The position numbers and the translations under genes were made by a program. This document shows positions 1 to 55,040 of a DNA stretch of 55,040 nt, one piece after another (the first letter of the stretch is position 1; every line of letters begins with the position of its first letter). This DNA comes from a virus (taxonomy: Duplodnaviria > Caudoviricetes). The stretch spans positions 1 through 55,040 of IMG/VR virus record IMGVR_UViG_3300030116_000815; one strand, written 5' to 3'. The notes below the pieces were generated by a model, which saw only the letters and a list, made by a program, of their open reading frames with translations, ran no database searches and was not told where the DNA came from.

Positions 1-100
1 CTGTTAGTCAAGGAGTTACTGTTCAAGATAGAGGAACAGGAGTGGGTGAAATGGGTAATTTTGGTCCGGGAAGTTTTCCGGGTAACCCTAGTAGGTATGT
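1..100. repeat. Terminal direct repeat, left copy (probable assembly circularisation overlap)
   Basis: Identical to 54941-55040 for 98 nt; position 99 differs (gtaggtatgt vs gtaggtatat). Confidence 0.9.
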
Positions 101-2702
101 ACAACCCGGTCCACCAAGAAGACAACCACCATCTCCACCATCTGGACCACCAGCAGGTTCATCATCTTCTGCTGTTACAGATAAAGGAAGACTTGATGAT
201 AATAGACAAGCAAGAGTAGAAGATACTGGACTAAGAGCAGAAGAATTAGCTAGAGGTAATTTAGATTTAGGTGCTGATACTCAAATACCTACTCCTCGTT
301 CAATAGGTAGAAGAGGAACTGAATTAAATGTAGATAGCCCTCGTTATCAAATGCAAGGAGAGTATGGAGTAGGAAGTCAAGATGTAGATGCTATTAGAGA
401 AGATGTTACTACACAAACAGCAAGACAAGCAAATTTAAGACAAGACCCTACAACTGTAAGAGCTGGTATAGAAAGAGTTAGAGATGATGGACCTAGACTT
501 ACTGCAGCACAAAGAGAGGCTAGAGGTGTTAGACCTTTACCTGACCAAACTTTAACAGATGTAAGAGACTTTGGAAACATAGATGCAATAGAAGCAGAAG
601 TAGGAAAAGCTAAAGATATTAATGGTGTTATTTCTGCAGGTGGTTTTGTACCATCAGTTATTGGAGCAGGTGCACAAGTAGAAGCTACTAGAGGTGCTGA
701 ACTTAGAACTCGTAATGCTATTGTAGATTCAAATGCAGTAGGTAGAGAAGCATCACAAATCATAGGAACTTTAGGATATGAAGCAGCAAAACAAAGACAA
801 ATAACTGGTCAAGCTGCTACAGGTGCTGCAGCAACAATGATTGCTCAAACAGCATTAATACCAGAAGATATTGCTGCTGCTATTGTAGAAGACCCTGCAA
901 CTGTAGAAGCTCAAGTAGATACTAATCCTGTAGAAGTAAACGCTGCGATTGCTGCTTTACCTTCCGAAGCTTTAGTATCTTCACAAATGGAATCATTACT
1001 AGGTGGTATGGAAGATGGACAAATTCCAACATGGGCTAGACCAGCAGTAGATTCTGTAAATGCAAACATGGCAAGAAGAGGACTTACTGCTTCAACAGTA
1101 GGAAGAGATGCTTTGTTTAATGCTATTATTCAAAGTTCTTTACCTTTAGCTCAACAAAATGCACAGGCTTTACAACAAAGAGCAGCACAAAATTTAAACA
1201 ACGAACAAACAGCAAACTTACAACAAGCTAAACAAGAACAGCAATTAAGAATGGCTAATCTTGCTAATAGGCAAACTGCTGAAAGTCAGACTGCACAATA
1301 TGCTCAACAAATGAGTGTAATGCAAAGTCAGTTTAATCAACAAGCTGTAATGACTACTGCACAACAACAACAGCAAACTGCAATGGCTAACTTGCAAAAT
1401 CAACAACAAGCTGCTGTTATTAATGTACAGAATCAACAAGCAATAAATTCTCAAAACTTAGGTAATGAGCAACAACTTAATTTAGCTGAATTACAAATAG
1501 AAGCTTCACAAGAAGGAGCAAACCAAACTGCAGAGAATCAAAGAAGATTAGTTGAAATGCAAACTGCTGCAGATTTCATGAGTAAGAATGCAGCGTTTAA
1601 ACAAGACATGGATAAAGCTAATTTATCTGCTGAACAACAAATTAGATTAGCAAATTTATCAGCACAAAATCAGGCTAGTTCTGAATCTTTGACTGCACAA
1701 CAACAAGCAGAGTTAGCAAACTTAAATAAAAGATTACAAACTAATTTAAACAATGCACAACTTGCACAGTCTTTAGGATTAGCTCAACTTAATGTAGACC
1801 AACAAAGAGCAATGACAAATGCTCAAATACAGTCTGGTATGGATATGGCTAACTTTAATGCAGACCAGCAAAGAGAATTAGCTAATAGTAAATTTATGCA
1901 GAGTGTTACTTTAGAAAACATGAATGCAGAACAACAGGCTATCATGCAAGAAGCAACAGCATTAGCTCAATTAGATGTAGCTAATTTAGGTGTTAGAGAA
2001 AGACTTAGAGTAGAAAATGCTAAGAACTTTTTATCATATGATATGGCTAACTTGACTAATGAACAACAAGCTAGAGTTATGAAAGCACAACAAGAACAAC
2101 AAAGATTGTTATCAGACCAAGCTGCCTTTAATGCTGCTGAACAATTTAATGCTACAAATGAAAATCAAGTTAATCAGTTTATGACACAACTTGCTGCACA
2201 AATGGAACAGTATAATGCATCTGCAGTTAATAACATGAAACAATTTAATAGTCAAGCATTAAATGCTGCAGAAGCTAGAAGAGCTGGTAATACATTACAG
2301 GCTGATAGTTTAACTGCACAAATGGCTTTAGATGCAGAAAAGTTTAGTTCACAACAATTATCTGCCAGAGACCAGTTTAATGCACAACAGGCTACAGTTA
2401 TTGCACAATCAAATGTAGATTGGAGGCGTAAAGCTAATACTGCTGATACTGCTGCTTTTAATGCAGTTAATCAACAGAATGCACAGAATGCTTTTAATCT
2501 TACAGCATCTGCTAATAACTTCTTATGGCAAGAACTTAGAGATGAGGCTGACTTTGCTTTCAAAAGATATGATAATGACCAGCAAAGAAAGACATCATTA
2601 CTTGTTGCTGCTTTAGGAAACGAGCAGGGTGTAAATGAAAAAGGTAAATGGGATGACAACATAACTGCATTGTATAATGTATTTAGTGGATTTTTAGATT
2701 AG
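3..2702 (+). CDS. Internal virion/ejection protein, Q/N/A-rich coiled-coil repeats (3' part of a gene starting at 54736; about 968 aa if joined)
   Basis: Open frame, in frame with the ATG at 54736 across the terminal repeat; ANLxNxQQ-type repeats; lies between tail genes and other large virion genes. Confidence 0.65.
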   Translation, partial: VSQGVTVQDRGTGVGEMGNFGPGSFPGNPSRYVQPGPPRRQPPSPPSGPPAGSSSSAVTDKGRLDDNRQARVEDTGLRAEELARGNLDLGADTQIPTPRSIGRRGTELNVDSPRYQMQGEYGVGSQDVDAIREDVTTQTARQANLRQDPTTVRAGIERVRDDGPRLTAAQREARGVRPLPDQTLTDVRDFGNIDAIEAEVGKAKDINGVISAGGFVPSVIGAGAQVEATRGAELRTRNAIVDSNAVGREASQIIGTLGYEAAKQRQITGQAATGAAATMIAQTALIPEDIAAAIVEDPATVEAQVDTNPVEVNAAIAALPSEALVSSQMESLLGGMEDGQIPTWARPAVDSVNANMARRGLTASTVGRDALFNAIIQSSLPLAQQNAQALQQRAAQNLNNEQTANLQQAKQEQQLRMANLANRQTAESQTAQYAQQMSVMQSQFNQQAVMTTAQQQQQTAMANLQNQQQAAVINVQNQQAINSQNLGNEQQLNLAELQIEASQEGANQTAENQRRLVEMQTAADFMSKNAAFKQDMDKANLSAEQQIRLANLSAQNQASSESLTAQQQAELANLNKRLQTNLNNAQLAQSLGLAQLNVDQQRAMTNAQIQSGMDMANFNADQQRELANSKFMQSVTLENMNAEQQAIMQEATALAQLDVANLGVRERLRVENAKNFLSYDMANLTNEQQARVMKAQQEQQRLLSDQAAFNAAEQFNATNENQVNQFMTQLAAQMEQYNASAVNNMKQFNSQALNAAEARRAGNTLQADSLTAQMALDAEKFSSQQLSARDQFNAQQATVIAQSNVDWRRKANTADTAAFNAVNQQNAQNAFNLTASANNFLWQELRDEADFAFKRYDNDQQRKTSLLVAALGNEQGVNEKGKWDDNITALYNVFSGFLD

Positions 2703-2710
2703 GAGAACTT

Positions 2711-3790
2711 ATGAGTGTACTTAAAAAACTTAGAAGAGGAATAAAAAAAATAGGTAAAAAAATAGGAGCACATTTTAAAAAAGTTGGTAAGAAACTTAAA
2801 AGTGGTTTAAAGAAAGTAGCAGGTAAATTTGCTGAACTAGGACCATTGGGAAGTATTGCTTTGTCTTTTGTTATACCTACTGTAGGAGCATGGATTCAAG
2901 GCATGGATGGCACCATTATAGCCAGAGTAGCTGATGGTATTGGTAAGGCTGCAGGTGCTGTAAAAAATGGAGTAGGTAAAGTTTTTAATACTGTAATGGA
3001 TGGTGTAGAAAATGGCATGAATGCTATTGCAGGTAAAGGTATGAATCAAAGAGGATGGGGTAGTTCTTTTAGAGATGGTGTTAGTAAACTAACTGGAGAC
3101 TTTATTGAAGGCTCTACAAAAGGATTAGACTTACCAGCTAAAGAAGGTTTATTTAAAACAGGTGCTGATTTTGATGCAGCTAAAGCATCTGGAGAAATAG
3201 ACTTTAAACAAGCAGAAGCTCGTTATGATAGAAAATTTGATAAAAAAGTAGCTAGGTTAAATAAAAGACAAGCTAGATTAGGACAAGATAAATATAATGC
3301 TGCGATGAAAGATTTAATGGATGCTAAACCAACTGACCAGTCATTATATAAAATAGAACCTAGAAAACCTTTTAGTGAAAGAGATACTTTTAGACAAAAA
3401 CAAGCTATTGGAGAAAGAAGTATTTTTGGTAAGGCATCTCCTGCTACACCAAAAGATGCACTAAGTTTTAAAGAAATGAAAGCACAAGAAAACTTAAAGT
3501 TAAGAGATTACTTGAGAACAAGTAAAGAGTTTGGTATTGCTAAAAGAATTATGCCAGTACAAGCTGCAACAACACAATACTTTAGACAAGAAGAAGCTCA
3601 ACAGGCTGCTTTAGAATATGCAAAAACTGCACAAAGAAAATATTTTTCTAATGTAGCACAACAAACTTTAATTAGACCTGTAAGTCCAAATGTATCTTAC
3701 ATGGATTTCTCAACTGACTTAAGTGATATGGATATGTACAGATTACAAAATTCTTATACAGGTATTTTAGGAGAAGGATTGTATGCGTAG
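2711..3790 (+). CDS. Putative ejection/pilot protein with cationic amphipathic N-terminus
   Basis: AGGAG SD; N-terminus SVLKKLRRGIKKIGKKIG followed by a hydrophobic Gly/Ala segment; operon position. Confidence 0.55.
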   Translation: MSVLKKLRRGIKKIGKKIGAHFKKVGKKLKSGLKKVAGKFAELGPLGSIALSFVIPTVGAWIQGMDGTIIARVADGIGKAAGAVKNGVGKVFNTVMDGVENGMNAIAGKGMNQRGWGSSFRDGVSKLTGDFIEGSTKGLDLPAKEGLFKTGADFDAAKASGEIDFKQAEARYDRKFDKKVARLNKRQARLGQDKYNAAMKDLMDAKPTDQSLYKIEPRKPFSERDTFRQKQAIGERSIFGKASPATPKDALSFKEMKAQENLKLRDYLRTSKEFGIAKRIMPVQAATTQYFRQEEAQQAALEYAKTAQRKYFSNVAQQTLIRPVSPNVSYMDFSTDLSDMDMYRLQNSYTGILGEGLYA

Positions 3791-4388
3791 AGAATCAGAT
3801 ATACCACAAGCTTTACAGGAACAATTATTTGAAGGACCAATTCCGGGTCAGTCATTAACTAATGACCCTAACAATCGTTACCCTTGGGAAGGACCACCAC
3901 AGATGACTTCTGTAAAAGAAGCTAGAGAAAAAATATTCTTTTCTTTAACTGAACCAGAAAGATTAGAAAACATACAACAGTTATTGTTAAACAAAGTTCC
4001 TATTAATGCTATTGCAGAAACTTTATTAGTAGGAGCTTTTAGAGATGGTAAGTTTAATCCAGATATGATTATAAATCTAATGGAACCTACAATGATTATG
4101 TTAATGGCTATAGCAGAAAAATCTGGTATTAGACCAATCATAGATGCTGATGATGAAGATTATGGAGATGAAGAAGATTATATGATGCCTCCAGAAAATC
4201 CAATCATGGCTAACGATGACACAAGAAGAGTATTAGAAAGAAGAAAAAAATTAACACCACCAACATTAAATAAAGCTGCTGTTGGTAGAAACATAGAAAA
4301 AGAATTAGATAAATTAGATGTTAAAAAAGTTCAAGAAAGTATATTACAAAAACCAAAACCAACAGATAGTTTATTAAGTAGAGGATAG
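3783..4388 (+). CDS. Conserved virion-associated hypothetical protein (PIPGQSLT..PWE.PP motif)
   Basis: Overlaps upstream stop; motif typical of marine podovirus ejection-gene clusters. Confidence 0.6.
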   Translation: MRRESDIPQALQEQLFEGPIPGQSLTNDPNNRYPWEGPPQMTSVKEAREKIFFSLTEPERLENIQQLLLNKVPINAIAETLLVGAFRDGKFNPDMIINLMEPTMIMLMAIAEKSGIRPIIDADDEDYGDEEDYMMPPENPIMANDDTRRVLERRKKLTPPTLNKAAVGRNIEKELDKLDVKKVQESILQKPKPTDSLLSRG

Positions 4389-4392
4389 TAAA

Positions 4393-7194
4393 ATGGCTGA
4401 TGATATAAGCAATTTAATTAGTGGAATGGATGATATGACCCTAGAGGAACTAGGTGGTTCATTATTATCAAGACAAGCTAAACTAAACAGACAAAGAGAA
4501 AAAGAAGCTAGAAAATCTCAAAAGATTCAAAATGCTTTGGCTATTATAGGTATAGGTCAAGCATTAACAAAAGATGCTTTTAAAAGAAGAACTGATGAGT
4601 TAGATGCTATAGAAGCATTTAACAGACCTTTACAAGATTATAAATCAGAATCATCTAGAGTTATTGCTAATACTATAGAGCCTTTACAGAATGTAAATTT
4701 TGAAAGTCAAGATTATCTTAACTATAAAAATGACCCAAACTTAAAAAAATATTTTGCATCAATAGGTATACAAAATCCTACAGAGGGAGATTATAGAGCA
4801 GGGTATCTAAAAGAAAGTGACCAATTAGAATTATTTGCAGCACAGTTTAGAGAGCCTATTGATAAAACTATACAACAACTATGGGGTAAAAATTATGAAA
4901 CTCTAGTTGAAGATAGAGAAGCATATGATTATTTATTTGATAGTGCATCTTTTGATATAGCAAGACATTTCTTAAAAAATACTGCAACAGATGGTAGTTA
5001 TAGACCTGCATATGAAAATTTTCTAGATGAAATGGTATCACTATATACACAAGATGGTGTTGTAGATATGGATAGAGAAGATGTTTTACAAAGAGCTATG
5101 GGTCTAACTCAACCACAGTTAGCACAATTAGAAAGAGCATACTTTGCAAGAAAAGGTAATCAATATAGAAAAGGTATATTTGGTGGATTAGGAGATATAG
5201 GTAGAAAATGGTTTGGCGTATCTGGAAGAAATGGCTCTCCTAATATATTTGAAACAGCAAGTAATGTAGACATGTATGGAAACAGAGCTAAAGCAGATGG
5301 ACTATTTGAAATCAATGTACCATCACTAATTAGACAATCAACTAAAAACAATATTGCTGAACTTAAAAAAGGTAATGAATCTGAATTACCTATTGGTCCA
5401 GACACTAATGCTAGAATAGCTTATGAAGCAGATGCAGACTTTATATTATTAGCAGAGGGAGACCCTGCTAGTGGTGTTCCCGGATTAGTAGATGCTGGTG
5501 GTAAAGGAACAGATGGAAGATTTTATCAAGAGTTTTTTGCAAATAAACAATGGAAAGAACAACAACAAAGTTTATTAGCTAACATGGCTATTCCTACATA
5601 TGATGGAAAAAATCAAACTGGCAGAAATTTTGATTTTTTTAGAAGAAGTAGAAAATATATGAACTACACCAAAAATTTAAGTGGTGTTGAAATTAAAGAT
5701 TTTAATGTGCAAACAGGAATACTTGCAAAAGAAATGAGAGATAATCCAGACTTTGCTCGAAGAACTTTTAATGAAATAGCTGGAACTGTTGATGGATGGG
5801 AAGCTAATTCAGATGAAGTAAATGCAATATTTGACCAATATTATAATACTGATGAAGGTATTTTATTTATGGCTCATGCAATGGTAGCTAGAAATGGATT
5901 ATATAGTAGAGGCTTATTTCCAAAAGAAAGATATAGAGCTCCTAGTGATATTGTTGAAACATTTAATGAAGATTATTTTGAACCAGCATTTAATAAGAAT
6001 GGTGGTATATTACCAATAGTTAACGACAATATGATATACATAGATAGGGATGGATTTAAAACTAAAGAAGATTATAATGGTTTAAATCAAACTCAACAGG
6101 CTGCAATATATCATCAAACATTTTTAGGTATATCAGAATCAGATATGGATAATGGTACTAAAATAGAAATGTTAAATACTTTGTTTGAAACAGTTAGTCA
6201 TCCTACTGCAGGTCCTACAAATTTAGCTACATACTTACAAATTTTAGATAATTCAAATGCTAGAGATGTATTGTTTGCTGTAGATGGCGTAGACCCTACA
6301 GAGCCATTAAGTTCATTTATGGGCTATAAAGATATTGGTAAGCAAAATTCTAAAAATATAGAAACAACTATAGCAAAAATAAATCAAGAGTTAGGTAAAG
6401 AATATGGATTTGTACCTGACCCTAATAATCCTTTTAATGTTAGGGAACCCAGAACAAGTCAGTCACAAATAGATGACATGAATGCTAATCCTATATTTAA
6501 AACAGAAGAATTTGCTGGTACAGAATTAGGTGGACCTAACTATCAAAATATTTTAGACTCACAAATAGATAGAATGACTGAGGTCGGAATTATACCTGCA
6601 AATGCTAATATGGATATAGTAGAATATAAACTAAATAGATTAATGCAAACAATAGCATACGCAGAAAGTAAAGTAAACCCAGAAGCTAGAAATCCAGATT
6701 CAGGTGCTCAATCATTATTCCAATTCTTTGATACTTCTGCTAAAACAGCAGTTAATAGATTAAAGAGAGAACTAAGTTCAGATTATGATTTACCCGAAGA
6801 TATAAAAGCTATGATTCAAAGTGGAGATTATAACATATTAGATGCTAATGGTAATACTAGATTAAGTCCTGAAAGTCAAGTTTTATTAGGTTTGTCTAAT
6901 CTTATAGAAGACAGAGCAGTAGACATGGTAACTGCTGAAAGACTTCCAGATGGAACTGGCTCACAATATATGACAGATTACTTAACTTCTGACATAAATT
7001 CACCAGAAGAAAGAGAAGCTATTACAAATCTATATTATAATGTACATCATAAAGCTGAGCTTGGTAAACGACCGGGATTTATAGAAGTTCAAAGAATTAA
7101 ACTTAATTGGACTGATGCTTATAATAAATATTTTAGTCCTTTTACAAGAGAAGATAAACCAAAAATTCCTTTTGGAATGACACTCGGAACTTAA
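4393..7194 (+). CDS. Internal virion protein with C-terminal lytic transglycosylase-like domain
   Basis: 933 aa; GAGGA SD; IAYAES..NP.A.N..SGA.SLFQF resembles SLT motifs I and II. Confidence 0.6.
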   Translation: MADDISNLISGMDDMTLEELGGSLLSRQAKLNRQREKEARKSQKIQNALAIIGIGQALTKDAFKRRTDELDAIEAFNRPLQDYKSESSRVIANTIEPLQNVNFESQDYLNYKNDPNLKKYFASIGIQNPTEGDYRAGYLKESDQLELFAAQFREPIDKTIQQLWGKNYETLVEDREAYDYLFDSASFDIARHFLKNTATDGSYRPAYENFLDEMVSLYTQDGVVDMDREDVLQRAMGLTQPQLAQLERAYFARKGNQYRKGIFGGLGDIGRKWFGVSGRNGSPNIFETASNVDMYGNRAKADGLFEINVPSLIRQSTKNNIAELKKGNESELPIGPDTNARIAYEADADFILLAEGDPASGVPGLVDAGGKGTDGRFYQEFFANKQWKEQQQSLLANMAIPTYDGKNQTGRNFDFFRRSRKYMNYTKNLSGVEIKDFNVQTGILAKEMRDNPDFARRTFNEIAGTVDGWEANSDEVNAIFDQYYNTDEGILFMAHAMVARNGLYSRGLFPKERYRAPSDIVETFNEDYFEPAFNKNGGILPIVNDNMIYIDRDGFKTKEDYNGLNQTQQAAIYHQTFLGISESDMDNGTKIEMLNTLFETVSHPTAGPTNLATYLQILDNSNARDVLFAVDGVDPTEPLSSFMGYKDIGKQNSKNIETTIAKINQELGKEYGFVPDPNNPFNVREPRTSQSQIDDMNANPIFKTEEFAGTELGGPNYQNILDSQIDRMTEVGIIPANANMDIVEYKLNRLMQTIAYAESKVNPEARNPDSGAQSLFQFFDTSAKTAVNRLKRELSSDYDLPEDIKAMIQSGDYNILDANGNTRLSPESQVLLGLSNLIEDRAVDMVTAERLPDGTGSQYMTDYLTSDINSPEEREAITNLYYNVHHKAELGKRPGFIEVQRIKLNWTDAYNKYFSPFTREDKPKIPFGMTLGT

Positions 7195-10100
7195 ATGGCA
7201 ACATCAAGACCATTCTATCTTGCATATGAAGAAGCTGTAAGGCGTAGAGATGCAGAAGAAGAAAGAAAGAAAAGAGAGAAAGAGTTAGAAGAGCAAAGAT
7301 TATTAGCTTTAAAACCTCCTTCTGTTGACCCTGTTGAAGAATCTTTGTTTGAGCAATTCAGAGAAAGTGACAGAATGGTCAAGAAAGCTTTAGACCCCTC
7401 ACCTCAAAGAATACCTACAACTAGGTTGACACTTACCCAATTAAAAAATGATAATGAGTTTGCTGATACAGCAGAACGATTCATGGACACTATTGGTCGT
7501 AACGAAAATATATTTGAATATCTAAGAGATGCTAATTTTAGTTTATCTGCTGCTGCACAAAGGTCTTTTGAAATGGGAGACTGGGATGAACAAACAATGC
7601 AAGATTATAATTATCTTAGAACTAGATTTAATAATGCAGAGATAGGCAGTTTTAAAGAAAGACTAGGACAAATAAAAGATATAGGTGGAGATATTTTATT
7701 TGACCCTGTTAATTGGTTAACTTTATTATTTGCTGCACCTACTGGTGGTGGTGCTCTTGGAGCTAGAGCTACTGTTGCAGCAGCACAGGCTAAAGGAACA
7801 GCACGATTAGCACAACAAGGACTTAAAAGATATACTAAAGCTAAGTTTGAAAAAGATGTAGGAAAAGAATCTGCAAAAAGATTTGGACTATTAGGTGCAT
7901 CAGAAGGTTTAGCATGGGCTGGATTGCATGATTACTTTATGCAAGACATAGATGTTAACTTAGGTTTACAAGATGAAATAGATGTAAATAGACTTGCTGT
8001 TTCTAGTACATTAGGTGCTACATTAGGTGGTGCTGTCGGTGCTGGTATTGGTAGATTATCTGTAGGTCCAAGATATGCAAAGATGTTAGAAAAAGAATAT
8101 AAGTTTGCTAGTGAAGCTAATGTTGATGCAACTGTTCCTAAATATAGACAAGGAAGTTTATTTGATGAAGATGAGGTACCTACAACTAAACCTAAAGAAG
8201 GTGAAGTTAAACCTACTCCTAAACCTAAAAAAGAAGAAGAGCCTACTATTAGACAACAAGAAGAAGAAGAGTATAGACAGCAACAACAAGCAGATTCTTT
8301 ATTCTACAACGATTGGATGGATAAAGACAAAATTCCTAATCCTATTAAATGGTTTTCAAAAACTTTTGTAGAAAAACCAACTAAAGTATTTTATGATAGA
8401 TTACAAAAGTTAGGACCTAACGCATCTTATACTTTAATGAATAATCTTAGAAAGTTAAGACAAGATGTAGATAGAGATGCTCTTGGTAAAAAAGGTACTG
8501 GTGTAAAACAAATACAATTAAATAGAGCATATGCAGATGATTTAGATAGAAGTACATTTAATAAATTTACAAATGAAAGTTATGGTGAATATTTTGCAAG
8601 TTTGATTGGTCTTTTTAATACAGGACTAGAACAAGCATTTGGTGTGTTAGGATTAACAGGAGTATTTAGAACTAGAATTGCTACAACAAATAATAATCAA
8701 GTTAGAGACCTTTTACAAAATAAAGATTTGATGCTTGTAAGAGAAAGAGCTATAGATAAAGAAGGTAATTATTATGGCTTTACTGGTAAAGAAACTATCA
8801 TGCAAAGGACAATGAATGAAGATGGTACATATACATTTAATAAAAAAATAAATGTAGGTGATGAAGTTGATGGTATAAAACTAGATGCTGAATTACATTT
8901 TGGTTATAAAAGATTAAGAGGTTTATATGATGAAGTATATGATTTATCAATACAAGAAGGTTTAATAGATTCATCAGTTAGTAAGTTAGGATATTTTCCT
9001 AGGATGTTTAATCATTCAGCAGTACAGAAAAAAAGAGAAATATTACAAGAAAAAATTATTAAGTATGGTCATGCAAATCCTGACAATACTAAAATGAAAT
9101 TAACAGATTATATAGATGAAACTGGTAATCCAATAGAAGTTGCATATTTTAAAGGTGATAAAGGATTAGATTGGAATACATTTACTATATTACGAGAAGG
9201 TGGTTATGATAGTTTTGAAGATATTGCAGCTAGTGTTTACTATCGTAGTCTTACCAATAAACAAAAACAAAGTTTTAATAATCGAGCTGATGTCAAACAA
9301 TTTGTAAAAGACAATGAATTAAGAAAAGGTCAGTCATATAAGTTTCTTATAGATAAGATTGATGAAAAATCAAATCTAACAATAGATTTTAGTAAGCTAA
9401 AGAATTTTAAAAGAAATGATACTATTAGTGCATATGAGTATGCTAGACAAGTTAAAGCAGAAACTATAGTAACAGACATGTTAGAGAAAAGACATATACC
9501 TAATGAGTTAAAAATGTTAGGTAAAAGATATGGAGAAAACGCTGGATTTTTACAGTCAAGAAGATTTGTAAACATACCTGATAGAGAATTAAACGAGTTC
9601 TTAGAAGATGATGTTATGACTATATCTAATCAATACTTTAACAATGCAGCACAAATATTGGCAAGAAGTAGATATTTTGGTAAAAATATTTCTGTACAAG
9701 AAGATACAATATTTAAACCTATACGAGAAGAGTTACAAGAAGCAGGATTAAGTTTGGAAGAGGCTGCAAAAATAACAGATGATTTTAGAAAAGTTGTTAG
9801 AAAAATTACAGGTTTAGATAACAGTCATTTAGATAGTTGGTGGAATAAAACTGCTGCTGGTAGAAACTTAGGAGACTTTTTAAAACTATCACAGCAAATG
9901 GCTCACTTACCATTAGCTACATTATCTAGTATAACAGAGCCTTTGATTCTTTTAACAAGAGATTTTTCTTCTGATACTACTAAAGATATTGGTAGGGCTT
10001 TACTTAGTGAAACTAATAACATGTTTGACAGAATAGGTAAAACAGTATCAAGAGCTAGAGGAAAGGCTACACCAAGACAAAAATTAAGTAGACTTGGCGT

Positions 10101-11961
10101 AGAAAAAAGAGATGGAGAATATTTTAATGTAGGCAGATTTACTGATGATGAATGGTTTGAATTATATCAAACAGGTTTAGCATTAGAGCAAACAGTAATG
10201 GAAAGAATAGAAGGTCTAGCTGGTGAAGCATTAAATGGAAGAGTATTTAAAGGTTTTCAAAACGCATTCTTTAAATCTAATTTATTAACACAATGGACTA
10301 AAGCTGTACAACTTGCTTCATTTACTACAGGTAAAAGAATTGTTAGACAACATGCACAAGCACTAGCAACAAACAAGACAAGTTTAGGTGGCACACTATC
10401 AGCAGGTAGAAGACAACAATTTATAGATGAGCTAAGTGAGTTTGGTATAAGAGAAAAAGATGCTATAAGATGGTATAGAAATTCTGTAACTCCTGATGGC
10501 AAGATTAATGAGAATTTTGCAAAAGGATTAAATAACAGAGGAGAAATGAGTCTTAATGAAGAAGCAATATTTAATGCTAAGTTTCATAGACAAATGATAA
10601 AAGGTGCAAATAGATTTACAAAAGAAATTATTCTTAATCCTAGTGTAGCAGAAGCTAACAGACCATTGTGGTTTTCTAATCCTAGTGCACAATTTTTAAT
10701 GCAGTTTGCTGGTTACCCAACTGTATTTACAAATACTGTTTTAAAAAGATTTGCTAGAGAAATATCAAAAGATGGTAGTAGAAAAGAAATGTATAGAACT
10801 GGTAGAATACTACCAACAGTTATGTTAATGACTGCAATAGCTCACATAGGTAATGAGATTAGAAGTAATGGTAACGCAACTTTTGAATATGGAACTAATG
10901 AAAAGAAACCAGACCATAAAATTATTTTAGATGCAGTAAGAAGATGGGGTGGTTTAGGTCCTTTTGATTATGCTCAAAGGTTTGCCAACGAAAGAGAAAG
11001 AGGAACTGGATTTGTAGCAGAAACTTTAAAATCTATTTCCGGTCCTATACCTCAAGACATTATAGATGCTATTCTTTATAGAAAAGGTTTATCTGAATTA
11101 ACAGTAACTAATATGCCTTACTTCCAATTATATGATACTATTTTTGGAGAAGGTACTAAGAAAAAATTAAAACAATTAGCAAGAGGAAGTACAGGAGAAA
11201 GAAAGAAAAAAGTACCAGATGTTTTAGCTAGAATAGGATATGACAGAGGTGGTATAGTTATGAATGTTCCTAATGTTCCTGATGAACCAGATGAAAGGGT
11301 TGACAAATTTACTGGAGAAAGCTATAATAATACTTCAGAGAATGCACAAGATTTATCTGACAGAGAACTTAAAAGACAACAGTTTAAATTAGGTGGTGCT
11401 ACTTGGAAAGGAATGCGTCTAAGAGACCGATTAGGAGCTGTGCTTTATCCTTTATATAAAAGAGGTGCAGAGAGATTAGGTTATACTGATGAAATGCAAG
11501 GTCAAGCTTTTTCTGATTCTTTTGATTATATAAAAGAATATGATAAACAAGGTAAGTTAGAATTTTTTAAAGCTTCAACTGAAAGGCGAAATGACATAGA
11601 TGAAATAGTTAGACATGCTTTACTTGGATATAGATTAGGTGATTCATTACCAAAAAGAATTGCTGTACAAGCAAAAGATGCAACACAAGCTGGTATGTAT
11701 TATGGATATAATCCTAAAGCAGGTGTAGATAAGTTTGATTTTAAAACTCCTAAATCTGGTACAGGTTTTCAAAATGAAAGAGGTGACTTAATAAATAATA
11801 GAGTAGGATTTGCACTAAGAAAAAAATATGGTGATGATGAACGAGCTGCAATGGATGAATTAATGCGTATGATTGCAAGGAATGATGAGTCATTAAATTA
11901 TTGGCAAGGTAGTAATATTAACAAAAAACCTTTTAATCCACAAGGAAGGAGAGTAATGTGA
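7195..11961 (+). CDS. Large internal virion (ejectosome) protein
   Basis: 1588 aa; Gly/Ala-rich hydrophobic segments near the N-terminus; last large gene before the lysis cassette. Confidence 0.65.
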   Translation: MATSRPFYLAYEEAVRRRDAEEERKKREKELEEQRLLALKPPSVDPVEESLFEQFRESDRMVKKALDPSPQRIPTTRLTLTQLKNDNEFADTAERFMDTIGRNENIFEYLRDANFSLSAAAQRSFEMGDWDEQTMQDYNYLRTRFNNAEIGSFKERLGQIKDIGGDILFDPVNWLTLLFAAPTGGGALGARATVAAAQAKGTARLAQQGLKRYTKAKFEKDVGKESAKRFGLLGASEGLAWAGLHDYFMQDIDVNLGLQDEIDVNRLAVSSTLGATLGGAVGAGIGRLSVGPRYAKMLEKEYKFASEANVDATVPKYRQGSLFDEDEVPTTKPKEGEVKPTPKPKKEEEPTIRQQEEEEYRQQQQADSLFYNDWMDKDKIPNPIKWFSKTFVEKPTKVFYDRLQKLGPNASYTLMNNLRKLRQDVDRDALGKKGTGVKQIQLNRAYADDLDRSTFNKFTNESYGEYFASLIGLFNTGLEQAFGVLGLTGVFRTRIATTNNNQVRDLLQNKDLMLVRERAIDKEGNYYGFTGKETIMQRTMNEDGTYTFNKKINVGDEVDGIKLDAELHFGYKRLRGLYDEVYDLSIQEGLIDSSVSKLGYFPRMFNHSAVQKKREILQEKIIKYGHANPDNTKMKLTDYIDETGNPIEVAYFKGDKGLDWNTFTILREGGYDSFEDIAASVYYRSLTNKQKQSFNNRADVKQFVKDNELRKGQSYKFLIDKIDEKSNLTIDFSKLKNFKRNDTISAYEYARQVKAETIVTDMLEKRHIPNELKMLGKRYGENAGFLQSRRFVNIPDRELNEFLEDDVMTISNQYFNNAAQILARSRYFGKNISVQEDTIFKPIREELQEAGLSLEEAAKITDDFRKVVRKITGLDNSHLDSWWNKTAAGRNLGDFLKLSQQMAHLPLATLSSITEPLILLTRDFSSDTTKDIGRALLSETNNMFDRIGKTVSRARGKATPRQKLSRLGVEKRDGEYFNVGRFTDDEWFELYQTGLALEQTVMERIEGLAGEALNGRVFKGFQNAFFKSNLLTQWTKAVQLASFTTGKRIVRQHAQALATNKTSLGGTLSAGRRQQFIDELSEFGIREKDAIRWYRNSVTPDGKINENFAKGLNNRGEMSLNEEAIFNAKFHRQMIKGANRFTKEIILNPSVAEANRPLWFSNPSAQFLMQFAGYPTVFTNTVLKRFAREISKDGSRKEMYRTGRILPTVMLMTAIAHIGNEIRSNGNATFEYGTNEKKPDHKIILDAVRRWGGLGPFDYAQRFANERERGTGFVAETLKSISGPIPQDIIDAILYRKGLSELTVTNMPYFQLYDTIFGEGTKKKLKQLARGSTGERKKKVPDVLARIGYDRGGIVMNVPNVPDEPDERVDKFTGESYNNTSENAQDLSDRELKRQQFKLGGATWKGMRLRDRLGAVLYPLYKRGAERLGYTDEMQGQAFSDSFDYIKEYDKQGKLEFFKASTERRNDIDEIVRHALLGYRLGDSLPKRIAVQAKDATQAGMYYGYNPKAGVDKFDFKTPKSGTGFQNERGDLINNRVGFALRKKYGDDERAAMDELMRMIARNDESLNYWQGSNINKKPFNPQGRRVM

Positions 11962-12422
11962 ACATAGAATTATGTAAAGCAGAGATAACTAGACATGAAG
12001 GTAAAGTATTAGAAATATACGAAGATAGTCTAGGATATAAAACTCTTGGTATAGGACATTTATGTCAACCAGAAGACCCAGAATATAATTGGGAAGTTGG
12101 TACTCCTGTATCAGAAGAAGTTGTTGACATGTATTTTGAAGATGATTTTAACAAACACTTAGCAGAAACTATTCATGTGTTTGGTTCAGAGGAAGCATTT
12201 TATCATTTACCTTCTGACATACAAAGAGTATTGGTAAACATGTGTTTTAATTTAGGTGGTACTAGATTATCTAAATTTAAAAATATGTTGTTAGCATGTA
12301 GAGCACACAACTGGAAAGAAATGGCAGTACAAATGGAAGATAGTCGTTGGTATGGTCAAGTAGGTAGGCGTAGTAAAGAACTACAAGATATAGTATTACA
12401 ACAAAGTGATTCTGTATACTGA
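11958..12422 (+). CDS. Endolysin, T4-lysozyme-like (GH24)
   Basis: HEG-x6-D-x5-T catalytic pattern (RHEGKVLEIYEDSLGYKTLGIGH), NMCFNLG, SRWYGQVGRRS. Confidence 0.92.
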   Translation: MNIELCKAEITRHEGKVLEIYEDSLGYKTLGIGHLCQPEDPEYNWEVGTPVSEEVVDMYFEDDFNKHLAETIHVFGSEEAFYHLPSDIQRVLVNMCFNLGGTRLSKFKNMLLACRAHNWKEMAVQMEDSRWYGQVGRRSKELQDIVLQQSDSVY

Positions 12423-12555
12423 AAAACAATTAGAAGATGCTTACAATGCATACAGAAAAATACAAATAAAAGGCGATATGGCTTTTGTATCTTTAAAAGA
12501 TTTTAGAATTATGTTTGAACAAATATTAGAAGTATTATATAGGGATATGTTATGA
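12406..12555 (+). CDS. Small hypothetical protein (49 aa, MILYTEKQLEDAY...)
   Basis: GTG start; fills the gap between endolysin and holin and overlaps both; read manually. Confidence 0.55.
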   Translation: MILYTEKQLEDAYNAYRKIQIKGDMAFVSLKDFRIMFEQILEVLYRDML

Positions 12556-13028
12556 AAAAGTTATTAAAAAATATTGTAGGTGCAGTAGCTCCAACATTAG
12601 GAACTGCTCTTGGTGGTCCTATGGCTGGTATGGCTGGTAATATGATTGCAGAAGTTTTAGGCGTACCTAATAATCCTAAAGCTATAGAGAAAGGTATAGC
12701 AGAGGCTACTCCTGAACAGATGTTAGAACTTAAAAAAGCTGAACAAGCTTTTGAGGTTCAAATGAAAGAACTTGATGTTGATGTATTTAAACTAGAAACA
12801 GAAGACAAACAAGATGCAAGAAGCAAATTTAGTAAGGACTGGACTGCTCGTATCATGGGTATAGCTACAGTAGGTGGATTTTTAGGATATATATTCTTAG
12901 TAACATTACAACCACCAGAACAAAATAGTGAGGCATTAATTAATCTAGTATTAGGTTATCTTGGTGGACTTGCTAGTGCTGTAATTAGTTTTTATTTTGG
13001 TGCATCTAACACTACTAAAGATGATTGA
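12552..13028 (+). CDS. Putative holin (GTA 3TM holin-like)
   Basis: N-terminal APTLGTALGGP, D..DAR motif, two C-terminal TM helices ending SFYFGAS; next to endolysin. Confidence 0.7.
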   Translation: MKKLLKNIVGAVAPTLGTALGGPMAGMAGNMIAEVLGVPNNPKAIEKGIAEATPEQMLELKKAEQAFEVQMKELDVDVFKLETEDKQDARSKFSKDWTARIMGIATVGGFLGYIFLVTLQPPEQNSEALINLVLGYLGGLASAVISFYFGASNTTKDD

Positions 13029-13119
13029 TAGAAGTAATATACCAGAACATTTAAGACATTTAGAAGAGTGGAAATTAAAAGCATTATTTTTTATATTTAA
13101 ACCAAGATGGATGCAGTAG
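13021..13119 (+). CDS. Small hypothetical protein (32 aa)
   Basis: ATG overlaps holin end and stop overlaps next gene; read manually. Confidence 0.35.
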   Translation: MIDRSNIPEHLRHLEEWKLKALFFIFKPRWMQ

Positions 13120-13454
13120 AAGTAATACAACAAGTAGGATTTCCTATTGCAGCAGCCCTAGGTTTAGGCTGGTTTATATATAAACTTATTATGCGTATTG
13201 TTGATGGTATGGAAACTAAATTAGATACCATGGATGACAAAGTACAAACTGCATTGGACACAATGGAGGAAAGAGTATCTACTAAATTAGATAGTCAATA
13301 TGGTATTATTGTAAGTCTAATTGATAGAGTAAGGGCAATGGACAACCAAAGTATTAGACAAGATGTATTGTTAAAAACTTTACTAGGTGTTCCAAATTTA
13401 ATTGACATAGAAAAAATAGCAAAGGCAGATAGAGATGACCAAAGGAAAGATTGA
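13107..13454 (+). CDS. Membrane-anchored coiled-coil protein leading the curli-like operon
   Basis: N-terminal TM helix (GFPIAAALGLGWFIY) then heptad-rich region. Confidence 0.6.
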   Translation: MDAVEVIQQVGFPIAAALGLGWFIYKLIMRIVDGMETKLDTMDDKVQTALDTMEERVSTKLDSQYGIIVSLIDRVRAMDNQSIRQDVLLKTLLGVPNLIDIEKIAKADRDDQRKD

Positions 13455-13953
13455 TAACATAGAAAATGTACACCCAATGAGACAAATAACTATAGCTTCT
13501 ATAGTACAGATAACAATGTTTGGATTTATGTTGTTATCTTTTTTTACAATAGATAAATTATTTGCAGATGAAATAGTACATAAATTTAAAAATCCAAGCT
13601 TTAGTGGTATAGGTACATCTGCCCATTATCTTACAATAGAAAACCAAGAGCACATGCGTAAGATGACAATCAAAGAAGAACTTAAAGCTTTACAAGAACA
13701 AATAGAAAGAGACAAAGAAAATACAACACTTGCAAGATTTATAAGAAACTTAGAATCTAGAATATATGCACAATTATCCAGACAACTTGTAGAAAATTTG
13801 TTCGGTGAAAATCCAAGTACAAGTGGGATATTAGAATTAGAAGGTAATACTATTGAATATAGTATTGAAGATGGAATTATAACTTTAACAATTACGGATA
13901 GTGATGGGAATACGACAGTTATTCAGTTGCCTATTGGTGATTTTAGTTTCTAG
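13435..13953 (+). CDS. csgF: Curli assembly component CsgF-like
   Basis: Hydrophobic leader, then ADEIVHKFKNPSFSG (CsgF F.NP.FGG motif); C-terminal ITITDSDGNTTVIQLP; directly upstream of csgG. Confidence 0.75.
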   Translation: MTKGKIDNIENVHPMRQITIASIVQITMFGFMLLSFFTIDKLFADEIVHKFKNPSFSGIGTSAHYLTIENQEHMRKMTIKEELKALQEQIERDKENTTLARFIRNLESRIYAQLSRQLVENLFGENPSTSGILELEGNTIEYSIEDGIITLTITDSDGNTTVIQLPIGDFSF

Positions 13954-14758
13954 TTGTGCAGTTCTAAGTCACAACACAGACTTCGCATTAACAAGAGATA
14001 TAAAGTCTGCCAATATACTGGACTTACAATCAGAAGAATTATTAAATATACCGGCTGCTAAGAGACAGCCTATTATAGCAGTATACTCTAATAGTTTTCA
14101 AGACCTTACAGGTCAAAGAAAAAGTAATAGTAGTTTTGCTATGTTTAGTACTGCAGTTACACAAGCTCCAGAAGCTTTGCTTATACGAGCTTTAAAACAT
14201 GCTGCAGATGGTAAATTTTTTAGGGTTGTTGAAAGGGTAGGTTTAGATAACCTAACTAAAGAAAGACAACTTATCAGGTCAACCAGAGAAAATTTCGAGG
14301 AAGACAAACAGCTCAAACCTTTGTTATTTGCAGGACTGCTTATACAGGGTGGAGTTATTAGTTATGACACGAATATAGAATCTGGTGGTATTGGAGCTAG
14401 GTATCTAGGAGTAGGTAATAGCAAACAATACAGAGAAGATGTAGTAACTATATCGTTAAGATTAGTTTCTGTATCTACAGGTGAAGTATTATTAGAGACT
14501 ACAGTTTCTAAAAATATTTTATCAACAGGTGTTTCTCAAGATATATTTCGTTTTATTGAAATGGGCACAGAGCTTGTTGAAGTAGAGGGAGGTGTAGCAG
14601 AGAACGAAGCAGCTTCTATAGCTTTGCAAAAGGCAATAGAAACTGGAGTTTTAAATTTAATAGAAATAGGAATACAGAGAGGGTATTGGGAATATGAAAA
14701 CATTGAAATTAATGAGCCTAGTTGTGATGCTGACTGCATTGACAGCTTACGGGGATGA
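13901..14758 (+). CDS. csgG: Curli secretion channel lipoprotein CsgG
   Basis: Lipobox LVSSC; FQDLTGQRK, STAVTQ, F.VVERVGLDNL.KERQLIR, GGVISYD, QYREDVVTISLRLVSV.TGEVL. Confidence 0.92.
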   Translation: MMGIRQLFSCLLVILVSSCAVLSHNTDFALTRDIKSANILDLQSEELLNIPAAKRQPIIAVYSNSFQDLTGQRKSNSSFAMFSTAVTQAPEALLIRALKHAADGKFFRVVERVGLDNLTKERQLIRSTRENFEEDKQLKPLLFAGLLIQGGVISYDTNIESGGIGARYLGVGNSKQYREDVVTISLRLVSVSTGEVLLETTVSKNILSTGVSQDIFRFIEMGTELVEVEGGVAENEAASIALQKAIETGVLNLIEIGIQRGYWEYENIEINEPSCDADCIDSLRG

Positions 14759-15413
14759 TAATGAAATTTTTGTTGACCAATCTGGAGACAATGCCAACAT
14801 AGATTTAGAGCAACTTGGTAGTGGAAACATTATCGGTGGTTTAAATTCTACTGCTGGTAGTCTTACAAATCCATTAGATTTAGATGGAAGTGCTTTGACA
14901 CTTGACATCAATCAAATAGGTGACACTAATAAATTTCTTGGTGATATACTAGGAGATAATATTACAGGTTATTTTAATTTTGATGGCAACTCAAACGCTT
15001 TTACTATTCAGGTGGACCCAACAAATACTTATGGTGCTGACAGTTCTGACTTTGATGTACAAGTTAATGGAGATAGTAACACATTTACTTTAGATGTAGC
15101 TACTGATTCAATGGCTAGTAGTACTGATTTAGATTGGATTATCAATGGAAGTAGCAATACATTAGATTTTGATATAAATTATGATGGTGGTACTTCTTAT
15201 GTTGATATAGATGGAGACAGTAATTCTGTTACTTTTGATGGAAGTGGATATGCTGGTGGTTATTTTTATTTAGACCAAACAGGAGATTCACGAACTTTTA
15301 ACATACAGCAATTAAGTACTTTAAATAATGATTGGCTCAAGATACTTTCAACTGGCGATTCTGGTACTGTGTGTGTCATCCAAGATGATAATGGCACAGC
15401 AGTCGGATGCTAG
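14694..15413 (+). CDS. Secreted curlin-like beta-solenoid protein (CsgA/CsgB-like)
   Basis: Signal peptide, then imperfect N-x5-Q/x-x-G-x-x-N repeats (NEIFVDQSGDNANIDLEQLGSGN; DINQIGDTN; LDQTGDSR). Confidence 0.7.
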   Translation: MKTLKLMSLVVMLTALTAYGDDNEIFVDQSGDNANIDLEQLGSGNIIGGLNSTAGSLTNPLDLDGSALTLDINQIGDTNKFLGDILGDNITGYFNFDGNSNAFTIQVDPTNTYGADSSDFDVQVNGDSNTFTLDVATDSMASSTDLDWIINGSSNTLDFDINYDGGTSYVDIDGDSNSVTFDGSGYAGGYFYLDQTGDSRTFNIQQLSTLNNDWLKILSTGDSGTVCVIQDDNGTAVGC

Positions 15414-16434
15414 TATTGGAAGCGTAACCGAACTAAATGGCATAGGCAGGATTGTAAGGGATAAACCTTATGATGCTGCCTTATCATTTGACATTGAAAG
15501 TTATGACAATGTCGAAACTTCTAATGGTAGAATAGGAATAACATTTCTTAATGATACCAGAGTTAGACTAACAGAACATTCACAATTACTCATAGATGAA
15601 TTTATCTATGACCCTGACCCATCTAAATCTAAGATGGCTCTACAGTTTGCTAGTGGTACTGCAAGATTTATTACTGGTAAACTAAATAATATAAACAAAG
15701 AGAACATTGCTATCTCAACTCCGAGTGCAAATGTTTCTATTCGTGGTACAGATTTTACAATCACAGTCAATGAACTGGGAGAATCTCTTATTATATTATT
15801 ACCCAAATCAGATGGTACTCCAAGTGGAGAAATACTAGTAGCTACTGCTGCAGGTGAAGTATTGTTGAATCAACCATATCAAGCCACTACAGTATCTATG
15901 TTTGAAGTAGAACCAAGTAAGCCTGTGATATTAGATATTACTTTAGAACTCATAGATAATATGTTAATTGTAAATGAACCACAGGAAATAGAAAGAAATG
16001 AAGGAGAGATTGGAACTAGCGTTTCTAGTATTCTTGATGTTGACTTCCTTGAGTTTGATGATTTAGAAGTAGATTATTTAGCAGAGGATAATTTAGAATT
16101 TACAGAGTTAGATATAAATTATCTTGATGTAAATTTTCTTGAAGACCTATTAGATATAATAGAAGACATAAATGAATTAGACCAGACAGAAACTTTGCTA
16201 CAAGCTGAATTAGATTTAAAAGGTACATCGTTTGGATTTGACCAAGAAACTCAAATAAATACTTTTAGTACAGACAATGTATTAACATTTTTAAAATCTT
16301 TAGAAGATACAGTAAGATTAGATTTAGATAAGTCTAGTGCTTACACAGTAATATTAATACAGAATGGAAAGAGTACACAGATTATAGTAAATGGTGGTGG
16401 CTCTTCTACAATAACAATTAGACAAGGGAGTTAA
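15328..16434 (+). CDS. Exported FecR-domain protein
   Basis: Signal peptide; D.VET..G...ITF.NDT.V.L.EHS.L.ID and I.TPSA.VSIRGTDF motifs; acidic repeat region; beta-rich C-terminus. Confidence 0.8.
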   Translation: MIGSRYFQLAILVLCVSSKMIMAQQSDASIGSVTELNGIGRIVRDKPYDAALSFDIESYDNVETSNGRIGITFLNDTRVRLTEHSQLLIDEFIYDPDPSKSKMALQFASGTARFITGKLNNINKENIAISTPSANVSIRGTDFTITVNELGESLIILLPKSDGTPSGEILVATAAGEVLLNQPYQATTVSMFEVEPSKPVILDITLELIDNMLIVNEPQEIERNEGEIGTSVSSILDVDFLEFDDLEVDYLAEDNLEFTELDINYLDVNFLEDLLDIIEDINELDQTETLLQAELDLKGTSFGFDQETQINTFSTDNVLTFLKSLEDTVRLDLDKSSAYTVILIQNGKSTQIIVNGGGSSTITIRQGS

Positions 16435-16435
16435 T

Positions 16436-18187
16436 ATGAAGTGGGCTAGTTTATTATTAGGATTACTTACGCTTCCATTGTTATTTAACTTTGGACCTTT
16501 AGAGGTCATGAGATTAAAAACATTTGATGCGTTAGTCAAAACACCAGAACCATCTGGCTACTTTACTATATTAAATATTACAGAAGAGGATGTCCAAAAG
16601 AGAGGAGGTTATCCTTTTCCAAGAGCAGATTTAGCTGACATACATATAGACCTTTTGAATGAGGGTGCTTTGGGTGTTGGTTGGGTAATATTGTTTCCAC
16701 AGCCTGACAGACTTGGTGGTGATGAAAAGTTTGCAAATGCTTTACAATGGAGACATACTGTATTAGCAATGCCAGAGTTTGACAATGGTATTTATCCTGA
16801 AACTCATGGTACTGTTATACTAGGACCAGATGTAAATTTACCACAGGCAAAAGGATTTTTAGAAAACATACCTGAATTAAAAGAAGTATCAGTACAGGGT
16901 GCTGTTTCTGCTCCAGTAGATGTAGACAATCTTGTAAGAAGATTACCACTATTACAACAAACTCCGGATGGTTGGGTTGCTTCTTTCGGTATACAAGTTT
17001 TAAAGTCATTAGTAGAAGGAACCACATATCAAATAAAAACTAATGACAATGGTATTGAGATGATAAGAGTTAAAGGACTTGACCCAATACCAACAGATAG
17101 TCTTGGTCGTAAATGGATTAGTTGGGTTGATACACCACAGACTACATTAGAGGAGATGGATGTTGCAGGTAAGTTTGTATTTGTAGGCGTTACTGCAGCA
17201 GGGGTAATGCCCACTTTAGCCACCCCAAATGGGCTATTAGAGCCTCACAAGATACAGGCTGCCCTTGCAGAAAGTATTTTGATTGACTCTCCGTTCATAC
17301 CTGACTATAGATTATTTGTAGAACTTATTTTATTATGCATATCAGGATTATTAATAACCTTCGTGATAAATCGCTTTGGTATTACTATGGGTGTATCGTT
17401 GGCAGGTACGCTGATATTGTCGATGGGTGGGCTAGGTTATTATTTAATCTCTCGAGGCTTTTTAGTTGATGTCACATGGAGTATGACATCTATGACACTC
17501 TTGTCATTACAACAATTTTATTTAAGATTCAGACAACAATACAAACTAAGACAACAAATCAAGAAACAGTTTGAACATTATCTAGACCCAAGACAAGTAA
17601 AACAATTACAAGAAAATCCTGAACTGTTAAAGTTAGGTGGTGAAAGAAAATATTGCACCATGTTATTTACCGATGTCAGGGGATTTACAAACTTATCAGA
17701 ACAATTACAACCAGAAGAAGTAACAGAGTTAATGAACAAGACATTAACCATACAAGCCAATGCAGTTAAGAAGTATGGTGGTATGGTTGATAAATATATA
17801 GGTGATGCCATGATGGCTATCTTCAATGCACCAATGGACTTAGATATGCATGAAGACAGAGCAATACTTGCAGCTATAGAAATAAAAGAAAAGATGCAAG
17901 AAGCAAACTTAGGTATTGAAATTGGTATAGGAATCAATTCGGGTATCGTGATGCTTGGAAACTGTGGGAGTGAAGATAGGTTTGATTATACTGCTATAGG
18001 TTCCGATGTAAATCTTGCAGCTAGATGTGAGAGCAGTTGTAAAGCTGTAGGCAAAGATATAGTCATAGCAAAGAATACTGCTCAAGAAACAGACATACCT
18101 TTAATTAAACTAGACCCAATAGAAATGAAAGGTATTGCAGAGCCAGTAGAAATATATACTACAGTAGACTTGACAAATCCGACATAG
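16436..18187 (+). CDS. CHASE2-domain class III adenylate cyclase
   Basis: N-terminal TM, CHASE2-like sensor (YPFPRADLA, GGDEKFA, DVDNLVRRLPL), three TMs, cyclase motifs FTDVRGFT, DKYIGDAMM, YTAIGSDVNLAARCES. Confidence 0.92.
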   Translation: MKWASLLLGLLTLPLLFNFGPLEVMRLKTFDALVKTPEPSGYFTILNITEEDVQKRGGYPFPRADLADIHIDLLNEGALGVGWVILFPQPDRLGGDEKFANALQWRHTVLAMPEFDNGIYPETHGTVILGPDVNLPQAKGFLENIPELKEVSVQGAVSAPVDVDNLVRRLPLLQQTPDGWVASFGIQVLKSLVEGTTYQIKTNDNGIEMIRVKGLDPIPTDSLGRKWISWVDTPQTTLEEMDVAGKFVFVGVTAAGVMPTLATPNGLLEPHKIQAALAESILIDSPFIPDYRLFVELILLCISGLLITFVINRFGITMGVSLAGTLILSMGGLGYYLISRGFLVDVTWSMTSMTLLSLQQFYLRFRQQYKLRQQIKKQFEHYLDPRQVKQLQENPELLKLGGERKYCTMLFTDVRGFTNLSEQLQPEEVTELMNKTLTIQANAVKKYGGMVDKYIGDAMMAIFNAPMDLDMHEDRAILAAIEIKEKMQEANLGIEIGIGINSGIVMLGNCGSEDRFDYTAIGSDVNLAARCESSCKAVGKDIVIAKNTAQETDIPLIKLDPIEMKGIAEPVEIYTTVDLTNPT

Positions 18188-18197
18188 ACCCTATAAT
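18169..18197 (+). promoter_or_regulatory. hsp20 promoter (sigma70-like, also RpoH-like)
   Basis: TTGACA(18170)-N16-TATAAT(18192); also readable as CTTGAC-N15-CCTATA. Confidence 0.7.
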
Positions 18198-18204
18198 ATA
18201 AGTA

Positions 18205-18251
18205 GAGTGTGCGAAAGGTCGGCACTCATTAACTTGCTTTAATAGGAGTTA
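18205..18251 (+). promoter_or_regulatory. ROSE-like RNA thermometer in hsp20 5' UTR
   Basis: Hairpin AACTTGCT-TTAAT-AGGAGTT pairs UUGCU against the AGGA SD with a bulged G; upstream GAGTGT/GCACTC hairpin. Confidence 0.7.
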
Positions 18252-18253
18252 TT

Positions 18254-18673
18254 ATGACAAATCAAAAAGCATTCGGGCAGTTCAGCCCATTCTCGGTAGG
18301 GTTTGATGAAATATTTAATACACTAAGTATGACATCTAAATTAAACTCTAAACCAAACTATCCACCATACAACATTGTAAAGTCAGGCGAAGATTATCGT
18401 ATTGAAATATCAATGGCAGGTTTCAAGGTCGAAGATATTGATGTTGAAGTCAAGGATAATACATTAACTATATCTGCTGAACAGACAGATGAAAAGAAAG
18501 GAGTAGAATATATCCATAAAGGTATATCTGAAAGAGACTTTTATAAATCATTTGCTCTTGCAGAGTATGTTGAAGTAAAAGATGCAGTAGTTTTGGATGG
18601 TATTTTGGTGATTTCTTTGGAAAAAAACATTCCAGAAGAAGAAAAGCCTAAAAAAATAGCAATAAAAAGCTAA
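18254..18673 (+). CDS. hsp20: Small heat-shock protein Hsp20 (IbpA-like)
   Basis: GFD, NYPPYNI, AGF, YIHKGIS.R.F...F.LAE, DGIL.I.L, PEEEKPKKI.I. Confidence 0.95.
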   Translation: MTNQKAFGQFSPFSVGFDEIFNTLSMTSKLNSKPNYPPYNIVKSGEDYRIEISMAGFKVEDIDVEVKDNTLTISAEQTDEKKGVEYIHKGISERDFYKSFALAEYVEVKDAVVLDGILVISLEKNIPEEEKPKKIAIKS

Positions 18674-18686
18674 ATCCCACCAGAGG

Positions 18687-18773
18687 CACGGAGAAGCTCT
18701 GTATTAAATAATCGTTCTTACGATACCTATCGCATTAGGTACTATCAGATAATGCAATACAGAGCATCCTGTG
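18687..18773. other. Multi-branched stem-loop between convergent operons (bidirectional terminator or small structured RNA)
   Basis: Perfect 10-bp inverted repeat GCTCTGTATT (18696) / AATACAGAGC (18756) encloses ATCG/CGAT and ACCTA/TAGGT hairpins. Confidence 0.5.
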
Positions 18774-18786
18774 AGGTCAATTTTCT

Positions 18787-19011
18787 TCATTCTCCCATTT
18801 TTCTAGCATTTAAGTGATTTTCTATGTCTTGGTGTATAGAATCTAGTTTTGTAGTGCCTTCTCGCATTACAACTTCTAATACAGCATAGTCTTCTGGTTT
18901 AAAATGTTCTTTTAATTTTGTAATGTCTGTTGTTATTCTTTCAGTAATTAACTTTCCAGACTTATCATACAAAAATTTATAGCCTAAGAGAGTGGCTTCT
19001 TTTCTTTTCAT
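18787..19011 (-). CDS. Hypothetical protein
   Basis: 74-aa ORF translationally coupled to nrdB (4-nt overlap). Confidence 0.6.
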   Translation of the reverse strand: MKRKEATLLGYKFLYDKSGKLITERITTDITKLKEHFKPEDYAVLEVVMREGTTKLDSIHQDIENHLNARKMGE

Positions 19012-19982
19012 TTCTCAAATCCTGTAAATGTAATATTATCTTGTCTTCCTCGTAGCCCTGCTTTCATATATGTAGTTGCTCGACCTTCAAAGAAGTTCTG
19101 ATGTTCTACTCCCATGACTTCATCTATCCAACCAAGAGGATTTTCTTTCTGGTCATAGTTAGTTTTAAGACCAAGTTGTAATAATCTTCTATCAGCTATG
19201 TATCTATTGTATGCATACATATCTTTTTTAGTTAGTCCTTGTAAGTCTCCCATCTCAAACACTAAGTCTAAGAACTTATCTTCAAGTGTTACCATCTCTC
19301 TACAGATTTCATATATTTCTTTCTTGAAATCATCTGTCCATATATCTATGTTTTCTTTTATAAATTCTCTAAATAGTTTAGTCATTGCTTCTACATGCAT
19401 TGATTCATCACGAATAGAATATGTTACTATCTGACCCATGCCTTTCATCTTGCCGAATCTTGGGAAGTTTAACAAGATTGCAAAGCTACTAAATAATTGT
19501 AGTCCTTCTGTAAAAGCAGAATAAACAGCAAGAGTTTTTGCTATTGTTCTTTTATCAGACTTAGTAGGTTTAAAGTTTGAAACATAGTCATGTTTATCTG
19601 CCATCTCTTCGTAGTCAGCAAAAGCTTTATACTCTATGTCAGGCATACCTACAGTATCAAGTAGTAAACTGTATGCATGTTGATGTATTGATTCCATGTT
19701 GGCAAAAGATGACATCATCATTCTTGCTTCTGGTTTTGTAAAAGTACGCATGTACTTATCTATATATCCACTAGCTACATCTACATCTGATTGTGTAAAC
19801 AATCTAAATATCTGTGTTAGTAAATTCTTTTCTGTGTCATTTAAGTCTTGCCAGTCTTTGACATCTGTATGTAAAGGTACAGATTCGGGCATCCAATGCA
19901 TTTGATTTTGTAATACATAATAATCAAACATCCATGGGTACTCAAAAGGTTTGTAATAATCTCTGTTACCTAGTAAACTCAT
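19008..19982 (-). CDS. nrdB: Ribonucleotide reductase class I beta subunit
   Basis: YYKPFEYPW, HWMPESV, di-metal ligands ESIH and DESMH, radical Tyr in HQHAY, EGLQLFSSF, HQNFFE. Confidence 0.96.
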   Translation of the reverse strand: MSLLGNRDYYKPFEYPWMFDYYVLQNQMHWMPESVPLHTDVKDWQDLNDTEKNLLTQIFRLFTQSDVDVASGYIDKYMRTFTKPEARMMMSSFANMESIHQHAYSLLLDTVGMPDIEYKAFADYEEMADKHDYVSNFKPTKSDKRTIAKTLAVYSAFTEGLQLFSSFAILLNFPRFGKMKGMGQIVTYSIRDESMHVEAMTKLFREFIKENIDIWTDDFKKEIYEICREMVTLEDKFLDLVFEMGDLQGLTKKDMYAYNRYIADRRLLQLGLKTNYDQKENPLGWIDEVMGVEHQNFFEGRATTYMKAGLRGRQDNITFTGFEK

Positions 19983-20181
19983 CGAAATTCTCCTTTAATG
20001 TTTTAAGTTTATCTTCTGCAGTAGCTAACTTATCTATTTCAATGTCCATTGTTTCAATAATGTTAGGATGTTCAGCAACACCAACACTACTTTTAAAATA
20101 GTTTAATAAATTAGTTTCAGCTTCTGCTCTCTCTGCTTCATACTTCAAGCGTAAAGCATTATATATTTTTTGTTTTATCAT
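19966..20181 (-). CDS. Small conserved phage hypothetical protein
   Basis: 71 aa, VGVAEHP motif, between nrdA and nrdB. Confidence 0.65.
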   Translation of the reverse strand: MIKQKIYNALRLKYEAERAEAETNLLNYFKSSVGVAEHPNIIETMDIEIDKLATAEDKLKTLKENFDEFTR

Positions 20182-20183
20182 AA

Positions 20184-22079
20184 TTATCCCTCACAGGCTA
20201 CACATTCCACATCATCCAACTTGATTCTTGGAACTTTAATATTAACATTCTCTACACTTCTAGCTGCGTTGGACCTAAAATAGTATAGTGATTTTAATTT
20301 ATTCATACCATACCAATGAACATCATTTACATACTGCATATAGTCATCGTGTATGTCTTGTTGTTCTGTTGCTTTTGGTAAAGTAAAAAAGAGATTTACA
20401 GATTGTGCTTGACAAACATACTGTTGTCTTTGATACGCATGTTCAACAACCCATATCTGATTTATCTCATTTGCTGTTTTAAATATTTCTTTTTCATCAT
20501 CAGTAAGAATATCTAAATGTTGTACCGAGCCATCCTTTCCAGATATATCTTTCCAAAGCTCATCTAATTCTTTATCTTTTAGTCCTTTGTCTTTAAAAAT
20601 CTTTTCAAGGAATTTGTTTTTAACTTGATAACTACCTGATAAAGTTTTGTGAGTATATGCATTGGCACGATAAGGCTCAATAGAAGGACTAGTACCGGAA
20701 CAGATAATACCAGAACTAGCGTTAGGAGCAATAGCAAGAAGATTAGCATTGCGAATGTCATCACTAAGTAAATCAGGGCATCCACCACGCATTTCAGCCA
20801 ATCTTTTAGAAGCTTGAACAGCTTTGTTCTTAATGTGTTTAAATGCTTGATGATTGAAGCTGGTTGCCAGAACTCCCTCGAAAGGAATATTTTTAGACTG
20901 GAGGTAAGCATGGAAACCCATCGCACCCAAACCCAACGACCTTTCTCTATAAGCCGAATAAGCCGACTTGGCAAACCCTTCTTTACCTTCTCTAATATAT
21001 TTTGTAAACCTTTTAAAATTCGCACTATATCCTCCTAACTGTGATGTGTCTACTGCATTTTCTATGTAATGCTCTATTACATTATCTAACATTGTAATTA
21101 AATCTTCTATAAAATAATTATCACTAACCCATGTGTCAAACTTTTCTAAGTTTACAGAAGATAGACAACATACTGCAGTCCTCTCTTCATTTGTTGGTAG
21201 TGTAATCTCTGAACATAAATTACTTTGTCTTATTTGTAATCCTAATTTTTGTTGTTGTTCAGGTAAAGCATCATTACATGTATCAATATTAACCATGTAT
21301 GGCTCTCCTGTTTCTGCTCTAGCATTTATAATTTGAAACCATAAGTCTCTAGCATTTATAACTTTGACTGCCTCATTTGTTTTAGGGTCAATTAATCTCC
21401 AATCTTCATCATTCTTTACTGCATCTAAGAATGCATTAGTTATATTAATTCCATTATGTAAGTTCAAACATTTTCTATTTATATCTCCACCAGATTCTTT
21501 ACGCATATTTATAAACTCTTCTATCTCTGGATGACTAACATCTAAGTATGCTGCATAACTTCCTCTTCTTGTAGTGCCTTGATTAAAGGCTAACATCTGT
21601 GAATCTACTACATGCATGAAAGGAATTGAACCAGTAGAACGACTGCCATGAGTAGTAGGTATACCATTACTCCTAACATCTCCCCAAAATCCACCAATGC
21701 CTCCACCTGAACTTGCCAACCAAATGTTTTCATCATAGTGAGCAGATAAACCACTCCTGCTGTCAGGTACATAATTAAGGAAGCAACTAATAGGTAACCC
21801 ACGAGTAGTTCCCCCGTTACTAAGTATAGGAGTGCTAAACATGAACCACCTATCGGAACTGTAATTATAAAGTCTTTGAGCCAATTCATAATCTGTCTCG
21901 CCTTTGTAAGTGGCTGCGAAGACCGAGGCTCTTGCGAACGCTTCTTGTGCATGTGTTTCTCCTTCCCAAAAGTATCTATCTCTTAGTGTATCTAAACTAA
22001 ATTTATCAAAGTGTTTTTCTTTGTCATAGTCTATTTCAATTCCCAAGTAAGGCTTGGTTCCTATTTTATCATCAACCAT
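20184..22079 (-). CDS. nrdA: Ribonucleotide reductase class I alpha subunit (no ATP cone)
   Basis: STPILSN, ISCFL, QGTTRRG, SNLCSEI, CCLSS, APNASS, LYY and C-terminal CVACEG. Confidence 0.96.
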   Translation of the reverse strand: MVDDKIGTKPYLGIEIDYDKEKHFDKFSLDTLRDRYFWEGETHAQEAFARASVFAATYKGETDYELAQRLYNYSSDRWFMFSTPILSNGGTTRGLPISCFLNYVPDSRSGLSAHYDENIWLASSGGGIGGFWGDVRSNGIPTTHGSRSTGSIPFMHVVDSQMLAFNQGTTRRGSYAAYLDVSHPEIEEFINMRKESGGDINRKCLNLHNGINITNAFLDAVKNDEDWRLIDPKTNEAVKVINARDLWFQIINARAETGEPYMVNIDTCNDALPEQQQKLGLQIRQSNLCSEITLPTNEERTAVCCLSSVNLEKFDTWVSDNYFIEDLITMLDNVIEHYIENAVDTSQLGGYSANFKRFTKYIREGKEGFAKSAYSAYRERSLGLGAMGFHAYLQSKNIPFEGVLATSFNHQAFKHIKNKAVQASKRLAEMRGGCPDLLSDDIRNANLLAIAPNASSGIICSGTSPSIEPYRANAYTHKTLSGSYQVKNKFLEKIFKDKGLKDKELDELWKDISGKDGSVQHLDILTDDEKEIFKTANEINQIWVVEHAYQRQQYVCQAQSVNLFFTLPKATEQQDIHDDYMQYVNDVHWYGMNKLKSLYYFRSNAARSVENVNIKVPRIKLDDVECVACEG

Positions 22080-22329
22080 TTTCTTCCTCTATATGTAAAG
22101 CTATTATAGCATAATGTATTATCTTTAATAACTCTAATCTTTTATTATCTTTCTTTCCATATCTCATTGCATACTTCATAATGTTACCAATACAAAATCC
22201 TTCTCCATATCCTGCATCTATAATCATATCTGTAGCTTGATACTTACCTTCGGCATAATGCTTTTTGTAAGTCTCATGTATATAATCATCTATCTCTTCT
22301 AGTATTCTACTCTCACTAAACTTTCTCAT
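22072..22329 (-). CDS. DUF3310-like protein
   Basis: HY....QA.D.I, GFCIGNIMKY..RYGKK, ELLKIIHY. Confidence 0.75.
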   Translation of the reverse strand: MRKFSESRILEEIDDYIHETYKKHYAEGKYQATDMIIDAGYGEGFCIGNIMKYAMRYGKKDNKRLELLKIIHYAIIALHIEEENG

Positions 22330-22907
22330 TTAAACTTACTCCCTTCAAACCATGCAACCAAACTTCTTCTAGTTCCAGAAGTTACAGGCGTAACTCTGTG
22401 TGTAGAAAAAGATGGGAACACTAATATACTACCCTGTTTTCTAGCATTATCAGGAGTTGAACTATGCTGAAATTCAAAGTCTCCACCTGTATAATCATCA
22501 GACTCTGAAAGTTGTAGTGTTAAACTTAACTTTCTATGAAAAGCATTATCTGTATCTAGAAATGTATCTATATGCCAGTTATAAAAATCTCCGTTATTTT
22601 CATCTCCATGATAAACAGTATACTGAATTGAATCTAAATACTTTACATCAAAATCATAAGACAATCTATTGGCTGCATTAATAGAGTTCCAAAATCTAGG
22701 AGCAATAAAGTTCCAAAGAGGCATATGGTCTGGGTTTGCTGTAGTTATAAAAGCAACATTCCCTTTCCTATGTTTTGTAACTCTTTGTTCTGAACCTTCT
22801 CCTGTTGTAGCATCCGTTATATTTAACAACTTTTCACATTCAGTTACTATATGATTACAGTCTTCTTTTGAAAACCAATCTTGAAATAACATACAATTTT
22901 CCATCAC
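22326..22907 (-). CDS. 2OG-Fe(II) oxygenase (prolyl-4-hydroxylase-like)
   Basis: YNWHID (HxD), RKLS, YTGGDF, VFPS...HRVTPV..G.R.SLVAW. Confidence 0.9.
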   Translation of the reverse strand: MMENCMLFQDWFSKEDCNHIVTECEKLLNITDATTGEGSEQRVTKHRKGNVAFITTANPDHMPLWNFIAPRFWNSINAANRLSYDFDVKYLDSIQYTVYHGDENNGDFYNWHIDTFLDTDNAFHRKLSLTLQLSESDDYTGGDFEFQHSSTPDNARKQGSILVFPSFSTHRVTPVTSGTRRSLVAWFEGSKFK

Positions 22908-23698
22908 TTATTCTCCCATTCATAATTTTTAACTAACTGCCAATATCTTAATATACTATTAAACATTTCTTTGTGTTTCTCATGAGATTCTTCCTCCCAT
23001 ATGTGGCATAAAACTAAACTTGTATCTGCTCTATCTACAAAGATAGAAACTCTGGTAGGATTATCTATGTCGCAACCTTGTGCATACGCAGACAACTGCA
23101 TACCATGTTCATCATATACTAATTTAGCAGGGTCTTTACCAAATAGATTGTCTTTCGTTTTAAAGTCCACAAAAATACCGGACTTAGAATACAAGTCTAT
23201 CTTACCACCATAACCCTGTCGTGCACAGAAAGAATCTTCTGCTATCCATTCTTCATCAGGAAAGTTTTCATCAAGCCAAGCTTTAATAATTTTGTAAGGT
23301 TTAGTTTTAGCCTTACCTAAAAATCCTTTTTCTATTTGAGCATGGATTTTAGTTCCTTCTTCTGCTGCTTTTAAACCTATATTCTTAGCATCGGCTTTGC
23401 ACCTATAAACATAAGAATCTAAAGATTCCTCATCGCCAATACCTACAGTAACTGCAGATTTAATAGCTTGTGTAATCTTCCAATTTTCTAAAGCAGGTTT
23501 AGCAATCATACCTATAATGGTAGTTACTGATGGAACTAAACCTAAAGACTTGGCATCTCTCAATGTGGTATTTCTTTCTTTACCATTAGCACCTATGATT
23601 GTATACATAGGTCCACCATCTTGGTCATACCAATGTCCTGATTCGGATGTAAATTTATTATAGTTATCTAATTTACTTTTGTCAATCTTTTTCTTCAT
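22904..23698 (-). CDS. PD-(D/E)XK exonuclease
   Basis: PSVTTI, GTKIH, YGGKIDL, VDFKT, QLSAY. Confidence 0.8.
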   Translation of the reverse strand: MKKKIDKSKLDNYNKFTSESGHWYDQDGGPMYTIIGANGKERNTTLRDAKSLGLVPSVTTIIGMIAKPALENWKITQAIKSAVTVGIGDEESLDSYVYRCKADAKNIGLKAAEEGTKIHAQIEKGFLGKAKTKPYKIIKAWLDENFPDEEWIAEDSFCARQGYGGKIDLYSKSGIFVDFKTKDNLFGKDPAKLVYDEHGMQLSAYAQGCDIDNPTRVSIFVDRADTSLVLCHIWEEESHEKHKEMFNSILRYWQLVKNYEWENK

Positions 23699-24104
23699 CT
23701 TTTAAACCTTTAAATGTTTTAAATACATCTGTGGTAAATAATTTTTGTATACTTACTAACCACATTTTACTTGCATTATGGTCTCCACCACTTACAGATT
23801 TTTTGAAATCTAATTTTTCAATTAACTGTTTTAGTTTTGGAACTTCAAATACAAGTGTGCAGAATATATGGTCATCAATACAAAGGTTATGGAACCAGTA
23901 GTCTGCTTCTGTTACTGCAATACCTGATGGCTTTCCATATGATTCATATTCAATACATATATTACCTGTCTTCATCCACATACCTCTTTCGGATTTAACT
24001 TCAATCCTTTTATTAGTAAGCATGTTGGCTACCTTTTCTTCTCTAATCTGACCATATTGTAAATCAAGGTCAAACTTTTTTCTATCTTTCTTAGTGGGTT
24101 TCAC
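23682..24104 (-). CDS. Putative restriction-endonuclease-fold protein
   Basis: IEVKSE...TGNICIE motif, ADYW; located in the replication module. Confidence 0.55.
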   Translation of the reverse strand: MKPTKKDRKKFDLDLQYGQIREEKVANMLTNKRIEVKSERGMWMKTGNICIEYESYGKPSGIAVTEADYWFHNLCIDDHIFCTLVFEVPKLKQLIEKLDFKKSVSGGDHNASKMWLVSIQKLFTTDVFKTFKGLKDEEKD

Positions 24105-25812
24105 TCCAGTTTCCTCCTATTTTATATTCTCCATCTAGTTCGCAACGCATTTTAAAAGTCTGTCCTGCTTTTCTAATTGCATCGCATCCCATTCTTCCAA
24201 CAAAATCTGCCTGAGATTCTTTTACTTGTAACTGCCATTCATCATGTATGTTGGCAACAAACTTAGCATCTAAGGTATTTAGTCTTATCATCTCATCTAA
24301 GTATATCATAGCTTGTTTCATTACGATAGCACCACTTCCTTGTAATAAAGTATTCAAGGCAGCATGTGGGCTACGCACATATATCTTTCTTCTATCTATA
24401 CCTAAAAGAAATCCTCTTTGAGATGCTTGTTGGACTTGGTCTCTTAGTTTCTTGAGAGCAGGTAAGTTTCTAAAGAATCTTTGTTTTAATTGTTTACCTT
24501 TCTTTATATCTCCCTTTGCAATCTTTCCTATCTTCGCATCTCCTGCACCATAAACTAAAGCATATATAAATGTCTTAGCTTGGTCTCTTGTTTTTAATCC
24601 TGCTAGTTCTTGATTAGTTGTATGTATGTCTCCATGTAAAACTTCATTAATATAATTATCATCTTTCATATAGTGAGCCAACATCCTTAGTTCTAATCCA
24701 CTAGCATCTATACCTACAAGTTTATATCCTTCTGGCACAGTCCAACAAGCTCTACATTCTTTACCGAATGGGCTATGTATATTAGGAACTTGTGCCATGT
24801 TAGGATTTCTATGGGTCATTCTCCCTGTGATAGTTCCATTTGGTATAACCTTACCATGAACTCTATCATCTTTTAATTCATCAATCCATGATGATATTTG
24901 TGCAATTCGTTTTTGATATAACAAGTAGTTAGCAATTAATTTAGCCTCCTCTATATGTTCAATCTTTTTAAGAGTGCCTTCATCTACAATAGGTTGACCT
25001 GTAGGTGTAAACCTTTCTGGTTTCCAACCAAAGTCTATAAGATATTCTCCTATTTGTTTCCGACTTCCTAGATTAAACTCAACTAATTTTTTACGCATGA
25101 ATGGCTCATAGTTCTTTTGTGTCATACAAGTGTCATACTCCTCATCAGTAAGACCTCGTTTACTTAACTGTCCATCCTTACGAACATAAGGTGTAACTAT
25201 TTTATCATCTACTAACTTAGGTTTAAATGTAGTTTGTACTGCTAGTTCAGTCTGTGATTTTTTATCCTGTAAGTCTGCAAGTAATTCCATTGCTTTCCTA
25301 CTATCAAAATAAAACCCAGACTTCTCTTGCTGATTTATAATCTTAGCAACTCTATGTTCTAGTTCTAGACTTTGCTCACTAAAACCTTTGCCTTCATTTA
25401 ATAAATGCTCATACACTTTTTCATTTAAACATACATCTCCTACACAATACTCTAACATTTCTGGAGAGTATGTTGTAAACTCTGGTTGTTCTTTCTTATA
25501 CATGTTTACTCTAAATCCCCAAGTCTTGAGACTATGTCCATTTTCTCTGACTGGATTATAAAGTCTTGACATGACAAGTGTATCAATGACTTGACCAGTA
25601 AATTTAAAATCATATAGTTTTTCTAATACTGGTAAATCAAAACCAATTATATTATGACCTATCAAGGCATCAGCAGTAGATAATAAATCTAATCCATCTT
25701 GTATTTGATTATGACCAAACTTATGTATCTTACCATTAAGTTCTTTTGCAACTAAGCACCATACTTTTGTTGCATTTAAGTCATCTGTTTCTATATCAAA
25801 AATCATCTTCAT
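24091..25812 (-). CDS. polA: DNA polymerase family A (T7-like, with 3'-5' exonuclease)
   Basis: FDIET, GHNIIGFD, TGRMTH, DASGLELR, RDQAKTFIYALVYG, LNTLLQG, IHDE. Confidence 0.96.
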   Translation of the reverse strand: MKMIFDIETDDLNATKVWCLVAKELNGKIHKFGHNQIQDGLDLLSTADALIGHNIIGFDLPVLEKLYDFKFTGQVIDTLVMSRLYNPVRENGHSLKTWGFRVNMYKKEQPEFTTYSPEMLEYCVGDVCLNEKVYEHLLNEGKGFSEQSLELEHRVAKIINQQEKSGFYFDSRKAMELLADLQDKKSQTELAVQTTFKPKLVDDKIVTPYVRKDGQLSKRGLTDEEYDTCMTQKNYEPFMRKKLVEFNLGSRKQIGEYLIDFGWKPERFTPTGQPIVDEGTLKKIEHIEEAKLIANYLLYQKRIAQISSWIDELKDDRVHGKVIPNGTITGRMTHRNPNMAQVPNIHSPFGKECRACWTVPEGYKLVGIDASGLELRMLAHYMKDDNYINEVLHGDIHTTNQELAGLKTRDQAKTFIYALVYGAGDAKIGKIAKGDIKKGKQLKQRFFRNLPALKKLRDQVQQASQRGFLLGIDRRKIYVRSPHAALNTLLQGSGAIVMKQAMIYLDEMIRLNTLDAKFVANIHDEWQLQVKESQADFVGRMGCDAIRKAGQTFKMRCELDGEYKIGGNWSETH

Positions 25813-27460
25813 TATAGAATGTTTCCTCCTCCGATAGTTCGTGTAGTCTACCTGTTTCTATATCATATTTCAAACTACATGCCAGTCCTGTGTCTCCTGT
25901 ATATCTTGACTTCAAGACTCTGACTTTAGTTATGTTTGCTTCTTCTTTATCTTCTGCTTGTTGATTTCTTTCTAATGCTATCACACAATCAGATAACTGT
26001 GCAATACCTTGCGACCCTTTGAGATGTGATAGTGATACTTCTATACCTTTTTCATGACCTCTATCTCCTGATGCTCTACGCAAGTGTGATACTAATATCA
26101 TTCCCACACCTGTTTCTTCAACAAGACTACGAAGTCTATTCATAAGCATATCAATACCTCTCCTCTCATCTCCTTCTGTCAACACATTTACAAGCATATG
26201 TAAGTGGTCAACCACTACCCAATCACACTCGCAACCTACAATAATATATCTAAGTTTAGAAAATATCTCATCTATATCTGTAGCACCTAAGTGTGCATGA
26301 ATAAATACTCTACCTTTTTCTATTGCCTTATCAAACAAAGCATTCAATTCTTCTTCTGAATAATTATTTCTTTTCTCTGATAAATATATTCTATCATTTG
26401 CTTCGATAGATACAATACCATCAGCAGTTCTCAACCAGTTTTCTTCTAGTGCTACGATACCTACATTATCTTTTGTATTCTTTATAAGATGATGTTCAAG
26501 TTCTCTAGTAACACTAGACTTACCTAGTCCTGTTCCACCTGTAAGAGTTACTAACTCTCCTTTACGCATACCATATAGTTTTTTATTCAAACCTTCCCAA
26601 GGATATGCAATACTTTCTTTTACTTCTCTATGCATCCATTCATCTTTCTTACTAGATAATTCTAAGATACCAGATGGTGTATAAGTTTTAGCCTCCCACC
26701 ATGCAGTAGTAAACTCCTTAAACTTTTTCTTGACAAGCATTTCGTTTGCATCTTTATATCCATTCGGAAGATTTACAATCTTTGCTTTTCCCGGTTTTAG
26801 AATACGGGCAACCTCCAAGGCTGACTGTCTACCTGCTTTATCATTATCAAAACATATCACAACATTATCAAATGATTCAACAAACTCAATACTCTCTCGT
26901 ATATCTCTTACTGCAGAAGATGCACCTCGTTTAATAGATACAACTGCCCATTTGTCTTGGAACAATTCATTGACTGCCATTGCATCACACTCTCCCTCAA
27001 CGATAGTGAGATACTTACCACCTGTATTTCTATACAACTGCTCTCCGAACAATCCTGTTCCCTGAAATGTGCCATTACATGCAAAGTTTTTGTTGTCTAC
27101 ATATCTTGTTTTAGTTCCAACAATCTCACTCCCATTGTAATACGGATAGATATGTTGTTTAACATTACCATTATTATCTTTTATAACTTTAACTCCAAAC
27201 TTTCTAGCAGTATTTTCTGTTATACCTCTATCAGATATAGAAGAATATACTCCTGTGTAAGAGTTTAAGAAAGATGTTTCAGGTTGTTTCATGGGTACAA
27301 TATTATTGTCATTTGTACTCACAGTATCTGCATCATCATAGTCTGGAAAAAATGTATCGCAACTAAAACATTTTGCAGAGCCATTATTATTAAGTGAAAC
27401 AGCATCACTACTACCACACTTAGGGCATGGTAATTTATGTTTAACAAACTTTGTGTTCAT
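25796..27460 (-). CDS. Primase/helicase (T7 gp4-like)
   Basis: Zn ribbon CPKC..CFSC; TOPRIM EGECD and FDND; Walker A GGTGLGKS; VDHL, LVSHL, LKGS, KSRYTG. Confidence 0.95.
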   Translation of the reverse strand: MNTKFVKHKLPCPKCGSSDAVSLNNNGSAKCFSCDTFFPDYDDADTVSTNDNNIVPMKQPETSFLNSYTGVYSSISDRGITENTARKFGVKVIKDNNGNVKQHIYPYYNGSEIVGTKTRYVDNKNFACNGTFQGTGLFGEQLYRNTGGKYLTIVEGECDAMAVNELFQDKWAVVSIKRGASSAVRDIRESIEFVESFDNVVICFDNDKAGRQSALEVARILKPGKAKIVNLPNGYKDANEMLVKKKFKEFTTAWWEAKTYTPSGILELSSKKDEWMHREVKESIAYPWEGLNKKLYGMRKGELVTLTGGTGLGKSSVTRELEHHLIKNTKDNVGIVALEENWLRTADGIVSIEANDRIYLSEKRNNYSEEELNALFDKAIEKGRVFIHAHLGATDIDEIFSKLRYIIVGCECDWVVVDHLHMLVNVLTEGDERRGIDMLMNRLRSLVEETGVGMILVSHLRRASGDRGHEKGIEVSLSHLKGSQGIAQLSDCVIALERNQQAEDKEEANITKVRVLKSRYTGDTGLACSLKYDIETGRLHELSEEETFYNEDDF

Positions 27461-27470
27461 TCTATCTCCT

Positions 27471-27504
27471 AAAAAAGTGAGGCATACATTTCTGCATACC
27501 TCAT
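27471..27504 (-). terminator. Intrinsic terminator between the ssb unit and primase/helicase
   Basis: On the - strand: 11-bp stem with GAAA loop followed by U6. Confidence 0.75.
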
Positions 27505-27509
27505 TATAA

Positions 27510-27734
27510 TTAAGACTCTATTAAAGCCTCATCCACTAGATGTTCTTTCATCTGATTATTGAAAGTCTGGGATGCAGCACTTAATACTGCAATCCTTTTC
27601 TTCAATGTTCTTATCTCTTGCTCTACTTCAAGTATAACATAGTAAGAACTTTGTGCCTCTTGGCTTAGTTTAAGAACATCATATTTATTACCTTCTAGTT
27701 CGTAGGTAATATTTGGTGTAGTATCATCAGCCAT
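27510..27734 (-). CDS. Hypothetical protein
   Basis: 74-aa ORF directly after ssb. Confidence 0.6.
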   Translation of the reverse strand: MADDTTPNITYELEGNKYDVLKLSQEAQSSYYVILEVEQEIRTLKKRIAVLSAASQTFNNQMKEHLVDEALIES

Positions 27735-27736
27735 GA

Positions 27737-28150
27737 TTAAAACTCCTCGCCTTCATCAAAAAACTCGGAGCCATCTTCGGCTTTATACTCAATCAAGTCT
27801 ATGATTTGGACAGCCTGTAGGTCAAGGCTCTTGCCTGTATTACCTGCATACTCCCATTCATATTCATTGCATTGAACTCTAACCTTAGAGCCATTGCCAA
27901 CAGCAAGATTAACTTCCTGTTTGTTTTGGTCAAGCAATCTAGGTGCATTCCTAATCATTCCATTAGGACCATTTACCTTACGCTTGATTACTAAAGCAGG
28001 ACCTTCATCCATTTGCTTTATTTTATGACCTCGACTTACAAAGTCATCAGCCACATCCTGTTCAACAACCAAGTTGACTGTATAAACAGGTTCAAAAGTA
28101 GTATTGGGTGTCTTAATACTTGCCCAATACGCAGTTCCATCTACTATCAT
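27737..28150 (-). CDS. Single-stranded DNA-binding protein (gp2.5-like)
   Basis: GTAYWA, VGNGSKV, LQAVQIIDLIEY, acidic tail ending in Phe; GAGGAGG SD. Confidence 0.85.
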   Translation of the reverse strand: MIVDGTAYWASIKTPNTTFEPVYTVNLVVEQDVADDFVSRGHKIKQMDEGPALVIKRKVNGPNGMIRNAPRLLDQNKQEVNLAVGNGSKVRVQCNEYEWEYAGNTGKSLDLQAVQIIDLIEYKAEDGSEFFDEGEEF

Positions 28151-28291
28151 ATTTTCCTCCTCATAATAGTATTAAAGTTAAAAGGGTTTGTGAGCCAACC
28201 AACCCCAAAGTTGTGGTCAAAGCCAAGCCTACTAGCACATTGTATGGAGATAGAGGGCTTTGCATTCGGCTACTCGTTATCATTGCCCAGA

Positions 28292-28320
28292 AGTATATCA
28301 CTCCTCCAACCCTGTGTCAA
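28292..28320 (-). promoter_or_regulatory. sigma70 promoter for ssb
   Basis: TTGACA-N17-TATACT with extended TG. Confidence 0.8.
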
Positions 28321-28519
28321 GTATTTTATCAATATTTTTTATATCATCTTCTTCTATGTTCAATAGTTCTACTTCAAATGTATCTCCATTACCCATAAAT
28401 GTAACGACATAATGTACCTCAAAATCGTGTTCTTGTCTTAAGAAGTCTACAGATTTTACAAACTGTTGATATTCTTCTTTATTTAGTATGGATTTCATAC
28501 TGCCTCCTTTGTCCACCAA
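28298..28519 (-). CDS. Hypothetical protein (likely start 28498)
   Basis: AGGAGG SD before MKSILN; coupled to upstream gene. Confidence 0.55.
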   Translation of the reverse strand: MVDKGGSMKSILNKEEYQQFVKSVDFLRQEHDFEVHYVVTFMGNGDTFEVELLNIEEDDIKNIDKILDTGLEE

Positions 28520-29040
28520 GTCGGTTTAGACCTACCTCGTTCCCACTTGGCATAATGTTTTTCGTTAATGCAATAGTTGCGATAAGCAACAATAGGGTCT
28601 TCATCTTTATACTCCTCGGGCATAGCCTGTGCTACTGTTGTCATGTTCCAATTACGCACTACTGGATGGTCAAGTGGAACATCTCCTACAGTCAAATTCC
28701 AATCTGTAATATTCTTAGGATGCTTTTTCAAAGGTTTACTAAGCTTTGTAATACTTGCATGTTCTTTACCATATCTATATGTATATTCTTTTCCTAATGC
28801 AATAAAATGGTCATACAACCATTTGTAATTACCAAGACATTCCCTAGCCCATATAGTGCATGGATGGTTCCAATAGGCTCTCTTATATAGTCCTACTTTA
28901 TCAGCATAATCATCTCCATCTAGTTCTCTATGTGCTGTGCATAGCATCTGTGCTGTTTCCAAAGGCATCTTTACTAGCATCTTATCTGGTTGTGCTTGTG
29001 CAGATTTCTTTGGACAATCATAAAAATAAAATATATTCAT
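28495..29040 (-). CDS. Pyrimidine-dimer DNA glycosylase-like protein
   Basis: MNIFY, KMPLETAQML, NHPCTIW, EY.YRY.K.H, QAMP, AYRNY. Confidence 0.75.
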   Translation of the reverse strand: MNIFYFYDCPKKSAQAQPDKMLVKMPLETAQMLCTAHRELDGDDYADKVGLYKRAYWNHPCTIWARECLGNYKWLYDHFIALGKEYTYRYGKEHASITKLSKPLKKHPKNITDWNLTVGDVPLDHPVVRNWNMTTVAQAMPEEYKDEDPIVAYRNYCINEKHYAKWERGRSKPTWWTKEAV

Positions 29041-29195
29041 CTACCTTGCCCTCGATATTTTTTATAACTTCTTTTCTTGTTCTTGTTCATGTGTGCCATT
29101 GATATTTTAATACGCCTAGAACGACCTCCTGTGCCCTGTGAGGTGCTTTTCTTGACATGGTCAATGGTTTGTATTGTTTTACCTCTAACTGCCAT
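29037..29195 (-). CDS. Small basic protein (52 aa, ends KKYRGQGR)
   Basis: Read manually; stop overlaps next ATG (ATGA); Lys/Arg-rich. Confidence 0.65.
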   Translation of the reverse strand: MAVRGKTIQTIDHVKKSTSQGTGGRSRRIKISMAHMNKNKKRSYKKYRGQGR

Positions 29196-29403
29196 CTTTG
29201 TATCTAAATCCTAGCATATCCATAACAGGCAAACAATATTCAATTTCTTCTTGTGTCATTGTTTTAGAATTTCTAATACAATTAATTCCTGTTTCTACAG
29301 AAAATTGCCTCAACTCTTTTATTGTCATGAATTGAACACCTATAGCAATAATTAAACCAATAATTATTCCTAAGTAATTTACATGTAATATCCCTCTTGT
29401 CAT
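29185..29403 (-). CDS. Hypothetical membrane protein
   Basis: GGAGG SD; one hydrophobic helix. Confidence 0.55.
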   Translation of the reverse strand: MTRGILHVNYLGIIIGLIIAIGVQFMTIKELRQFSVETGINCIRNSKTMTQEEIEYCLPVMDMLGFRYKDGS

Positions 29404-29411
29404 ACTTCCTC

Positions 29412-29669
29412 CTAATGTAATGTATGTTTGTTATTATCCCTCAACATTGTCTCAATGTCAAATGGTATGTGCTTCCTCAACTCTCTCAAGTGTTGGAAGT
29501 CTCCTTTAAAATCATAAGTCTTGTCATTTTCGGTGTCTTCTATTGTAAATATATTTTCTACACCCTCAATCAAAACTAGATTATCAATAGCAAACTCAAT
29601 AGAATTTGCATATGTTTTGATGAGTTCTGTATTACCCTCAATCAAAACTTTAAATATGTATTCCTTCAT
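29412..29669 (-). CDS. Hypothetical protein
   Basis: Tightly packed ORF with SD in early cluster. Confidence 0.55.
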   Translation of the reverse strand: MKEYIFKVLIEGNTELIKTYANSIEFAIDNLVLIEGVENIFTIEDTENDKTYDFKGDFQHLRELRKHIPFDIETMLRDNNKHTLH

Positions 29670-29919
29670 TTAGTTCCCTCAACTCTTGATATGTTGTAAT
29701 GTGTGGGTATTTTTTTAATTGTTTCATAATCCATTTGTCTGTCATGTATGACAAAAACATTTGACCTGCACCAAATGTATGTGTTTGTTCTGGTATAAGT
29801 TCATTCACATTATCAACAGTAATTGTTTTACTTTGTTCTTCTGGCAATAAAGATTGCAACCATTCTACTTGAATAGGTTTAACTCTTGCCCTTAACTCTT
29901 TCATTTTCTTTGCATTCAT
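29650..29919 (-). CDS. Hypothetical protein
   Basis: Overlapping start/stop with neighbours. Confidence 0.55.
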   Translation of the reverse strand: MNAKKMKELRARVKPIQVEWLQSLLPEEQSKTITVDNVNELIPEQTHTFGAGQMFLSYMTDKWIMKQLKKYPHITTYQELRELNEGIHI

Positions 29920-30266
29920 TCTAATACTTTGAACTCCATGTATGGTTGTTCTCTATGTCCTCTTGGCAACCATTCTATTTCATCTTCAACGCTTAACGCT
30001 GTAATATTTTGAACATCTATATTACTACCTGTATCATAATCATATCCCATCAGTAATGCTTTACCTGCTAGATTACGACCTCTGATATTAAAATACATGT
30101 TCTCCCTCAATAACCCTTCATCATCTACCCATAATGTATTATCATCATCAAATTGTATTGCATCAACTGTGCTACAGTTCATCAACAAATAACAATCCTC
30201 AAGATTACCTAGTATATCTACCTCTTTGACTGTGTGGTCAAATGGATTAATCAGTATTCCTTTCAT
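29916..30266 (-). CDS. DUF3846-like protein
   Basis: LINP, LWVDDEGLL, LAGKALL.G motifs; GGAGGAG SD. Confidence 0.65.
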   Translation of the reverse strand: MKGILINPFDHTVKEVDILGNLEDCYLLMNCSTVDAIQFDDDNTLWVDDEGLLRENMYFNIRGRNLAGKALLMGYDYDTGSNIDVQNITALSVEDEIEWLPRGHREQPYMEFKVLE

Positions 30267-30471
30267 AATATCTCCTCCCTCTTGAGATTAATGTTGCAAT
30301 AACTTCTCCTGCAACTTCATAAATAAATTGTTCTGTGCATTCCTCATTCTCATAACCTTTCAGTTCTTCCATGATTATCATGCTTATTTCTTCTATACTT
30401 TCATCTGTCAATCTTCTGACAACTTCGTAGTCTCTAACTAATACATTAGATACTGTGCTATAAATACTCAT
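30247..30471 (-). CDS. Hypothetical protein
   Basis: Coupled ORF with SD. Confidence 0.5.
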   Translation of the reverse strand: MSIYSTVSNVLVRDYEVVRRLTDESIEEISMIIMEELKGYENEECTEQFIYEVAGEVIATLISRGRRYYERNTD

Positions 30472-30662
30472 ATCATTCTCTCCTCTAGCATTTCTTCTGC
30501 TAGTATATCTAGTATTTCATCTCTATCATCATCTGCATGTAGTCCATACTCTAATGAAATATCATCTACTCTTGCCATATGTATATCATCTAAAGATAAT
30601 TCACATTGTGCAATATCTTCCCAAATTTCTTCCCATATCATATCATTTATTTGATTGCTCAT
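30468..30662 (-). CDS. Acidic hypothetical protein (likely start MSNQIND)
   Basis: GGAGG SD upstream of the ATG at 30662. Confidence 0.5.
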   Translation of the reverse strand: MSNQINDMIWEEIWEDIAQCELSLDDIHMARVDDISLEYGLHADDDRDEILDILAEEMLEERMI

Positions 30663-30804
30663 TGTCTTTGCCCTCCACAGCATCCATCATTTTCATCATG
30701 TTATTATACATAAACTCATCATACTCTTGTTGAGCAATGAATTTTTTATACTCATCACTATCTTCATCAACATTCTCTATCCATTCTCTAAATACTTTAC
30801 TCAT
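30643..30804 (-). CDS. Small hypothetical protein (53 aa)
   Basis: Read manually; AAGGAG SD; fills the gap between two track ORFs. Confidence 0.5.
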   Translation of the reverse strand: MSKVFREWIENVDEDSDEYKKFIAQQEYDEFMYNNMMKMMDAVEGKDNEQSNK

Positions 30805-31057
30805 ACTCACTCCTTAAGTCTGTAATATATTCATCAAGACTATTAAATATACTTTGTATATTAGTATAATTTATATCGGAACCTTGTAATTTAACAGACA
30901 ATCCATGTAATGCTCTTACCACATAGACTATATCCATATCTAAAATACTTATCCAATCCTGTTTTGTTTCTGACCAATATAATATATCATCAGTCATATC
31001 TGCAGGAACATTATATCCCATAGTTTTTGTTATGTCAAGTGCTTGTTTTACTTTCAT
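30797..31057 (-). CDS. Hypothetical protein
   Basis: AGGAG SD. Confidence 0.55.
   Translation of the reverse strand: MKVKQALDITKTMGYNVPADMTDDILYWSETKQDWISILDMDIVYVVRALHGLSVKLQGSDINYTNIQSIFNSLDEYITDLRSEYE
31010..31038 (-). promoter_or_regulatory. Consensus sigma70 promoter inside a coding region
   Basis: TTGACA-N17-TATAAT. Confidence 0.65.
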
Positions 31058-31066
31058 ATGCTTCTC

Positions 31067-31777
31067 CTATAAATGAACTACAAAACCAGTCATATCTTGT
31101 TTTGCTTTACCCTTTGCTTTTAGACCTACAACTACATTTTGTTTGTCTAAAAATCTTAAATCACTCTCATCTCCATCAATAACTTCTTTGCCTTTCCAAA
31201 AGATAGGCAAGATTTTAGTGTTAAAGACAACAGCAATATTGTATTTGATGGTGTCAAAGTATTCGGCATACTTTTGGTTTGCCTCACTATAACTCCATGT
31301 CAAATGATAGTTATCAATACCCTCAATTTTTCTTGTAGGTATCTTTGTGTAATCATAAAACTGAACATCTGGAAAATGCTCAAACACATTCTTACCATCA
31401 TATTCAATCTTCTCATACTGTATATCACTAGTGCCATTCAATCTAATGGCAGGTCGCTTATCTTTATTAGCACAGTATCTTACAAACTTCCCAATATCTG
31501 TAAGCAACTGTTCCATAAAGGAAGGTCTATCATTCAAATACAGATTGGTCTTACGCTTCCTTGCCTCCTGTATTACATTGGTGGTCTCTCCTCTCTTAAT
31601 AATACCACCTCTACCTGCTGTGTTAAGACAAGCGACCTTACACCCAGCAATATCCTGATAAGGACAAATCTTTGTATTGATAGGTTTCATATGTAGAATA
31701 GATGTAATGTATCTATCATCTACTTTTCTGCCCTTCAATATCTTTGGATTGTTTATTGTTAATAATTTATATGTCAT
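31067..31777 (-). CDS. Gp88-like (radical-SAM-related) phage protein
   Basis: CP....GC..ACLN.AG.G, IRLNGTSDI, FYDYTK, NYHLTWSYSE, DGDESDLRFLD. Confidence 0.7.
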   Translation of the reverse strand: MTYKLLTINNPKILKGRKVDDRYITSILHMKPINTKICPYQDIAGCKVACLNTAGRGGIIKRGETTNVIQEARKRKTNLYLNDRPSFMEQLLTDIGKFVRYCANKDKRPAIRLNGTSDIQYEKIEYDGKNVFEHFPDVQFYDYTKIPTRKIEGIDNYHLTWSYSEANQKYAEYFDTIKYNIAVVFNTKILPIFWKGKEVIDGDESDLRFLDKQNVVVGLKAKGKAKQDMTGFVVHL

Positions 31778-31778
31778 T

Positions 31779-32021
31779 TTAATGCACCAATGTTAAATGT
31801 GGTTCTTGTTTTTCTACTTCTTGCTCATATGGATTTGCTAATATTTCAAACTCCACATCTGCTCTTACAACTATCTGTAAAAACTCTAAGACTAATTCAA
31901 TCATGTCTTCTCTACTCATAGTTCCAAGTAGTTCACTCATTTCTTGAAAGTCTTTTTCCTCAACATCACTTTGTTCAAATGCTATCTTTTCAATCTCACT
32001 AAATAATTCTAATACTTTCAT
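31779..32021 (-). CDS. Hypothetical protein (likely start MKVLELF)
   Basis: GGAGAGAGG SD; downstream of the repeated early element. Confidence 0.55.
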   Translation of the reverse strand: MKVLELFSEIEKIAFEQSDVEEKDFQEMSELLGTMSREDMIELVLEFLQIVVRADVEFEILANPYEQEVEKQEPHLTLVH

Positions 32022-32047
32022 ATGCCTCTCTCCTGTGCTGTGCACCC

Positions 32048-32066
32048 ATTATAGCATCCCTGTCAA
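32048..32066 (-). promoter_or_regulatory. Early promoter-like element 1, TTGACA-N7-TATAAT (extended -10)
   Basis: cTTGACAgggaTGcTATAATg; repeated at 33668 and 33962. Confidence 0.65.
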
Positions 32067-32098
32067 GGCAACTTATAATAGGTGCTACACATTATATA

Positions 32099-32566
32099 TT
32101 AACCTACAAATTTAGCAATCAATGTCTCAACTAAATCTTTAGCATTGAAATCGCCACCCATAGTTGCCAATCCAAGTTCATCTGATATACCTGTTCTAAT
32201 GCTAGAAGGTATATTAGTTCTGTATTCAAAGTCTTTTGCTTTAGAATTACCATAACAACCAAGATTTAATTCAACATATGTTCCCTCATAGTGATACCTA
32301 TATGAATGGTCATCTATATTACAGTTTTCTCTATTGAAATCTGTAGTTAAGTTTTCCAAATCCTGTTTTAATTCATTTCTTTGTTTTTCTAAATCAGAAA
32401 TTTGGTCTACAAGACTATTGTATTCAGACAAAAGTTTATTACATTCTTCTTCATAACCTGATGCAAATACTAATTGTTTCATTTCAGATAGACTTTTCTC
32501 TTTCCAAGCATTAACTACTTGTCTTTCAATAATTTCTCTATCCACCACTCTCATTGCTTTACTCAT
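32099..32566 (-). CDS. Hypothetical coiled-coil protein (likely start MSKAMRV)
   Basis: GGAGG SD before the ATG at 32566. Confidence 0.6.
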   Translation of the reverse strand: MSKAMRVVDREIIERQVVNAWKEKSLSEMKQLVFASGYEEECNKLLSEYNSLVDQISDLEKQRNELKQDLENLTTDFNRENCNIDDHSYRYHYEGTYVELNLGCYGNSKAKDFEYRTNIPSSIRTGISDELGLATMGGDFNAKDLVETLIAKFVG

Positions 32567-32588
32567 ATGCCCTCCATATTTAAAGCGT

Positions 32589-32612
32589 GGTGGCAATCCG
32601 AAGACTACCACC
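32589..32612 (-). other. Stable C(UUCG)G hairpin in intergenic RNA (stabiliser or terminator)
   Basis: GGUGGUAGUC-UUCG-GAUUGCCACC. Confidence 0.6.
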
Positions 32613-32621
32613 GATTAAAAT

Positions 32622-33029
32622 TTATGCGAACAAGGATTTAATCCCTTGCCACACTCTACCTAGAACAGATGTGTTTTTGTAATACACAATCTTATCTAAT
32701 GACTGTAATGTTTCTTGAACATCAATATTATTTGGTATCTCTAATACCTGCATACCTGTATTTGCTTTACCAAGTTTAAGTTTCTTGGTAAAGTATAACT
32801 CCTTGACAGGATTGTCAAGTTGTTGATATGCCGATACTTTTCTGAAATGAAACCCCATAAAAGTTCTACCTGTTGTAGTTCCAAATCTTTCTTTACCACT
32901 ACGAACTCTAGCAATATTAATGCCTTCTGTATGTAGTTTGTTCCACAACATTCTAATTGAATGTGGTGCGTGTGCTATGGCAGTAGTCGTTTGACTACCA
33001 CCATTTGTATATGTAATTTTACCCATCAT
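32622..33029 (-). CDS. Hypothetical protein
   Basis: GGGAG SD, early cluster. Confidence 0.6.
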   Translation of the reverse strand: MMGKITYTNGGSQTTTAIAHAPHSIRMLWNKLHTEGINIARVRSGKERFGTTTGRTFMGFHFRKVSAYQQLDNPVKELYFTKKLKLGKANTGMQVLEIPNNIDVQETLQSLDKIVYYKNTSVLGRVWQGIKSLFA

Positions 33030-33249
33030 AACTCCCGACTGTTAAGTCAATGTCTTCATGACCATCTTTACTAAACAAAGTTAGTTTATAATCTCGGTCA
33101 TAATATACTTTGTTATTATCTTCATCCCAAGTGAAATCTCTTGCAGTAATAACAATATCTCTAACAAAAGTATCACTTTCACTTTCACTACCACCTAATT
33201 TATGTGAGTTAGTAGTAATTTTCACAACTCTATGTATTGACAAATCCAT
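33019..33249 (-). CDS. Hypothetical protein (likely start MDLSIH)
   Basis: AAGGAGG SD. Confidence 0.55.
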   Translation of the reverse strand: MDLSIHRVVKITTNSHKLGGSESESDTFVRDIVITARDFTWDEDNNKVYYDRDYKLTLFSKDGHEDIDLTVGSYDG

Positions 33250-33250
33250 A

Positions 33251-33583
33251 TTAGTCCTCCTTATCAACTAAACAAAAATCAATCTTTGCTACATATTTAC
33301 CAATCAATTGGTCTCTTACATTTTTAAGAGCATCTTCTGCTTCTCTTTGAATTTCATCAATGGTTTCATATTCAAACCTATCAACTTTCTCCTCTAAGTC
33401 GCTTACAGTATATTCTAAGTTCTCAAAATCATATTTATAATCATCAATCTTAGTCAACTCATCTCCAACCATTTCATCAACTTCATTAAAAATGTAGTTT
33501 TTGAATTGGTCATCACTAATTAGCCATTTAACAATGACACCCTTGAGACTAAACTGTCTCACTTTTCTAAGTATATTTTCCAT
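33251..33583 (-). CDS. Hypothetical acidic coiled-coil protein
   Basis: GGAGG SD. Confidence 0.55.
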   Translation of the reverse strand: MENILRKVRQFSLKGVIVKWLISDDQFKNYIFNEVDEMVGDELTKIDDYKYDFENLEYTVSDLEEKVDRFEYETIDEIQREAEDALKNVRDQLIGKYVAKIDFCLVDKED

Positions 33584-33667
33584 ATTTATTGCCCTCCAGC
33601 ATAATAGAATTTATATTTATATATATTTAATTACCAACCTTCCACCCGTTCTGTTTGTTCTGGGAAC

Positions 33668-33686
33668 ATTATAGCATCCCTGTCAA
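33668..33686 (-). promoter_or_regulatory. Early promoter-like element 2, TTGACA-N7-TATAAT
   Basis: ttaacttgtcTTGACAgggaTGcTATAATg. Confidence 0.65.
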
Positions 33687-33699
33687 GACAAGTTAAGTC

Positions 33700-33930
33700 T
33701 TAAAACTCTATAACCTGCCATACTGTTCCCTTTTGCATTGAACTACCATCAAGGAAATCAAATGTAGATTTCAAATAAGCAGTCTCCTTGCCATTAGTCC
33801 AAATTTCACTCCTGTCCTCTTTGAAATTATTACCCGACTTGTATGAATAACCCAACTCATTCATGTAAATAGTCGCTTTCTCTTGAGAAGTGAACTGTGA
33901 AACATAAAATTTTCCTACTTTAATACGCAT
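33700..33930 (-). CDS. Hypothetical early protein (likely start MRIKVG)
   Basis: GGAG SD; downstream of element 3. Confidence 0.5.
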   Translation of the reverse strand: MRIKVGKFYVSQFTSQEKATIYMNELGYSYKSGNNFKEDRSEIWTNGKETAYLKSTFDFLDGSSMQKGTVWQVIEF

Positions 33931-33961
33931 ATACATCTCCGTTTGGTTGCTGTGTGGAGAC

Positions 33962-33980
33962 ATTATACCACCCCTGTCAA
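33962..33980 (-). promoter_or_regulatory. Early promoter-like element 3, TTGACA-N7-TATAAT
   Basis: ttaacttgtcTTGACAggggTGgTATAATg. Confidence 0.65.
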
Positions 33981-34040
33981 GACAAGTTAAGTTTTAAGAA
34001 TAATAGTCTGTAGAGTGCTTAAAAACAACCTTAAATTTAC

Positions 34041-34093
34041 TTACCCACAACCTTTTCACAACTTATCCACAAGTTATAAACAGGTTATCCACA
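34041..34093 (+). promoter_or_regulatory. Array of five DnaA boxes in 11-bp phase
   Basis: TTACCCACA 34041, CTTTTCACA 34052, TTATCCACA 34063, TTATAAACA 34074, TTATCCACA 34085; each has at most 1 mismatch to TTWTNCACA. Confidence 0.8.
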
Positions 34094-34108
34094 GTAAAAT
34101 TTGCAACA

Positions 34109-34141
34109 TTGTTTCATAATTGTAACATAATTGTAACATAA
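34109..34141. repeat. Three tandem 11-bp repeats TTGT(TT/AA)CATAA
   Basis: Units start at 34109, 34120 and 34131. Confidence 0.75.
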
Positions 34142-34272
34142 CTTATACTTTCGCCCTCAACCAACAGCACCCCAATTTTTTAAATTTACTTAATTAAACT
34201 TACATACTTAATTAATTAATTACTTGCATGGCGTTTTCTGCACACACCCAAGCATATAAAAAGCATTCCTCA

Positions 34273-34281
34273 TTATCCACA
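34273..34281 (+). promoter_or_regulatory. Isolated perfect DnaA box
   Basis: TTATCCACA, beyond an AT-rich tract at about 34175-34225. Confidence 0.6.
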
Positions 34282-34308
34282 ATGGTCTCGCAAGAGTTTG
34301 ACAGGCAT

Positions 34309-34342
34309 AAAAAAAGCACCAAATTTATTAGACTTGGTGCTT
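34309..34342 (-). terminator. Intrinsic terminator after the 91-aa early gene
   Basis: AAGCACCAA/TTGGTGCTT stem followed by a U-tract on the - strand. Confidence 0.65.
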
Positions 34343-34353
34343 CTAAAGGCTAC

Positions 34354-34629
34354 TTACGCTTGGTTAGCGATGTAGTCATCAATCATTTTGAGATAAGTCT
34401 TAGCCAAAGTCTTGCCATTCAAGATTTTGTGTGCCTTCTCAAATGAGAGTTTGTTTCTCTTAGCAAGGTCGAACATCTGTGCAGTTATGCGTTTTTGCAT
34501 TAACCAGTTCATCTTGCCTGTCTTCGCATCTTTTGCGAATTTATATCCGATTGCTCGGCATTGTGGATATGATGCAGGCGAAGTTCTTCTATCTGTATCA
34601 TACTCGTTTATATTAAATGTATTTTCCAT
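34354..34629 (-). CDS. Hypothetical early protein
   Basis: TAAGGAGG SD; followed by a terminator. Confidence 0.7.
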   Translation of the reverse strand: MENTFNINEYDTDRRTSPASYPQCRAIGYKFAKDAKTGKMNWLMQKRITAQMFDLAKRNKLSFEKAHKILNGKTLAKTYLKMIDDYIANQA

Positions 34630-34644
34630 ATGTCCTCCTTAAGA

Positions 34645-34833
34645 CTAATAGGAATTAACTAATCCTTCCACATAATTGTGCAAGAACATCCATTCATCTG
34701 CATTACTGCAGTTGACTATTTCGCAATCGAAGCCCGATGCAATAAATTGCTTAGCGACTTCCATTGCTTTGTGAGTTGATTGGAACTCGTAAATTTCACC
34801 AGTTCCAAAGTTTAAGTGTATTATATTTTTCAT
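34645..34833 (-). CDS. Hypothetical early protein (likely start MKNIIH)
   Basis: First ORF of the - strand arm; no clear SD. Confidence 0.5.
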   Translation of the reverse strand: MKNIIHLNFGTGEIYEFQSTHKAMEVAKQFIASGFDCEIVNCSNADEWMFLHNYVEGLVNSY

Positions 34834-35755
34834 GCGATTTATGAATTTTATGAGTGGAGAAATTGTCAAGACTTGCGAAGTATGAGCAACTTGTATAGTC
34901 TTGATAATTTATACGCCATAAAATATAATTCGCAAAATGAAAAAGGTAATGCACTGTTAAGAACTTTGGTGCTGAGGGAGATTTGCGATGCATTTGTTCC
35001 AATCAAACTCACAAAGCGATGAGAACAAAGGTTAGCAATTTATAAGTCGGTGCCTTTCTGAGATTAGTGAAATGGTTGACTGCAAAGGAATGCTTAGATG
35101 AATGAATGTTCTTGGGTTTTGCATGATTATGAGGGAGGATTACTGCTTAATTTCTATTGGTTTTAAAGTAGTTGGAGGACAATATGGAAAATGCTTTTGA
35201 TATGAATGACTGATGCAGAATAGAAGGGCAAGTCTGCGTCATTGCATTTTTTCACAATGCCAGAACAATCGTGATAATAAATTTGTAAAAGATTTGCATT
35301 TAACAGGTATGATTAACTTGTTAACCTGAAAAAACGCAATAACTGCAGACTTATGTCGACCTTGCCCAAAGAGAAACACCTACTCTCGTTTGCTAGGTGC
35401 ACGAAATCTTGAATTACTCAAGAACTTTGGGTAAGATTTGTCCATAATGATTAGATGAGTAGGAGTTTTACCAAGCGTTGTAACTTTAGAGGCTCCAAAG
35501 TCTGATGAATTGGTGTCCTCAAAGGTCTGCAAAGTCTGTTTAGACCATTCAACGCTTGGGGGTGGGCAGGTCGCCATGCCCTCTATCCTGCATATACATC
35601 TAATACACGCACAAAATTTCACAAATCTGCCATTAACCAGACTAGTTAACGACCCGACTATAAAGACTATAATATTTTTTAGTGTTTTGGGAGGTTTTTT
35701 CCGACTATGAAATGTGGTGGGAGATATAGATATAACCCCCGGACCACTAATGTTC

Positions 35756-35784
35756 ATTATATATGTTTATATGGCTTTTGTCAA
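35756..35784 (-). promoter_or_regulatory. Consensus sigma70 promoter, leftward
   Basis: TTGACA-N17-TATAAT; back-to-back with the terS promoter. Confidence 0.8.
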
Positions 35785-35811
35785 TAGATTTAAACAATTA
35801 TTTTTAAATAC

Positions 35812-35840
35812 TTGACAAAACTGGTTTATGACTATATACT
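35812..35840 (+). promoter_or_regulatory. sigma70 promoter for the packaging/structural operon
   Basis: TTGACA-N17-TATACT. Confidence 0.8.
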
Positions 35841-35847
35841 TATACAC

Positions 35848-36276
35848 ATGGCTATACTTCCAAGCATAAATAGTAATGAAAGAAAAAGAGAGTTAACTGA
35901 CAAACAGGAGGCTTTTCTTACACATCTTGTAGAAACACAAGGAGATGCTAAGAAGGCTGCAGAACTTGCAGGGTACTCTTCACACTATCATCATGTTGTA
36001 AAGACTTTAAAGTCTGAAATACTTGAACTAACTCAAGAAGTATTAGCTAATTCTGCACCTAAAGCAGCATTTAAGCTTGTAGAGATTATGGAATCAAAGA
36101 AACCTATCATACAGGCTAATAATAAACTAGCTGCTGCACAAACTTTATTAGATAGAGTAGGTGTAGGAAAAATAGACAGAGTGGATGTAAATCATAATGT
36201 CAATACTGGTGGCATCTTTTTAATGCCGGACAAAAAACCTATTGATGCAGAATATGAGGAAGTAGATAATGCCTAG
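35848..36276 (+). CDS. terS: Terminase small subunit
   Basis: LTDKQEAFL...GD.KKAAELAGYS HTH, AAQTLLDRVG; upstream of terL. The track's TTG start lies in the -35 box, so ATG 35848 is preferred. Confidence 0.8.
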   Translation: MAILPSINSNERKRELTDKQEAFLTHLVETQGDAKKAAELAGYSSHYHHVVKTLKSEILELTQEVLANSAPKAAFKLVEIMESKKPIIQANNKLAAAQTLLDRVGVGKIDRVDVNHNVNTGGIFLMPDKKPIDAEYEEVDNA

Positions 36277-36466
36277 AAAAAAAACAGCAACTAAGAAAAA
36301 ATCAACAGTAAATAAAGCTGGTAACTATACTAAACCTACTATGCGTAAAAGAATCTTTAATAGAATTAAAGCTGGTAGTAAAGGTGGTAAACCCGGACAA
36401 TGGAGTGCTAGAAAAGCACAGATGTTAGCAAAAGCTTATAAAGCTGCTGGTGGTGGTTATAAGTAA
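36269..36466 (+). CDS. Small basic protein (KPGQWSARKAQ family)
   Basis: GAGG SD; coupled to neighbours. Confidence 0.75.
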   Translation: MPRKKTATKKKSTVNKAGNYTKPTMRKRIFNRIKAGSKGGKPGQWSARKAQMLAKAYKAAGGGYK

Positions 36467-36708
36467 TGGCTAGAGCTAAGTCACAACAAAGCCTAGTTAG
36501 GTGGACAAAACAAAAATGGCGAACTGCTAGTGGTAAGAAATCATCAGAAACTGGTGAAGTCTATGCACCAGAAGCAACCATTAAGCGTTTAAAGTCTACA
36601 CCATCAGGAAGAAAGAAGTTAGCTGCTGCTAATAGAAAGAAACGAGAAGCAACCAGAAAAGGTAAACAACATGCTAGACATGGTCTTCATAAAGGAAAGA
36701 AAAGATAA
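36466..36708 (+). CDS. Small basic protein (WTKQKWRT.SGK family)
   Basis: TAATG coupling. Confidence 0.75.
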   Translation: MARAKSQQSLVRWTKQKWRTASGKKSSETGEVYAPEATIKRLKSTPSGRKKLAAANRKKREATRKGKQHARHGLHKGKKR

Positions 36709-36998
36709 TGGCTAAGAAAAAAGATTCAAGATTAACAAGAGCAGGAGTAAGTGGTTATAATAAACCAAAGCGTACTCCTAATCATCCAAAGAAGTCACAC
36801 ATTGTTGTTGCTAAAGTAGGCGATAAGATTAAGACTATTAGATTTGGACAAAAAGGAGCTAAGACTGCAGGTAAACCAAAAGCTGGTGAGTCTGCAAGAA
36901 TGAAAGCAAAGCGTAAAAGTTTTAAAGCTAGACACGCTAAGAATATTGCCAAAGGAAAAATGTCAGCAGCTTATTGGGCTGATAGAGTAAAATGGTAA
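36708..36998 (+). CDS. Small basic protein (IRFGQ...SFKARH...AAYWA family)
   Basis: TAATG coupling. Confidence 0.75.
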   Translation: MAKKKDSRLTRAGVSGYNKPKRTPNHPKKSHIVVAKVGDKIKTIRFGQKGAKTAGKPKAGESARMKAKRKSFKARHAKNIAKGKMSAAYWADRVKW

Positions 36999-37075
36999 GA
37001 TTATTTAATAAGCTTCATACATTTATGAAGTGTGGTCGTATAAATAAAGTTATACGCATGATAACAAAGGAGTAA
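36992..37075 (+). CDS. Small hypothetical protein (27 aa)
   Basis: Read manually; overlaps upstream stop. Confidence 0.35.
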   Translation: MVRLFNKLHTFMKCGRINKVIRMITKE

Positions 37076-37077
37076 AA

Positions 37078-37182
37078 ATGGATATTATAATTGGAATAGT
37101 AGTTGCTACAGTTGTTGTAGGTGGTATTGTTTATAAATACAAGCCTGAATGGATTGAAGTAATCAAGTCATACTGGAAGTAG
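37078..37182 (+). CDS. Small single-pass membrane protein (34 aa)
   Basis: AAGGAG SD; MDIIIGIVVATVVVGGIVY hydrophobic helix. Confidence 0.6.
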   Translation: MDIIIGIVVATVVVGGIVYKYKPEWIEVIKSYWK

Positions 37183-37188
37183 TCTCTT

Positions 37189-37368
37189 ATGTCATATACA
37201 TTTGGTAGTAACGAAAAGCCTGTATTGATGACCAATAAAAAGAATGGTGGTCGAATAGGTAAAGGTTCAAGACCAAGACCCGGATATTTTAGTCAGCAGT
37301 ACAAAGATAACTATGACAAAATATTTGGTAAGAAAGTTTCCAAAGCCGATAAGGCAGAGGAGGCGTAA
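37189..37368 (+). CDS. Small hypothetical protein (59 aa, GKGSRPRP...NYDKIFG)
   Basis: Read manually; motif typical of small marine phage proteins. Confidence 0.55.
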   Translation: MSYTFGSNEKPVLMTNKKNGGRIGKGSRPRPGYFSQQYKDNYDKIFGKKVSKADKAEEA

Positions 37369-37431
37369 GAGGCTTCTTAGGACAATTCTTCATTCACCTT
37401 AGTCTTAAGAAGCCCAGCTCTAGGAATAAAT

Positions 37432-37683
37432 ATGGAAGTACCAATAACATACATTAGAAGAACTTCATCAACAATACCATTTGGTTATGTAGAATCAGAT
37501 GAGTATGAAGGTTATTTAAAACCTATTGAAGAAGACTTAAGAGTATTAAAAGAAGTATCAGAAGCTGTATTTCATGGAGAAATAAGTTTAGGCATAGGAG
37601 TTGATTGGCTAGAGGCTGAAACAGGAAAGAGGATGTCAAGACCCGGACTTAAAAAATATGTAGATAAAAAGTATGACAGATAA
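37432..37683 (+). CDS. Small HTH DNA-binding protein
   Basis: IPFGY motif, W.L...TG..MS.PGLKK helix-turn-helix; AGGA SD. Confidence 0.65.
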   Translation: MEVPITYIRRTSSTIPFGYVESDEYEGYLKPIEEDLRVLKEVSEAVFHGEISLGIGVDWLEAETGKRMSRPGLKKYVDKKYDR

Positions 37684-39316
37684 AGAAAAAAACTCTACAA
37701 AGTACTTGACAAACTCAAAAGGTGAGTATATACTAAATAAAGATGGTAGTCGGAGAAAAAAACCCGGCAGACCTAAGAATAGTGAATTATCTAATATTAA
37801 ACTAGCATTACAAGCTAAAAATAAATTAGATAAGAAAAATAAAAAAGTTAAAAAGTTAACACGCAGTTTAGCTAGAGTTAAAAAAGAAGTAGAGATTGAA
37901 GAAAAGTCTCTTACTTCAAATGTCTTAACGCAATCGGAAACTAAAGAGTTACCGGATGCGATACAAGAACATTTAGATACAACTGGGGAGTATGTGGCAT
38001 TTATGCCAAATGAAGGACCCCAGACAGATTTTTTAGCTGCATCAGAAAAAGATGTTCTTTATGGAGGTGCAGCAGGTGGTGGTAAAAGTTTTGCAATGTT
38101 AATAGACCCATTGCGATATTGCCACTTTGCCGAACATAGAGCTTTAATACTTAGGAGGTCTATGCCAGAACTACGAGAACTTATAGATAAGTCTCGTGAA
38201 CTCTATCCAAAAGCATTTAAAGGTGCTAAGTTTAGAGAAGTAGAAAAGTTATGGCAGTTTCCTAGTGGAGCTAAAATAGAGTTTGGGTTCTTGGAACGAG
38301 ATGCTGATGTGTATCGTTATCAAGGACAAGCGTACAGTTGGATAGGTTTTGATGAGATAACTCACTTACCTACAGAGTTTGGTTGGAACTACTTAGCATC
38401 AAGGCTAAGAACTACTAACCCAGAGATTAAAACATATCTAAGATGTACAGCTAACCCCGGTGGTGTAGGTGCACAATGGGTAAAGAAAAGATATGTTGAA
38501 GCTTCTGAACATAATAAAAGTTTTATAGGTTCAGATGGTTTAACAAGAAAGTTTATTCCAGCATTGTTACAGGATAATCCGTACCTTGCAGAAGATGGTG
38601 AATATGAAAGGATGCTAGATTCCTTACCAGCAGTACAGCGTAAGCAGTTGTTGGAAGGAAACTGGGATGTAGCAGAAGGTGCAGCGTTTGCTGAATTTAC
38701 ACCAGATGTACATGTAGTAGCTCCTTTTGAATTACCTGCATGGTGGGAAAGAGTAAAAGGATTAGACTATGGTTATGCTGCAGAAAGTTGTTGTCTATGG
38801 GCTGCTATAGACCCTGATGATAAGACCATCATTATTTATAGAGAATTATACAGAAAGGGTCTAACAGGGGAAGCACTCGGCGACACTATAACTCAAATGG
38901 AAGAGAATGAAATTAAATCTATTCCGGGAGTTTTAGATACTGCTGCATGGTCAAGAACTGGATATACAGGTCCTACTATTGGTGAGATACTTGTCAATAA
39001 AGGACATAAATTAAGAAGAGCTGATAAAAATAGAGTAGCTGGTAAAACTCAAATACATGAGCATTTAAGGCAACGAGAGAATGGCAGACCAAGATTACAA
39101 ATATTTAGTAATTGTGTCAACCTTATAAAAGAATTACAAGGTATACCATTATCTAAAACGAATCCGGAGGATGTAGATACACATGCTTCGGACCACGCTT
39201 ATGATGCATTAAGGTATTTAATAATGAGTAGACCTAGAATGGACCATCCTTATGATAGGATGATGAAAATAAAAACAGATATATATCAACCTTCGGATAA
39301 TACATTTGGATATTAA
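37673..39316 (+). CDS. terL: Terminase large subunit
   Basis: Q motif GPQTDF, Walker A GGAAGGGKS, Walker B IGFDE, TANPGG, nuclease GLDYG and DHAYDALRY. Confidence 0.96.
   Translation: MTDKEKNSTKYLTNSKGEYILNKDGSRRKKPGRPKNSELSNIKLALQAKNKLDKKNKKVKKLTRSLARVKKEVEIEEKSLTSNVLTQSETKELPDAIQEHLDTTGEYVAFMPNEGPQTDFLAASEKDVLYGGAAGGGKSFAMLIDPLRYCHFAEHRALILRRSMPELRELIDKSRELYPKAFKGAKFREVEKLWQFPSGAKIEFGFLERDADVYRYQGQAYSWIGFDEITHLPTEFGWNYLASRLRTTNPEIKTYLRCTANPGGVGAQWVKKRYVEASEHNKSFIGSDGLTRKFIPALLQDNPYLAEDGEYERMLDSLPAVQRKQLLEGNWDVAEGAAFAEFTPDVHVVAPFELPAWWERVKGLDYGYAAESCCLWAAIDPDDKTIIIYRELYRKGLTGEALGDTITQMEENEIKSIPGVLDTAAWSRTGYTGPTIGEILVNKGHKLRRADKNRVAGKTQIHEHLRQRENGRPRLQIFSNCVNLIKELQGIPLSKTNPEDVDTHASDHAYDALRYLIMSRPRMDHPYDRMMKIKTDIYQPSDNTFGY
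37706..37734 (+). promoter_or_regulatory. Internal sigma70 promoter within terL 5' region
   Basis: TTGACA-N17-TATACT. Confidence 0.55.
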
Positions 39317-39318
39317 AC

Positions 39319-41532
39319 ATGGCAGAAGATAATACATTTTTAGATGCGAACAATCTTTACGAAGAAGTAGAAGGTGAAGCTGGAAAACAATTAAAGTTAC
39401 CAGAAGACCAACAGCGTAATCTAATAGGAATTATAAAAGGTAGATATGCCCAAGCAGAAATGGCTAGGGATGCTGATGAAAGAAGGTGGATGAAAGCATA
39501 TGAGAACTTTAGAGGTCTCTATGGTAAGAATGTAAAATTTAGAGAATCAGAAAAGTCTAGAGTATTTGTTAAGATAACTAAAACAAAAGTACTAGCAGCA
39601 TATGGTCAGTTAGTAGATGTTATCTTTGGTACAGGTAAGTTTCCTATAGGTATAGCAGAAACTAAAGTACCAGAAGGTGAAACAGATATAGCACATCTAG
39701 ACATCAATAACCCTACACCAAACATCGAAACATCATTGAACGAGATACCCGATGATATTGGAAATAGAATAGATGACCCATATAATGTAGGTTATGAAGG
39801 CGATGGTAATGTACTAAAGCCCGGAGCTACACACTATAATGGATTGTATGAAGATTCTATTGATATACAAGCAAGAAAAGCTGGTATACTAAAAGATGGT
39901 GTTAGTGCTGACCCACAAGCAATAGAGTTATCTCCTGCACAAAAAGCTGCAAGGAGAATGGAAAAACTTATTCATGACCAAATAGATGAATCAAATGGCT
40001 CTTCTGAAATACGAAATGCTTTATTAGAATCATCTTTATTAGGTACAGGAATTGTTAAAGGACCATTTAACTTCAATAAAAAATTACACAAATGGGATAA
40101 TACTGGTGAAGGTAGAGAATATAATCCATTAGAAGTTAGAGTTCCTAGAATAGAGTTTGTTAGTTGTTGGGATTTTTATCCAGACCCATCTGCTACTAAC
40201 ATGGATGAATGTGAATATGTTTTCCATAGACACAAAATGAATCGTAGTCAACTAAGACAATTACGAAACATGCCTTACTTTGATGAAGATGCTATTCGTG
40301 ATTGTATTCAACTAGGTCCTAACTATGTTGAAAAAGATTATGAATATGGTCTAAGAGATGACAGAAGAGCAGATGTAGAAGAAGGTAATAACTTTGAAGT
40401 TCTAGAATACTGGGGTATAATGGATGCTCAATATGCTAGAGAGGTTGGAGTTAAACTTCCTAAAAAGATTGATGACTTAGATGAAGTCCAAGTAAATATT
40501 TGGATATGTGGTGACAGAATATTAAGAGCTGTAGTAAATCCATTTACACCTTATAGAATACCATATCATGCTTTCCCATATGAAAGAAATCCATATAGTT
40601 TCTTTGGTATTGGTATAGCAGAAAATATGGATGACAGTCAGCAAATTATGAATGGACATGCAAGAATGGCTATTGATAATTTGGCAATGTCAGGCTCTTT
40701 AGTATTTGATGTTGATGAATCTGCTTTAGTAGGTGGTCAGTCAATGGAAATATATCCGGGCAAAGTATTTAGAAGACAAGCAGGAATGCCCGGACAAGCA
40801 ATACATGGTTTAAAATTCCCAAATACATCACAAGAAAACTTGATGATGTTTGACAAGTTTAGACAACTTGCAGATGAACAAACAGGTTTACCTAGTTACT
40901 CACATGGTCAAACTGGAGTTCAAAGTATGACAAGGACTGCTTCTGGTATGTCTATGTTACTTGGAGCATCTAGTTTAAATATAAAAACTGTTGTCAAAAA
41001 CCTTGATGACTTTTTATTAAAACCATTAGGTGAATCTTATTTTCAATGGAACATGCAATTCCATGAAGGTGAGTTAGATGTAGATGGTGATTTAGAAGTT
41101 AAGGCTACTGGTACAAATAGCTTGATGCAAAAAGAAGTACGAAGTCAAAGATTGACTATGTTCTTACAAACTGCACAAAGTCCAGCTATCGCACCATTTG
41201 TTAAGATTTCTAAACTTGTAAGTGAACTAGCCTACAGCTTAGACTTGGACCCTGATGAAATACTCAATGACCCAGAAGAAGCTGCAATAATGGCTCAAAT
41301 AATAGGAATGCAAAATGCTAGACAAGAAAATGGCGAGGAAGCTCAACCCCTTGGTCAACAACAGGGAGCAATGGGAAGTATGGCAGGAACACCTGAACAA
41401 CCTCAAGACCTTGGCGTTACAGGAACTGGTGGTGGCAACATCGGAATCGGAAATGTACCGGTCGCAGGGGAAAGTTCGTTTAGTGGGAATGTTGGAATCC
41501 CTGCCGGAGCAGGTGAAAGAGGCATTGAATAG
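39319..41532 (+). CDS. Portal protein
   Basis: 737 aa after terL; LGTGIVKGP, DFYPDPSA, FFGIGIAENM.D.Q..MNG..RMAIDN, TASGMSML. Confidence 0.9.
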   Translation: MAEDNTFLDANNLYEEVEGEAGKQLKLPEDQQRNLIGIIKGRYAQAEMARDADERRWMKAYENFRGLYGKNVKFRESEKSRVFVKITKTKVLAAYGQLVDVIFGTGKFPIGIAETKVPEGETDIAHLDINNPTPNIETSLNEIPDDIGNRIDDPYNVGYEGDGNVLKPGATHYNGLYEDSIDIQARKAGILKDGVSADPQAIELSPAQKAARRMEKLIHDQIDESNGSSEIRNALLESSLLGTGIVKGPFNFNKKLHKWDNTGEGREYNPLEVRVPRIEFVSCWDFYPDPSATNMDECEYVFHRHKMNRSQLRQLRNMPYFDEDAIRDCIQLGPNYVEKDYEYGLRDDRRADVEEGNNFEVLEYWGIMDAQYAREVGVKLPKKIDDLDEVQVNIWICGDRILRAVVNPFTPYRIPYHAFPYERNPYSFFGIGIAENMDDSQQIMNGHARMAIDNLAMSGSLVFDVDESALVGGQSMEIYPGKVFRRQAGMPGQAIHGLKFPNTSQENLMMFDKFRQLADEQTGLPSYSHGQTGVQSMTRTASGMSMLLGASSLNIKTVVKNLDDFLLKPLGESYFQWNMQFHEGELDVDGDLEVKATGTNSLMQKEVRSQRLTMFLQTAQSPAIAPFVKISKLVSELAYSLDLDPDEILNDPEEAAIMAQIIGMQNARQENGEEAQPLGQQQGAMGSMAGTPEQPQDLGVTGTGGGNIGIGNVPVAGESSFSGNVGIPAGAGERGIE

Positions 41533-41542
41533 GAGAGATTAA
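41315..41542 (+). CDS. Small head-associated protein overprinted on portal 3' end
   Basis: AGGA SD; helical sequence with MYRSQG motif; its TAA overlaps the next ATG. Confidence 0.65.
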   Translation: MLDKKMARKLNPLVNNREQWEVWQEHLNNLKTLALQELVVATSESEMYRSQGKVRLVGMLESLPEQVKEALNRRD

Positions 41543-42255
41543 TGGAGTACATGGAAGAATTACATAAGAGATTAGGTATGAAAGATGGAGGAGAGTTTCC
41601 TGATTTAAACAAAGATGGAAAAACTTCATACGCTGATGTTCTTATAGGTAGAGGCGTAAGATTAAAGAAACAAGAAGGTGGTTCAATGGATGACCAAATG
41701 AAAGACATGATGGGAGAACAACCTGATATGGATATGGTTCCAGATGAACAGATGGAAGATAACTATATGAATTTTATAATCCAAGAAGCATTAAGTGAAG
41801 AAGAAGAAGATGTTCTCTTGGAAAAATTACAACAAGACAAAGAGCTACTACGACTATTTGATAAAGTAGTTGATGTAGCACAAGAATTTGCTGGGTCTGG
41901 TCCTGTAGAAGGTCCGGGTTCAGGAATCTCCGACAGTATACCTGCAAGGTTATCTGATGGAGAATTTGTTTTCACAGCAAAAGCAACGGAAGTATTAGGC
42001 TCTGATAATTTACAGGCTATGATGGAAGATGCTGAAAGAGTTGCTGATGAAGGCAGAAAACCTATGAACGATGGTGGTACCATGCAAGAGGAAGATAGTC
42101 AAGAACAAGCTGTAAAGCAAGTTGAACAAACTATCAATGTAAATAGACCTCAAGTACAAGAAGAATCAGGACCGAGGATTATGCCTCAAAATGATTTAGT
42201 AAAAGAGGAACTATCTAAAATGGCTCTTGCTGATATAGACCATGTTCGTAGCTAA
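41542..42255 (+). CDS. Head morphogenesis protein with GPG..SDSIPARLSDGEFV domain (candidate protease)
   Basis: AGGAG SD; between portal and scaffold; also FPDLNKDGK EF-hand-like loop. Confidence 0.6.
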   Translation: MEYMEELHKRLGMKDGGEFPDLNKDGKTSYADVLIGRGVRLKKQEGGSMDDQMKDMMGEQPDMDMVPDEQMEDNYMNFIIQEALSEEEEDVLLEKLQQDKELLRLFDKVVDVAQEFAGSGPVEGPGSGISDSIPARLSDGEFVFTAKATEVLGSDNLQAMMEDAERVADEGRKPMNDGGTMQEEDSQEQAVKQVEQTINVNRPQVQEESGPRIMPQNDLVKEELSKMALADIDHVRS

Positions 42256-42257
42256 GC

Positions 42258-42372
42258 GTAGAGCTACCCTATTAGCGTAGGCACTCTACAAATTAAAACC
42301 GAAAGGCGACCTTTACAACAAGCCCTATAGTGCACATATAGCTACCTTGTGAACGAAGCCCTGATTAGGAGG
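42258..42372 (+). promoter_or_regulatory. Structured scaffold-gene leader: three hairpins with a repeated asymmetric internal loop
   Basis: G-CNAC-C ... G-CM-C repeated three times just before the AGGAGG SD. Confidence 0.6.
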
Positions 42373-42380
42373 ATAAGAAT

Positions 42381-43250
42381 ATGACTGAACAAGTCCAAAC
42401 AGAGGATAAGCCAAATCCTTATAACGCTAAAAAAGATTGGCACGAGAAAGATAAACCTTTTTCATCATCAGAGAATCTTTATTTTGAAGAGCCTTCTGAA
42501 AAAAACAAACTGTTTACTACTTCGGATATAACTGAAGCAGAAGACAATGTTAATACAGAAGAACTGGAAACTACAAAGGATAAACCTTATGGTAAGCCAG
42601 ACTACAAAAAAAGATATGATGATTTAAAAAGACATTATGATAGAAAACTTAATGAGTTCAAAGCCAGAGAACAAGAGTTGCAAACTCAAGTGGTAACACC
42701 AGAGTATAAAACTCCAAAAACTGAAGAAGAACTAAATAAATTTAAGGAACAATATCCTGATGTTTACGAAGTTGTAGAAACTGTAGCACATCTACAAAGT
42801 GATGCTAAAGCAAAAGTTCTAGAAGAACGCCTTAGTAAATTGCAAGAAAGAGAGATGCAGATTTCTAGAGCAGAAGCAGAAAAAAGGTTAATGGAAAGAC
42901 ATCCTGACTTTAATGAAATTAGAGACAATGATGATTTTCATAACTGGGCAAACAACCAGCCAGAGTCTATCAAATCATGGATATACTCAAATGCTGATGA
43001 TGCTGATTTAGCTTCTCGTGCATTAGATTTATTTAAGCGAGATATGGGGATTAGTTTACCACAAGAGGATAAGTCATCTTCTACGACCGAATCTGCTGCA
43101 GATATGGTATCAACTAAAACAACAACAGTTGAACCAAAGCAGGAGAAAGTTTGGTCAGAAAAGGAGATTGCTGCTATGAGTGTTGCAGAGTTTGATAAGT
43201 ACGAAGAGGAAATATCAAATGCAATGCAAGAAGGCAGAATCGTAAAGTAA
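42381..43250 (+). CDS. Capsid scaffolding protein
   Basis: YKKRYDDLKRH coiled coil, HPDF, C-terminal EI..MS..EF....EI..A..EGRI; precedes MCP. Confidence 0.85.
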   Translation: MTEQVQTEDKPNPYNAKKDWHEKDKPFSSSENLYFEEPSEKNKLFTTSDITEAEDNVNTEELETTKDKPYGKPDYKKRYDDLKRHYDRKLNEFKAREQELQTQVVTPEYKTPKTEEELNKFKEQYPDVYEVVETVAHLQSDAKAKVLEERLSKLQEREMQISRAEAEKRLMERHPDFNEIRDNDDFHNWANNQPESIKSWIYSNADDADLASRALDLFKRDMGISLPQEDKSSSTTESAADMVSTKTTTVEPKQEKVWSEKEIAAMSVAEFDKYEEEISNAMQEGRIVK

Positions 43251-43274
43251 ACTATTTAATAAAGGAGAAGTATC

Positions 43275-44249
43275 ATGGCTCAATATTTTGAACCAAGTAC
43301 CGATACTAATGCTAACTTTGCTAACTCCGTTAGTGGACAGGCTAATAGTTTCTTCCTACCTTCCGTTTATTCTAAAAAGGTTTTAAACTTCTTTAGGAAA
43401 GCCTCGGTAGCAGAAGCTATTACTAACACCGATTATACTGGTGAAATATCTGCTTTCGGAGATTCAGTAAAGATTATTAAAGAACCAGTTATCTCTGTGT
43501 CTGATTACACAAGAGGTAGCGATACTTCACAAACAATGCTAACAGACCAAGAATTAACTCTTGTTGTTGATAGTGCTAAAGCTTTCAAATTCATCGTAGA
43601 TGATATTGAAACTAACATGTCACATGTTAACTTCAAAGAAGTTGCTTCTTCAAGTGCTGCATATGCTCTTAAAGATTCATATGATGCTGCTGTTATTGCT
43701 AAAATGTTTGCTGGATTATCAGCTAGTTCACCTGACCACATCATAGGTTCAGATAGTGCAACTGCAGATGCTACAATGGCACACGCAACTAACTCTGTCG
43801 ACTTATTAGGTTCAGATGGAACTGGTGTAGACCCATTAGATTTAATGGCTAGAATGGCTAGAAAACTAGATGAGCAAAATGTTCCTGAAGAAGGAAGATG
43901 GTTCCTTGCTGGACCAGATTTCTATGAGCAACTTGGTCAATCAGGTTCTAAGTTATTGTCTGTTGATTTCAATGCTGGTCAAGGTTCAATAAGAAATGGA
44001 TTAGTATCAAGTGGAAAACTAAGAGGATTTGATATGTACAAATCTAACAACATTGCTGCTACATCAAATGCAAGTGGTAAAGTGTTAGCTGGACATATGA
44101 GTTCAACTGCAACTGCAAATACTATTCTTTCAACAGAAGTGTTGAGAGACCCAACATCGTTTGGTGATATAGTAAGAGGTCTTCATGTTTATGGCTGTAA
44201 AGTCTTAAGAGAAGAAGCTCTAGTAGGTGCATTCTATGTTATCGACTAA
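43275..44249 (+). CDS. Major capsid protein
   Basis: FLPSVYSKKVL, NTDYTGEI...GDSVKI, VP.EGRW, FGDIVRGLHVYG; AAGGAG SD; followed by a terminator. Confidence 0.92.
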   Translation: MAQYFEPSTDTNANFANSVSGQANSFFLPSVYSKKVLNFFRKASVAEAITNTDYTGEISAFGDSVKIIKEPVISVSDYTRGSDTSQTMLTDQELTLVVDSAKAFKFIVDDIETNMSHVNFKEVASSSAAYALKDSYDAAVIAKMFAGLSASSPDHIIGSDSATADATMAHATNSVDLLGSDGTGVDPLDLMARMARKLDEQNVPEEGRWFLAGPDFYEQLGQSGSKLLSVDFNAGQGSIRNGLVSSGKLRGFDMYKSNNIAATSNASGKVLAGHMSSTATANTILSTEVLRDPTSFGDIVRGLHVYGCKVLREEALVGAFYVID

Positions 44250-44258
44250 TAACAATTC

Positions 44259-44288
44259 GGGGGAGTCGTAAGGCTCCTCCACTTTTTT
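44259..44288 (+). terminator. Intrinsic terminator after MCP
   Basis: GGGGAGTC-GTAA-GGCTCCTC stem-loop then T6. Confidence 0.85.
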
Positions 44289-44301
44289 AGGAAAAAAAAT
44301 T

Positions 44302-44442
44302 ATGTATGGAAAAAGAAAAGGAATGAAACATGGAGGAACACATCGTAAGCCTATGGGTGGTGGTGGTTATTCCATGAAGAAAAATAAAAGAAAAATGTAT
44401 AAGCATGGTGGAAAAGCCATGGAAACAGCAAAACCTTGTTAG
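44302..44442 (+). CDS. Small basic protein (46 aa) with three R-x-x-[MY]-x-x-G-G repeats
   Basis: Read manually: MYGKRKGMKHGGTHRKPMGGGGYSMKKNKRKMYKHGGKAMETAKPC. Confidence 0.65.
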   Translation: MYGKRKGMKHGGTHRKPMGGGGYSMKKNKRKMYKHGGKAMETAKPC

Positions 44443-44450
44443 GAGTTTAA

Positions 44451-45218
44451 ATGGCTACAACATATTTAGATTTAAGTAATGAGATATTAAGGGAGTTAAA
44501 TGAAATTCCTTTAACATCAGCTAACTTTGGTGCAGCATTAGGATTACAACAATTTGTAAAAGATGCTATAAATAAAGCTATATTTGATATTGCTAATGAA
44601 GAACCACAGTTACCATTCTTTAGTGCTGGAGTAAGTGGAGGTACAGACCCTTTTTATGGTAATGTAACTGTAGCTACTGTAGCAGGACAAAGATGGTATA
44701 CTTTAAAATCTAGTAGTTCTAGCATAACAACAGATTACTCCTCTGTTGATTGGGATGATTTTTATTTAACAACAATAAATGTAAGTGGCGAATCAGCTCC
44801 ATATGTTTCTAAAGGATTAAAATTTTTAACATTAGCTGATTGGAAACAGTATAGAAGAGATAATGAAAACGCTGATGATGCAGATACTCAAAATTATGGA
44901 GAGCCACAGTATGTTATTAAAAGTCCAGACCATAGAAAGTTTGGACTAAGTCCTATACCAGACAAAGTTTACAATGTGCATTTTTATGCATTTGATAAGC
45001 CAACTAAATTAGATGCTCATGGAGATACAATAGTATTACCAGAACAATATAGTAATGTTATAACTTCAAGAGTAAGATATTATGTATGGCAATTTAAAGA
45101 AAGCCCACAACAGGCTGCGTTTGCGTTAGAAGATTACAAAAAAGCTATGAGGCATATGAAATCAAATCTATTAAATCCACAGCCTAAATATATGACAGAT
45201 GACAGGACATACTTTTAA
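44451..45218 (+). CDS. Head-tail adaptor / tail tubular protein A-like
   Basis: TYLDL.NE.LRELNE N-terminus, L.PIPDK.Y, D...LPEQY; position after MCP. Confidence 0.75.
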   Translation: MATTYLDLSNEILRELNEIPLTSANFGAALGLQQFVKDAINKAIFDIANEEPQLPFFSAGVSGGTDPFYGNVTVATVAGQRWYTLKSSSSSITTDYSSVDWDDFYLTTINVSGESAPYVSKGLKFLTLADWKQYRRDNENADDADTQNYGEPQYVIKSPDHRKFGLSPIPDKVYNVHFYAFDKPTKLDAHGDTIVLPEQYSNVITSRVRYYVWQFKESPQQAAFALEDYKKAMRHMKSNLLNPQPKYMTDDRTYF

Positions 45219-46825
45219 TGGCAACAGCTCAACCATATACAGTAGCTTGTGAAGGTGGATTAGTAACAGCATCTAATCAAATAGATTTATTACGAAGTCC
45301 GGGTTCAGCAATAGAGTTACAAAACTTTGAAATATCTGTAGAAGGTGGATATAGAAGAATAAATGGATTTACAAAGTATGGTGGCAATAGTGCTGTACAA
45401 CCTACAGGAGGTGCTGCAACTATACAAGGTATAATGCCTTATGCTGATGGAGTTATAGTTTGTGCTGGAACTAGTATATATTTTAGTAATGATGGAGTAA
45501 ATTGGTTAGAAGTAAATAGAAGTTCAGTAGCAAGTAGTGGAGATAATCATACTGCATTTACTGGCAGAAGTGTTTTAACTAGAACAAATCAAGGACAAGT
45601 ACAGTTTGCATTATTTGAAGGTCCTAACTATCAATATGGACAATTAATTATATCAGATGCAAATAATAAACCTTATAGTTTTAGAATGGAAGGTTCTGGA
45701 GCAATAGCATCTAGAACATTTTTTTCAGAAGAAATAACTGTAAGTGGAACTAAAGGTGTACAGTTTATTACTCATCATGATAGACACTTAATAGCTGCAG
45801 GTGTAGAAGATAATTTAAGTACAGTATATTATAGTGCTTTGTTAGACCCAACAGATTTTAGTGGCTCTGGTTCAGGTGCAATTACATTAACAGACCAGAT
45901 TGTAGGAGTTGCACCATTTAGAACAGACTTATTTATATTTTGTAAGAATAGTATTCATAAACTTGTAAATATAAATAATTCTAGTACAGTAGCAGTAGTA
46001 CCGGTTGCTGAAAGTGTTGGATGTTTAAGTGGATATAGTATTCAAGAGATTGCTGGTGACTTGGTATTTTTAGCACCAGATGGTATAAGAACAATTGCTG
46101 GTACAGCGAGAATCGGAGATGTTGAGTTAGGAACTGTTAGTAATAAGATACAACCTATTATAACAACACTAGCAAAAAATATAGATTTATATCAAATATC
46201 TAGTGTAGTTATTAGAGAAAAATCTCAATATAGATTATACTATACAAACTTAGGTGCATCTGCAAATGCACAAAGAGGTATTATAGGAACACTAAGACCA
46301 AATGGATTTGAGTGGTCTGAAACAAAAGGATTAGAAGTTACAGCAGTAGGTGCTGACTTTGATGCTACAGAAGTAGAAAGATATTATCATGGTTCTAAAG
46401 ATGGTTATATTTATAATCATGATACAGGAAACTCTTTTGATGGCACAGCTATTATAGCAAGATATAAAACACCAGACTATGATTATGGTGATTTAGGAAC
46501 ATTAAAAACTTTACATTATTGTAAGATTTCTATTGGAGCAGAAGGAGTTGTAACTCCAGAACTACAAGTAAAGTTTGATTATTCAAATACAGAGATACCA
46601 CAGCACACTAATAATTTTAGTTTAGGTACTGTAAATCCATCTGCTGTATTTGGAGAAGCAGTATTTGGGTTCAATGTTTTTGGTGCAACATCAAACCCAA
46701 TGATTAGAATACCATTACAGGGTAGTGGTACAAGTAACAGTTTTACAATTTTAAGTAGCGATACAAAAGCACCTTATAAAATAAATGGATTGTATGTTGA
46801 TTACATACCATCTGGCAGGAGATAA
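45218..46825 (+). CDS. Tail nozzle / tubular protein B-like
   Basis: [16 protein letters not shown]; beta-propeller-like composition; FLAPDG.R. Confidence 0.75.
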
Positions 46826-46827
46826 AA

Positions 46828-49800
46828 ATGGCAGGATATACAAGACAAAGTTCGTTTAGTGATGGAGACAGCATAACTGCTGCTTTGTTTAATGATGAAT
46901 TTAACCAATTAGTAAATGCATTTCATGCAAGTACTGGACATACCCATGATGGTACTACAGCAGCTAATGGTGCTCCTATATCAGTATTGTACAGTAATAC
47001 AGTAACAATAGGTAAGAATGAAAATACTGATATAGCTATTACATTTAATGGAGCAACAACTGATGGTGTATTAACATGGATGGAAGATGAAGACTACTTT
47101 AAGTTTTCTGATGACATATTAGTAGATAGTACAGAAAAACTACAGTTTAGAGATACAGCAATATATATTAACTCTAGTACTGATGGGCAACTAGATATAG
47201 TAGCTGATACAGAAATACAATTAGCTGCAACTACAATAGATATAAATGGTGCAGTAGATATTTCAGGAGCTTTAACATTAGCTGGTACTTCATTAGCAGA
47301 AACTATTTCTGATACTGTAGGAGCTATGGTAAGTTCTAATACAGAAACAGGAGTTACAGTTACTTATGATGATAGTGATAATACATTAGACTTTGTAATC
47401 GGAACATTAAACCAAGATACTACAGGAAACGCTGCAACTGCCACAGCATTAGAAACTGCTAGAACTATTCATGGTGTAAGTTTTGATGGTACTGCTAATA
47501 TTGATTTATCAGAAGTTATTCAAGATACTGTAGGAGCTATGCTATCTAGTAATACTGAATCAGGTGTTACAGTTACATATCAAGATGCAGATGGAACTAT
47601 AGACTTTACTGTAGCTTCACAAACTGATGAAAACTTTACAACTGCTGACCATGCTAAATTAGATGGCATAGAAGCAAATGCAACAGCCGACCAGACTGCA
47701 GCAGAAATTAGAACATTAGTAGATAGTGCTAGTGATTCAAATGTATTTACAGATGCAGACCACACAAAACTAGATGGTATAGAAGCTAATGCAACAGCCG
47801 ACCAAACAGATGAAGAAATACAAGATATAGTAGGTGGAATGCTTACTGGTAATACTGAAACAGGTATTACTGTTACATATCAAGATGCAGATGGAACTGT
47901 AGATTTTGTTGTAGCATCTCAAACAGATGAAAACTTTACAACAGCAGACCACGCTAAATTAGATGGTATAGAAGCTAATGCGACTGCAGACCAAACAGAT
48001 GCTGAAATTAAAACTGCATATGAAAACAATTCAAACACAAATGCATTTACAGATACTTTATTAAGTAAACTAAATGCAATAGAAGCTGGAGCTACTGCAG
48101 ACCAAACAGCAGAAGAAATACAAGACATAGTAGGAGCTATGGTATCTTCTAATACTGAATCAGGTATTACAGTTACATATGAAGATAGTGATGGTACTCT
48201 TGATTTTGCAGTTGGTACATTAAACCAAGACACAACAGGTAATGCAGCTACAGCTACAGCATTAGCAACTGCAAGAACAATACATGGTGTATCTTTTGAT
48301 GGTACAGCAAATATAGATTTAACAGAAGTAGTACAAGATACTGTTGGAGCTATGTTCTCAAGTAATACTGAAACAGGTATTACAGTAACATATGATGATT
48401 CTGATGGTACTATTGATTTAGTAGTAGGAACTCTTAATCAAGATACTACAGGTAATGCAGCAACTGCAACAGCTTTAGAAACTGCAAGAACAATTAATGG
48501 TGTAAGTTTTGATGGTACTGCAAATGTTACAACACTTACTGCAGGTACAGGAGTATCTGTATCAGGTACAGAAGTATCTATAGGACAATCAGTAGCAACA
48601 AATGCAGATGTAGATTTTGCTACAGTTACTACTACAGGTAATGCAATTATTGGAGGAGACCTAACTGTAAGTGGAAATACAACTACTCTTAATACTGCAA
48701 CTTTAGATGTTGAAGATAAAAACATAACAATTAACAAAGGTTCAGGAGATACATCAGGTTCAGCAGATGGTGCTGGTATTACTATACAAGATGCAGTAGA
48801 TGCTTCAACAGATGCAACAATGTCATGGAGTGCTGCAAATGATAACTTTGTATTTTCACATGAAATAGCTGCTCCAAGTTTAGATATATCAGGAAATGTA
48901 GATGTTGATGGAACATTAGAAACAGATGCTTTAACTATAAATGGTACAGCATCAGTTCCTTTTGAATCTGCAGACCATACTAAATTAGATGGTATTGAAG
49001 CAAATGCTACTGCAGACCAAACAGCAGCAGAGATTAGAACACTAGTAGAATCAGCAAGTGACTCTAATGTATTTACTGATGCAGACCATACTAAACTAAA
49101 TGCTATAGAAGCTAGTGCTGATGTTACAGATGCTGCAAATGTAGGAAGTTCATTAACAGCATTTCCTACAGGTACAGATGCTGCAAGTTCAGACTTAGTT
49201 CCATATTATGATGTAACTGCAGGAGCATGGGAAAAATCTACAGTAACTAATTTAGCTTTACAAGGACCTACAGGACCTACAGGACCGACTGGTTCTACAG
49301 GACCTACAGGACCTACTGGACCAACTGGACCTACAGGACCTACAGGTTCTAAAGGACAAAAAGGTGAAGTAGGTGGAACAGGACCTACAGGTTCAACTGG
49401 ACCTACTGGACCTACTGGACCAAGTGGTTCTGCTGGGCAGAAAGGACAAAAAGGTGAAGTAGGTGGAACAGGACCTACAGGACCTACAGGACCTAGTGGT
49501 GCTGGTTCAGATGGTAGTAAAGGACAAAAAGGTGAGCCGGGTAATACTGGAGGAACAGGACCTACAGGTTCGACAGGACCAACTGGTAGTACTGGGCAAA
49601 AAGGACAAAAGGGTGAGGTAGGTAATACTGGACCCACAGGTAGTACTGGACCTACTGGACCATCAGGCTCTAATGGTTCTAATGGTAGTAAAGGACAAAA
49701 AGGTGAACCGGGTTCAACAGGACCAGCAGGACCTACAGGTAGCACAGGACCTACTGGTGGTACAGGACCTACTGGTGGCACAGGACCTACTGGGCAGAAA

Positions 49801-50907
49801 GGACAAAAAGGTGAGGTCGGTAATACAGGTCCTACAGGACCATCAGGACCAGCAGGTTCAGATGGAGATGATGGTAGTGCTGGACCTACAGGACCAACTG
49901 GACCTACAGGTAGCACAGGACCTACAGGTCAAAAAGGACAAAAAGGTCAAACAGGCTCCACAGGTGGCACAGGACCTACAGGACCTACTGGACCTACAGG
50001 ACCTTCTGGTTCAAATGGCTCTAATGGTTCTAAAGGACAAAAAGGTGAACCGGGTTCTACAGGTGGAACAGGACCTACAGGACCTGCAGGACCAACAGGT
50101 AGTACAGGACCTACAGGACCTACTGGAACTGGTCAAAAAGGACAAAAGGGTGAAGTTGGTGGTACAGGACCTACAGGACCTACAGGTGGTACAGGACCTA
50201 CAGGTGGTACAGGACCTACAGGACCAGCAGGACCTACAGGACCAACAGGTACTGGTCAGAAAGGACAAAAAGGACAAAAAGGACAAACAGGTGCTACAGG
50301 TGGCACAGGTGGTACAGGACCTACAGGTGGTGCAGGACCAGCAGGACCTCCGGGACCAGCAGGACCTCCGGGTTCAGCAGGTTCAGATGGTTCAAATGGT
50401 GGACCGGGACCAGCAGGACCTCCGGGACCTCCGGGTTCAGATGGTGGTTTTACAACCAACTCAAATGCACAAGTAAATAGTTTAGGTGCAGGTACTGCAG
50501 GTAGTGGTACAGCAGGTGAGATTAGAGCAACTAATAACATTACTGCTTACTATTCTGATGCTAGACTAAAAGACTTTGAAGGTACTATACCTAATGCATT
50601 GGCTAGAGTAAATAAACTACATGGTTATTACTTTAGAGAAAATCCAACTGCAAAAGAATTAGGTTATGAAAATGATAAACTACAAGTAGGTGTAAGTGCA
50701 CAGGAAGTACAAGAAGTATTACCAGAAGTAGTTACAGAAGCACCTATTGATGATAAATATTTAACAGTATGGTATGATAAATTAGTACCATTATTGATTG
50801 AAGCTATAAAAGAATTATCACAAGATTCACATCCTCCAAAATGTTTAGAAGACATGGAAGGATATGATGAGATTATTGAAAGAATAGAAGCTTTGGAGGA
50901 TAAATAA
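46828..50907 (+). CDS. Tail fibre with modular repeats, collagen triple-helix region and C-terminal S74 intramolecular chaperone
   Basis: N-terminal GH.HDGT anchor; repeats; about 390 aa of G-X-Y; SDARLK...GVSAQEV..VLPEVV...[15 protein letters not shown]. Confidence 0.9.
47311..49125 (+). repeat. Intragenic modular repeats in tail fibre
   Basis: Recurring [48 protein letters not shown] and [17 protein letters not shown] blocks. Confidence 0.85.
49264..50451 (+). repeat. Collagen-like G-X-Y repeat region (ggacctaca-type 9-bp repeats)
   Basis: GPT runs punctuated by ten G(S/Q)KGQKG blocks. Confidence 0.95.
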
Positions 50908-51611
50908 TGGCATTACCTAGTAGTGGTGCATTAAGTTTTGCAAACTTACAATCAGAGTTTGGTGGCTCTCATCCTATAACTATGGGTGAGTATGCTGCTT
51001 ATAGACAGTCTGGTTCTGGAAATACTATTGATATGGCTGATTTTTATGGAGCATTTTTATTTAATACTTCAAGTGATATAACATCAGGTTATGTATATGC
51101 TATTGTTCCGGGACCTAGAGGTGGTACTAGATATAGATTTAGTTCAGGATTTAATTCTCGTTCTTTTAGTTCTTTTGGTAATACTTATTCTGCTCCTTCT
51201 GGGTCAGCAAGTCCATCAACTAATATGGGAACATCTGGTGGACTTATAGGAACTGGTGGTACTTTAAGTAATGTAAGTCATGACATTACCAGTCTTTTAG
51301 GTGGTAACTCACTTATATTACAATCAAGTGGACCTAATAGTAATAGTGGTTTTACCAGTATGGAAGTAGCTGGTCATCAAACTACTAAAAGTTTTGCTAG
51401 AACAAGTGCTAATTATACTTATACTAGTGGTAAAGCTACATGGGAATGGTTAATAAGTGCAGCCGATTCAACTTACTTAAATGGTAATGTTTTTTCAAAT
51501 TCACATAGTTCTAAACTATTCGGATTACAAAGTCCTACTTATGGTTATGGTACTTCGGGAAGTAATGTTGGTACAGTAAGTAGTAGTGAAGCAACAATAA
51601 CTTTCTCATAA
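50907..51611 (+). CDS. Putative fibre-tip / receptor-binding protein
   Basis: [24 protein letters not shown]-terminus typical of fibre-associated adhesins; Ser/Gly/Thr-rich. Confidence 0.65.
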   Translation: MALPSSGALSFANLQSEFGGSHPITMGEYAAYRQSGSGNTIDMADFYGAFLFNTSSDITSGYVYAIVPGPRGGTRYRFSSGFNSRSFSSFGNTYSAPSGSASPSTNMGTSGGLIGTGGTLSNVSHDITSLLGGNSLILQSSGPNSNSGFTSMEVAGHQTTKSFARTSANYTYTSGKATWEWLISAADSTYLNGNVFSNSHSSKLFGLQSPTYGYGTSGSNVGTVSSSEATITFS

Positions 51612-51805
51612 TGGCAACTATATCATATACAATAAAAACAGATGTAATGGATGACACAGTTAAATGGGCATCTTTTACTCATGATGGTGTATACTACGAA
51701 ATAAGAGCAACATTAGATTCTAATGGTGATGTAGATGATACTAAAACACAAGAAGATTGTCAAGACTATATTGAGTTAAAACAAGATGAGGCAGAAACAG
51801 TATGA
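51611..51805 (+). CDS. Small acidic hypothetical protein
   Basis: TAATG and ATGA coupling. Confidence 0.6.
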   Translation: MATISYTIKTDVMDDTVKWASFTHDGVYYEIRATLDSNGDVDDTKTQEDCQDYIELKQDEAETV

Positions 51806-52611
51806 CAATACCTAAGTCAGGACCAGTAATAAGAACTTTTGATTATGCGTTAGATGAACCTAGAACTATGGCATATCATGATTGGATAGCTGCTAATGTT
51901 AATGGTAAAGTAGTTTGTGAATTAGGAGCAGGTTCTGGTATACTAACTTACTTGTGTGTAAAATACGGAGCTACAAAAGTATACTGTTATGAAAATAACA
52001 AACGAGTAATTAATTGGTTAAAAAGATTTTTTGCAAGTGAGACTAAAGTAGAAGTTGTAGAAGAAGATATTACAACAGCAACTTTTCCTACAGCAGATAT
52101 ATATTTACATGAAAATATTGGTTCAAATGTTTACATGGAAAATATATTAGGTATGTATACTAATTTAAAATCACAAGGTTTAGAAGATAAAACTTATCCT
52201 AATAAAATTAAAATACAATATGGAACTTATACTGGTGAATCACAACTTCACAGATATAACAAGTCTTCAACATATATAGCTGATACTTTTACTAATGCAA
52301 ATGTGTTATCTTTTTTTAATGCATGTCCAATGGTAGATAAAATATTACCTTGGACTTGGTATAATTTAACACACGACCAATCAGCTATAACTTTTAATGG
52401 TACACTATATGATGGAGATTTAAAAGATTTAACAAGGTATACTGATTCAGATGCAAATAGTCAGTACATATTTTGGGAAGTTAGTTTTGATGGTAGCTAT
52501 CCTATATCTAATTGGAAGTTTAGAAATCATTGGAATATAATAAAAGCTGCTGATGAATGTATGCCTATAATGGATAGTAGTGTAATGACATATACTGTTA
52601 AAGAAGTTTAA
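51802..52611 (+). CDS. PRMT-like SAM-dependent methyltransferase
   Basis: D.PRT.AY, VVCELGAGSGIL, GA.KVY.YE, double-E loop HENIGSNVYME, C-terminal NHW. Confidence 0.75.
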   Translation: MTIPKSGPVIRTFDYALDEPRTMAYHDWIAANVNGKVVCELGAGSGILTYLCVKYGATKVYCYENNKRVINWLKRFFASETKVEVVEEDITTATFPTADIYLHENIGSNVYMENILGMYTNLKSQGLEDKTYPNKIKIQYGTYTGESQLHRYNKSSTYIADTFTNANVLSFFNACPMVDKILPWTWYNLTHDQSAITFNGTLYDGDLKDLTRYTDSDANSQYIFWEVSFDGSYPISNWKFRNHWNIIKAADECMPIMDSSVMTYTVKEV

Positions 52612-52612
52612 T

Positions 52613-52641
52613 TTGACAAATGTTGTAAAAAACTGTATAAT
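52613..52641 (+). promoter_or_regulatory. Consensus sigma70 promoter for the glycosyltransferase/hydroxylase gene
   Basis: TTGACA-N17-TATAAT. Confidence 0.85.
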
Positions 52642-52658
52642 ACTATTACAGGTGAATC

Positions 52659-54494
52659 ATGAAAAAAATAGTAATCAGTTTAAAAAGAAGACAAGATAGA
52701 AAGAAATTATTTAAAAATAATAATTTAAAAGATTATAAATATTTAGAAGCTATAGATTATAAAACTTTAGATTCTAAAGATATTATAATTGATGAAGAGT
52801 TTAGAGACCCTTTTAAAAATAGACAAGTTTTAAAAAGTGAGGTAGCTTGTTTTTTATCCCATAGAAAAGCATGGGAAGAGTGTCATAGATTATATGAACC
52901 TGTAATTATATTAGAAGATGATGCAGTTATAAATGACACATGGGATGAAGAATATTACGAAGAGCTTATAAAAAAGTATGAGTTTGTTTACTTACAAAGA
53001 AATGAAAACGAACCACTTTTTGTTACACCGATAGATGGAAGAATAGAAAAACCATCTTATCCGTACAATTTAACAGCTTATGTAATAGACCCCATAACAG
53101 CTATGAAGTTAATGCATAACTATAATAAAATAATACCAGTTGATGAATATATTCCTCGACTTATTAAAAGAAATAAATTAGATGCAGTAGCTTTAAAACA
53201 AGATGCTTGTAATCAGTTACCAAGAAATATAAGTGAGAGTGACATCGAAAATAACACAATAGCACGAAACTTTACTGTACATCCAATTACAGTAGGTTCA
53301 GACAGATTAAAGTGCGTTAAGTTAAATACAAGTGCTAGAAAGCATGGTATAGAAGTAAAGAACTTAGGTACTAATGTAGAATGGAAAGGAACAGATATGT
53401 CTGGTCCGGGTGGTGGAATGAAAGCCAACCTATTAAGAGATTATGTAAATACTCTACCAGACAAAGATGTAGTTTTATTTACAGATGCATATGATGTTTT
53501 TTATGCAGATGATTTAGAAACTATAACTGAAAGGTATTTAGATTTTAATACTAAAGCAGTTTTTTCAGCAGAGCTATATTGCTATCCTGATTCTAGTATA
53601 GCAGATGAGTTTCCAGAATCTCATACACCTTATAGGTATTTGAATAGTGGAACATTTATAGCTCAAGTAGGAGAACTAAAAAAAATGTTTGCTTCTTCTA
53701 CTGTAGCTGATGATGGTGATGACCAACTGTATTATCAGAAGTTATTACTAAGTAATGAGTTTGATATGACTTTAGATTATGAAGGTTATATTTTTCAAAC
53801 ACATGAAGATGCAACAGGTATAAGTAGTTCAGGACAACTTTATAATCCTAGAACAGATTGCTGTGCATGTATTTATCATGGTAATGGTGGAGATAACACC
53901 AAAGAAAAATTTAATGCTTTGTATGATGTGTTTCATCCTAAGGCTGATTATTATTTTAGTCCTAGTAAATCATATGATATTATAGAAAATGATATGCTAG
54001 TAGTTGACTTTATGACACAAGAACAATGTGAAAGATTAATAGAGTTAGCTGATAATCATGGAAACTGGGATAGTTTAAAATATGACAAGTTTCCAGCACA
54101 AGAAATAAGACTAAAAGAATTAGGATTGTGGGCTGAATTAGAAACTAAATGGAATGAGTTTATTGTTCCTATAGTAGAAAAGTATTGGCAACCTACACAA
54201 ATGTATGGACTAAGAGATGCTTTTGTAATGAAATATAATTTAGAAACACAAAAAGATTTACCTTTACATACTGATGCAAGTTTAGTAACAGGAAGTGTAA
54301 AGTTAAATGATGATTATGAAGGAGCTGATTTATTTTATCCTAGACAAAATATCAGCAACAAAGATATACCAGTAGGTAAAATGATTTTATTTCCGGGTAC
54401 AGTAACACATGGACATGAGTGCTTACCATTAACAAAAGGAACTAAATATAGTTTTACCATATGGACAAACAGATTTCCCGGAGATAGTATATAA
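52659..54494 (+). CDS. Fusion: GT25 glycosyltransferase + PLOD-type glycosyltransferase + 2OG-Fe(II) lysyl-hydroxylase-like domain
   Basis: GT25: VISLKRRQDR, EVACFLSH..AW, ILEDD, PVDEYI. PLOD-GT: GGGMK, LFTDAYD, FSAE..CYP, YLNSG.FI, DDQLYY, IFQ, HGNG. Hydroxylase: FVMKY...Q..L.LHTDAS, FPG.VTH.HE.LP...GTKY. Confidence 0.88.
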   Translation: MKKIVISLKRRQDRKKLFKNNNLKDYKYLEAIDYKTLDSKDIIIDEEFRDPFKNRQVLKSEVACFLSHRKAWEECHRLYEPVIILEDDAVINDTWDEEYYEELIKKYEFVYLQRNENEPLFVTPIDGRIEKPSYPYNLTAYVIDPITAMKLMHNYNKIIPVDEYIPRLIKRNKLDAVALKQDACNQLPRNISESDIENNTIARNFTVHPITVGSDRLKCVKLNTSARKHGIEVKNLGTNVEWKGTDMSGPGGGMKANLLRDYVNTLPDKDVVLFTDAYDVFYADDLETITERYLDFNTKAVFSAELYCYPDSSIADEFPESHTPYRYLNSGTFIAQVGELKKMFASSTVADDGDDQLYYQKLLLSNEFDMTLDYEGYIFQTHEDATGISSSGQLYNPRTDCCACIYHGNGGDNTKEKFNALYDVFHPKADYYFSPSKSYDIIENDMLVVDFMTQEQCERLIELADNHGNWDSLKYDKFPAQEIRLKELGLWAELETKWNEFIVPIVEKYWQPTQMYGLRDAFVMKYNLETQKDLPLHTDASLVTGSVKLNDDYEGADLFYPRQNISNKDIPVGKMILFPGTVTHGHECLPLTKGTKYSFTIWTNRFPGDSI

Positions 54495-54736
54495 TGGAAA
54501 TATCAACATATTTAATTTGGAATGTTATTATAACTTTGGTACTAGCACCATTGTTATTTTCTATTCGTAAAAATGAGGCAGAGGCTAAAAGAATAGATAT
54601 ACTATTAAATAAAACTAGAGAAGAAATAGCTAGAGAATATGTTACTAAACAAGAAGTAAAAGAAGATATGACTGCTCTAATGGAAAGGCTAGAAAAACTA
54701 CATGAAAAAGTAGATAAACTTTTTGAGGTTAAATAA
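54494..54736 (+). CDS. Small membrane-anchored coiled-coil protein
   Basis: N-terminal TM helix, ILLNKTREE.A..YVTK, L..K.D.L. Confidence 0.65.
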   Translation: MEISTYLIWNVIITLVLAPLLFSIRKNEAEAKRIDILLNKTREEIAREYVTKQEVKEDMTALMERLEKLHEKVDKLFEVK

Positions 54737-55040
54737 TGGCAAAACGAAAAAGAAAAAATAAATATAAGTCAAAAAACAAAAGAGATAGATTAAATATGGA
54801 TAAGGGTGGAGTAGTAAGAAATCCTTACAATAGAGGTTCATTAGCTGTTAATCCTTTACAACCCTTAGAACGAAAAGCTAAGGCAGATGACCCTTCATCG
54901 GCATATAGTTCACCTCCTGATTATAGAGTTATGGATAATGCTGTTAGTCAAGGAGTTACTGTTCAAGATAGAGGAACAGGAGTGGGTGAAATGGGTAATT
55001 TTGGTCCGGGAAGTTTTCCGGGTAACCCTAGTAGGTATAT
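54736..55040 (+). CDS. 5' part of the internal virion protein that continues at window start
   Basis: TAATG coupling, GAGG SD, open to the window end (MAKRKRKNKYK...), in frame with 3..2702. Confidence 0.7.
   Translation, partial: MAKRKRKNKYKSKNKRDRLNMDKGGVVRNPYNRGSLAVNPLQPLERKAKADDPSSAYSSPPDYRVMDNAVSQGVTVQDRGTGVGEMGNFGPGSFPGNPSRY
54941..55040. repeat. Terminal direct repeat, right copy
   Basis: Matches 1-100 except at the second-to-last base. Confidence 0.9.

Follow-up and report, generated by a model that had tools for sequence, protein, structure and literature searches.

Curli genes carried by viruses were described by Wittmers et al. (2022; PMC9599517), who reported the block analyzed here, with its genes in the same order, in pelagiphage podoviruses (HTVC023P type) and myoviruses. 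They reported this viral curli module from metatranscriptomes as well as from each of the 65 GOV2.0 stations. According to the same study viral curli regions do not invariably include FecR and the cyclase, and the word "CHASE2" has no occurrence in its text. Annotated copies of the block are found in HTVC008M (KC465899, 7562-13807) and in the Methylophilales phage Melnitz (MZ577097, 50731-56876), while the host is reported to be devoid of curli genes (PMC9599517; PMC9004378).

Related components are also known from bacteria. As described in PMC5498481, the PF04773 domain of Escherichia coli FecR touches an outer-membrane protein from the periplasm, and the FecR protein SMc02177 of Sinorhizobium meliloti is counted among the genes of a CHASE2-cyclase/Clr pathway. 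The S. meliloti CHASE2 cyclases are reported to answer an outside signal through the outer-membrane barrel NsrA (PMC13001267). Operons combining a FecR-domain gene with a CHASE2 kinase have been described in Burkholderiales (PMC5192318).

Carrier Phage and Cassette Layout

The window, i.e., the whole stretch of DNA analyzed, is a 55,040-base virus record with a CheckV completeness of 100%, encoding podophage structural genes and T7-like replication genes. The nearest cultured phages are HTVC103P, HTVC104P and HTVC115P (TerL 66-67%, major capsid protein 51-60% and PolA about 50% identity). Against HTVC023P (MN698239), PolA shows 33% identity over 158 residues and TerL gave no match. The carrier is a SAR11-type marine phage and, judging from these protein comparisons, an HTVC103P/115P-like podophage and not one of the HTVC023P type, which distinguishes the carrier, not the module, from the published copies. 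The cassette closes a (+) strand structural/lysis gene block and spans positions 13107-18187 (+), i.e., 5081 of 55040 bases or 9.2% of the record. Its six genes, from the small membrane protein to the cyclase, are given below in their order together with the flanking features.

11958-12422, + strand: phage lysozyme (PF00959, 2.4e-07; phrog_7 endolysin, 5.6e-17), just 5' of the cassette
12552-13028, + strand: 158-aa protein flanking the cassette (phrog_1544, 6.8e-27), with C-terminal hydrophobic 19-mers at 101-119 and 129-147
13107-13454, + strand: first cassette gene, small membrane protein of 115 aa (phrog_18771, 6.9e-15), with one N-terminal membrane helix (residues 10-32)
13435-13953, + strand: CsgF (PF10614, 7.6e-18; phrog_35372, 3.9e-43), with a signal-peptide-like N-terminus
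13901-14758, + strand: CsgG outer-membrane lipoprotein channel subunit (PF03783, 1.7e-51)
14694-15413, + strand: putative curlin-like beta-solenoid, 239 aa, with a signal-peptide-like N-terminus and a structural match to CsgA
15328-16434, + strand: secreted FecR-domain protein, 368 aa (PF04773, 4.1e-11, residues 61-148; phrog_37870, 7.8e-78)
16436-18187, + strand: predicted CHASE2 class III adenylate cyclase (PF05226, 2e-27, residues 13-305; Guanylate_cyc PF00211, 1.2e-19, residues 406-574)
18170-18197, + strand: sigma-70 consensus promoter-like site (TTGACA, 16 nt, TATAAT; 12/12 matches), a consensus match only
18254-18673, + strand: Hsp20 small heat-shock protein (PF00011, 4.9e-20; phrog_432, 6.4e-42)

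All six cassette ORFs lie on the (+) strand, with successive overlaps of 20, 53, 65 and 86 nt, and the FecR/cyclase pair abuts. A run of six overlapping or abutting genes making up about 9% of the genome had been proposed by the sequence-only reading and is borne out by the ORF coordinates and domain matches. Its gene identities also proved correct, that of the curlin-like gene, whose Curlin_rpt match falls below the cut-off, being putative. The Pfam matches for CsgF, CsgG, FecR, CHASE2 and Guanylate_cyc all exceed the curated cut-offs.

Regarding the flanks, the 158-aa phrog_1544 protein may be lysis-related; among the best 80 cyclase-seeded viral loci, its gene precedes the cassette in 23 and directly follows the cyclase in 21. 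At the other end, the promoter-like site spans the cyclase stop codon and lies 5' of Hsp20. The Hsp20 gene comes after the cyclase in four relatives (L003, L010, L011 and L039) and in the majority of the loci of the inverted type (L004-L009), and thus accompanies the cyclase in the inverted variant described below.

Linkage of the Six Genes in Viral Relatives

The cassette is one more instance of the viral T8SS (curli)-FecR-adenylate cyclase module already in print and is not new. The sequence-only reading had assumed novelty beyond csgF/csgG, an assumption that does not survive the publication of the full chain in 2022 (PMC9599517). As in the module of Wittmers et al., the same six genes occur in the same order without CsgC, CsgD or CsgE and occupy about 8-9% of a podophage genome; csgF and csgG are adjacent, a curlin-repeat gene comes next (with Curlin_rpt below its cut-off here), and FecR and the cyclase follow. 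Unlike in the published module, the cyclase follows FecR with no second curlin-repeat gene in between. The cassette proteins are 28-45% identical to those of the myophage copies in HTVC008M and Melnitz. Among phage records, only these two, two Acinetobacter phage records or one Salmonella fragment record matched the cyclase or CsgG.

Relatives of the cyclase were detected in at least 596 viral stretches. All six genes are present in 44 of the best 80 cyclase-seeded loci (43 colinear and one with the cyclase inverted); the remainder comprises 35 loci cut by the locus end and one that ends just past Hsp20. When loci were seeded with CsgG, FecR and the cyclase were found in 27/27 of those having at least 5.5 kb downstream, and CsgF and the small membrane gene in 74/74 of those having upstream DNA. 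Synteny, proposed earlier as a check of the sequence-only reading, thus holds elsewhere, both in the 27 CsgG-seeded loci and in HTVC008M and Melnitz. In 6/80 cyclase-seeded and 7/27 CsgG-seeded loci an inverted cyclase runs in the same direction as the replication genes, so co-transcription with the csg-FecR genes is not required. CsgG, the curlin-like gene, FecR and the cyclase have matches with 0-1 differences among short metatranscriptome contigs (four runs, three studies), a weak indication because RNA libraries may contain DNA.

Small Membrane Protein and Curli Export Genes

The first cassette protein has a charged, probably coiled tail after its helix, and homologues with 30-32% identity lie upstream of CsgF in HTVC008M and Melnitz. 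In the Atlas it neighbours virus-only clusters that have no family, no kinase family being among them, and a holin and a Mu-like releasin family are found among the nearest named clusters (scores 0.88, leads only). The gene preceding csgF, whose counterpart here is 13107-13454, was labelled "HK" (histidine kinase) by Wittmers et al. (2022; PMC9599517). The label of a sensor histidine kinase is not supported for this gene, which encodes 115 aa and matched no Pfam family at E<=0.01, neither HisKA nor HATPase_c.

The likely start of CsgF is Met15 at 13477, and its hydrophobic segment (18-36) is followed by FKNPSFSG. Residues 44-267 of CsgG align with E. coli CsgG structures (3.1e-46), and its N-terminal sequence MMGIRQLFSCLLVILVSSC has a lipobox-like VSSC at the end. 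Compared with the E. coli curli channel CsgG-CsgF (PDB 4uv3, 6l7a and others), CsgG is alignable and the mature N-terminus of the phage CsgF carries an FxNPxFxG-like motif. From canonical curli (csgBAC-csgDEFG) the CsgG channel and CsgF are present, whereas CsgE, CsgC, CsgD and canonical CsgA/CsgB are absent from the phage block; no Pfam family of CsgE, CsgC or CsgD was found in the 63 window ORFs scanned. The two channels also differ in a loop, which reads SNSSFAMF in the phage and PYPASNF at the E. coli constriction, the latter being formed by Y51, N55 and F56.

The curlin assignment is putative and combines a sub-threshold Pfam match with a modelled fold. The match to Curlin_rpt is weak (E 0.004, 17.5 bits, under the 20.7 cut-off), and the AlphaFold2 model (pLDDT 82) is all-beta. 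Its top structural match is Pontibacter CsgA (8c50_A; Z 18.1, 202 aligned residues, 19% identity, rmsd 9.0), with which other beta-helices are nearly tied (Z 15.6-17.3). Among 20 curlin-like sequences a G-x-S-N-x-F motif is repeated and the C-terminal pair C227 and C239 is invariant.

FecR-Domain Protein and CHASE2 Cyclase

An alignment of 17 sequences revealed that the FecR protein consists of a signal-peptide-like N-terminus, the FecR domain, a conserved acidic ELDxNYLDVNFLEDLL and a beta-rich C-terminus, which ends in the curlin-like NGGGSSTITIRQG. The PF04773 domain is shared with the FecR anti-sigma factors of FecIRA-type signalling; in contrast to these, the phage protein has neither a cytoplasmic anti-sigma part nor an internal membrane anchor. 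Furthermore, no FecI/ECF sigma factor or FecA/TonB-dependent transducer family was found in the window by Pfam. With only PF04773, no anti-sigma part and no sigma or transducer gene in the window, the label of an iron regulator was not retained.

According to hydrophobicity and Pfam, the cyclase comprises a TM helix (4-24), a periplasmic CHASE2 domain, a TM bundle (293-323) and the catalytic domain. In class III cyclases an Asp pair binds metal and Lys and Thr/Asp serve for adenine, an Asn and an Arg also belonging to the set. In 15 sequences D413, K453, D457, N526 and R530 are invariant, and position 519, which follows the nearly invariant Y518, holds T or S. Adenylate cyclases are the best solved relatives of the phage protein, among them Pseudomonas aeruginosa CyaB (3r5g, 8.2e-30), which has the DKxxGD and DYTxIG motifs and the K/T pair in common with it. 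With its catalytic residues intact, the protein has the features of a CHASE2 receptor of class III and is a predicted enzyme.

Pfam gave no cNMP-binding domain, GAF domain or phosphodiesterase in the window, and neither CsgD nor a Crp-type protein was seen among the phage genes. The cNMP_binding domain was detected in only 4/101 sampled genomes of the SAR11 family, the probable host family. Both the phage and most of the sampled host-family genomes thus lack the usual receptor for the output of the cyclase pathway.

Bacterial Neighbourhoods of the Two Halves

Relatives of the phage cyclase were present in 219/401 alphaproteobacterial genomes. Twenty cyclase loci, all from Alphaproteobacteria and chosen non-randomly from the best-scoring places in long contigs, were inspected for their neighbours. 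A Pfam FecR gene lies within about 4 kb of the cyclase in 13/20, type I secretion genes (ABC, HlyD or OEP) are found in 5/20, FecR is fused to RTX repeats in 5/20, and a Slam-FecR-cyclase run on one strand occurs in 3/20. CsgG or CsgF was found in none of these 20 loci. Conversely, FecR or cyclase was found within 9 kb in 0/20 alphaproteobacterial CsgG loci searched with phage-derived HMMs, which had recovered all 13 FecR cases. Bacteria thus keep the csg and FecR-cyclase halves apart, and consequently cells offer no model for a CsgG-FecR-CHASE2 relay.

Six of the cyclase loci (L101, L103-L106 and L119) resemble the phage cassette in combining an outer-membrane exporter with an exported protein that begins with a FecR domain and with a CHASE2 cyclase, the latter sharing 34-38% identity with that of the phage. 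The three are often encoded on a single strand, as exporter-FecR-cyclase. They differ from it in their exporter, which is type I secretion or Slam instead of type VIII, and in their FecR proteins of 900-2100 aa with RTX, Calx-beta or VWA parts, compared with 368 aa in the phage. The bacterial cyclase-linked FecR proteins match the phage FecR only within HMM positions 2-210. To our knowledge, loci of type I secretion or Slam with FecR and a CHASE2 cyclase have not been described.

A further parallel is offered by CyaD1, CyaD2 and CyaK of S. meliloti, where a CHASE2 class III receptor cyclase and a periplasmic FecR-domain protein likewise belong to one pathway; going by locus tags, SMc02177 presumably adjoins cyaD1. 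An outside signal received via an outer-membrane protein is reported to raise cAMP there (PMC5498481; PMC13001267). In contrast to the phage, the outer-membrane partner is not CsgG and the output goes to the Crp-type Clr, a kind of receptor not seen in the phage and seen in few genomes of the host family. That FecR and the CHASE2 cyclase may form an envelope-sensing pair gains indirect support from the 13/20 neighbouring genes and, by analogy, from the S. meliloti cyclases.

Interpretation of the Cassette

It has been suggested that the genes form a complete curli system (Wittmers et al., 2022; Zaragoza-Solas et al., 2020), placing amyloid fibres on infected SAR11 cells for aggregation by "sibling capture" or a block of superinfection, with FecR (iron) and the cyclase (cAMP) regulating curli expression in the manner of enterobacterial cAMP/CsgD. 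CsgG and CsgF are indeed clear, the third protein is secreted and repeat-built with a solved CsgA as its top match, and the module is present at all GOV2.0 stations and in metatranscriptomes (PMC9599517). However, a secreted FecR with PF04773 only, in a window lacking a sigma factor or TonB-dependent transducer, does not suit a regulator of expression. Without a CsgD/Crp-type protein in the phage and with cNMP-binding domains so rare in the host family sample (4/101), there is no visible receptor for a route from cAMP to transcription. Moreover, with its periplasmic CHASE2 domain the cyclase is a receptor, which PMC9599517 does not mention, and no clumping was reported with Melnitz by Buchholz et al. 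(PMC9004378). We therefore regard this explanation as unlikely. A role in the timing of lysis appears very unlikely. In this proposal (Buchholz et al., 2022) the CsgG or CsgGF pore is re-purposed as a gated outer-membrane hole that times or completes lysis and is tuned by the rest of the block. It agrees with the lysozyme gene and the two-helix membrane protein directly preceding the block, with the placement of the latter just before the block (23/80) or just after the cyclase (21/80) in relatives, and with a small, single-helix first gene near holin/releasin Atlas clusters, which are leads only. Yet it leaves unexplained why a secreted solenoid, FecR and a predicted active cyclase are kept in 27/27 loci, an outer-membrane pore alone cannot depolarise the inner membrane, and the HTVC008M and Melnitz blocks adjoin DNA-metabolism and baseplate genes, not lysis genes.

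The separation of the csg and FecR-cyclase sets in bacteria could also mean that the phage carries two independent cargoes with no signal between them, the csg genes providing a fibre or uptake channel and FecR with the CHASE2 cyclase serving another end, such as taking over the host or disturbing its nucleotide signalling or defence. The flipping of cyclase and Hsp20 into the opposite transcription unit without loss, and the viral curli regions that lack FecR and cyclase (PMC9599517), point in the same direction. On the other hand, adjacency has been kept across phage families in which the cassette proteins share no more than 28-45% identity, and even the inverted cyclase still adjoins FecR, which exceeds what would be expected of unrelated cargo in gene-shuffling genomes; we thus consider this reading distinctly improbable.

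The explanation that we prefer, and to which we give an even chance, is that the phage has joined two bacterial modules, an export half and an envelope-sensor half, into a relay. It draws on the domain matches, the export signals, the linkage in 27/27 loci, the invariant catalytic residues, the 13/20 FecR neighbours, the bacterial loci in which each half occurs by itself and the published precedents. Against it count the inverted cyclases, the want of a bacterial precedent for the complete relay, the rarity of cNMP-binding domains in the host family sample and the putative status of the curlin assignment. The export half, of alphaproteobacterial type, would comprise the CsgG lipoprotein channel with its CsgF cap and a single curlin-like beta-solenoid subunit exported via Sec. 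The sensor half would comprise the Sec-exported FecR-domain protein and the inner-membrane CHASE2 class III adenylate cyclase, a pair that in Alphaproteobacteria often lies next to a different outer-membrane exporter, either type I secretion with giant FecR-RTX proteins or a Slam barrel. In the working that we infer, including its protein contacts, signal, timing and cAMP target, the infected cell would place pore and solenoid in or on the outer membrane. The N-terminal domain of FecR would be retained in the periplasm as a ligand or co-receptor of CHASE2, its phage-specific C-terminal half would bind the pore or fibre, and the cyclase would translate the condition of the export route or the cell surface into cAMP. 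The idea of a trans-envelope sensor is thus plausible but unproven.

A broader and rather improbable proposal is that the FecR domain is generally a periplasm-retained N-terminal module of exported surface proteins whose engagement with the exporter is read by CHASE2, a bacterial relay that the phage would have rebuilt on a curli pore. In a SAR11 cell without a Crp-type receptor, cAMP would then have a novel sort of target in phage or host, or would leave the cell. If true, this would amount to a second-messenger relay coupled to secretion or to the cell surface, of which type I secretion with giant FecR-RTX proteins, Slam with 900-aa FecR proteins and the rhizobial NsrA may be examples.

Gene content of the block and predicted proteins

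The record of 55,040 bases is a complete virus, and the block at 13107-18187 takes up 9.2% of its genome, close to the "about 9%" given in the sequence-only reading. That reading described an overlapping or abutting run of six genes, which was borne out by ORF coordinates and Pfam; its gene identities were correct at the gene level. All six ORFs lie on the plus strand, successive overlaps being 20, 53, 65 and 86 nt, with the last pair abutting.

Features of the six-gene block and the adjoining promoter consensus
13107-13454 (+): gene 1, 115 aa, one N-terminal hydrophobic helix, no Pfam family
13435-13953 (+): CsgF, Pfam 7.6e-18, signal-peptide-like start
13901-14758 (+): CsgG, Pfam 1.7e-51, signal sequence ending in lipobox-like VSSC
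14694-15413 (+): curlin-like gene, Curlin_rpt E 0.004 (under the cut-off), signal-peptide-like start
15328-16434 (+): FecR protein, Pfam FecR 4.1e-11, signal-peptide-like start
16436-18187 (+): cyclase, CHASE2 2e-27, class III cyclase domain 1.2e-19
18170-18197 (+): sigma-70 consensus, 12/12 (TTGACA, 16 nt, TATAAT), spanning the cyclase stop codon; Hsp20 starts 57 nt further downstream

PHROGs families exist for five of the six genes, none of them with an assigned function, and neither Pfam nor the neighbours in the Atlas protein-cluster search gave any kinase features for the first gene. The curlin-like protein carries G-x-S-N-x-F repeats and two invariant C-terminal cysteines. Its predicted model is confidently all-beta, and the best structural match is solved CsgA, other beta-helices following 1 to 2.5 Z units behind; this match comes from VIA-align only, Foldseek of the model against the PDB returning nothing at E<=0.001. 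Searches of PDB sequences by phmmer with CsgF and with the FecR protein gave no meaningful match.

Three parts make up the FecR protein: after the FecR domain comes an acidic segment of strong conservation, and the end is rich in beta structure. The protein's resemblance to bacterial proteins is confined to the first ~210 residues. An Atlas search with residues 150-368 returned virus clusters only (0.88-0.90), and AlphaFold2 modeling of the whole protein from a 17-row alignment reached a mean pLDDT of 36. Reading the C-terminus as a fused-on curlin repeat is a guess; BLASTP against the second curlin-repeat protein of the Methylophilales phage Melnitz was not significant (E 0.19).

The cyclase has a hydrophobic helix (residues 4-24) and, starting at residue 293, a hydrophobic bundle, hence the CHASE2 domain should face the periplasm. 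Residues D413, K453, D457, N526 and R530 are kept in 15/15 aligned cyclases, while position 519 is T or S. We take the functional roles of these residues to be those assigned in the class III cyclase literature. The motifs agree with P. aeruginosa CyaB and disagree with the Glu/Gly pair found in Cya2, a guanylate cyclase, and judged by these residues the enzyme should be an active adenylate cyclase.

Linkage and variants in viral genomes

At least 596 stretches in IMG/VR encode a relative of this cyclase. Among the best 80 of these, all six genes were present in 44 loci, 43 of them colinear on one strand and one with an inverted cyclase; of the others, 35 are truncated, the locus ending within the block or next to it, and one ends right after Hsp20. 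When loci were seeded with CsgG instead, FecR and cyclase were found in 27/27 loci that extended 5.5 kb or more downstream (in 20 with the cyclase on the same strand, in seven with it inverted), and CsgF with the small membrane gene in 74/74 loci with upstream DNA. The co-occurrence in other genomes on which the sequence-only reading depended is therefore seen in other viruses. In the inverted variant the cyclase is convergent with FecR and co-directional with ribonucleotide reductase genes, Hsp20 standing behind the cyclase in most loci. In some relatives, Hsp20 and cyclase invert together as one segment.

The gene of family phrog_1544, which in this genome encodes a 158-aa two-helix membrane protein (12552-13028, +), lies directly after the cyclase in 21 of the best 80 loci and just before the block in 23. 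These positions look as though the cassette went in on either side of that gene.

A profile search of genome contigs with the FecR alignment yielded 11 loci (42-58% identity), all on contigs of MAGs titled Pelagibacter, Maricaulis, Parvibaculum, Neomarinimicrobiota, Saprospirales and Rhodobacterales; one contig, of 60.8 kb, matches at both ends. The cassette-bearing contigs are probably phage genomes that were binned into MAGs, and for that reason gave no bacterial context.

Carrier phage and published descriptions

The structural and replication genes of the carrier are closest to those of the Pelagibacter phages HTVC115P, HTVC103P and HTVC104P, with identities of 51-60% for the major capsid protein, 66-67% for the large terminase and ~50% for the DNA polymerase. 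Among 50,697 phage records, cyclase or CsgG matches were limited to HTVC008M (a Pelagibacter phage), Melnitz, two Acinetobacter phages and one short Salmonella record; HTVC103P, HTVC104P and HTVC115P are absent from these matches, so the three cultured relatives do not carry the block as far as tblastn can detect.

A conserved viral T8SS region was described by Wittmers et al. (2022; PMC9599517), the accessible parts of which report it in nine podovirus genomes of the HTVC023P type and in pelagimyophages, with FecR downstream and, often after it, another curlin gene and an adenylate cyclase. Its share of the genome is given there as 7.8 +/- 1.6%, and the region was detected at all 65 GOV2.0 stations and also in metatranscriptomes. 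The same gene order is found in the GenBank annotation of HTVC008M and Melnitz. In the accessible parts of Buchholz et al. (2022; PMC9004378), CsgG and CsgF alone are discussed, as a possible lysis-timing pore. The sequence-only reading had regarded the full chain, beyond csgF and csgG, as new, a view that fails, since the block is in print in the accessible text of PMC9599517. Particular to this record are its carrier and its form. Compared with HTVC023P, the type phage of the published podovirus lineage, the polymerase is 33% identical over 158 residues and the terminase gave no match. The carrier belongs to a third, HTVC103P/115P-like lineage, and the block is of a form without the second curlin gene.

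Other genes in the genome

At 52659-54494 (+), a 611-aa protein combines a family-25 glycosyltransferase, a PLOD-type glycosyltransferase domain (4.5e-47) and a 2OG-Fe(II) oxygenase (phrog_61), and resembles collagen lysyl hydroxylase/glycosyltransferases. A few genes before it lies a 1359-aa tail fibre with collagen-like repeats (46828-50907, +), in a region rich in G+C (0.41-0.46 at 48-51 kb); the 611-aa protein may modify this fibre. For the methyltransferase at 51802-52611 (+), Pfam gave no more than RrnaAD (4e-07) and a weak match to Methyltransf_25.

Expression

For near-identical DNA, 15 metagenome runs matched at least half of the sampled words; counting every run that contains all or part of it, there are 20, from 14 studies. 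In four metatranscriptome runs from three studies, short contigs matched CsgG, the curlin-like gene, FecR, cyclase and Hsp20 with 0-1 differences; these contigs leave gaps in the stretch, and the joint from 15615 to 16042 (one contig, side 21) falls short of the trust limits. Given that RNA libraries can contain DNA, the matches lend weak support to transcription of the block, and they agree with the metatranscriptome detection reported in the accessible parts of PMC9599517. A transcriptome paper (PMC12753301) makes no mention of curli, CsgG, cyclase or HTVC008M. Consensus scans found no strong promoter or plus-strand terminator pattern within 13.0-18.1 kb; scans of this kind do not by themselves establish that the block is one transcript.

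Bacterial neighbourhoods of FecR/CHASE2 and CsgG

Relatives of the phage cyclase were present in 219/401 sampled alphaproteobacterial genomes, the best being ~750 aa long with 34-38% identity. From the best-scoring places in long contigs 20 loci were chosen, non-randomly and within this one class, and 64 neighbouring ORFs were scanned by Pfam and all ORFs by HMMs built from the phage proteins. A FecR-domain gene lay within ~4 kb of the cyclase at 13 of these 20 chosen loci. At L101 and L104 (genomes G322 and G448) a type I secretion operon includes the cyclase (ABC, HlyD, cyclase, OEP), and next comes a protein of ~2000 aa with a FecR domain at its N-terminus plus RTX and Calx-beta repeats; similar FecR-RTX proteins occur at L119, L109 and L116. 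At L103, L105 and L106 a one-strand run leads from a Slam barrel through a ~930-aa FecR protein to the cyclase. To our knowledge, neither locus type has been described.

CsgG or CsgF was found at 0/20 of the cyclase loci, and FecR or cyclase within 9 kb of CsgG at 0/20 alphaproteobacterial CsgG loci, seven of which had CsgF. The phage block therefore seems to unite a curli export set with a FecR/CHASE2 sensor pair. In bacteria the pair accompanies other outer-membrane exporters, and the exported C-terminal parts vary. Burkholderiales FecR-domain genes adjoin CHASE2 histidine kinases (PMC5192318). In S. meliloti, according to the accessible parts of two papers, the FecR-domain protein SMc02177 is part of the CHASE2-cyclase/Clr pathway (PMC5498481) and CHASE2 cyclases answer a plant protein via the outer-membrane barrel NsrA (PMC13001267). 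FecR/CHASE2 is a putative bacterial sensor pair habitually beside outer-membrane export devices, and therefore FecR in the phage block is probably not an iron regulator.

Proposed sensor function and cAMP output

The sequence-only reading took the chain to be a trans-envelope sensor, running from surface solenoid through FecR to cAMP, which is a fair hypothesis. Set against the published reading of an iron regulator plus transcriptional cAMP, it gains from the bacterial context and would seem somewhat more likely. A complex prediction of CHASE2 (25-292) with FecR (25-215), both as alignments, scored 0.00 with no controls and is uninformative either way.

Regarding the output, no cNMP-binding domain was found in the window, nor, among the 63 ORFs scanned, any other protein recognisable as a cyclic-nucleotide receptor or as a phosphodiesterase. 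The probable host family, taken as that of a MAG with the title Candidatus Pelagibacter, was sampled by 101 genomes; cNMP_binding was found in 4/101 and a class III cyclase domain in 3/101, counts from a sample in which absence from an incomplete genome proves nothing. Two of these three cyclases are on MAG contigs bearing this cassette, and the third, a fragment, has seven TGA codons in frame. In the probable host the usual cAMP-Crp route is not apparent, and since the host family is mostly without a classical cAMP receptor, the pathway output is the real question. A 1.2-Mb genome, also in the SAR11-family sample, has a 683-aa ORF with a CHASE2 match of 2.9e-56 (G014:C1:324111-325130) and no class III cyclase match; in at least one streamlined relative of the host, therefore, a CHASE2 receptor has a different output.

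In ocean phages this module ranks with the most common sets of accessory genes, and it supplies the most abundant marine bacterium with functions that are absent from that bacterium.

Follow-up and report, generated by a model that had tools for sequence, protein, structure and literature searches.

A three-domain enzyme predicted to modify collagen lysines is encoded beside the collagen-like tail fibre of a marine podophage

Introduction

Does a bacteriophage encode, on one polypeptide, the activities required to hydroxylate and glycosylate the lysines of its own collagen-like tail fibre? The question is raised by the window examined here, that is, the whole stretch of DNA analysed (55,040 nucleotides). 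It represents an HMO-2011-type marine podophage of roughly 55 kb, and the capsid nearest to that of its phage belongs to Pelagibacter phage HTVC115P. Our literature search found no publication on such a collagen-modifying enzyme in phages. Every lysine in the collagen part of the fibre is at the target position and an enzyme with three predicted activities is encoded nearby, which makes it very probable that the phage sugar-coats its own fibre. We consider it likely that this 611-aa enzyme, acting in the cytoplasm, modifies the fibre by a three-step lysine pathway before the fibre folds.

Results

The tail-fibre ORF, which lies downstream of an SU10-adaptor-like gene and a 535-aa tail gene, matches Pfam Collagen with E 1.1e-40 (Table 1). 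It has the features of a phage collagen-like fibre with an S74 chaperone: long Gly-X-Y repeats, a C-terminal Peptidase_S74 domain and a Ser-Lys dyad. Self-cleavage is the role of the Peptidase_S74 family, and the domain probably cleaves itself off the fibre once the fibre has trimerised. The 130 Gly-X-Y triplets fall in four runs of 27, 69, 13 and 21. A sequence-only reading had described ten lysine blocks with all lysines at Y, and our triplet and motif counts bear this out: the G[SQ]KGQKG block occurs exactly ten times, the final occurrence being a triple, and 21 of 21 lysines are X-Lys-Gly. Nineteen of these are in unbroken register, and K1104 and K1145 come after a break of one residue in the register and occupy Y of the reset register. 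Thr occupies 69 of the 130 Y positions, and no Arg was found in aa 813-1208. Blocks are spaced 26-45 residues apart, with a mean of 33.7. Their arrangement is thus quasi-periodic and not strictly periodic, and the word "periodically", applied earlier to the proposed glycosylated appendage, overstates it.

Table 1. Positions of the fibre, enzyme and intervening features in the window
Feature	Coordinates	Strand	Details
Tail-fibre gene, 1359 aa	46828..50907	+	N-terminal repeat domains, distal collagen-like region, C-terminal S74 intramolecular chaperone; many PHROG tail-fibre families
Collagen-like region, aa 813-1208	49264..50451	+	130 GXY triplets; ten G(S/Q)KGQKG blocks; 21 Lys; proposed substrate
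Peptidase_S74 chaperone domain	50554..50733	+	Pfam PF13884, aa 1243-1302, E 1.3e-11; starts with Ser-Lys dyad motif SDARLK at S1243
234-aa Ser/Gly/Thr-rich ORF, unknown family	50907..51611	+	Present in 9/82 loci; not a constant partner
64-aa ORF, unknown function	51611..51805	+	Present in 3/82 loci
269-aa class I SAM methyltransferase, PRMT-like	51802..52611	+	PRMT6 E 3.8e-6, double-E loop aligned; 3/82 loci
Consensus sigma-70-type promoter	52613..52641	+	TTGACA-17-TATAAT, 12/12; then AGGTGA ribosome-binding site, ATG at 52659
Three-domain collagen-lysine-modifying enzyme (predicted), 611 aa	52659..54494	+	Pfam, phmmer, AF2/Foldseek
GT25 (COLGALT-like) domain, aa 2-164	52662..53150	+	EDD metal motif E86-D88; DE catalytic base D162-E163
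PLOD-type GT (glucosyltransferase-like) domain, aa 210-421	53286..53921	+	K255, D276/D279, E305, Y309, D354/D355, H407/N409
Lysyl-hydroxylase-like 2OG/Fe(II) oxygenase domain, aa 425-611	53931..54491	+	H537, D539, H586, K596

Three ORFs lie between fibre and enzyme. The 234-aa ORF has no Pfam, PHROG or NCBIfam match. The 269-aa methyltransferase, whose matches to Erm, KsgA and PrmA are weak and far under the cut-offs, is an accessory gene outside the conserved fibre and enzyme pair. As had been claimed, the enzyme gene has a consensus promoter of its own, the sole 12/12 sigma-70 site within 46000-55040; among 61 related loci scored, the enzyme promoter reaches 12/12 in 3 and 11/12 in 4.

All three domains originally assigned to the enzyme, GT25, PLOD-type GT and lysyl-hydroxylase-like (LH), held up. 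Pfam Glyco_transf_25 (PF01755) scored 70 bits (cut-off 24; E 3.2e-19) and GT_PLOD (PF25342) 160.8 bits (cut-off 27; E 4.5e-47); 2OG-FeII_Oxy_3 covered aa 534-603 with 20.2 bits, under its cut-off of 27. The hydroxylase reading is supported by phmmer searches of the PDB, which match the LH domains of mimivirus L230 (1.5e-9) and human LH3 (2.2e-8), with PiuC at 1.3e-3. The GT domains match the LH3 GT domain (1.6e-22), COLGALT1 (about 1e-10) and mimivirus R699 and R655. Comparison of predicted structure with PLOD3 and COLGALT1, proposed earlier as a check, agreed. Using an AF2 model of the enzyme (pLDDT 86.2, pTM 0.81), Foldseek matched full-length LH3 (E 3.6e-27) and COLGALT1 (E 1.1e-11), with prolyl hydroxylases ranking lower (~5e-7). 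The GT_PLOD domain superposed on 6wfv with a TM of 0.85 (rmsd 2.3 Å), and the LH domain on L230 with a TM of 0.74 (E 4.8e-12). Both by sequence and by structure, the oxygenase fold is nearer LH domains than other hydroxylases.

We examined residue conservation in two alignments, one of 16 metagenomic homologues and one of CRP-6 and cyanophage homologues. Both show no variation at E86, D88, D162, K255, D276, D279, E305, D354, D355, H407, N409, H537, D539, H586 and K596; D87 is kept in all 16 metagenomic homologues and is replaced by Glu in CRP-6. The Fe(II) triad H537, D539 and H586 aligns with LH3 H667, D669 and H719. The COLGALT1 EDD (E435-D437) and DE (D522-E523), described as metal motif and catalytic base in the part of PMC12987934 that treats these residues, align with E86-D87-D88 and D162-E163. 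For the PLOD-type GT, the part of PMC12279948 that assigns residue roles covers R699 K62, E114, W118, D162/D163, H216 and N218. The enzyme carries this signature, with a DxxD Mn site, a poly-Asp helix and the sugar-binding residues; the Trp position is Y309, which is Trp in most relatives. The earlier remark that the 2OG-binding Arg appears as Lys (GTKY) was correct: LH3 R729, ten residues past the distal His, aligns with K596, and LH1-3 and L230 have Arg at this position. The two residues interchange among homologues, position 596 being Lys in 108 and Arg in 34 of the best 150 LH-domain representatives, with four three-domain proteins in the Arg group. Hydroxylation of Lys in X-Lys-Gly of collagen chains is a predicted activity of the enzyme, indicated indirectly by the X-Lys-Gly context of every collagen Lys in the linked fibres.

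The GT25 domain differs from COLGALT1 in its acceptor clamp. In COLGALT1 this is Y494-W495, and W495A kills the enzyme (PMC12987934, same part). The corresponding residues are Y136-N137 in the window's enzyme, YN in CRP-6 and YW in the cyanophage homologues; because the YW clamp is absent, we class the domain as GT25-like rather than as a proven COLGALT orthologue. The non-catalytic N-terminal GT domain of COLGALT1 is absent, as the alignment spans only COLGALT1 ~318-505 and GT25 starts at residue 2. An accessory Rossmann domain of the LH3 type is also absent from the enzyme; the GT domain runs to about aa 421 and the LH domain begins at about aa 425-450, so there is no room for one.

The test of co-occurrence that had been proposed was strongly positive: enzyme and lysine-bearing collagen are found together across viruses. 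In 34 of 34 related viral loci in which the enzyme has 6 kb or more of sequence upstream, a same-strand collagen ORF with Lys at Y precedes it, ending -4 to 3261 bp ahead of the enzyme. Enzyme-linked collagens (9852 triplets) had 0 Lys at X and 2740 at Y, in 52 loci that are related to one another and in which fibre and enzyme may travel together as a cassette, so that they are not 52 independent events. In contrast, unbiased control collagens (70 loci, 4072 triplets), drawn from many habitats beyond AT-rich marine phages, had 87 Lys at X and 163 at Y (Mann-Whitney p = 7e-18), and 13 of these 70 loci, which lack the enzyme, reach at least 10% Lys at Y. When the enzymes were grouped at 80% identity, all 21 clusters showed 14-39% Lys at Y and 0 Lys at X. 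KGQKG was present in 52/52 enzyme loci and in 0/71 unbiased collagen-bearing control loci. In the reverse direction, a scan for paired KGQKG recovered the enzyme or its domains in 43 of 78 records; the enzyme was present in 11 of 12 records at least 40% complete and in all 3 at least 90% complete, against multi-domain matches in 0/34 controls. In the 21 whole contigs without it, the sequence beyond the last collagen ORF amounts to 3354 bp at most. The linkage between the enzyme and KGQKG collagens is therefore two-way.

We weighed other readings against these data. In one, the GT domains glycosylate the Y-position Thr of the fibre's GPT repeats, for which Bacillus anthracis BclA and worm cuticle collagen offer precedents, and the hydroxylase domain would serve some other purpose or be idle. 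The abundance of Thr at Y in this fibre and the change of the GT25 clamp from YW to YN would fit such a reading, and the sequence-only reading had named these threonines as alternative acceptors. But Thr at Y does not track the enzyme, varying from 8 to 61% across the 21 clusters while Lys at Y is constant, and T-rich collagens are common in controls lacking the enzyme. Invariance of the LH Fe triad and of a basic 2OG residue would be unexpected for an idle domain, and LH and GT25 remain together even when split or differently fused. We regard Thr as an improbable acceptor.

The oxygenase might instead be a prolyl hydroxylase, or act on a substrate other than the fibre, with Lys at Y only stabilising the triple helix. 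Collagen prolyl-4-hydroxylases use Lys as their 2OG-binding residue, and this enzyme has Lys at that position; moreover, prolyl hydroxylases are among the weaker Foldseek matches; Lys at Y followed by Gly-Glu likewise stabilises triple helices. Yet the best matches are LH domains by sequence and structure alike, and Pro at Y amounts to 0-2 residues among the 21 cluster representatives and 0-1 in the CRP-6 and cyanophage collagens. Helix stabilisation alone explains neither the exclusion of Lys from X in enzyme-linked collagens nor the missing KGQKG in controls, and we judge this reading extremely unlikely.

Finally, the enzyme could modify glycans of the host envelope, LPS among them, for example in a superinfection block, its position near the fibre being incidental. 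Its homologues carry the JGI name [quoted passage not shown], the Pfam family title points the same way, and the part of PMC7029224 on pelagimyophage GTs, which does not treat the window's protein, proposes O-chain modification for them. Against this, NCBIfam LPS models gave zero matches at E <= 0.01, and among solved structures the GT25 domain is matched by sequence only by the collagen enzymes COLGALT1 and R655. According to the part of PMC9546862 on their history, mimivirus L230 and R655, too, were first annotated as LPS enzymes. An LPS substrate, which we think very unlikely, would leave unexplained both the LH fusion and the two-way KGQKG link across three phage morphotypes.

Discussion

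We infer the substrate, the order of the steps, the sugars and the role of the glycan as follows, the sugars and the three-step order by analogy. The 611-aa enzyme, made in the cytoplasm from its own strong promoter, would act on the fibre ahead of triple-helix folding. Its C-terminal 2OG/Fe(II) domain would turn the Y-position Lys of the G-x-K-G-Q-K-G blocks into hydroxylysine (Hyl); the N-terminal GT25 domain (inverting, Mn-dependent, with an Asp base) would place a first hexose, by analogy galactose, on the new hydroxyl; and the middle PLOD-type GT (retaining) would attach a second, by analogy glucose. The C-terminal S74 chaperone would then nucleate trimerisation and be cleaved off, leaving at the mature fibre tip a collagen rod of roughly 113 nm with rings of up to six modified Lys about 10 nm apart. 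The glycan may stabilise the helix, protect it from proteases or make contact with the host. The pathway is "self-contained", as it had been called, in that three domains share one polypeptide, but not in its supplies: the host must provide UDP-sugars, Fe2+, 2-oxoglutarate and O2.

One close counterpart is human LH3/PLOD3 with GLT25D1/COLGALT1 (8ZGC; LH3 6FXK, 6FXR; COLGALT1 9EVJ), whose homologous domains predict the same three activities, with X-Lys-Gly at Y as the target context in both systems. LH3 GT residues D112/Y114/D115, E141, D190/D191 and H253/N255 are retained in the phage enzyme, as are the LH3 Fe ligands and the COLGALT1 EDD and DE motifs, whereas human R729, W145 and W495 are Lys, Tyr and Asn. 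The human activities reside in a complex of roughly 720-aa and roughly 620-aa proteins in the ER; the phage has a single 611-aa chain in the order GT25, GT, LH, lacking the LH3 accessory domain and the COLGALT1 N-terminal domain, in a bacterial cytoplasm and with a virion fibre as its proposed substrate.

Like the phage, mimivirus encodes collagen-like proteins, such as L71, together with LH, PLOD-GT and GT25 homologues: L230 (LH and Hyl glucosyltransferase), R699 (Gal-Hyl glucosyltransferase) and R655 (GT25-like). The L230 LH domain, R699 and R655 all match the phage enzyme. In mimivirus, a giant virus of amoebae, these are separate genes, whereas in the 55-kb phage the three domains are fused beside the gene of the proposed substrate and the collagen has a fixed KGQKG acceptor-like motif. 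No partner like the mimivirus prolyl hydroxylase L593 was found in the phage, whose other 2OG oxygenase is PiuC-like. As to feasibility in a bacterial cytoplasm, the part of PMC9546862 on expression in E. coli has the mimivirus collagen enzymes working there, with Hyl-containing L71 produced on co-expression with L230.

The pathway may be only partial, with hydroxylation alone or followed by one sugar, one GT being structural (as is the COLGALT1 N-terminal domain) or using a donor or acceptor unlike those of animals. The altered GT25 clamp would be consistent with this, as would relatives lacking GT_PLOD (ORFs of 739-773 aa that carry just GT25 and LH) or lacking GT25 (GT_PLOD and LH in 16/150 representatives), and mimivirus L230 attaches glucose directly to Hyl (PMC9546862, in the part on this enzyme). 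Within the family, however, neither GT domain varies in its metal-binding, base or sugar-binding residues, and we consider a partial pathway possible but unlikely.

BclA, too, is a GXT-rich prokaryotic collagen-like filament, and it is glycosylated; in BclA the acceptor is Thr, the enzymes are unrelated and lysine is not hydroxylated.

The pairing of enzyme and collagen extends to podo-, sipho- and myoviruses. No collagen was found in the tail region of the enzyme-less relatives HTVC115P, HTVC104P, HTVC033P and HMO-2011. The collagen of roseosiphophage CRP-6 has Lys at Y in 26 of 99 triplets, and those of cyanomyophages S-PRM1, S-CAM9 and S-8S56 in 23/59, 22/59 and 24/55, all with 0 Lys at X. 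The phrog_61 proteins S-PRM1 gp162, S-CAM9 gp218 and CRP-6 gp58, labelled only "hypothetical protein" or "2OG-Fe(II) oxygenase", share all three domains with the window's enzyme, to which they are homologous over the full length at 39-50% identity, and each is likewise encoded downstream of a KGQKG collagen fibre gene, although the virion types differ from the window's. The CRP-6 enzyme has a shortened GT25 N-terminus. The cyanophages, which keep the YW clamp, have two small 2OG oxygenase genes inserted between fibre and enzyme.

The fibre and the enzyme in their gene context

The record is 55,040 bases long and rated complete. The capsid protein shares 59.7% identity with its counterpart in Pelagibacter phage HTVC115P and is akin to those of the HMO-2011-type podophages of SAR11, SAR116 and Roseobacter, and the 535-aa tail protein leads to the same relatives. 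Because megablast of positions 36000-46800 against the phage collection returned no match, the phage type was assigned by protein similarity. The local genes encode, in order, the capsid, an SU10-adaptor-like protein, the 535-aa tail protein and the fibre; three ORFs, small or accessory, come next, then the enzyme and an 80-aa ORF.

The fibre matched Pfam Collagen and Peptidase_S74, and the lysine pattern described in the sequence-only reading was recovered in full. Its collagen part (aa 813-1208, 130 Gly-X-Y triplets, X and Y being the second and third positions) has ten G[SQ]KGQKG blocks, and all 21 collagen lysines stand in the context X-Lys-Gly. Thr occupies 69 Y positions and Pro 56 X positions; Arg does not occur. 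The blocks are spaced 26-45 residues apart; at the rise per residue generally quoted, this amounts to about 7-13 nm on a helix some 113 nm long. The S74 domain begins at S1243, with the motif SDARLK. S74 domains usually cleave themselves off; after such cleavage the distal end of the fibre would be the collagen rod plus 34 residues.

Coordinates of the features discussed
Feature	Record	Position	Strand	Remarks
Tail fibre, 1359 aa	window	46828-50907	+	collagen part and C-terminal S74 domain
Long DNA repeats in the fibre gene	window	47521-48525	+	periods 300 and 213 bases
ORF of unknown family, 234 aa	window	50907-51611	+	Ser/Gly/Thr-rich; first base is last base of fibre stop codon
SAM methyltransferase, 269 aa	window	51802-52611	+	between fibre and enzyme; double-E loop aligned
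Three-domain enzyme, 611 aa	window	52659-54494	+	GT25, PLOD-type GT, lysyl-hydroxylase-like
80-aa ORF	window	54494-54736	+	hydrophobic N-terminus; immediately 3' of enzyme; matches PHROGs of unknown function
Second 2OG-Fe(II) oxygenase, 193 aa	window	22326-22907	-	PF13640, 59-60 bits; PiuC/PKHD-type by PDB
Small 2OG-Fe(II) oxygenase pair	L002 (S-PRM1)	8839-10004
Small 2OG-Fe(II) oxygenase pair	L208 (S-CAM9)	10839-12004
Small 2OG-Fe(II) oxygenase pair	L209 (S-8S56)	1787-2967
Two 2OG-Fe(II) oxygenase genes and 'putative ferrochelatase'	L206 (HTVC033P)	18009-20123
Enzyme homologue	G114:C1	3964-5658		TAA stop within match
GT25-only ORF, 252 aa	control L201 (G013:C1), L095	21796-22359
Variant enzyme architectures	G072, G083, G123, G138, G121			all with KGQKG collagens

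A compact relative of LH3 and COLGALT1

Profile searches of the enzyme returned the domains that had been proposed for it: GT25, GT_PLOD and, below threshold, 2OG-FeII_Oxy_3. The protein also matched phrog_61 over its full length (4.3e-111). The promoter claimed for the gene scored 12/12 against the sigma-70 consensus and is followed by an AGGTGA ribosome-binding site; among 61 relatives scored, three had 12/12 and four had 11/12. In sequence comparisons with solved structures, aa 5-172 resembled the catalytic GT25 domain of COLGALT1, aa 224-411 the GT domain of LH3 and aa 450-600 its hydroxylase domain, while aa 425-601 resembled the mimivirus L230 lysyl hydroxylase (LH) domain; mimivirus R699 and R655 were matched as well. 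An AlphaFold model built with 16 homologues (pLDDT 86.2, pTM 0.81) agreed with the proposed kinship to PLOD3 and COLGALT1, its best structural matches being full-length LH3, the LH3 GT domain (TM 0.85), R699, the L230 LH domain (TM 0.74) and COLGALT1.

Alignment placed counterparts of the catalytic residues in all three domains. In the GT_PLOD domain, LH3 D112/Y114/D115, E141, W145, D190/D191 and H253/N255 correspond to D276/Y278/D279, E305, Y309, D354/D355 and H407/N409 of the phage enzyme; they are counterparts of the residues to which passages of PMC12279948 assign the binding of UDP-glucose and acceptor sugar by R699. The LH3 iron ligands H667/D669/H719 correspond to H537/D539/H586. In the GT25 domain, the EDD metal motif and DE catalytic base of COLGALT1, so designated in passages of PMC12987934, align with E86-D88 and D162-E163. 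The YW acceptor clamp of COLGALT1 becomes Y136-N137, with YW retained in the cyanophage homologues. The catalytic positions were invariant among 16 metagenomic homologues (56-81% identity), CRP-6 and the cyanophage proteins, except for D87, which is invariant in the metagenomic homologues and Glu in CRP-6. Y309, outside the invariant set, is Trp in most relatives.

One reservation of the sequence-only reading was that the 2OG-binding Arg appears as Lys, and LH3 R729 indeed aligns with K596. Of 1317 LH-domain representatives the best 150 were compared: this position is Lys in 108 and Arg in 34, and both residues occur among three-domain proteins. Collagen prolyl 4-hydroxylases also have Lys there. 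The swap at 596 may be benign. Because its GT25 clamp is changed, its 2OG anchor is Lys and accessory domains are missing, we regard the phage protein as a relative of the animal enzymes, not a proven orthologue.

Two other assignments were considered. The oxygenase domain might be read as a prolyl hydroxylase; prolyl hydroxylases do appear among the structural matches, ranking below LH3, R699, L230 LH and COLGALT1, and we rejected this reading because Pro at Y is nearly absent in the linked collagens. Database names for the homologues are LPS glycosyltransferase or 2OG oxygenase, the former implying an LPS-modifying enzyme; NCBIfam gave that reading no support, and it too was set aside.

Enzyme loci carry collagens with lysine at Y only

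If the fibre is the substrate, as had been proposed, enzyme and Lys-containing collagen should co-occur. We scanned IMG/VR with the enzyme profile, which gave 253 relatives, and kept 80 loci. A same-strand collagen ORF was present in every locus with at least 6 kb of upstream sequence (34/34), ending -4 to 3261 bp ahead of the enzyme; the 28 loci lacking collagen each had at most 3356 bp upstream. The 52 enzyme loci with collagen held 9852 triplets, with Lys at Y 2740 times and at X never. Controls were collagen loci selected blind to composition, by twelve GGN codons at 9-base spacing (80 loci listed, 79 with a collagen-like ORF). In 70 of these loci, 4072 triplets had Lys 87 times at X and 163 times at Y. 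The Lys-at-Y fraction differed between enzyme and control loci with a Mann-Whitney p of 7e-18, a value to be read knowing that the enzyme loci are akin to one another. The enzyme profile found no multi-domain match in 71 searchable control records, among which one had a GT25-only ORF and two had small generic 2OG ORFs.

Because the enzyme loci are related, we clustered them at 80% enzyme identity, giving 21 clusters with collagen. In every cluster Lys filled 14-39% of Y positions and no X positions; Thr at Y varied between 8 and 61%, with 0-2 Pro residues at Y and no Arg. The triplets between blocks vary widely (GPT/GST versus GSN/GSD/GAD), while the block G-[SDAQ]-K-G-Q-K-G-[EQT] is constant. 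KGQKG occurred in 52/52 enzyme loci with collagen and in 0/71 control loci. A structural explanation for lysine at Y has to be weighed, since Lys-Gly-Glu pairs too stabilise triple helices; this, together with 13 of 70 control loci that reach 10% Lys at Y or more with no enzyme, means that Lys at Y alone is not diagnostic. What is diagnostic is the exact KGQKG motif and the lack of Lys at X.

KGQKG collagens lead back to the enzyme

The converse search looked for a pair of KGQKG motifs, back-translated and separated by 61-91 bases (80 loci listed, 78 records searched). The enzyme or its domains were found in 43/78 records; the yield was 11/12 in records of 40% completeness or more and 3/3 in those of 90% or more. 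Controls at least 40% complete gave no multi-domain match in 34 and one weak 2OG-only match. The single miss at this threshold (G090) is 58% complete and its collagen ORF reaches the end of the stored stretch. None of the 35 negatives exceeds 58% completeness; in 21 of them, all whole contigs, no more than 3354 bp follow the last collagen ORF, too short for the enzyme. A possible exception among the negatives, L248, has 5.4 kb downstream of the collagen in a record 15% complete. One enzyme homologue, on G114, contains a TAA stop within the match, which may reflect either a damaged gene or a mistake in the sequence.

Other lineages and architectures

In the protein collection, 778 homologues were found at E <= 1e-10. 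Matches in the phage collection (11/50,697 records) comprised nine cyanomyophage records, one Kyanoviridae fragment and Roseobacter siphophage CRP-6. Carriers include kin of SAR11, Roseobacter and Synechococcus phages. A KGQKG collagen fibre lies immediately upstream of the enzyme in CRP-6, S-PRM1, S-CAM9 and S-8S56, with Lys at Y in 26/99, 23/59, 22/59 and 24/55 triplets, respectively, and never at X. The non-collagen parts of these four fibres are unlike those of the window fibre. In the equivalent tail region of the enzyme-less cultured relatives HTVC115P, HTVC104P, HTVC033P and HMO-2011 we found no collagen, only a few short Gly-rich runs.

Variants in the reverse set had GT25 and LH in a single 739-773-aa ORF with no GT_PLOD match or, in one record 96% complete, two adjacent ORFs, one for GT25 (276 aa) and one for LH (213 aa). 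The best 150 of 1317 LH-domain representatives comprised 39 GT25+GT_PLOD+LH, 16 GT_PLOD+LH, 2 GT25+LH and 93 LH only. Across these architectures the hydroxylase is constant and the sugar transferases are modular.

A proposed route

Animals glycosylate collagen through hydroxylysine (Hyl), a reaction also demonstrated for mimivirus enzymes. In the phage, the hydroxylase would convert Y lysines to Hyl on unfolded chains, GT25 would add a first hexose and the PLOD-type GT a second, and the S74 domain would then drive trimerisation. This four-step route is the most economical reading; within it the modification of the fibre, the identity of the sugars, the sequence of steps and the purpose are all inferred. 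We consider hydroxylation and glycosylation of the fibre lysines quite probable. We are more tentative, a little short of evenly inclined, about the complete animal-type route, with KGQKG as a dedicated modification code common to marine podo-, sipho- and myophages. There, a single cytoplasmic enzyme would take both lysines of every block from Lys through Hyl and hexosyl-Hyl to dihexosyl-Hyl, and rings of six disaccharides would recur about every 10 nm on a 113-nm host-contacting collagen rod. Mimivirus L230 made in E. coli, described in passages of PMC9546862, is a precedent for activity of such enzymes in bacterial cytoplasm.

Two known systems come closest: in humans the LH3/COLGALT1 complex, and in mimivirus the set of L230, R699, R655 and L593. 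In contrast to both, the phage form fuses three catalytic domains in 611 residues, lacks accessory domains, is encoded next to its presumed substrate and is tied to a fixed acceptor-like motif. Our full-text search turned up no account of phages that hydroxylate lysine or glycosylate Hyl; supplements, outside the search, might list such genes. PMC13382579 has no mention of phage, bacteria or mimivirus, and PMC12220804 names lysyl hydroxylase only in its reference list. If the proposal is true, collagen-type lysine glycosylation would be a widespread prokaryotic-virus chemistry and, given the kinship of the carriers, would mark the structures with which some of the most abundant marine viruses recognise their hosts. 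KGQKG offers a concrete candidate acceptor motif, with CRP-6, S-PRM1 and S-CAM9 as cultured carriers. A compact three-step enzyme expressible in bacteria could become a one-gene tool for glycosylated recombinant collagen, which bacterial systems cannot yet make according to passages of PMC9546862.

Neighbouring genes and further observations

Repeats make up the N-terminal two thirds of the fibre; the encoded units read 'TVGAM..SNTE.G.TVTY.D.DGT.DF' and '[18 protein letters not shown]', and they match WYL_2 in part. The 234-aa ORF had no family in Pfam, PHROGs or NCBIfam and a counterpart in 9/82 loci; it may be a fibre tip or assembly factor. The 80-aa ORF is retained in 19/82 loci. The best solved relatives of the methyltransferase are protein arginine methyltransferases (PRMT6, E 3.8e-6), its Pfam and NCBIfam matches being weak and of Erm/KsgA/PrmA type; the collagen part of the fibre holds no Arg. 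Since it is present in just 3/82 related loci, we dropped it as a pathway member and treat it as accessory. The second oxygenase, the sole 2OG oxygenase in the window besides the enzyme, lies on the same strand as, and upstream of, two ribonucleotide reductase genes; a 264-aa ORF is on its other side. Being PiuC/PKHD-like and in that setting, with no fibre link found, it was rejected as a second collagen enzyme.

Small oxygenases recur elsewhere. In S-PRM1, S-CAM9 and S-8S56, two lie between the KGQKG fibre and the three-domain enzyme; in G081, G085 and G106, 198-202-aa 2OG ORFs lie amid KGQKG collagen genes. The HTVC033P genes, in a phage with neither enzyme nor collagen, are downstream of tail genes. 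The control contig with the GT25-only ORF has a GAT/GPT-rich, Lys-poor collagen (131 triplets, with Lys 7 times at Y and 3 times at X); its GT25, which has no hydroxylase partner, may act on a different acceptor.

Follow-up and report, generated by a model that had tools for sequence, protein, structure and literature searches.

The window analysed here, a 55,040-nucleotide stretch of DNA from a marine phage, encodes a 269-residue protein (P0001; positions 51802 to 52611, plus strand) that is most likely a compact, phage-specific member of the protein arginine methyltransferase (PRMT) superfamily, made up of a Rossmann SAM domain with a double-E loop and, behind it, a reduced beta-barrel bearing a THW-type loop. 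The identification of the gene as one for a compact SAM-dependent methyltransferase of PRMT fold draws on its open reading frame, on matches to PRMTs, and on an AF2 model. In the window's subfamily the enzyme is always inherited with a tail-fibre tip protein bearing a conserved Arg-Gly loop. This pairing suggests that the phage uses methylation to modify the protein by which it recognises its host. The best explanation of the evidence as a whole is that a phage enzyme of PRMT type methylates Arg71 of the tip protein to which its gene is coupled, a reading to which we assign a probability of about 0.5.

The sequence elements listed for this gene by the first-pass annotation are all present in the translation: DEPRTMAY at residues 18–25, ELGAGSGIL, GATKV at residues 56–60, HENIGSNVYME, and NHW at residues 242–244. 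The first is the N-terminal helix motif D18-E-P-R21-T-M-A-Y25 (51853 to 51876, plus strand), which has the form D-x-x-R-T-x-x-Y and aligns to PRMT6 and CARM1. SAM-binding motif I (ELGAGSGIL, residues 40–48; 51919 to 51945, plus strand) falls on the PRMT pattern VLDVGxGxGIL. The double-E loop (HENIGSNVYME, residues 103–113; 52108 to 52140, plus strand) places E104 and E113, which are nine residues apart, on the PRMT glutamates in both HMMER and hhalign alignments. The triplet N242-H243-W244 (52525 to 52533, plus strand) is assigned to a THW-type loop from its conservation among homologues and from a weak C-terminal hhalign alignment.

Conservation was scored over 64 distinct phage homologues, namely the window's own protein and 63 distinct sequences out of 80 ORFs. 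E104, E113, D18, W244, and each of the motif-I glycines G42, G44, and G46 are found in 64/64, and position 64 is acidic (E or D) in every one of the 64. Position 21 is Arg in 55 and Lys in 9, and Y25 is kept in 62/64. In the THW-type loop, H243 occurs in 47/64 and position 242 is Ser, Asn, or Thr in 64/64; a literal THW is found in several homologues. Of the 64, 63 match the strict pattern D-h-h-h-[HQS]-E-x8-E, and the residue that precedes the first Glu of the loop is His in 57 and Gln in 7. The catalytic residues, invariant across these homologues, are under selection.

Searches by sequence and by structure point to the same kinship, at a level well beyond what chance would give. With phmmer against the PDB, the best 10 matches are PRMT6 (E 3.8e-6 to 1.7e-5), and the alignment takes in the D-x-x-R-T-x-x-Y stretch, motif I, and both glutamates of the double-E loop. 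A profile built from 25 homologues finds CARM1 best (E 3e-12), and its 60 listed PDB matches are all arginine methyltransferases save one named just 'MGC151858 protein'. Profile-profile comparison by hhalign, in which the partners were proteins above the Pfam PRMT_C cut-off (4 of 10 longer cellular matches passed), gives a probability of 99.8% and an E value of 1.3e-28 over residues 8–146. The AF2 model of the methyltransferase (pLDDT 81, pTM 0.83) was compared with the PDB by Foldseek; the best 50 matches are all PRMTs, with 256–306 aligned columns, a best E value of 5.7e-10, and about 15–19% identity in the fold alignments, while the TM-scores are moderate (TMq 0.46–0.55) and the rmsd is large (7–15 Å).

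The enzyme displays several of the traits by which PRMTs are recognised, namely a Rossmann SAM domain with G-x-G-x-G and an acidic residue after beta-2, a D-x-x-R-T-x-x-Y helix ahead of motif I, and, after beta-4, a double-E loop with eight residues between the two glutamates. The C-terminal domain is more divergent. Beta strands are predicted in the AF2 model from residue 135 onward, residues 151–190 have a pLDDT of 52–65, and no match to Pfam PRMT_C (PF22528) was found for the methyltransferase at E ≤ 1. When the C-terminal domain was aligned by itself with hhalign, NHW fell on the PRMT THW, weakly (E 0.007, probability 2–6%). Together, phmmer, the family profile, hhalign, Foldseek, and residue conservation agree on a SAM methyltransferase of PRMT fold whose double-E loop is intact and which probably has a THW-type loop; they establish both the fold family and the conservation of the catalytic residues.

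The first-pass annotation had called the gene product a eukaryote-type PRMT. The kinship stands; the qualifier is imprecise, since the protein belongs to a compact phage-specific clade without a Pfam PRMT_C match. Like PRMT6, CARM1/PRMT4, PRMT1/Hmt1, PRMT3, and trypanosome PRMT7 (type I/III cores), it possesses the N-helix, motif I, the beta-2 acid, and E-x8-E, and it has, close to the C-terminus, an [S/T/N]-H-W stretch that would correspond to the THW loop of the eukaryotic cores, and a predicted two-domain fold over which Foldseek aligns it with them. Unlike the eukaryotic enzymes, it is phage-encoded, is 269 residues long against 298–351 for the PRMT chains matched by Foldseek, has His or Gln ahead of the first Glu, and is predicted to have a reduced beta-barrel and a short, low-confidence dimerisation-arm region. 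Protein arginine methylation is seen as a chiefly eukaryotic modification. According to the work of Aravind and colleagues as summarised in PMC3417536, eukaryotic PRMTs are thought to derive from a prokaryotic PRMT radiation, and bacterial PRMT-like peptide methylases are encoded in NRPS/dioxygenase operons or fused to synthetases. The phage enzyme resembles these peptide methylases in its place in the prokaryote-world PRMT radiation; it is set apart from them, by description, as a free-standing protein of 250–300 residues encoded in morphogenesis gene strings.

The methyltransferase gene ends a string of translationally coupled genes. At its head is the gene for a 1359-residue tail fibre with a long collagen-like G-X-Y region (46828 to 50907, plus strand; PHROG tail-fibre and collagen-like families), followed by the gene for a 234-residue tail-fibre-associated 'tip' protein (50907 to 51611, plus strand) and by orf64, which encodes a 64-residue acidic protein (51611 to 51805, plus strand) and has start/stop overlaps on both sides. 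The overlaps TAATG, TAATG, and ATGA link the fibre, tip, orf64, and methyltransferase genes. The orf64 product is likely an assembly factor or a partner of the tip protein. As a candidate arginine substrate it was rejected: it has no conserved Arg (its invariant residues are D11, A20, and F22), and its relatives also follow tip genes that lack a methyltransferase. In the window's subfamily the enzyme is always part of this translationally coupled trio of tip, orf64, and methyltransferase genes. The trio is retained in 8/10 IMG/VR loci with upstream DNA, and these loci cover three unrelated genome backgrounds. At two loci (L007 and L010) tblastn gave the tip gene without orf64; a 73-residue orf64-like ORF is present and aligns. 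Most likely the tip C-domain, the 64-residue protein, and the enzyme travel between phage genomes as one cassette.

The tip protein is divided into a conserved N-terminal docking module of about 50 residues and a beta-rich C-domain, as indicated by its fibre-linked start and its modularity. The N-module is common to many proteins with differing C-domains, and in 16/18 loci the gene just ahead of the tip gene encodes a fibre whose C-end is homologous. From this position and modularity, the protein is a putative fibre tip or receptor binder. It matches 0 Pfam and 0 NCBIfam families, and an Atlas search returned unnamed viral clusters together with a weak Gp38_N lead (rank 24, score 0.82, 12% of members). 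Tailed phages have modules that combine a tail-fibre tip adhesin with a small accessory protein, the gp37/gp38-type modules of T-even phages being an example. The arrangement in the window is similar in that the tip gene lies directly 3' of the fibre gene with a small protein gene downstream, and in that a docking N-module matched to a conserved fibre C-end is joined to an exchangeable C-domain; it differs in that the tip protein has no detectable sequence or family match. We know of no tip-adhesin module with a dedicated protein methyltransferase.

Within the tip protein, the segment VPGPRGGTRYR contains R71, the candidate methyl-acceptor, in the hairpin turn G69-P-R71-G-G73 (51111 to 51125, plus strand), which was singled out by its conservation and its linkage to the enzyme. 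Several PRMTs classically favour R-G-G or R-G as their target motif. In 12/12 aligned members of the tip family (28–81% identity) R71 is invariant and G72 nearly so, R-G occurs in 22/22 tip proteins linked to a methyltransferase, and of the three arginines in GPRGGTRYR it is R71 alone that is conserved. The whole hairpin segment is missing from tip forms without a methyltransferase. The other invariant arginine, R165, is mostly retained in the enzyme-less short forms and for that reason looks structural. How far R71 is exposed is uncertain, as the AF2 model of the tip protein is weak (pLDDT 59).

Co-occurrence of hairpin and enzyme was scanned in metagenome loci seeded on the shared tip N-module, the hairpin being defined as G-[PGR]-R-G. 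The enzyme is present in 11/11 hairpin loci with at least 640 bp downstream, and an intact enzyme is present in 0/48 loci without the hairpin, 26 of which have at least 1 kb downstream. Clustering at 70% identity gives 11/11 for hairpin clusters versus 0/17 for hairpin-less ones. Whole records tell the same: the enzyme was found in 0/10 of those without the hairpin, among them a sister genome of 53,141 bp with a completeness rating of 100%, in a scan that recovered its positive controls (4/4). Hairpin and enzyme co-occur, then, in the window's subfamily. The tip-linked enzymes form one clade, however, so the association could have arisen in a single ancestral event and been kept by linkage; nor can the clusters be counted as independent trials. 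The earlier suggestion that the RGG-bearing neighbour is the target gains comparative support, R71 being invariant and the enzyme occurring only with the hairpin; arginine methylation itself we infer.

Under the preferred reading, the methyltransferase would be made late and in translational coupling with the tail fibre, the 234-residue tip protein, and the 64-residue protein. Before or during tail assembly it would pass a methyl group from SAM to Arg71, at the guanidino end of this residue in the G-P-R-G-G turn of the tip beta-hairpin, and the virion would then display methyl-arginine on an exposed loop of the apparatus with which it recognises its host. We infer arginine as the acceptor and R71 as the site, and propose a methylated state and an effect on adsorption, stability, or evasion. 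A complex prediction with enzyme, SAM, and tip protein (score 0.18, mark 0.32, run without controls) is counted neither way on binding.

More tentatively, and with the balance tilting slightly against so broad a statement, the gene may be the first phage-encoded protein arginine methyltransferase and may belong to a mobile three-gene 'modified adhesin' cassette that puts methyl-arginine on the exposed R-G hairpin of the tip. If this is true, methyl-arginine at the tip would adjust adsorption or protect the loop against proteases or host factors, and, with at least 122 marine phage loci, many of them in myovirus head-tail strings, arginine methylation would be a widespread and unrecognised step of oceanic virion morphogenesis. 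The candidate substrate and site, R71 in G-P-R-G-G, would make phage tailoring of host-recognition proteins directly testable. The family would also offer a minimal PRMT of about 250–270 residues for enzymology, and a new branch of the prokaryotic radiation regarded as the source of the eukaryotic PRMTs. Outside subscription journals, the literature search found no description of a phage-encoded PRMT and nothing joining an arginine methyltransferase with cyanophage. In a 2026 report on Cellulophaga phages (PMC13288928), methylation of phage proteins is said never to have been reported before and is credited to host enzymes; among the virion proteins with Lys and Arg methylation described there is a putative tail fibre. 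Per its authors, the Cellulophaga phages have no methyltransferase gene and are host-reliant, whereas the phage studied here brings its own PRMT-like gene.

The enzyme could also be a genuine PRMT-type arginine methyltransferase that acts on a different virion protein or on a protein of the host, in late takeover or protection, with its linkage to the tip historical; we consider this possible, if rather unlikely. The family as a whole comprises at least 122 IMG/VR loci and forms a phage-only compact clade. A tip-like neighbour was found in none of the 70 more distant members retrieved (28–44% identity), of which 46 follow a small-terminase gene, 42 precede a large-terminase gene, and 10–12 sit between RNR subunit genes, and a tip-like gene occurs in 0/5 records of this distant type (40–71% complete). 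Adjacency to a tip gene is therefore not a family-wide rule, and the family must act on targets that are different or are not encoded next door, host proteins possibly among them. The 17 tip-linked enzymes make up a single clade (SH-aLRT 100 in a quick IQ-TREE tree, in which L099 and L117, ORFs reading through from an upstream frame, were represented by their C-terminal 300 residues), and one capture event could account for the linkage. PMC13288928 also describes Arg and Lys methylation on many phage and host proteins under phages that have no methyltransferase. Against a purely historical linkage, however, the enzyme strictly tracks the hairpin tip in three backgrounds, down to about 28% identity in the tip protein and 52% in the enzyme; the genes are translationally coupled; and a sister genome that has the fibre, PLOD, and internal proteins but a different tip domain is without the enzyme. 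The preferred reading also gains from the sister clade, in which at one locus, L114, the methyltransferase gene lies directly 3' of a gene for a 167-residue fibre-module protein, in which the sole R-G is in EGGRGGTT. Searches of GenBank phages (50,697 records) gave no match by megablast with positions 50907 to 54736 and none by tblastn for the enzyme, the tip protein, or three other family members; a pattern search of contigs from a genome collection, a method that reaches close relatives only, produced 151 pattern matches and no relative. The phage's major capsid protein shares 59.7% identity with that of Pelagibacter phage HTVC115P.

It is doubtful that the PRMT fold serves here to methylate something other than arginine, such as lysine, histidine, an N-terminus, a small guanidino or amine compound, or a sugar on a glycosylated collagen-like fibre. 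PMC3417536 describes bacterial PRMT-like domains that take part in pathways for peptides and secondary metabolites; in the phage enzyme the C-terminal domain diverges and has no PRMT_C match, and a glycosyltransferase/hydroxylase gene adjoins. Yet both guanidinium-binding glutamates at the PRMT spacing, and the Trp of the THW-type loop, are found in 64/64 homologues. The adjoining gene encodes a PLOD-like three-domain enzyme (GT25, PLOD-GT, and 2OG-Fe(II) oxygenase; 52659 to 54494, plus strand), with Pfam matches to PF01755 (3e-19), PF25342 (4.5e-47), and PF13640 (1e-3) and a match to PHROG 61 (4e-111). In the 47-nt gap 3' of the methyltransferase gene and ahead of PLOD lies a perfect sigma-70-type promoter-like site, TTGACA-17-TATAAT (52613 to 52641, plus strand), the sole 12/12 match in positions 46000 to 55040. 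Despite its proximity, the PLOD-like gene thus forms a unit apart, preceded by a consensus promoter-like site of its own. PLOD is present in sister genomes without the methyltransferase, and loci L005–L011 carry the cassette without PLOD or a collagen-like fibre nearby, which counts against a sugar or hydroxylysine target. The idea that the methyltransferase is a functional companion of the collagen enzyme had to be given up, each occurring without the other, and the collagen-like fibre or its sugars were rejected as the main substrate on the same grounds. The repeats of that fibre hold Lys and no Arg.

Automatic annotation would take the protein for a nucleic-acid methyltransferase, be it an rRNA adenine dimethylase of Erm/KsgA type or some other, a reading that we judge highly improbable. 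Its best formal Pfam match is indeed RrnaAD (PF00398; E 4e-7, 29.8 bits, cut-off 24), a label borne in precomputed form by 11/26 homologues, and there are an NCBIfam Erm match (E 2.4e-10) and weak PHROGs 'DNA methyltransferase' matches (6e-4). These matches, however, span just residues 34–106 or so, the generic SAM-binding part. The RrnaAD match takes in residues 35–103 (profile positions 31–98 of 263) rather than being a full-length match with the catalytic motif and C-terminal helical domain, and the NCBIfam Erm score of 40 bits is far under the 212-bit cut-off. Adenine methylases carry a motif of the N-x-P-Y type. In the phage enzyme H-E-N-I-G occupies its place, and N-x-P-Y is found nowhere in the translation. 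KsgA-type chains reach E 0.02 in the PDB search against 4e-6 for PRMT6, no KsgA or Erm chain appears among the 60 PDB matches listed for the family profile, and the matches listed by Foldseek are PRMTs throughout. What is shared with Erm/KsgA is the class I SAM-binding half, with a Pfam match formally above threshold; the catalytic motif and the C-terminal domain are different, and PDB and fold searches prefer PRMTs by several orders of magnitude. The Pfam naming of these phage proteins as rRNA adenine dimethylases is an annotation trap.

Equally improbable is a catalytically dead PRMT-like protein that serves the tip protein structurally or as a chaperone, for although the gene is placed in a string of assembly genes beside a small chaperone-like protein, and a degenerate 163-residue remnant without motif I and without both glutamates exists at L174, the SAM-binding and catalytic residues are invariant in 64/64 homologues, which would be unexpected for a pseudo-enzyme.

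The first-pass annotation had read the open reading frame at 51802-52611 (+) as a eukaryote-type protein arginine methyltransferase (PRMT) that modifies an RGG-bearing tip protein. The frame is open and encodes 269 aa. All the motifs named for it are found (D-x-x-R-T-x-x-Y at residues 18-25, motif I ELGAGSGIL at 40-48, GA.KV at 56-60, the double-E loop HENIGSNVYME at 103-113, and N-H-W at 242-244), and the 234-aa protein encoded two genes upstream (50907-51611, +) does contain VPGPRGGTRYR. The observation is thus confirmed, and the interpretation is supported in part only, more for the enzyme core than for the substrate.

By four independent kinds of comparison, of sequences and of a predicted structure, the enzyme core is predicted to be a PRMT, PRMT catalytic cores being its closest known relatives. 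In a phmmer comparison of the single sequence with the PDB, the ten best rows are PRMT6 (3.8e-6 to 1.7e-5), followed mostly by CARM1, PRMT3, PRMT7, and PRMT2; an unrelated hypothetical protein (1wy7) falls within the PRMT score range, and KsgA-type chains reach no better than E 0.02. The alignment sets D18/R21 against the PRMT D-x-x-R-T-x-x-Y stretch, motif I against its PRMT counterpart, and E104 and E113 against the double-E loop. Built from 25 metagenomic homologues, a profile retrieves CARM1 at 3e-12, and its best 60 PDB rows are all arginine methyltransferases save one labelled just 'MGC151858 protein'. A search of 1.84 billion proteins gave 276 matches at E <= 1e-3. Four of 10 longer distant hits scanned pass Pfam PRMT_C; these four and two others of the 10 make up a cellular-type profile, which a profile of 24 phage-type sequences matches with a probability of 99.8% (E 1.3e-28, residues 8-146). 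Used in a fold search of the PDB, the AF2 model (pLDDT 81, pTM 0.83) finds PRMT chains exclusively among the matches listed (256-306 aligned columns, best E 5.7e-10, TMq 0.46-0.55), with large rmsd.

The Pfam scan gives no PRMT_C match in the 269-aa protein. The C-terminal half alone compares with PRMTs at E 0.007 and low probability, in a register that sets [S/T/N]-H-W on the PRMT THW. PRMT chains listed by Foldseek are longer than the phage protein, in which the region of the PRMT dimerisation arm is short and modelled with low confidence. The protein is a PRMT-superfamily enzyme by its core features, with an atypical C-terminal half, and the novelty lies in its carrier, size, and presumed substrate. 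Among 64 distinct phage sequences (the window protein and 63 distinct ones of 80 IMG/VR ORFs), E104, E113, W244, D18, and G42/G44/G46 are invariant and position 64 is always acidic; position 21 has R in 55 sequences and K in the other 9, and H243 is kept in 47. Such conservation is what an active enzyme with a guanidinium pocket of the PRMT type would show. We put the probability that the predicted protein is an active PRMT-type methyltransferase at about 80%.

Relatives of the methyltransferase are encoded at no fewer than 122 IMG/VR loci, of which 80 were fetched. A tblastn search with five family members or neighbours gave zero matches in 50,697 GenBank phage records. Two proteins in BFVD are clear relatives by structure: D6PIP9 (TMq 0.69, 29% identity) and one from an uncultured Caudovirales phage. 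Among the papers listed by full-text literature searches, whose coverage omits most subscription journals, none describes a PRMT encoded by a phage. Bacterial PRMT-like peptide methylases are seen in secondary-metabolite operons, according to one report (PMC3417536). A 2026 paper (PMC13288928) describes methylated Lys and Arg in virion proteins of phages, a tail fibre among them; according to its authors, no earlier report of such methylation existed for phage proteins, and the phages under study have no methyltransferase gene of their own.

The 55,040-bp virus record (completeness rating 100%) has a podovirus layout of large terminase, portal, major capsid protein, two tail-tube proteins, and a 1359-aa collagen-like fibre, with DNA polymerase, ribonucleotide reductase, and internal-virion-type proteins elsewhere. 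Its major capsid protein shares 59.7% identity with the one from Pelagibacter phage HTVC115P and about 40-44% with the more distant ones of Puniceispirillum phage HMO-2011 and the CRP roseophages. The ORFs at 54736-55038, running off the window end, and at 3-2702, coming in at its start, are pieces of one gene, and a single 966-aa ORF of a related locus (L002) matches both; the record is therefore a complete genome, circularly permuted or terminally cut.

The collagen-like fibre gene (46828-50907, +; hundreds of G-X-Y repeat residues, GQKGQKGE-rich) overlaps the tip gene at TAATG, the tip gene overlaps orf64 (51611-51805, +; a 64-aa acidic protein) at another TAATG, and orf64 overlaps the methyltransferase gene at ATGA. 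A sigma-70 consensus site (TTGACA-17 nt-TATAAT, 12/12; 52613-52641, +), the sole such match within 46000-55040, lies in the 47-nt gap before a PLOD-like gene (52659-54494, +), which encodes a three-domain enzyme (GT25, PLOD-GT, and 2OG-Fe(II) oxygenase). The site suggests that PLOD and those following are transcribed as a unit of their own. From the overlaps and this promoter-like site, the methyltransferase gene is part of the fibre/tip string, outside the PLOD unit. Full-length relatives of the PLOD-like enzyme occur in Synechococcus myophages S-PRM1, S-CAM9, and S-8S5x (47-50% identity) and in Roseobacter phage CRP-6 (39%), and such phage proteins are annotated merely as 2OG-Fe(II) oxygenase or hypothetical.

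The tip protein has 102 homologues. Their architecture is modular, with a well-conserved N-terminal module of ~50 aa (the N-module) and differing C-domains; in short forms of 165-181 aa with the same C-domain as the tip protein, the hairpin segment (G69-P-R71-G-G73) is missing. At 16 of 18 loci (L021-L038), the gene upstream encodes a fibre with a C-end homologous to residues about 1190-1340 of the window's fibre, and one of the two exceptions has merely 219 bp of upstream DNA. Because of this pairing of N-module and fibre end and the exchangeable C-domain, the protein is a candidate tip or receptor-binding protein. Sister podoviruses (L033-L037, L167, L171-L173) encode a 243-246-aa protein with the N-module and another C-domain ending in a Gly run and FEP; PLOD comes immediately next, and both the 64-aa gene and the methyltransferase gene are missing. 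Proteins of 383-385 aa (L031:440-1597, L038:1092-2243; similar ones in metagenome loci L170, L178-L180) join the N-module to a different end domain, which comes after a poly-Gly stretch (...GGFCIHEDMLVST...) and presumably resembles a Hint/intein-like autoprocessing domain.

Co-occurrence was scanned with the N-module as seed, blind to hairpin and enzyme, in IMG/VR (20 loci) and a metagenome collection (60 loci). The hairpin is present in 12 metagenome loci (GPRGG, SGRRGG, GPRGV, SGRGY, GPRNS), and the enzyme in all 11 of these with at least 640 bp downstream; the twelfth (GPRNS) is uninformative, its DNA ending 301 bp past the gene. The fetched DNA of the 48 hairpin-less metagenome loci (26 with at least 1 kb downstream) holds no intact enzyme. 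At L174:1283-1774, a 163-aa enzyme remnant without motif I or either Glu follows a 403-aa tip-type protein; it matches profile positions 80-121 only, W-S replaces H-E, and the ORF looks like a decayed methyltransferase. In IMG/VR, the enzyme is present at both hairpin loci with downstream DNA and absent from 17 others. Since some contigs are common to both collections, tip proteins were clustered. At 70% identity, the enzyme accompanies 11/11 hairpin clusters and 0/17 others; at 50%, it accompanies 7/7 hairpin clusters and 0/7 others. Whole-record searches recovered 4/4 expected positives and found the enzyme in 0/10 hairpin-less records, among them an enzyme-less sister genome (53,141 bp, 100% complete) with the same order of tube B, fibre, the N-module joined to a different C-domain, PLOD, orf80, and internal proteins. 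In a quick tree, the 17 enzymes linked to a tip gene group in a single clade (SH-aLRT 100), and the association may have originated only once. It is evidence of co-retention and co-transfer over a long time, rather than of independent origins on several occasions.

The order of tip-like protein, 64-73-aa protein, and methyltransferase is kept in the 10 close-subfamily IMG/VR loci that include upstream DNA. These cassettes occur in three genome backgrounds. The first is the podovirus type of the window, which has PLOD; in the second, a phage encoding a collagen-like fibre of 1696 aa, PLOD lies 1.2 kb further on; the third comprises contigs (up to 126 kb) that lack both PLOD and a collagen-like fibre in the vicinity. 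Tip proteins across the three are only 28-35% identical; in their alignment, the Arg of G-P-R-G-G never varies, and the next Gly is nearly invariant. A second short tip-like gene (182 aa, canonical N-module) lies directly 3' of the methyltransferase gene at L010:8750-9298 and L012:383-931, with N-R-R-H aligned at the hairpin Arg.

Late in infection, the enzyme would bind SAM via motif I, E64, D89, and R21. The guanidinium of R71 of the tip protein would be held between E104 and E113, beneath the H243/W244 loop, and would be methylated once or twice. R71 lies in a turn between predicted strands 61-68 and 74-82 of a weak model (pLDDT 59), and RGG/GRG occurs 4 times in the 11,721 residues of the 27 plus-strand window ORFs examined. 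That the enzyme methylates R71 of its neighbour is, in our estimate, an evenly balanced proposition. Speculatively, methylation could change how the receptor is contacted, protect an exposed Arg from proteolysis, or hide the loop.

The window enzyme may instead have a non-adjacent target. A tip-like neighbour is absent from the other 70 fetched loci (28-44% identity), 46 of which directly follow a small-terminase gene and 42 of which directly precede a large-terminase gene. The terminase-flanked clade, a large one (IMG/VR L053-L113 and others, e.g. L078:5004-5750), sits in myovirus-type head-tail clusters, with head-tail adaptor, head closure, sheath stabiliser, sheath, and tube genes as neighbours, and a smaller clade (10-12 loci) lies between the genes for the large and small ribonucleotide reductase subunits. 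Five such distant-member records (40-71% complete) contain no tip-like gene. Therefore, the family overall must act on other targets. One anecdote goes against this trend and favours an adjacent R-G target. At L114, an enzyme of the clade sister to the tip-linked one (4962-5672) follows a 167-aa protein of another fibre module (4462-4965), for which no PHROG family was found. This enzyme is preceded by three small paralogues (153, 173, and 167 aa); the sole R-G of the 167-aa protein lies within EGGRGGTT, and G-G-R-G-G is present in this enzyme-adjacent paralogue only.

Within the cassette, tblastn detects orf64 in 8/10 loci; L007 and L010 have a 73-aa orf64-like ORF that aligns. Since orf64-like genes also follow tip genes without a methyltransferase, and orf64 has no conserved Arg, it is more likely a tip-protein partner or assembly factor than a substrate.

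An rRNA-methylase reading, with RrnaAD as the formal best Pfam hit (29.8 bits, cut-off 24) and NCBIfam Erm at 40 bits (cut-off 212), is rejected because these matches are confined to the generic SAM-binding segment. A precomputed Pfam label of PF00398 (rRNA adenine dimethylase) is carried by 11/26 close homologues (P0007, P0008, P0012-P0015, P0017-P0020, P0025), and on this methyltransferase family it is probably a systematic mis-annotation.
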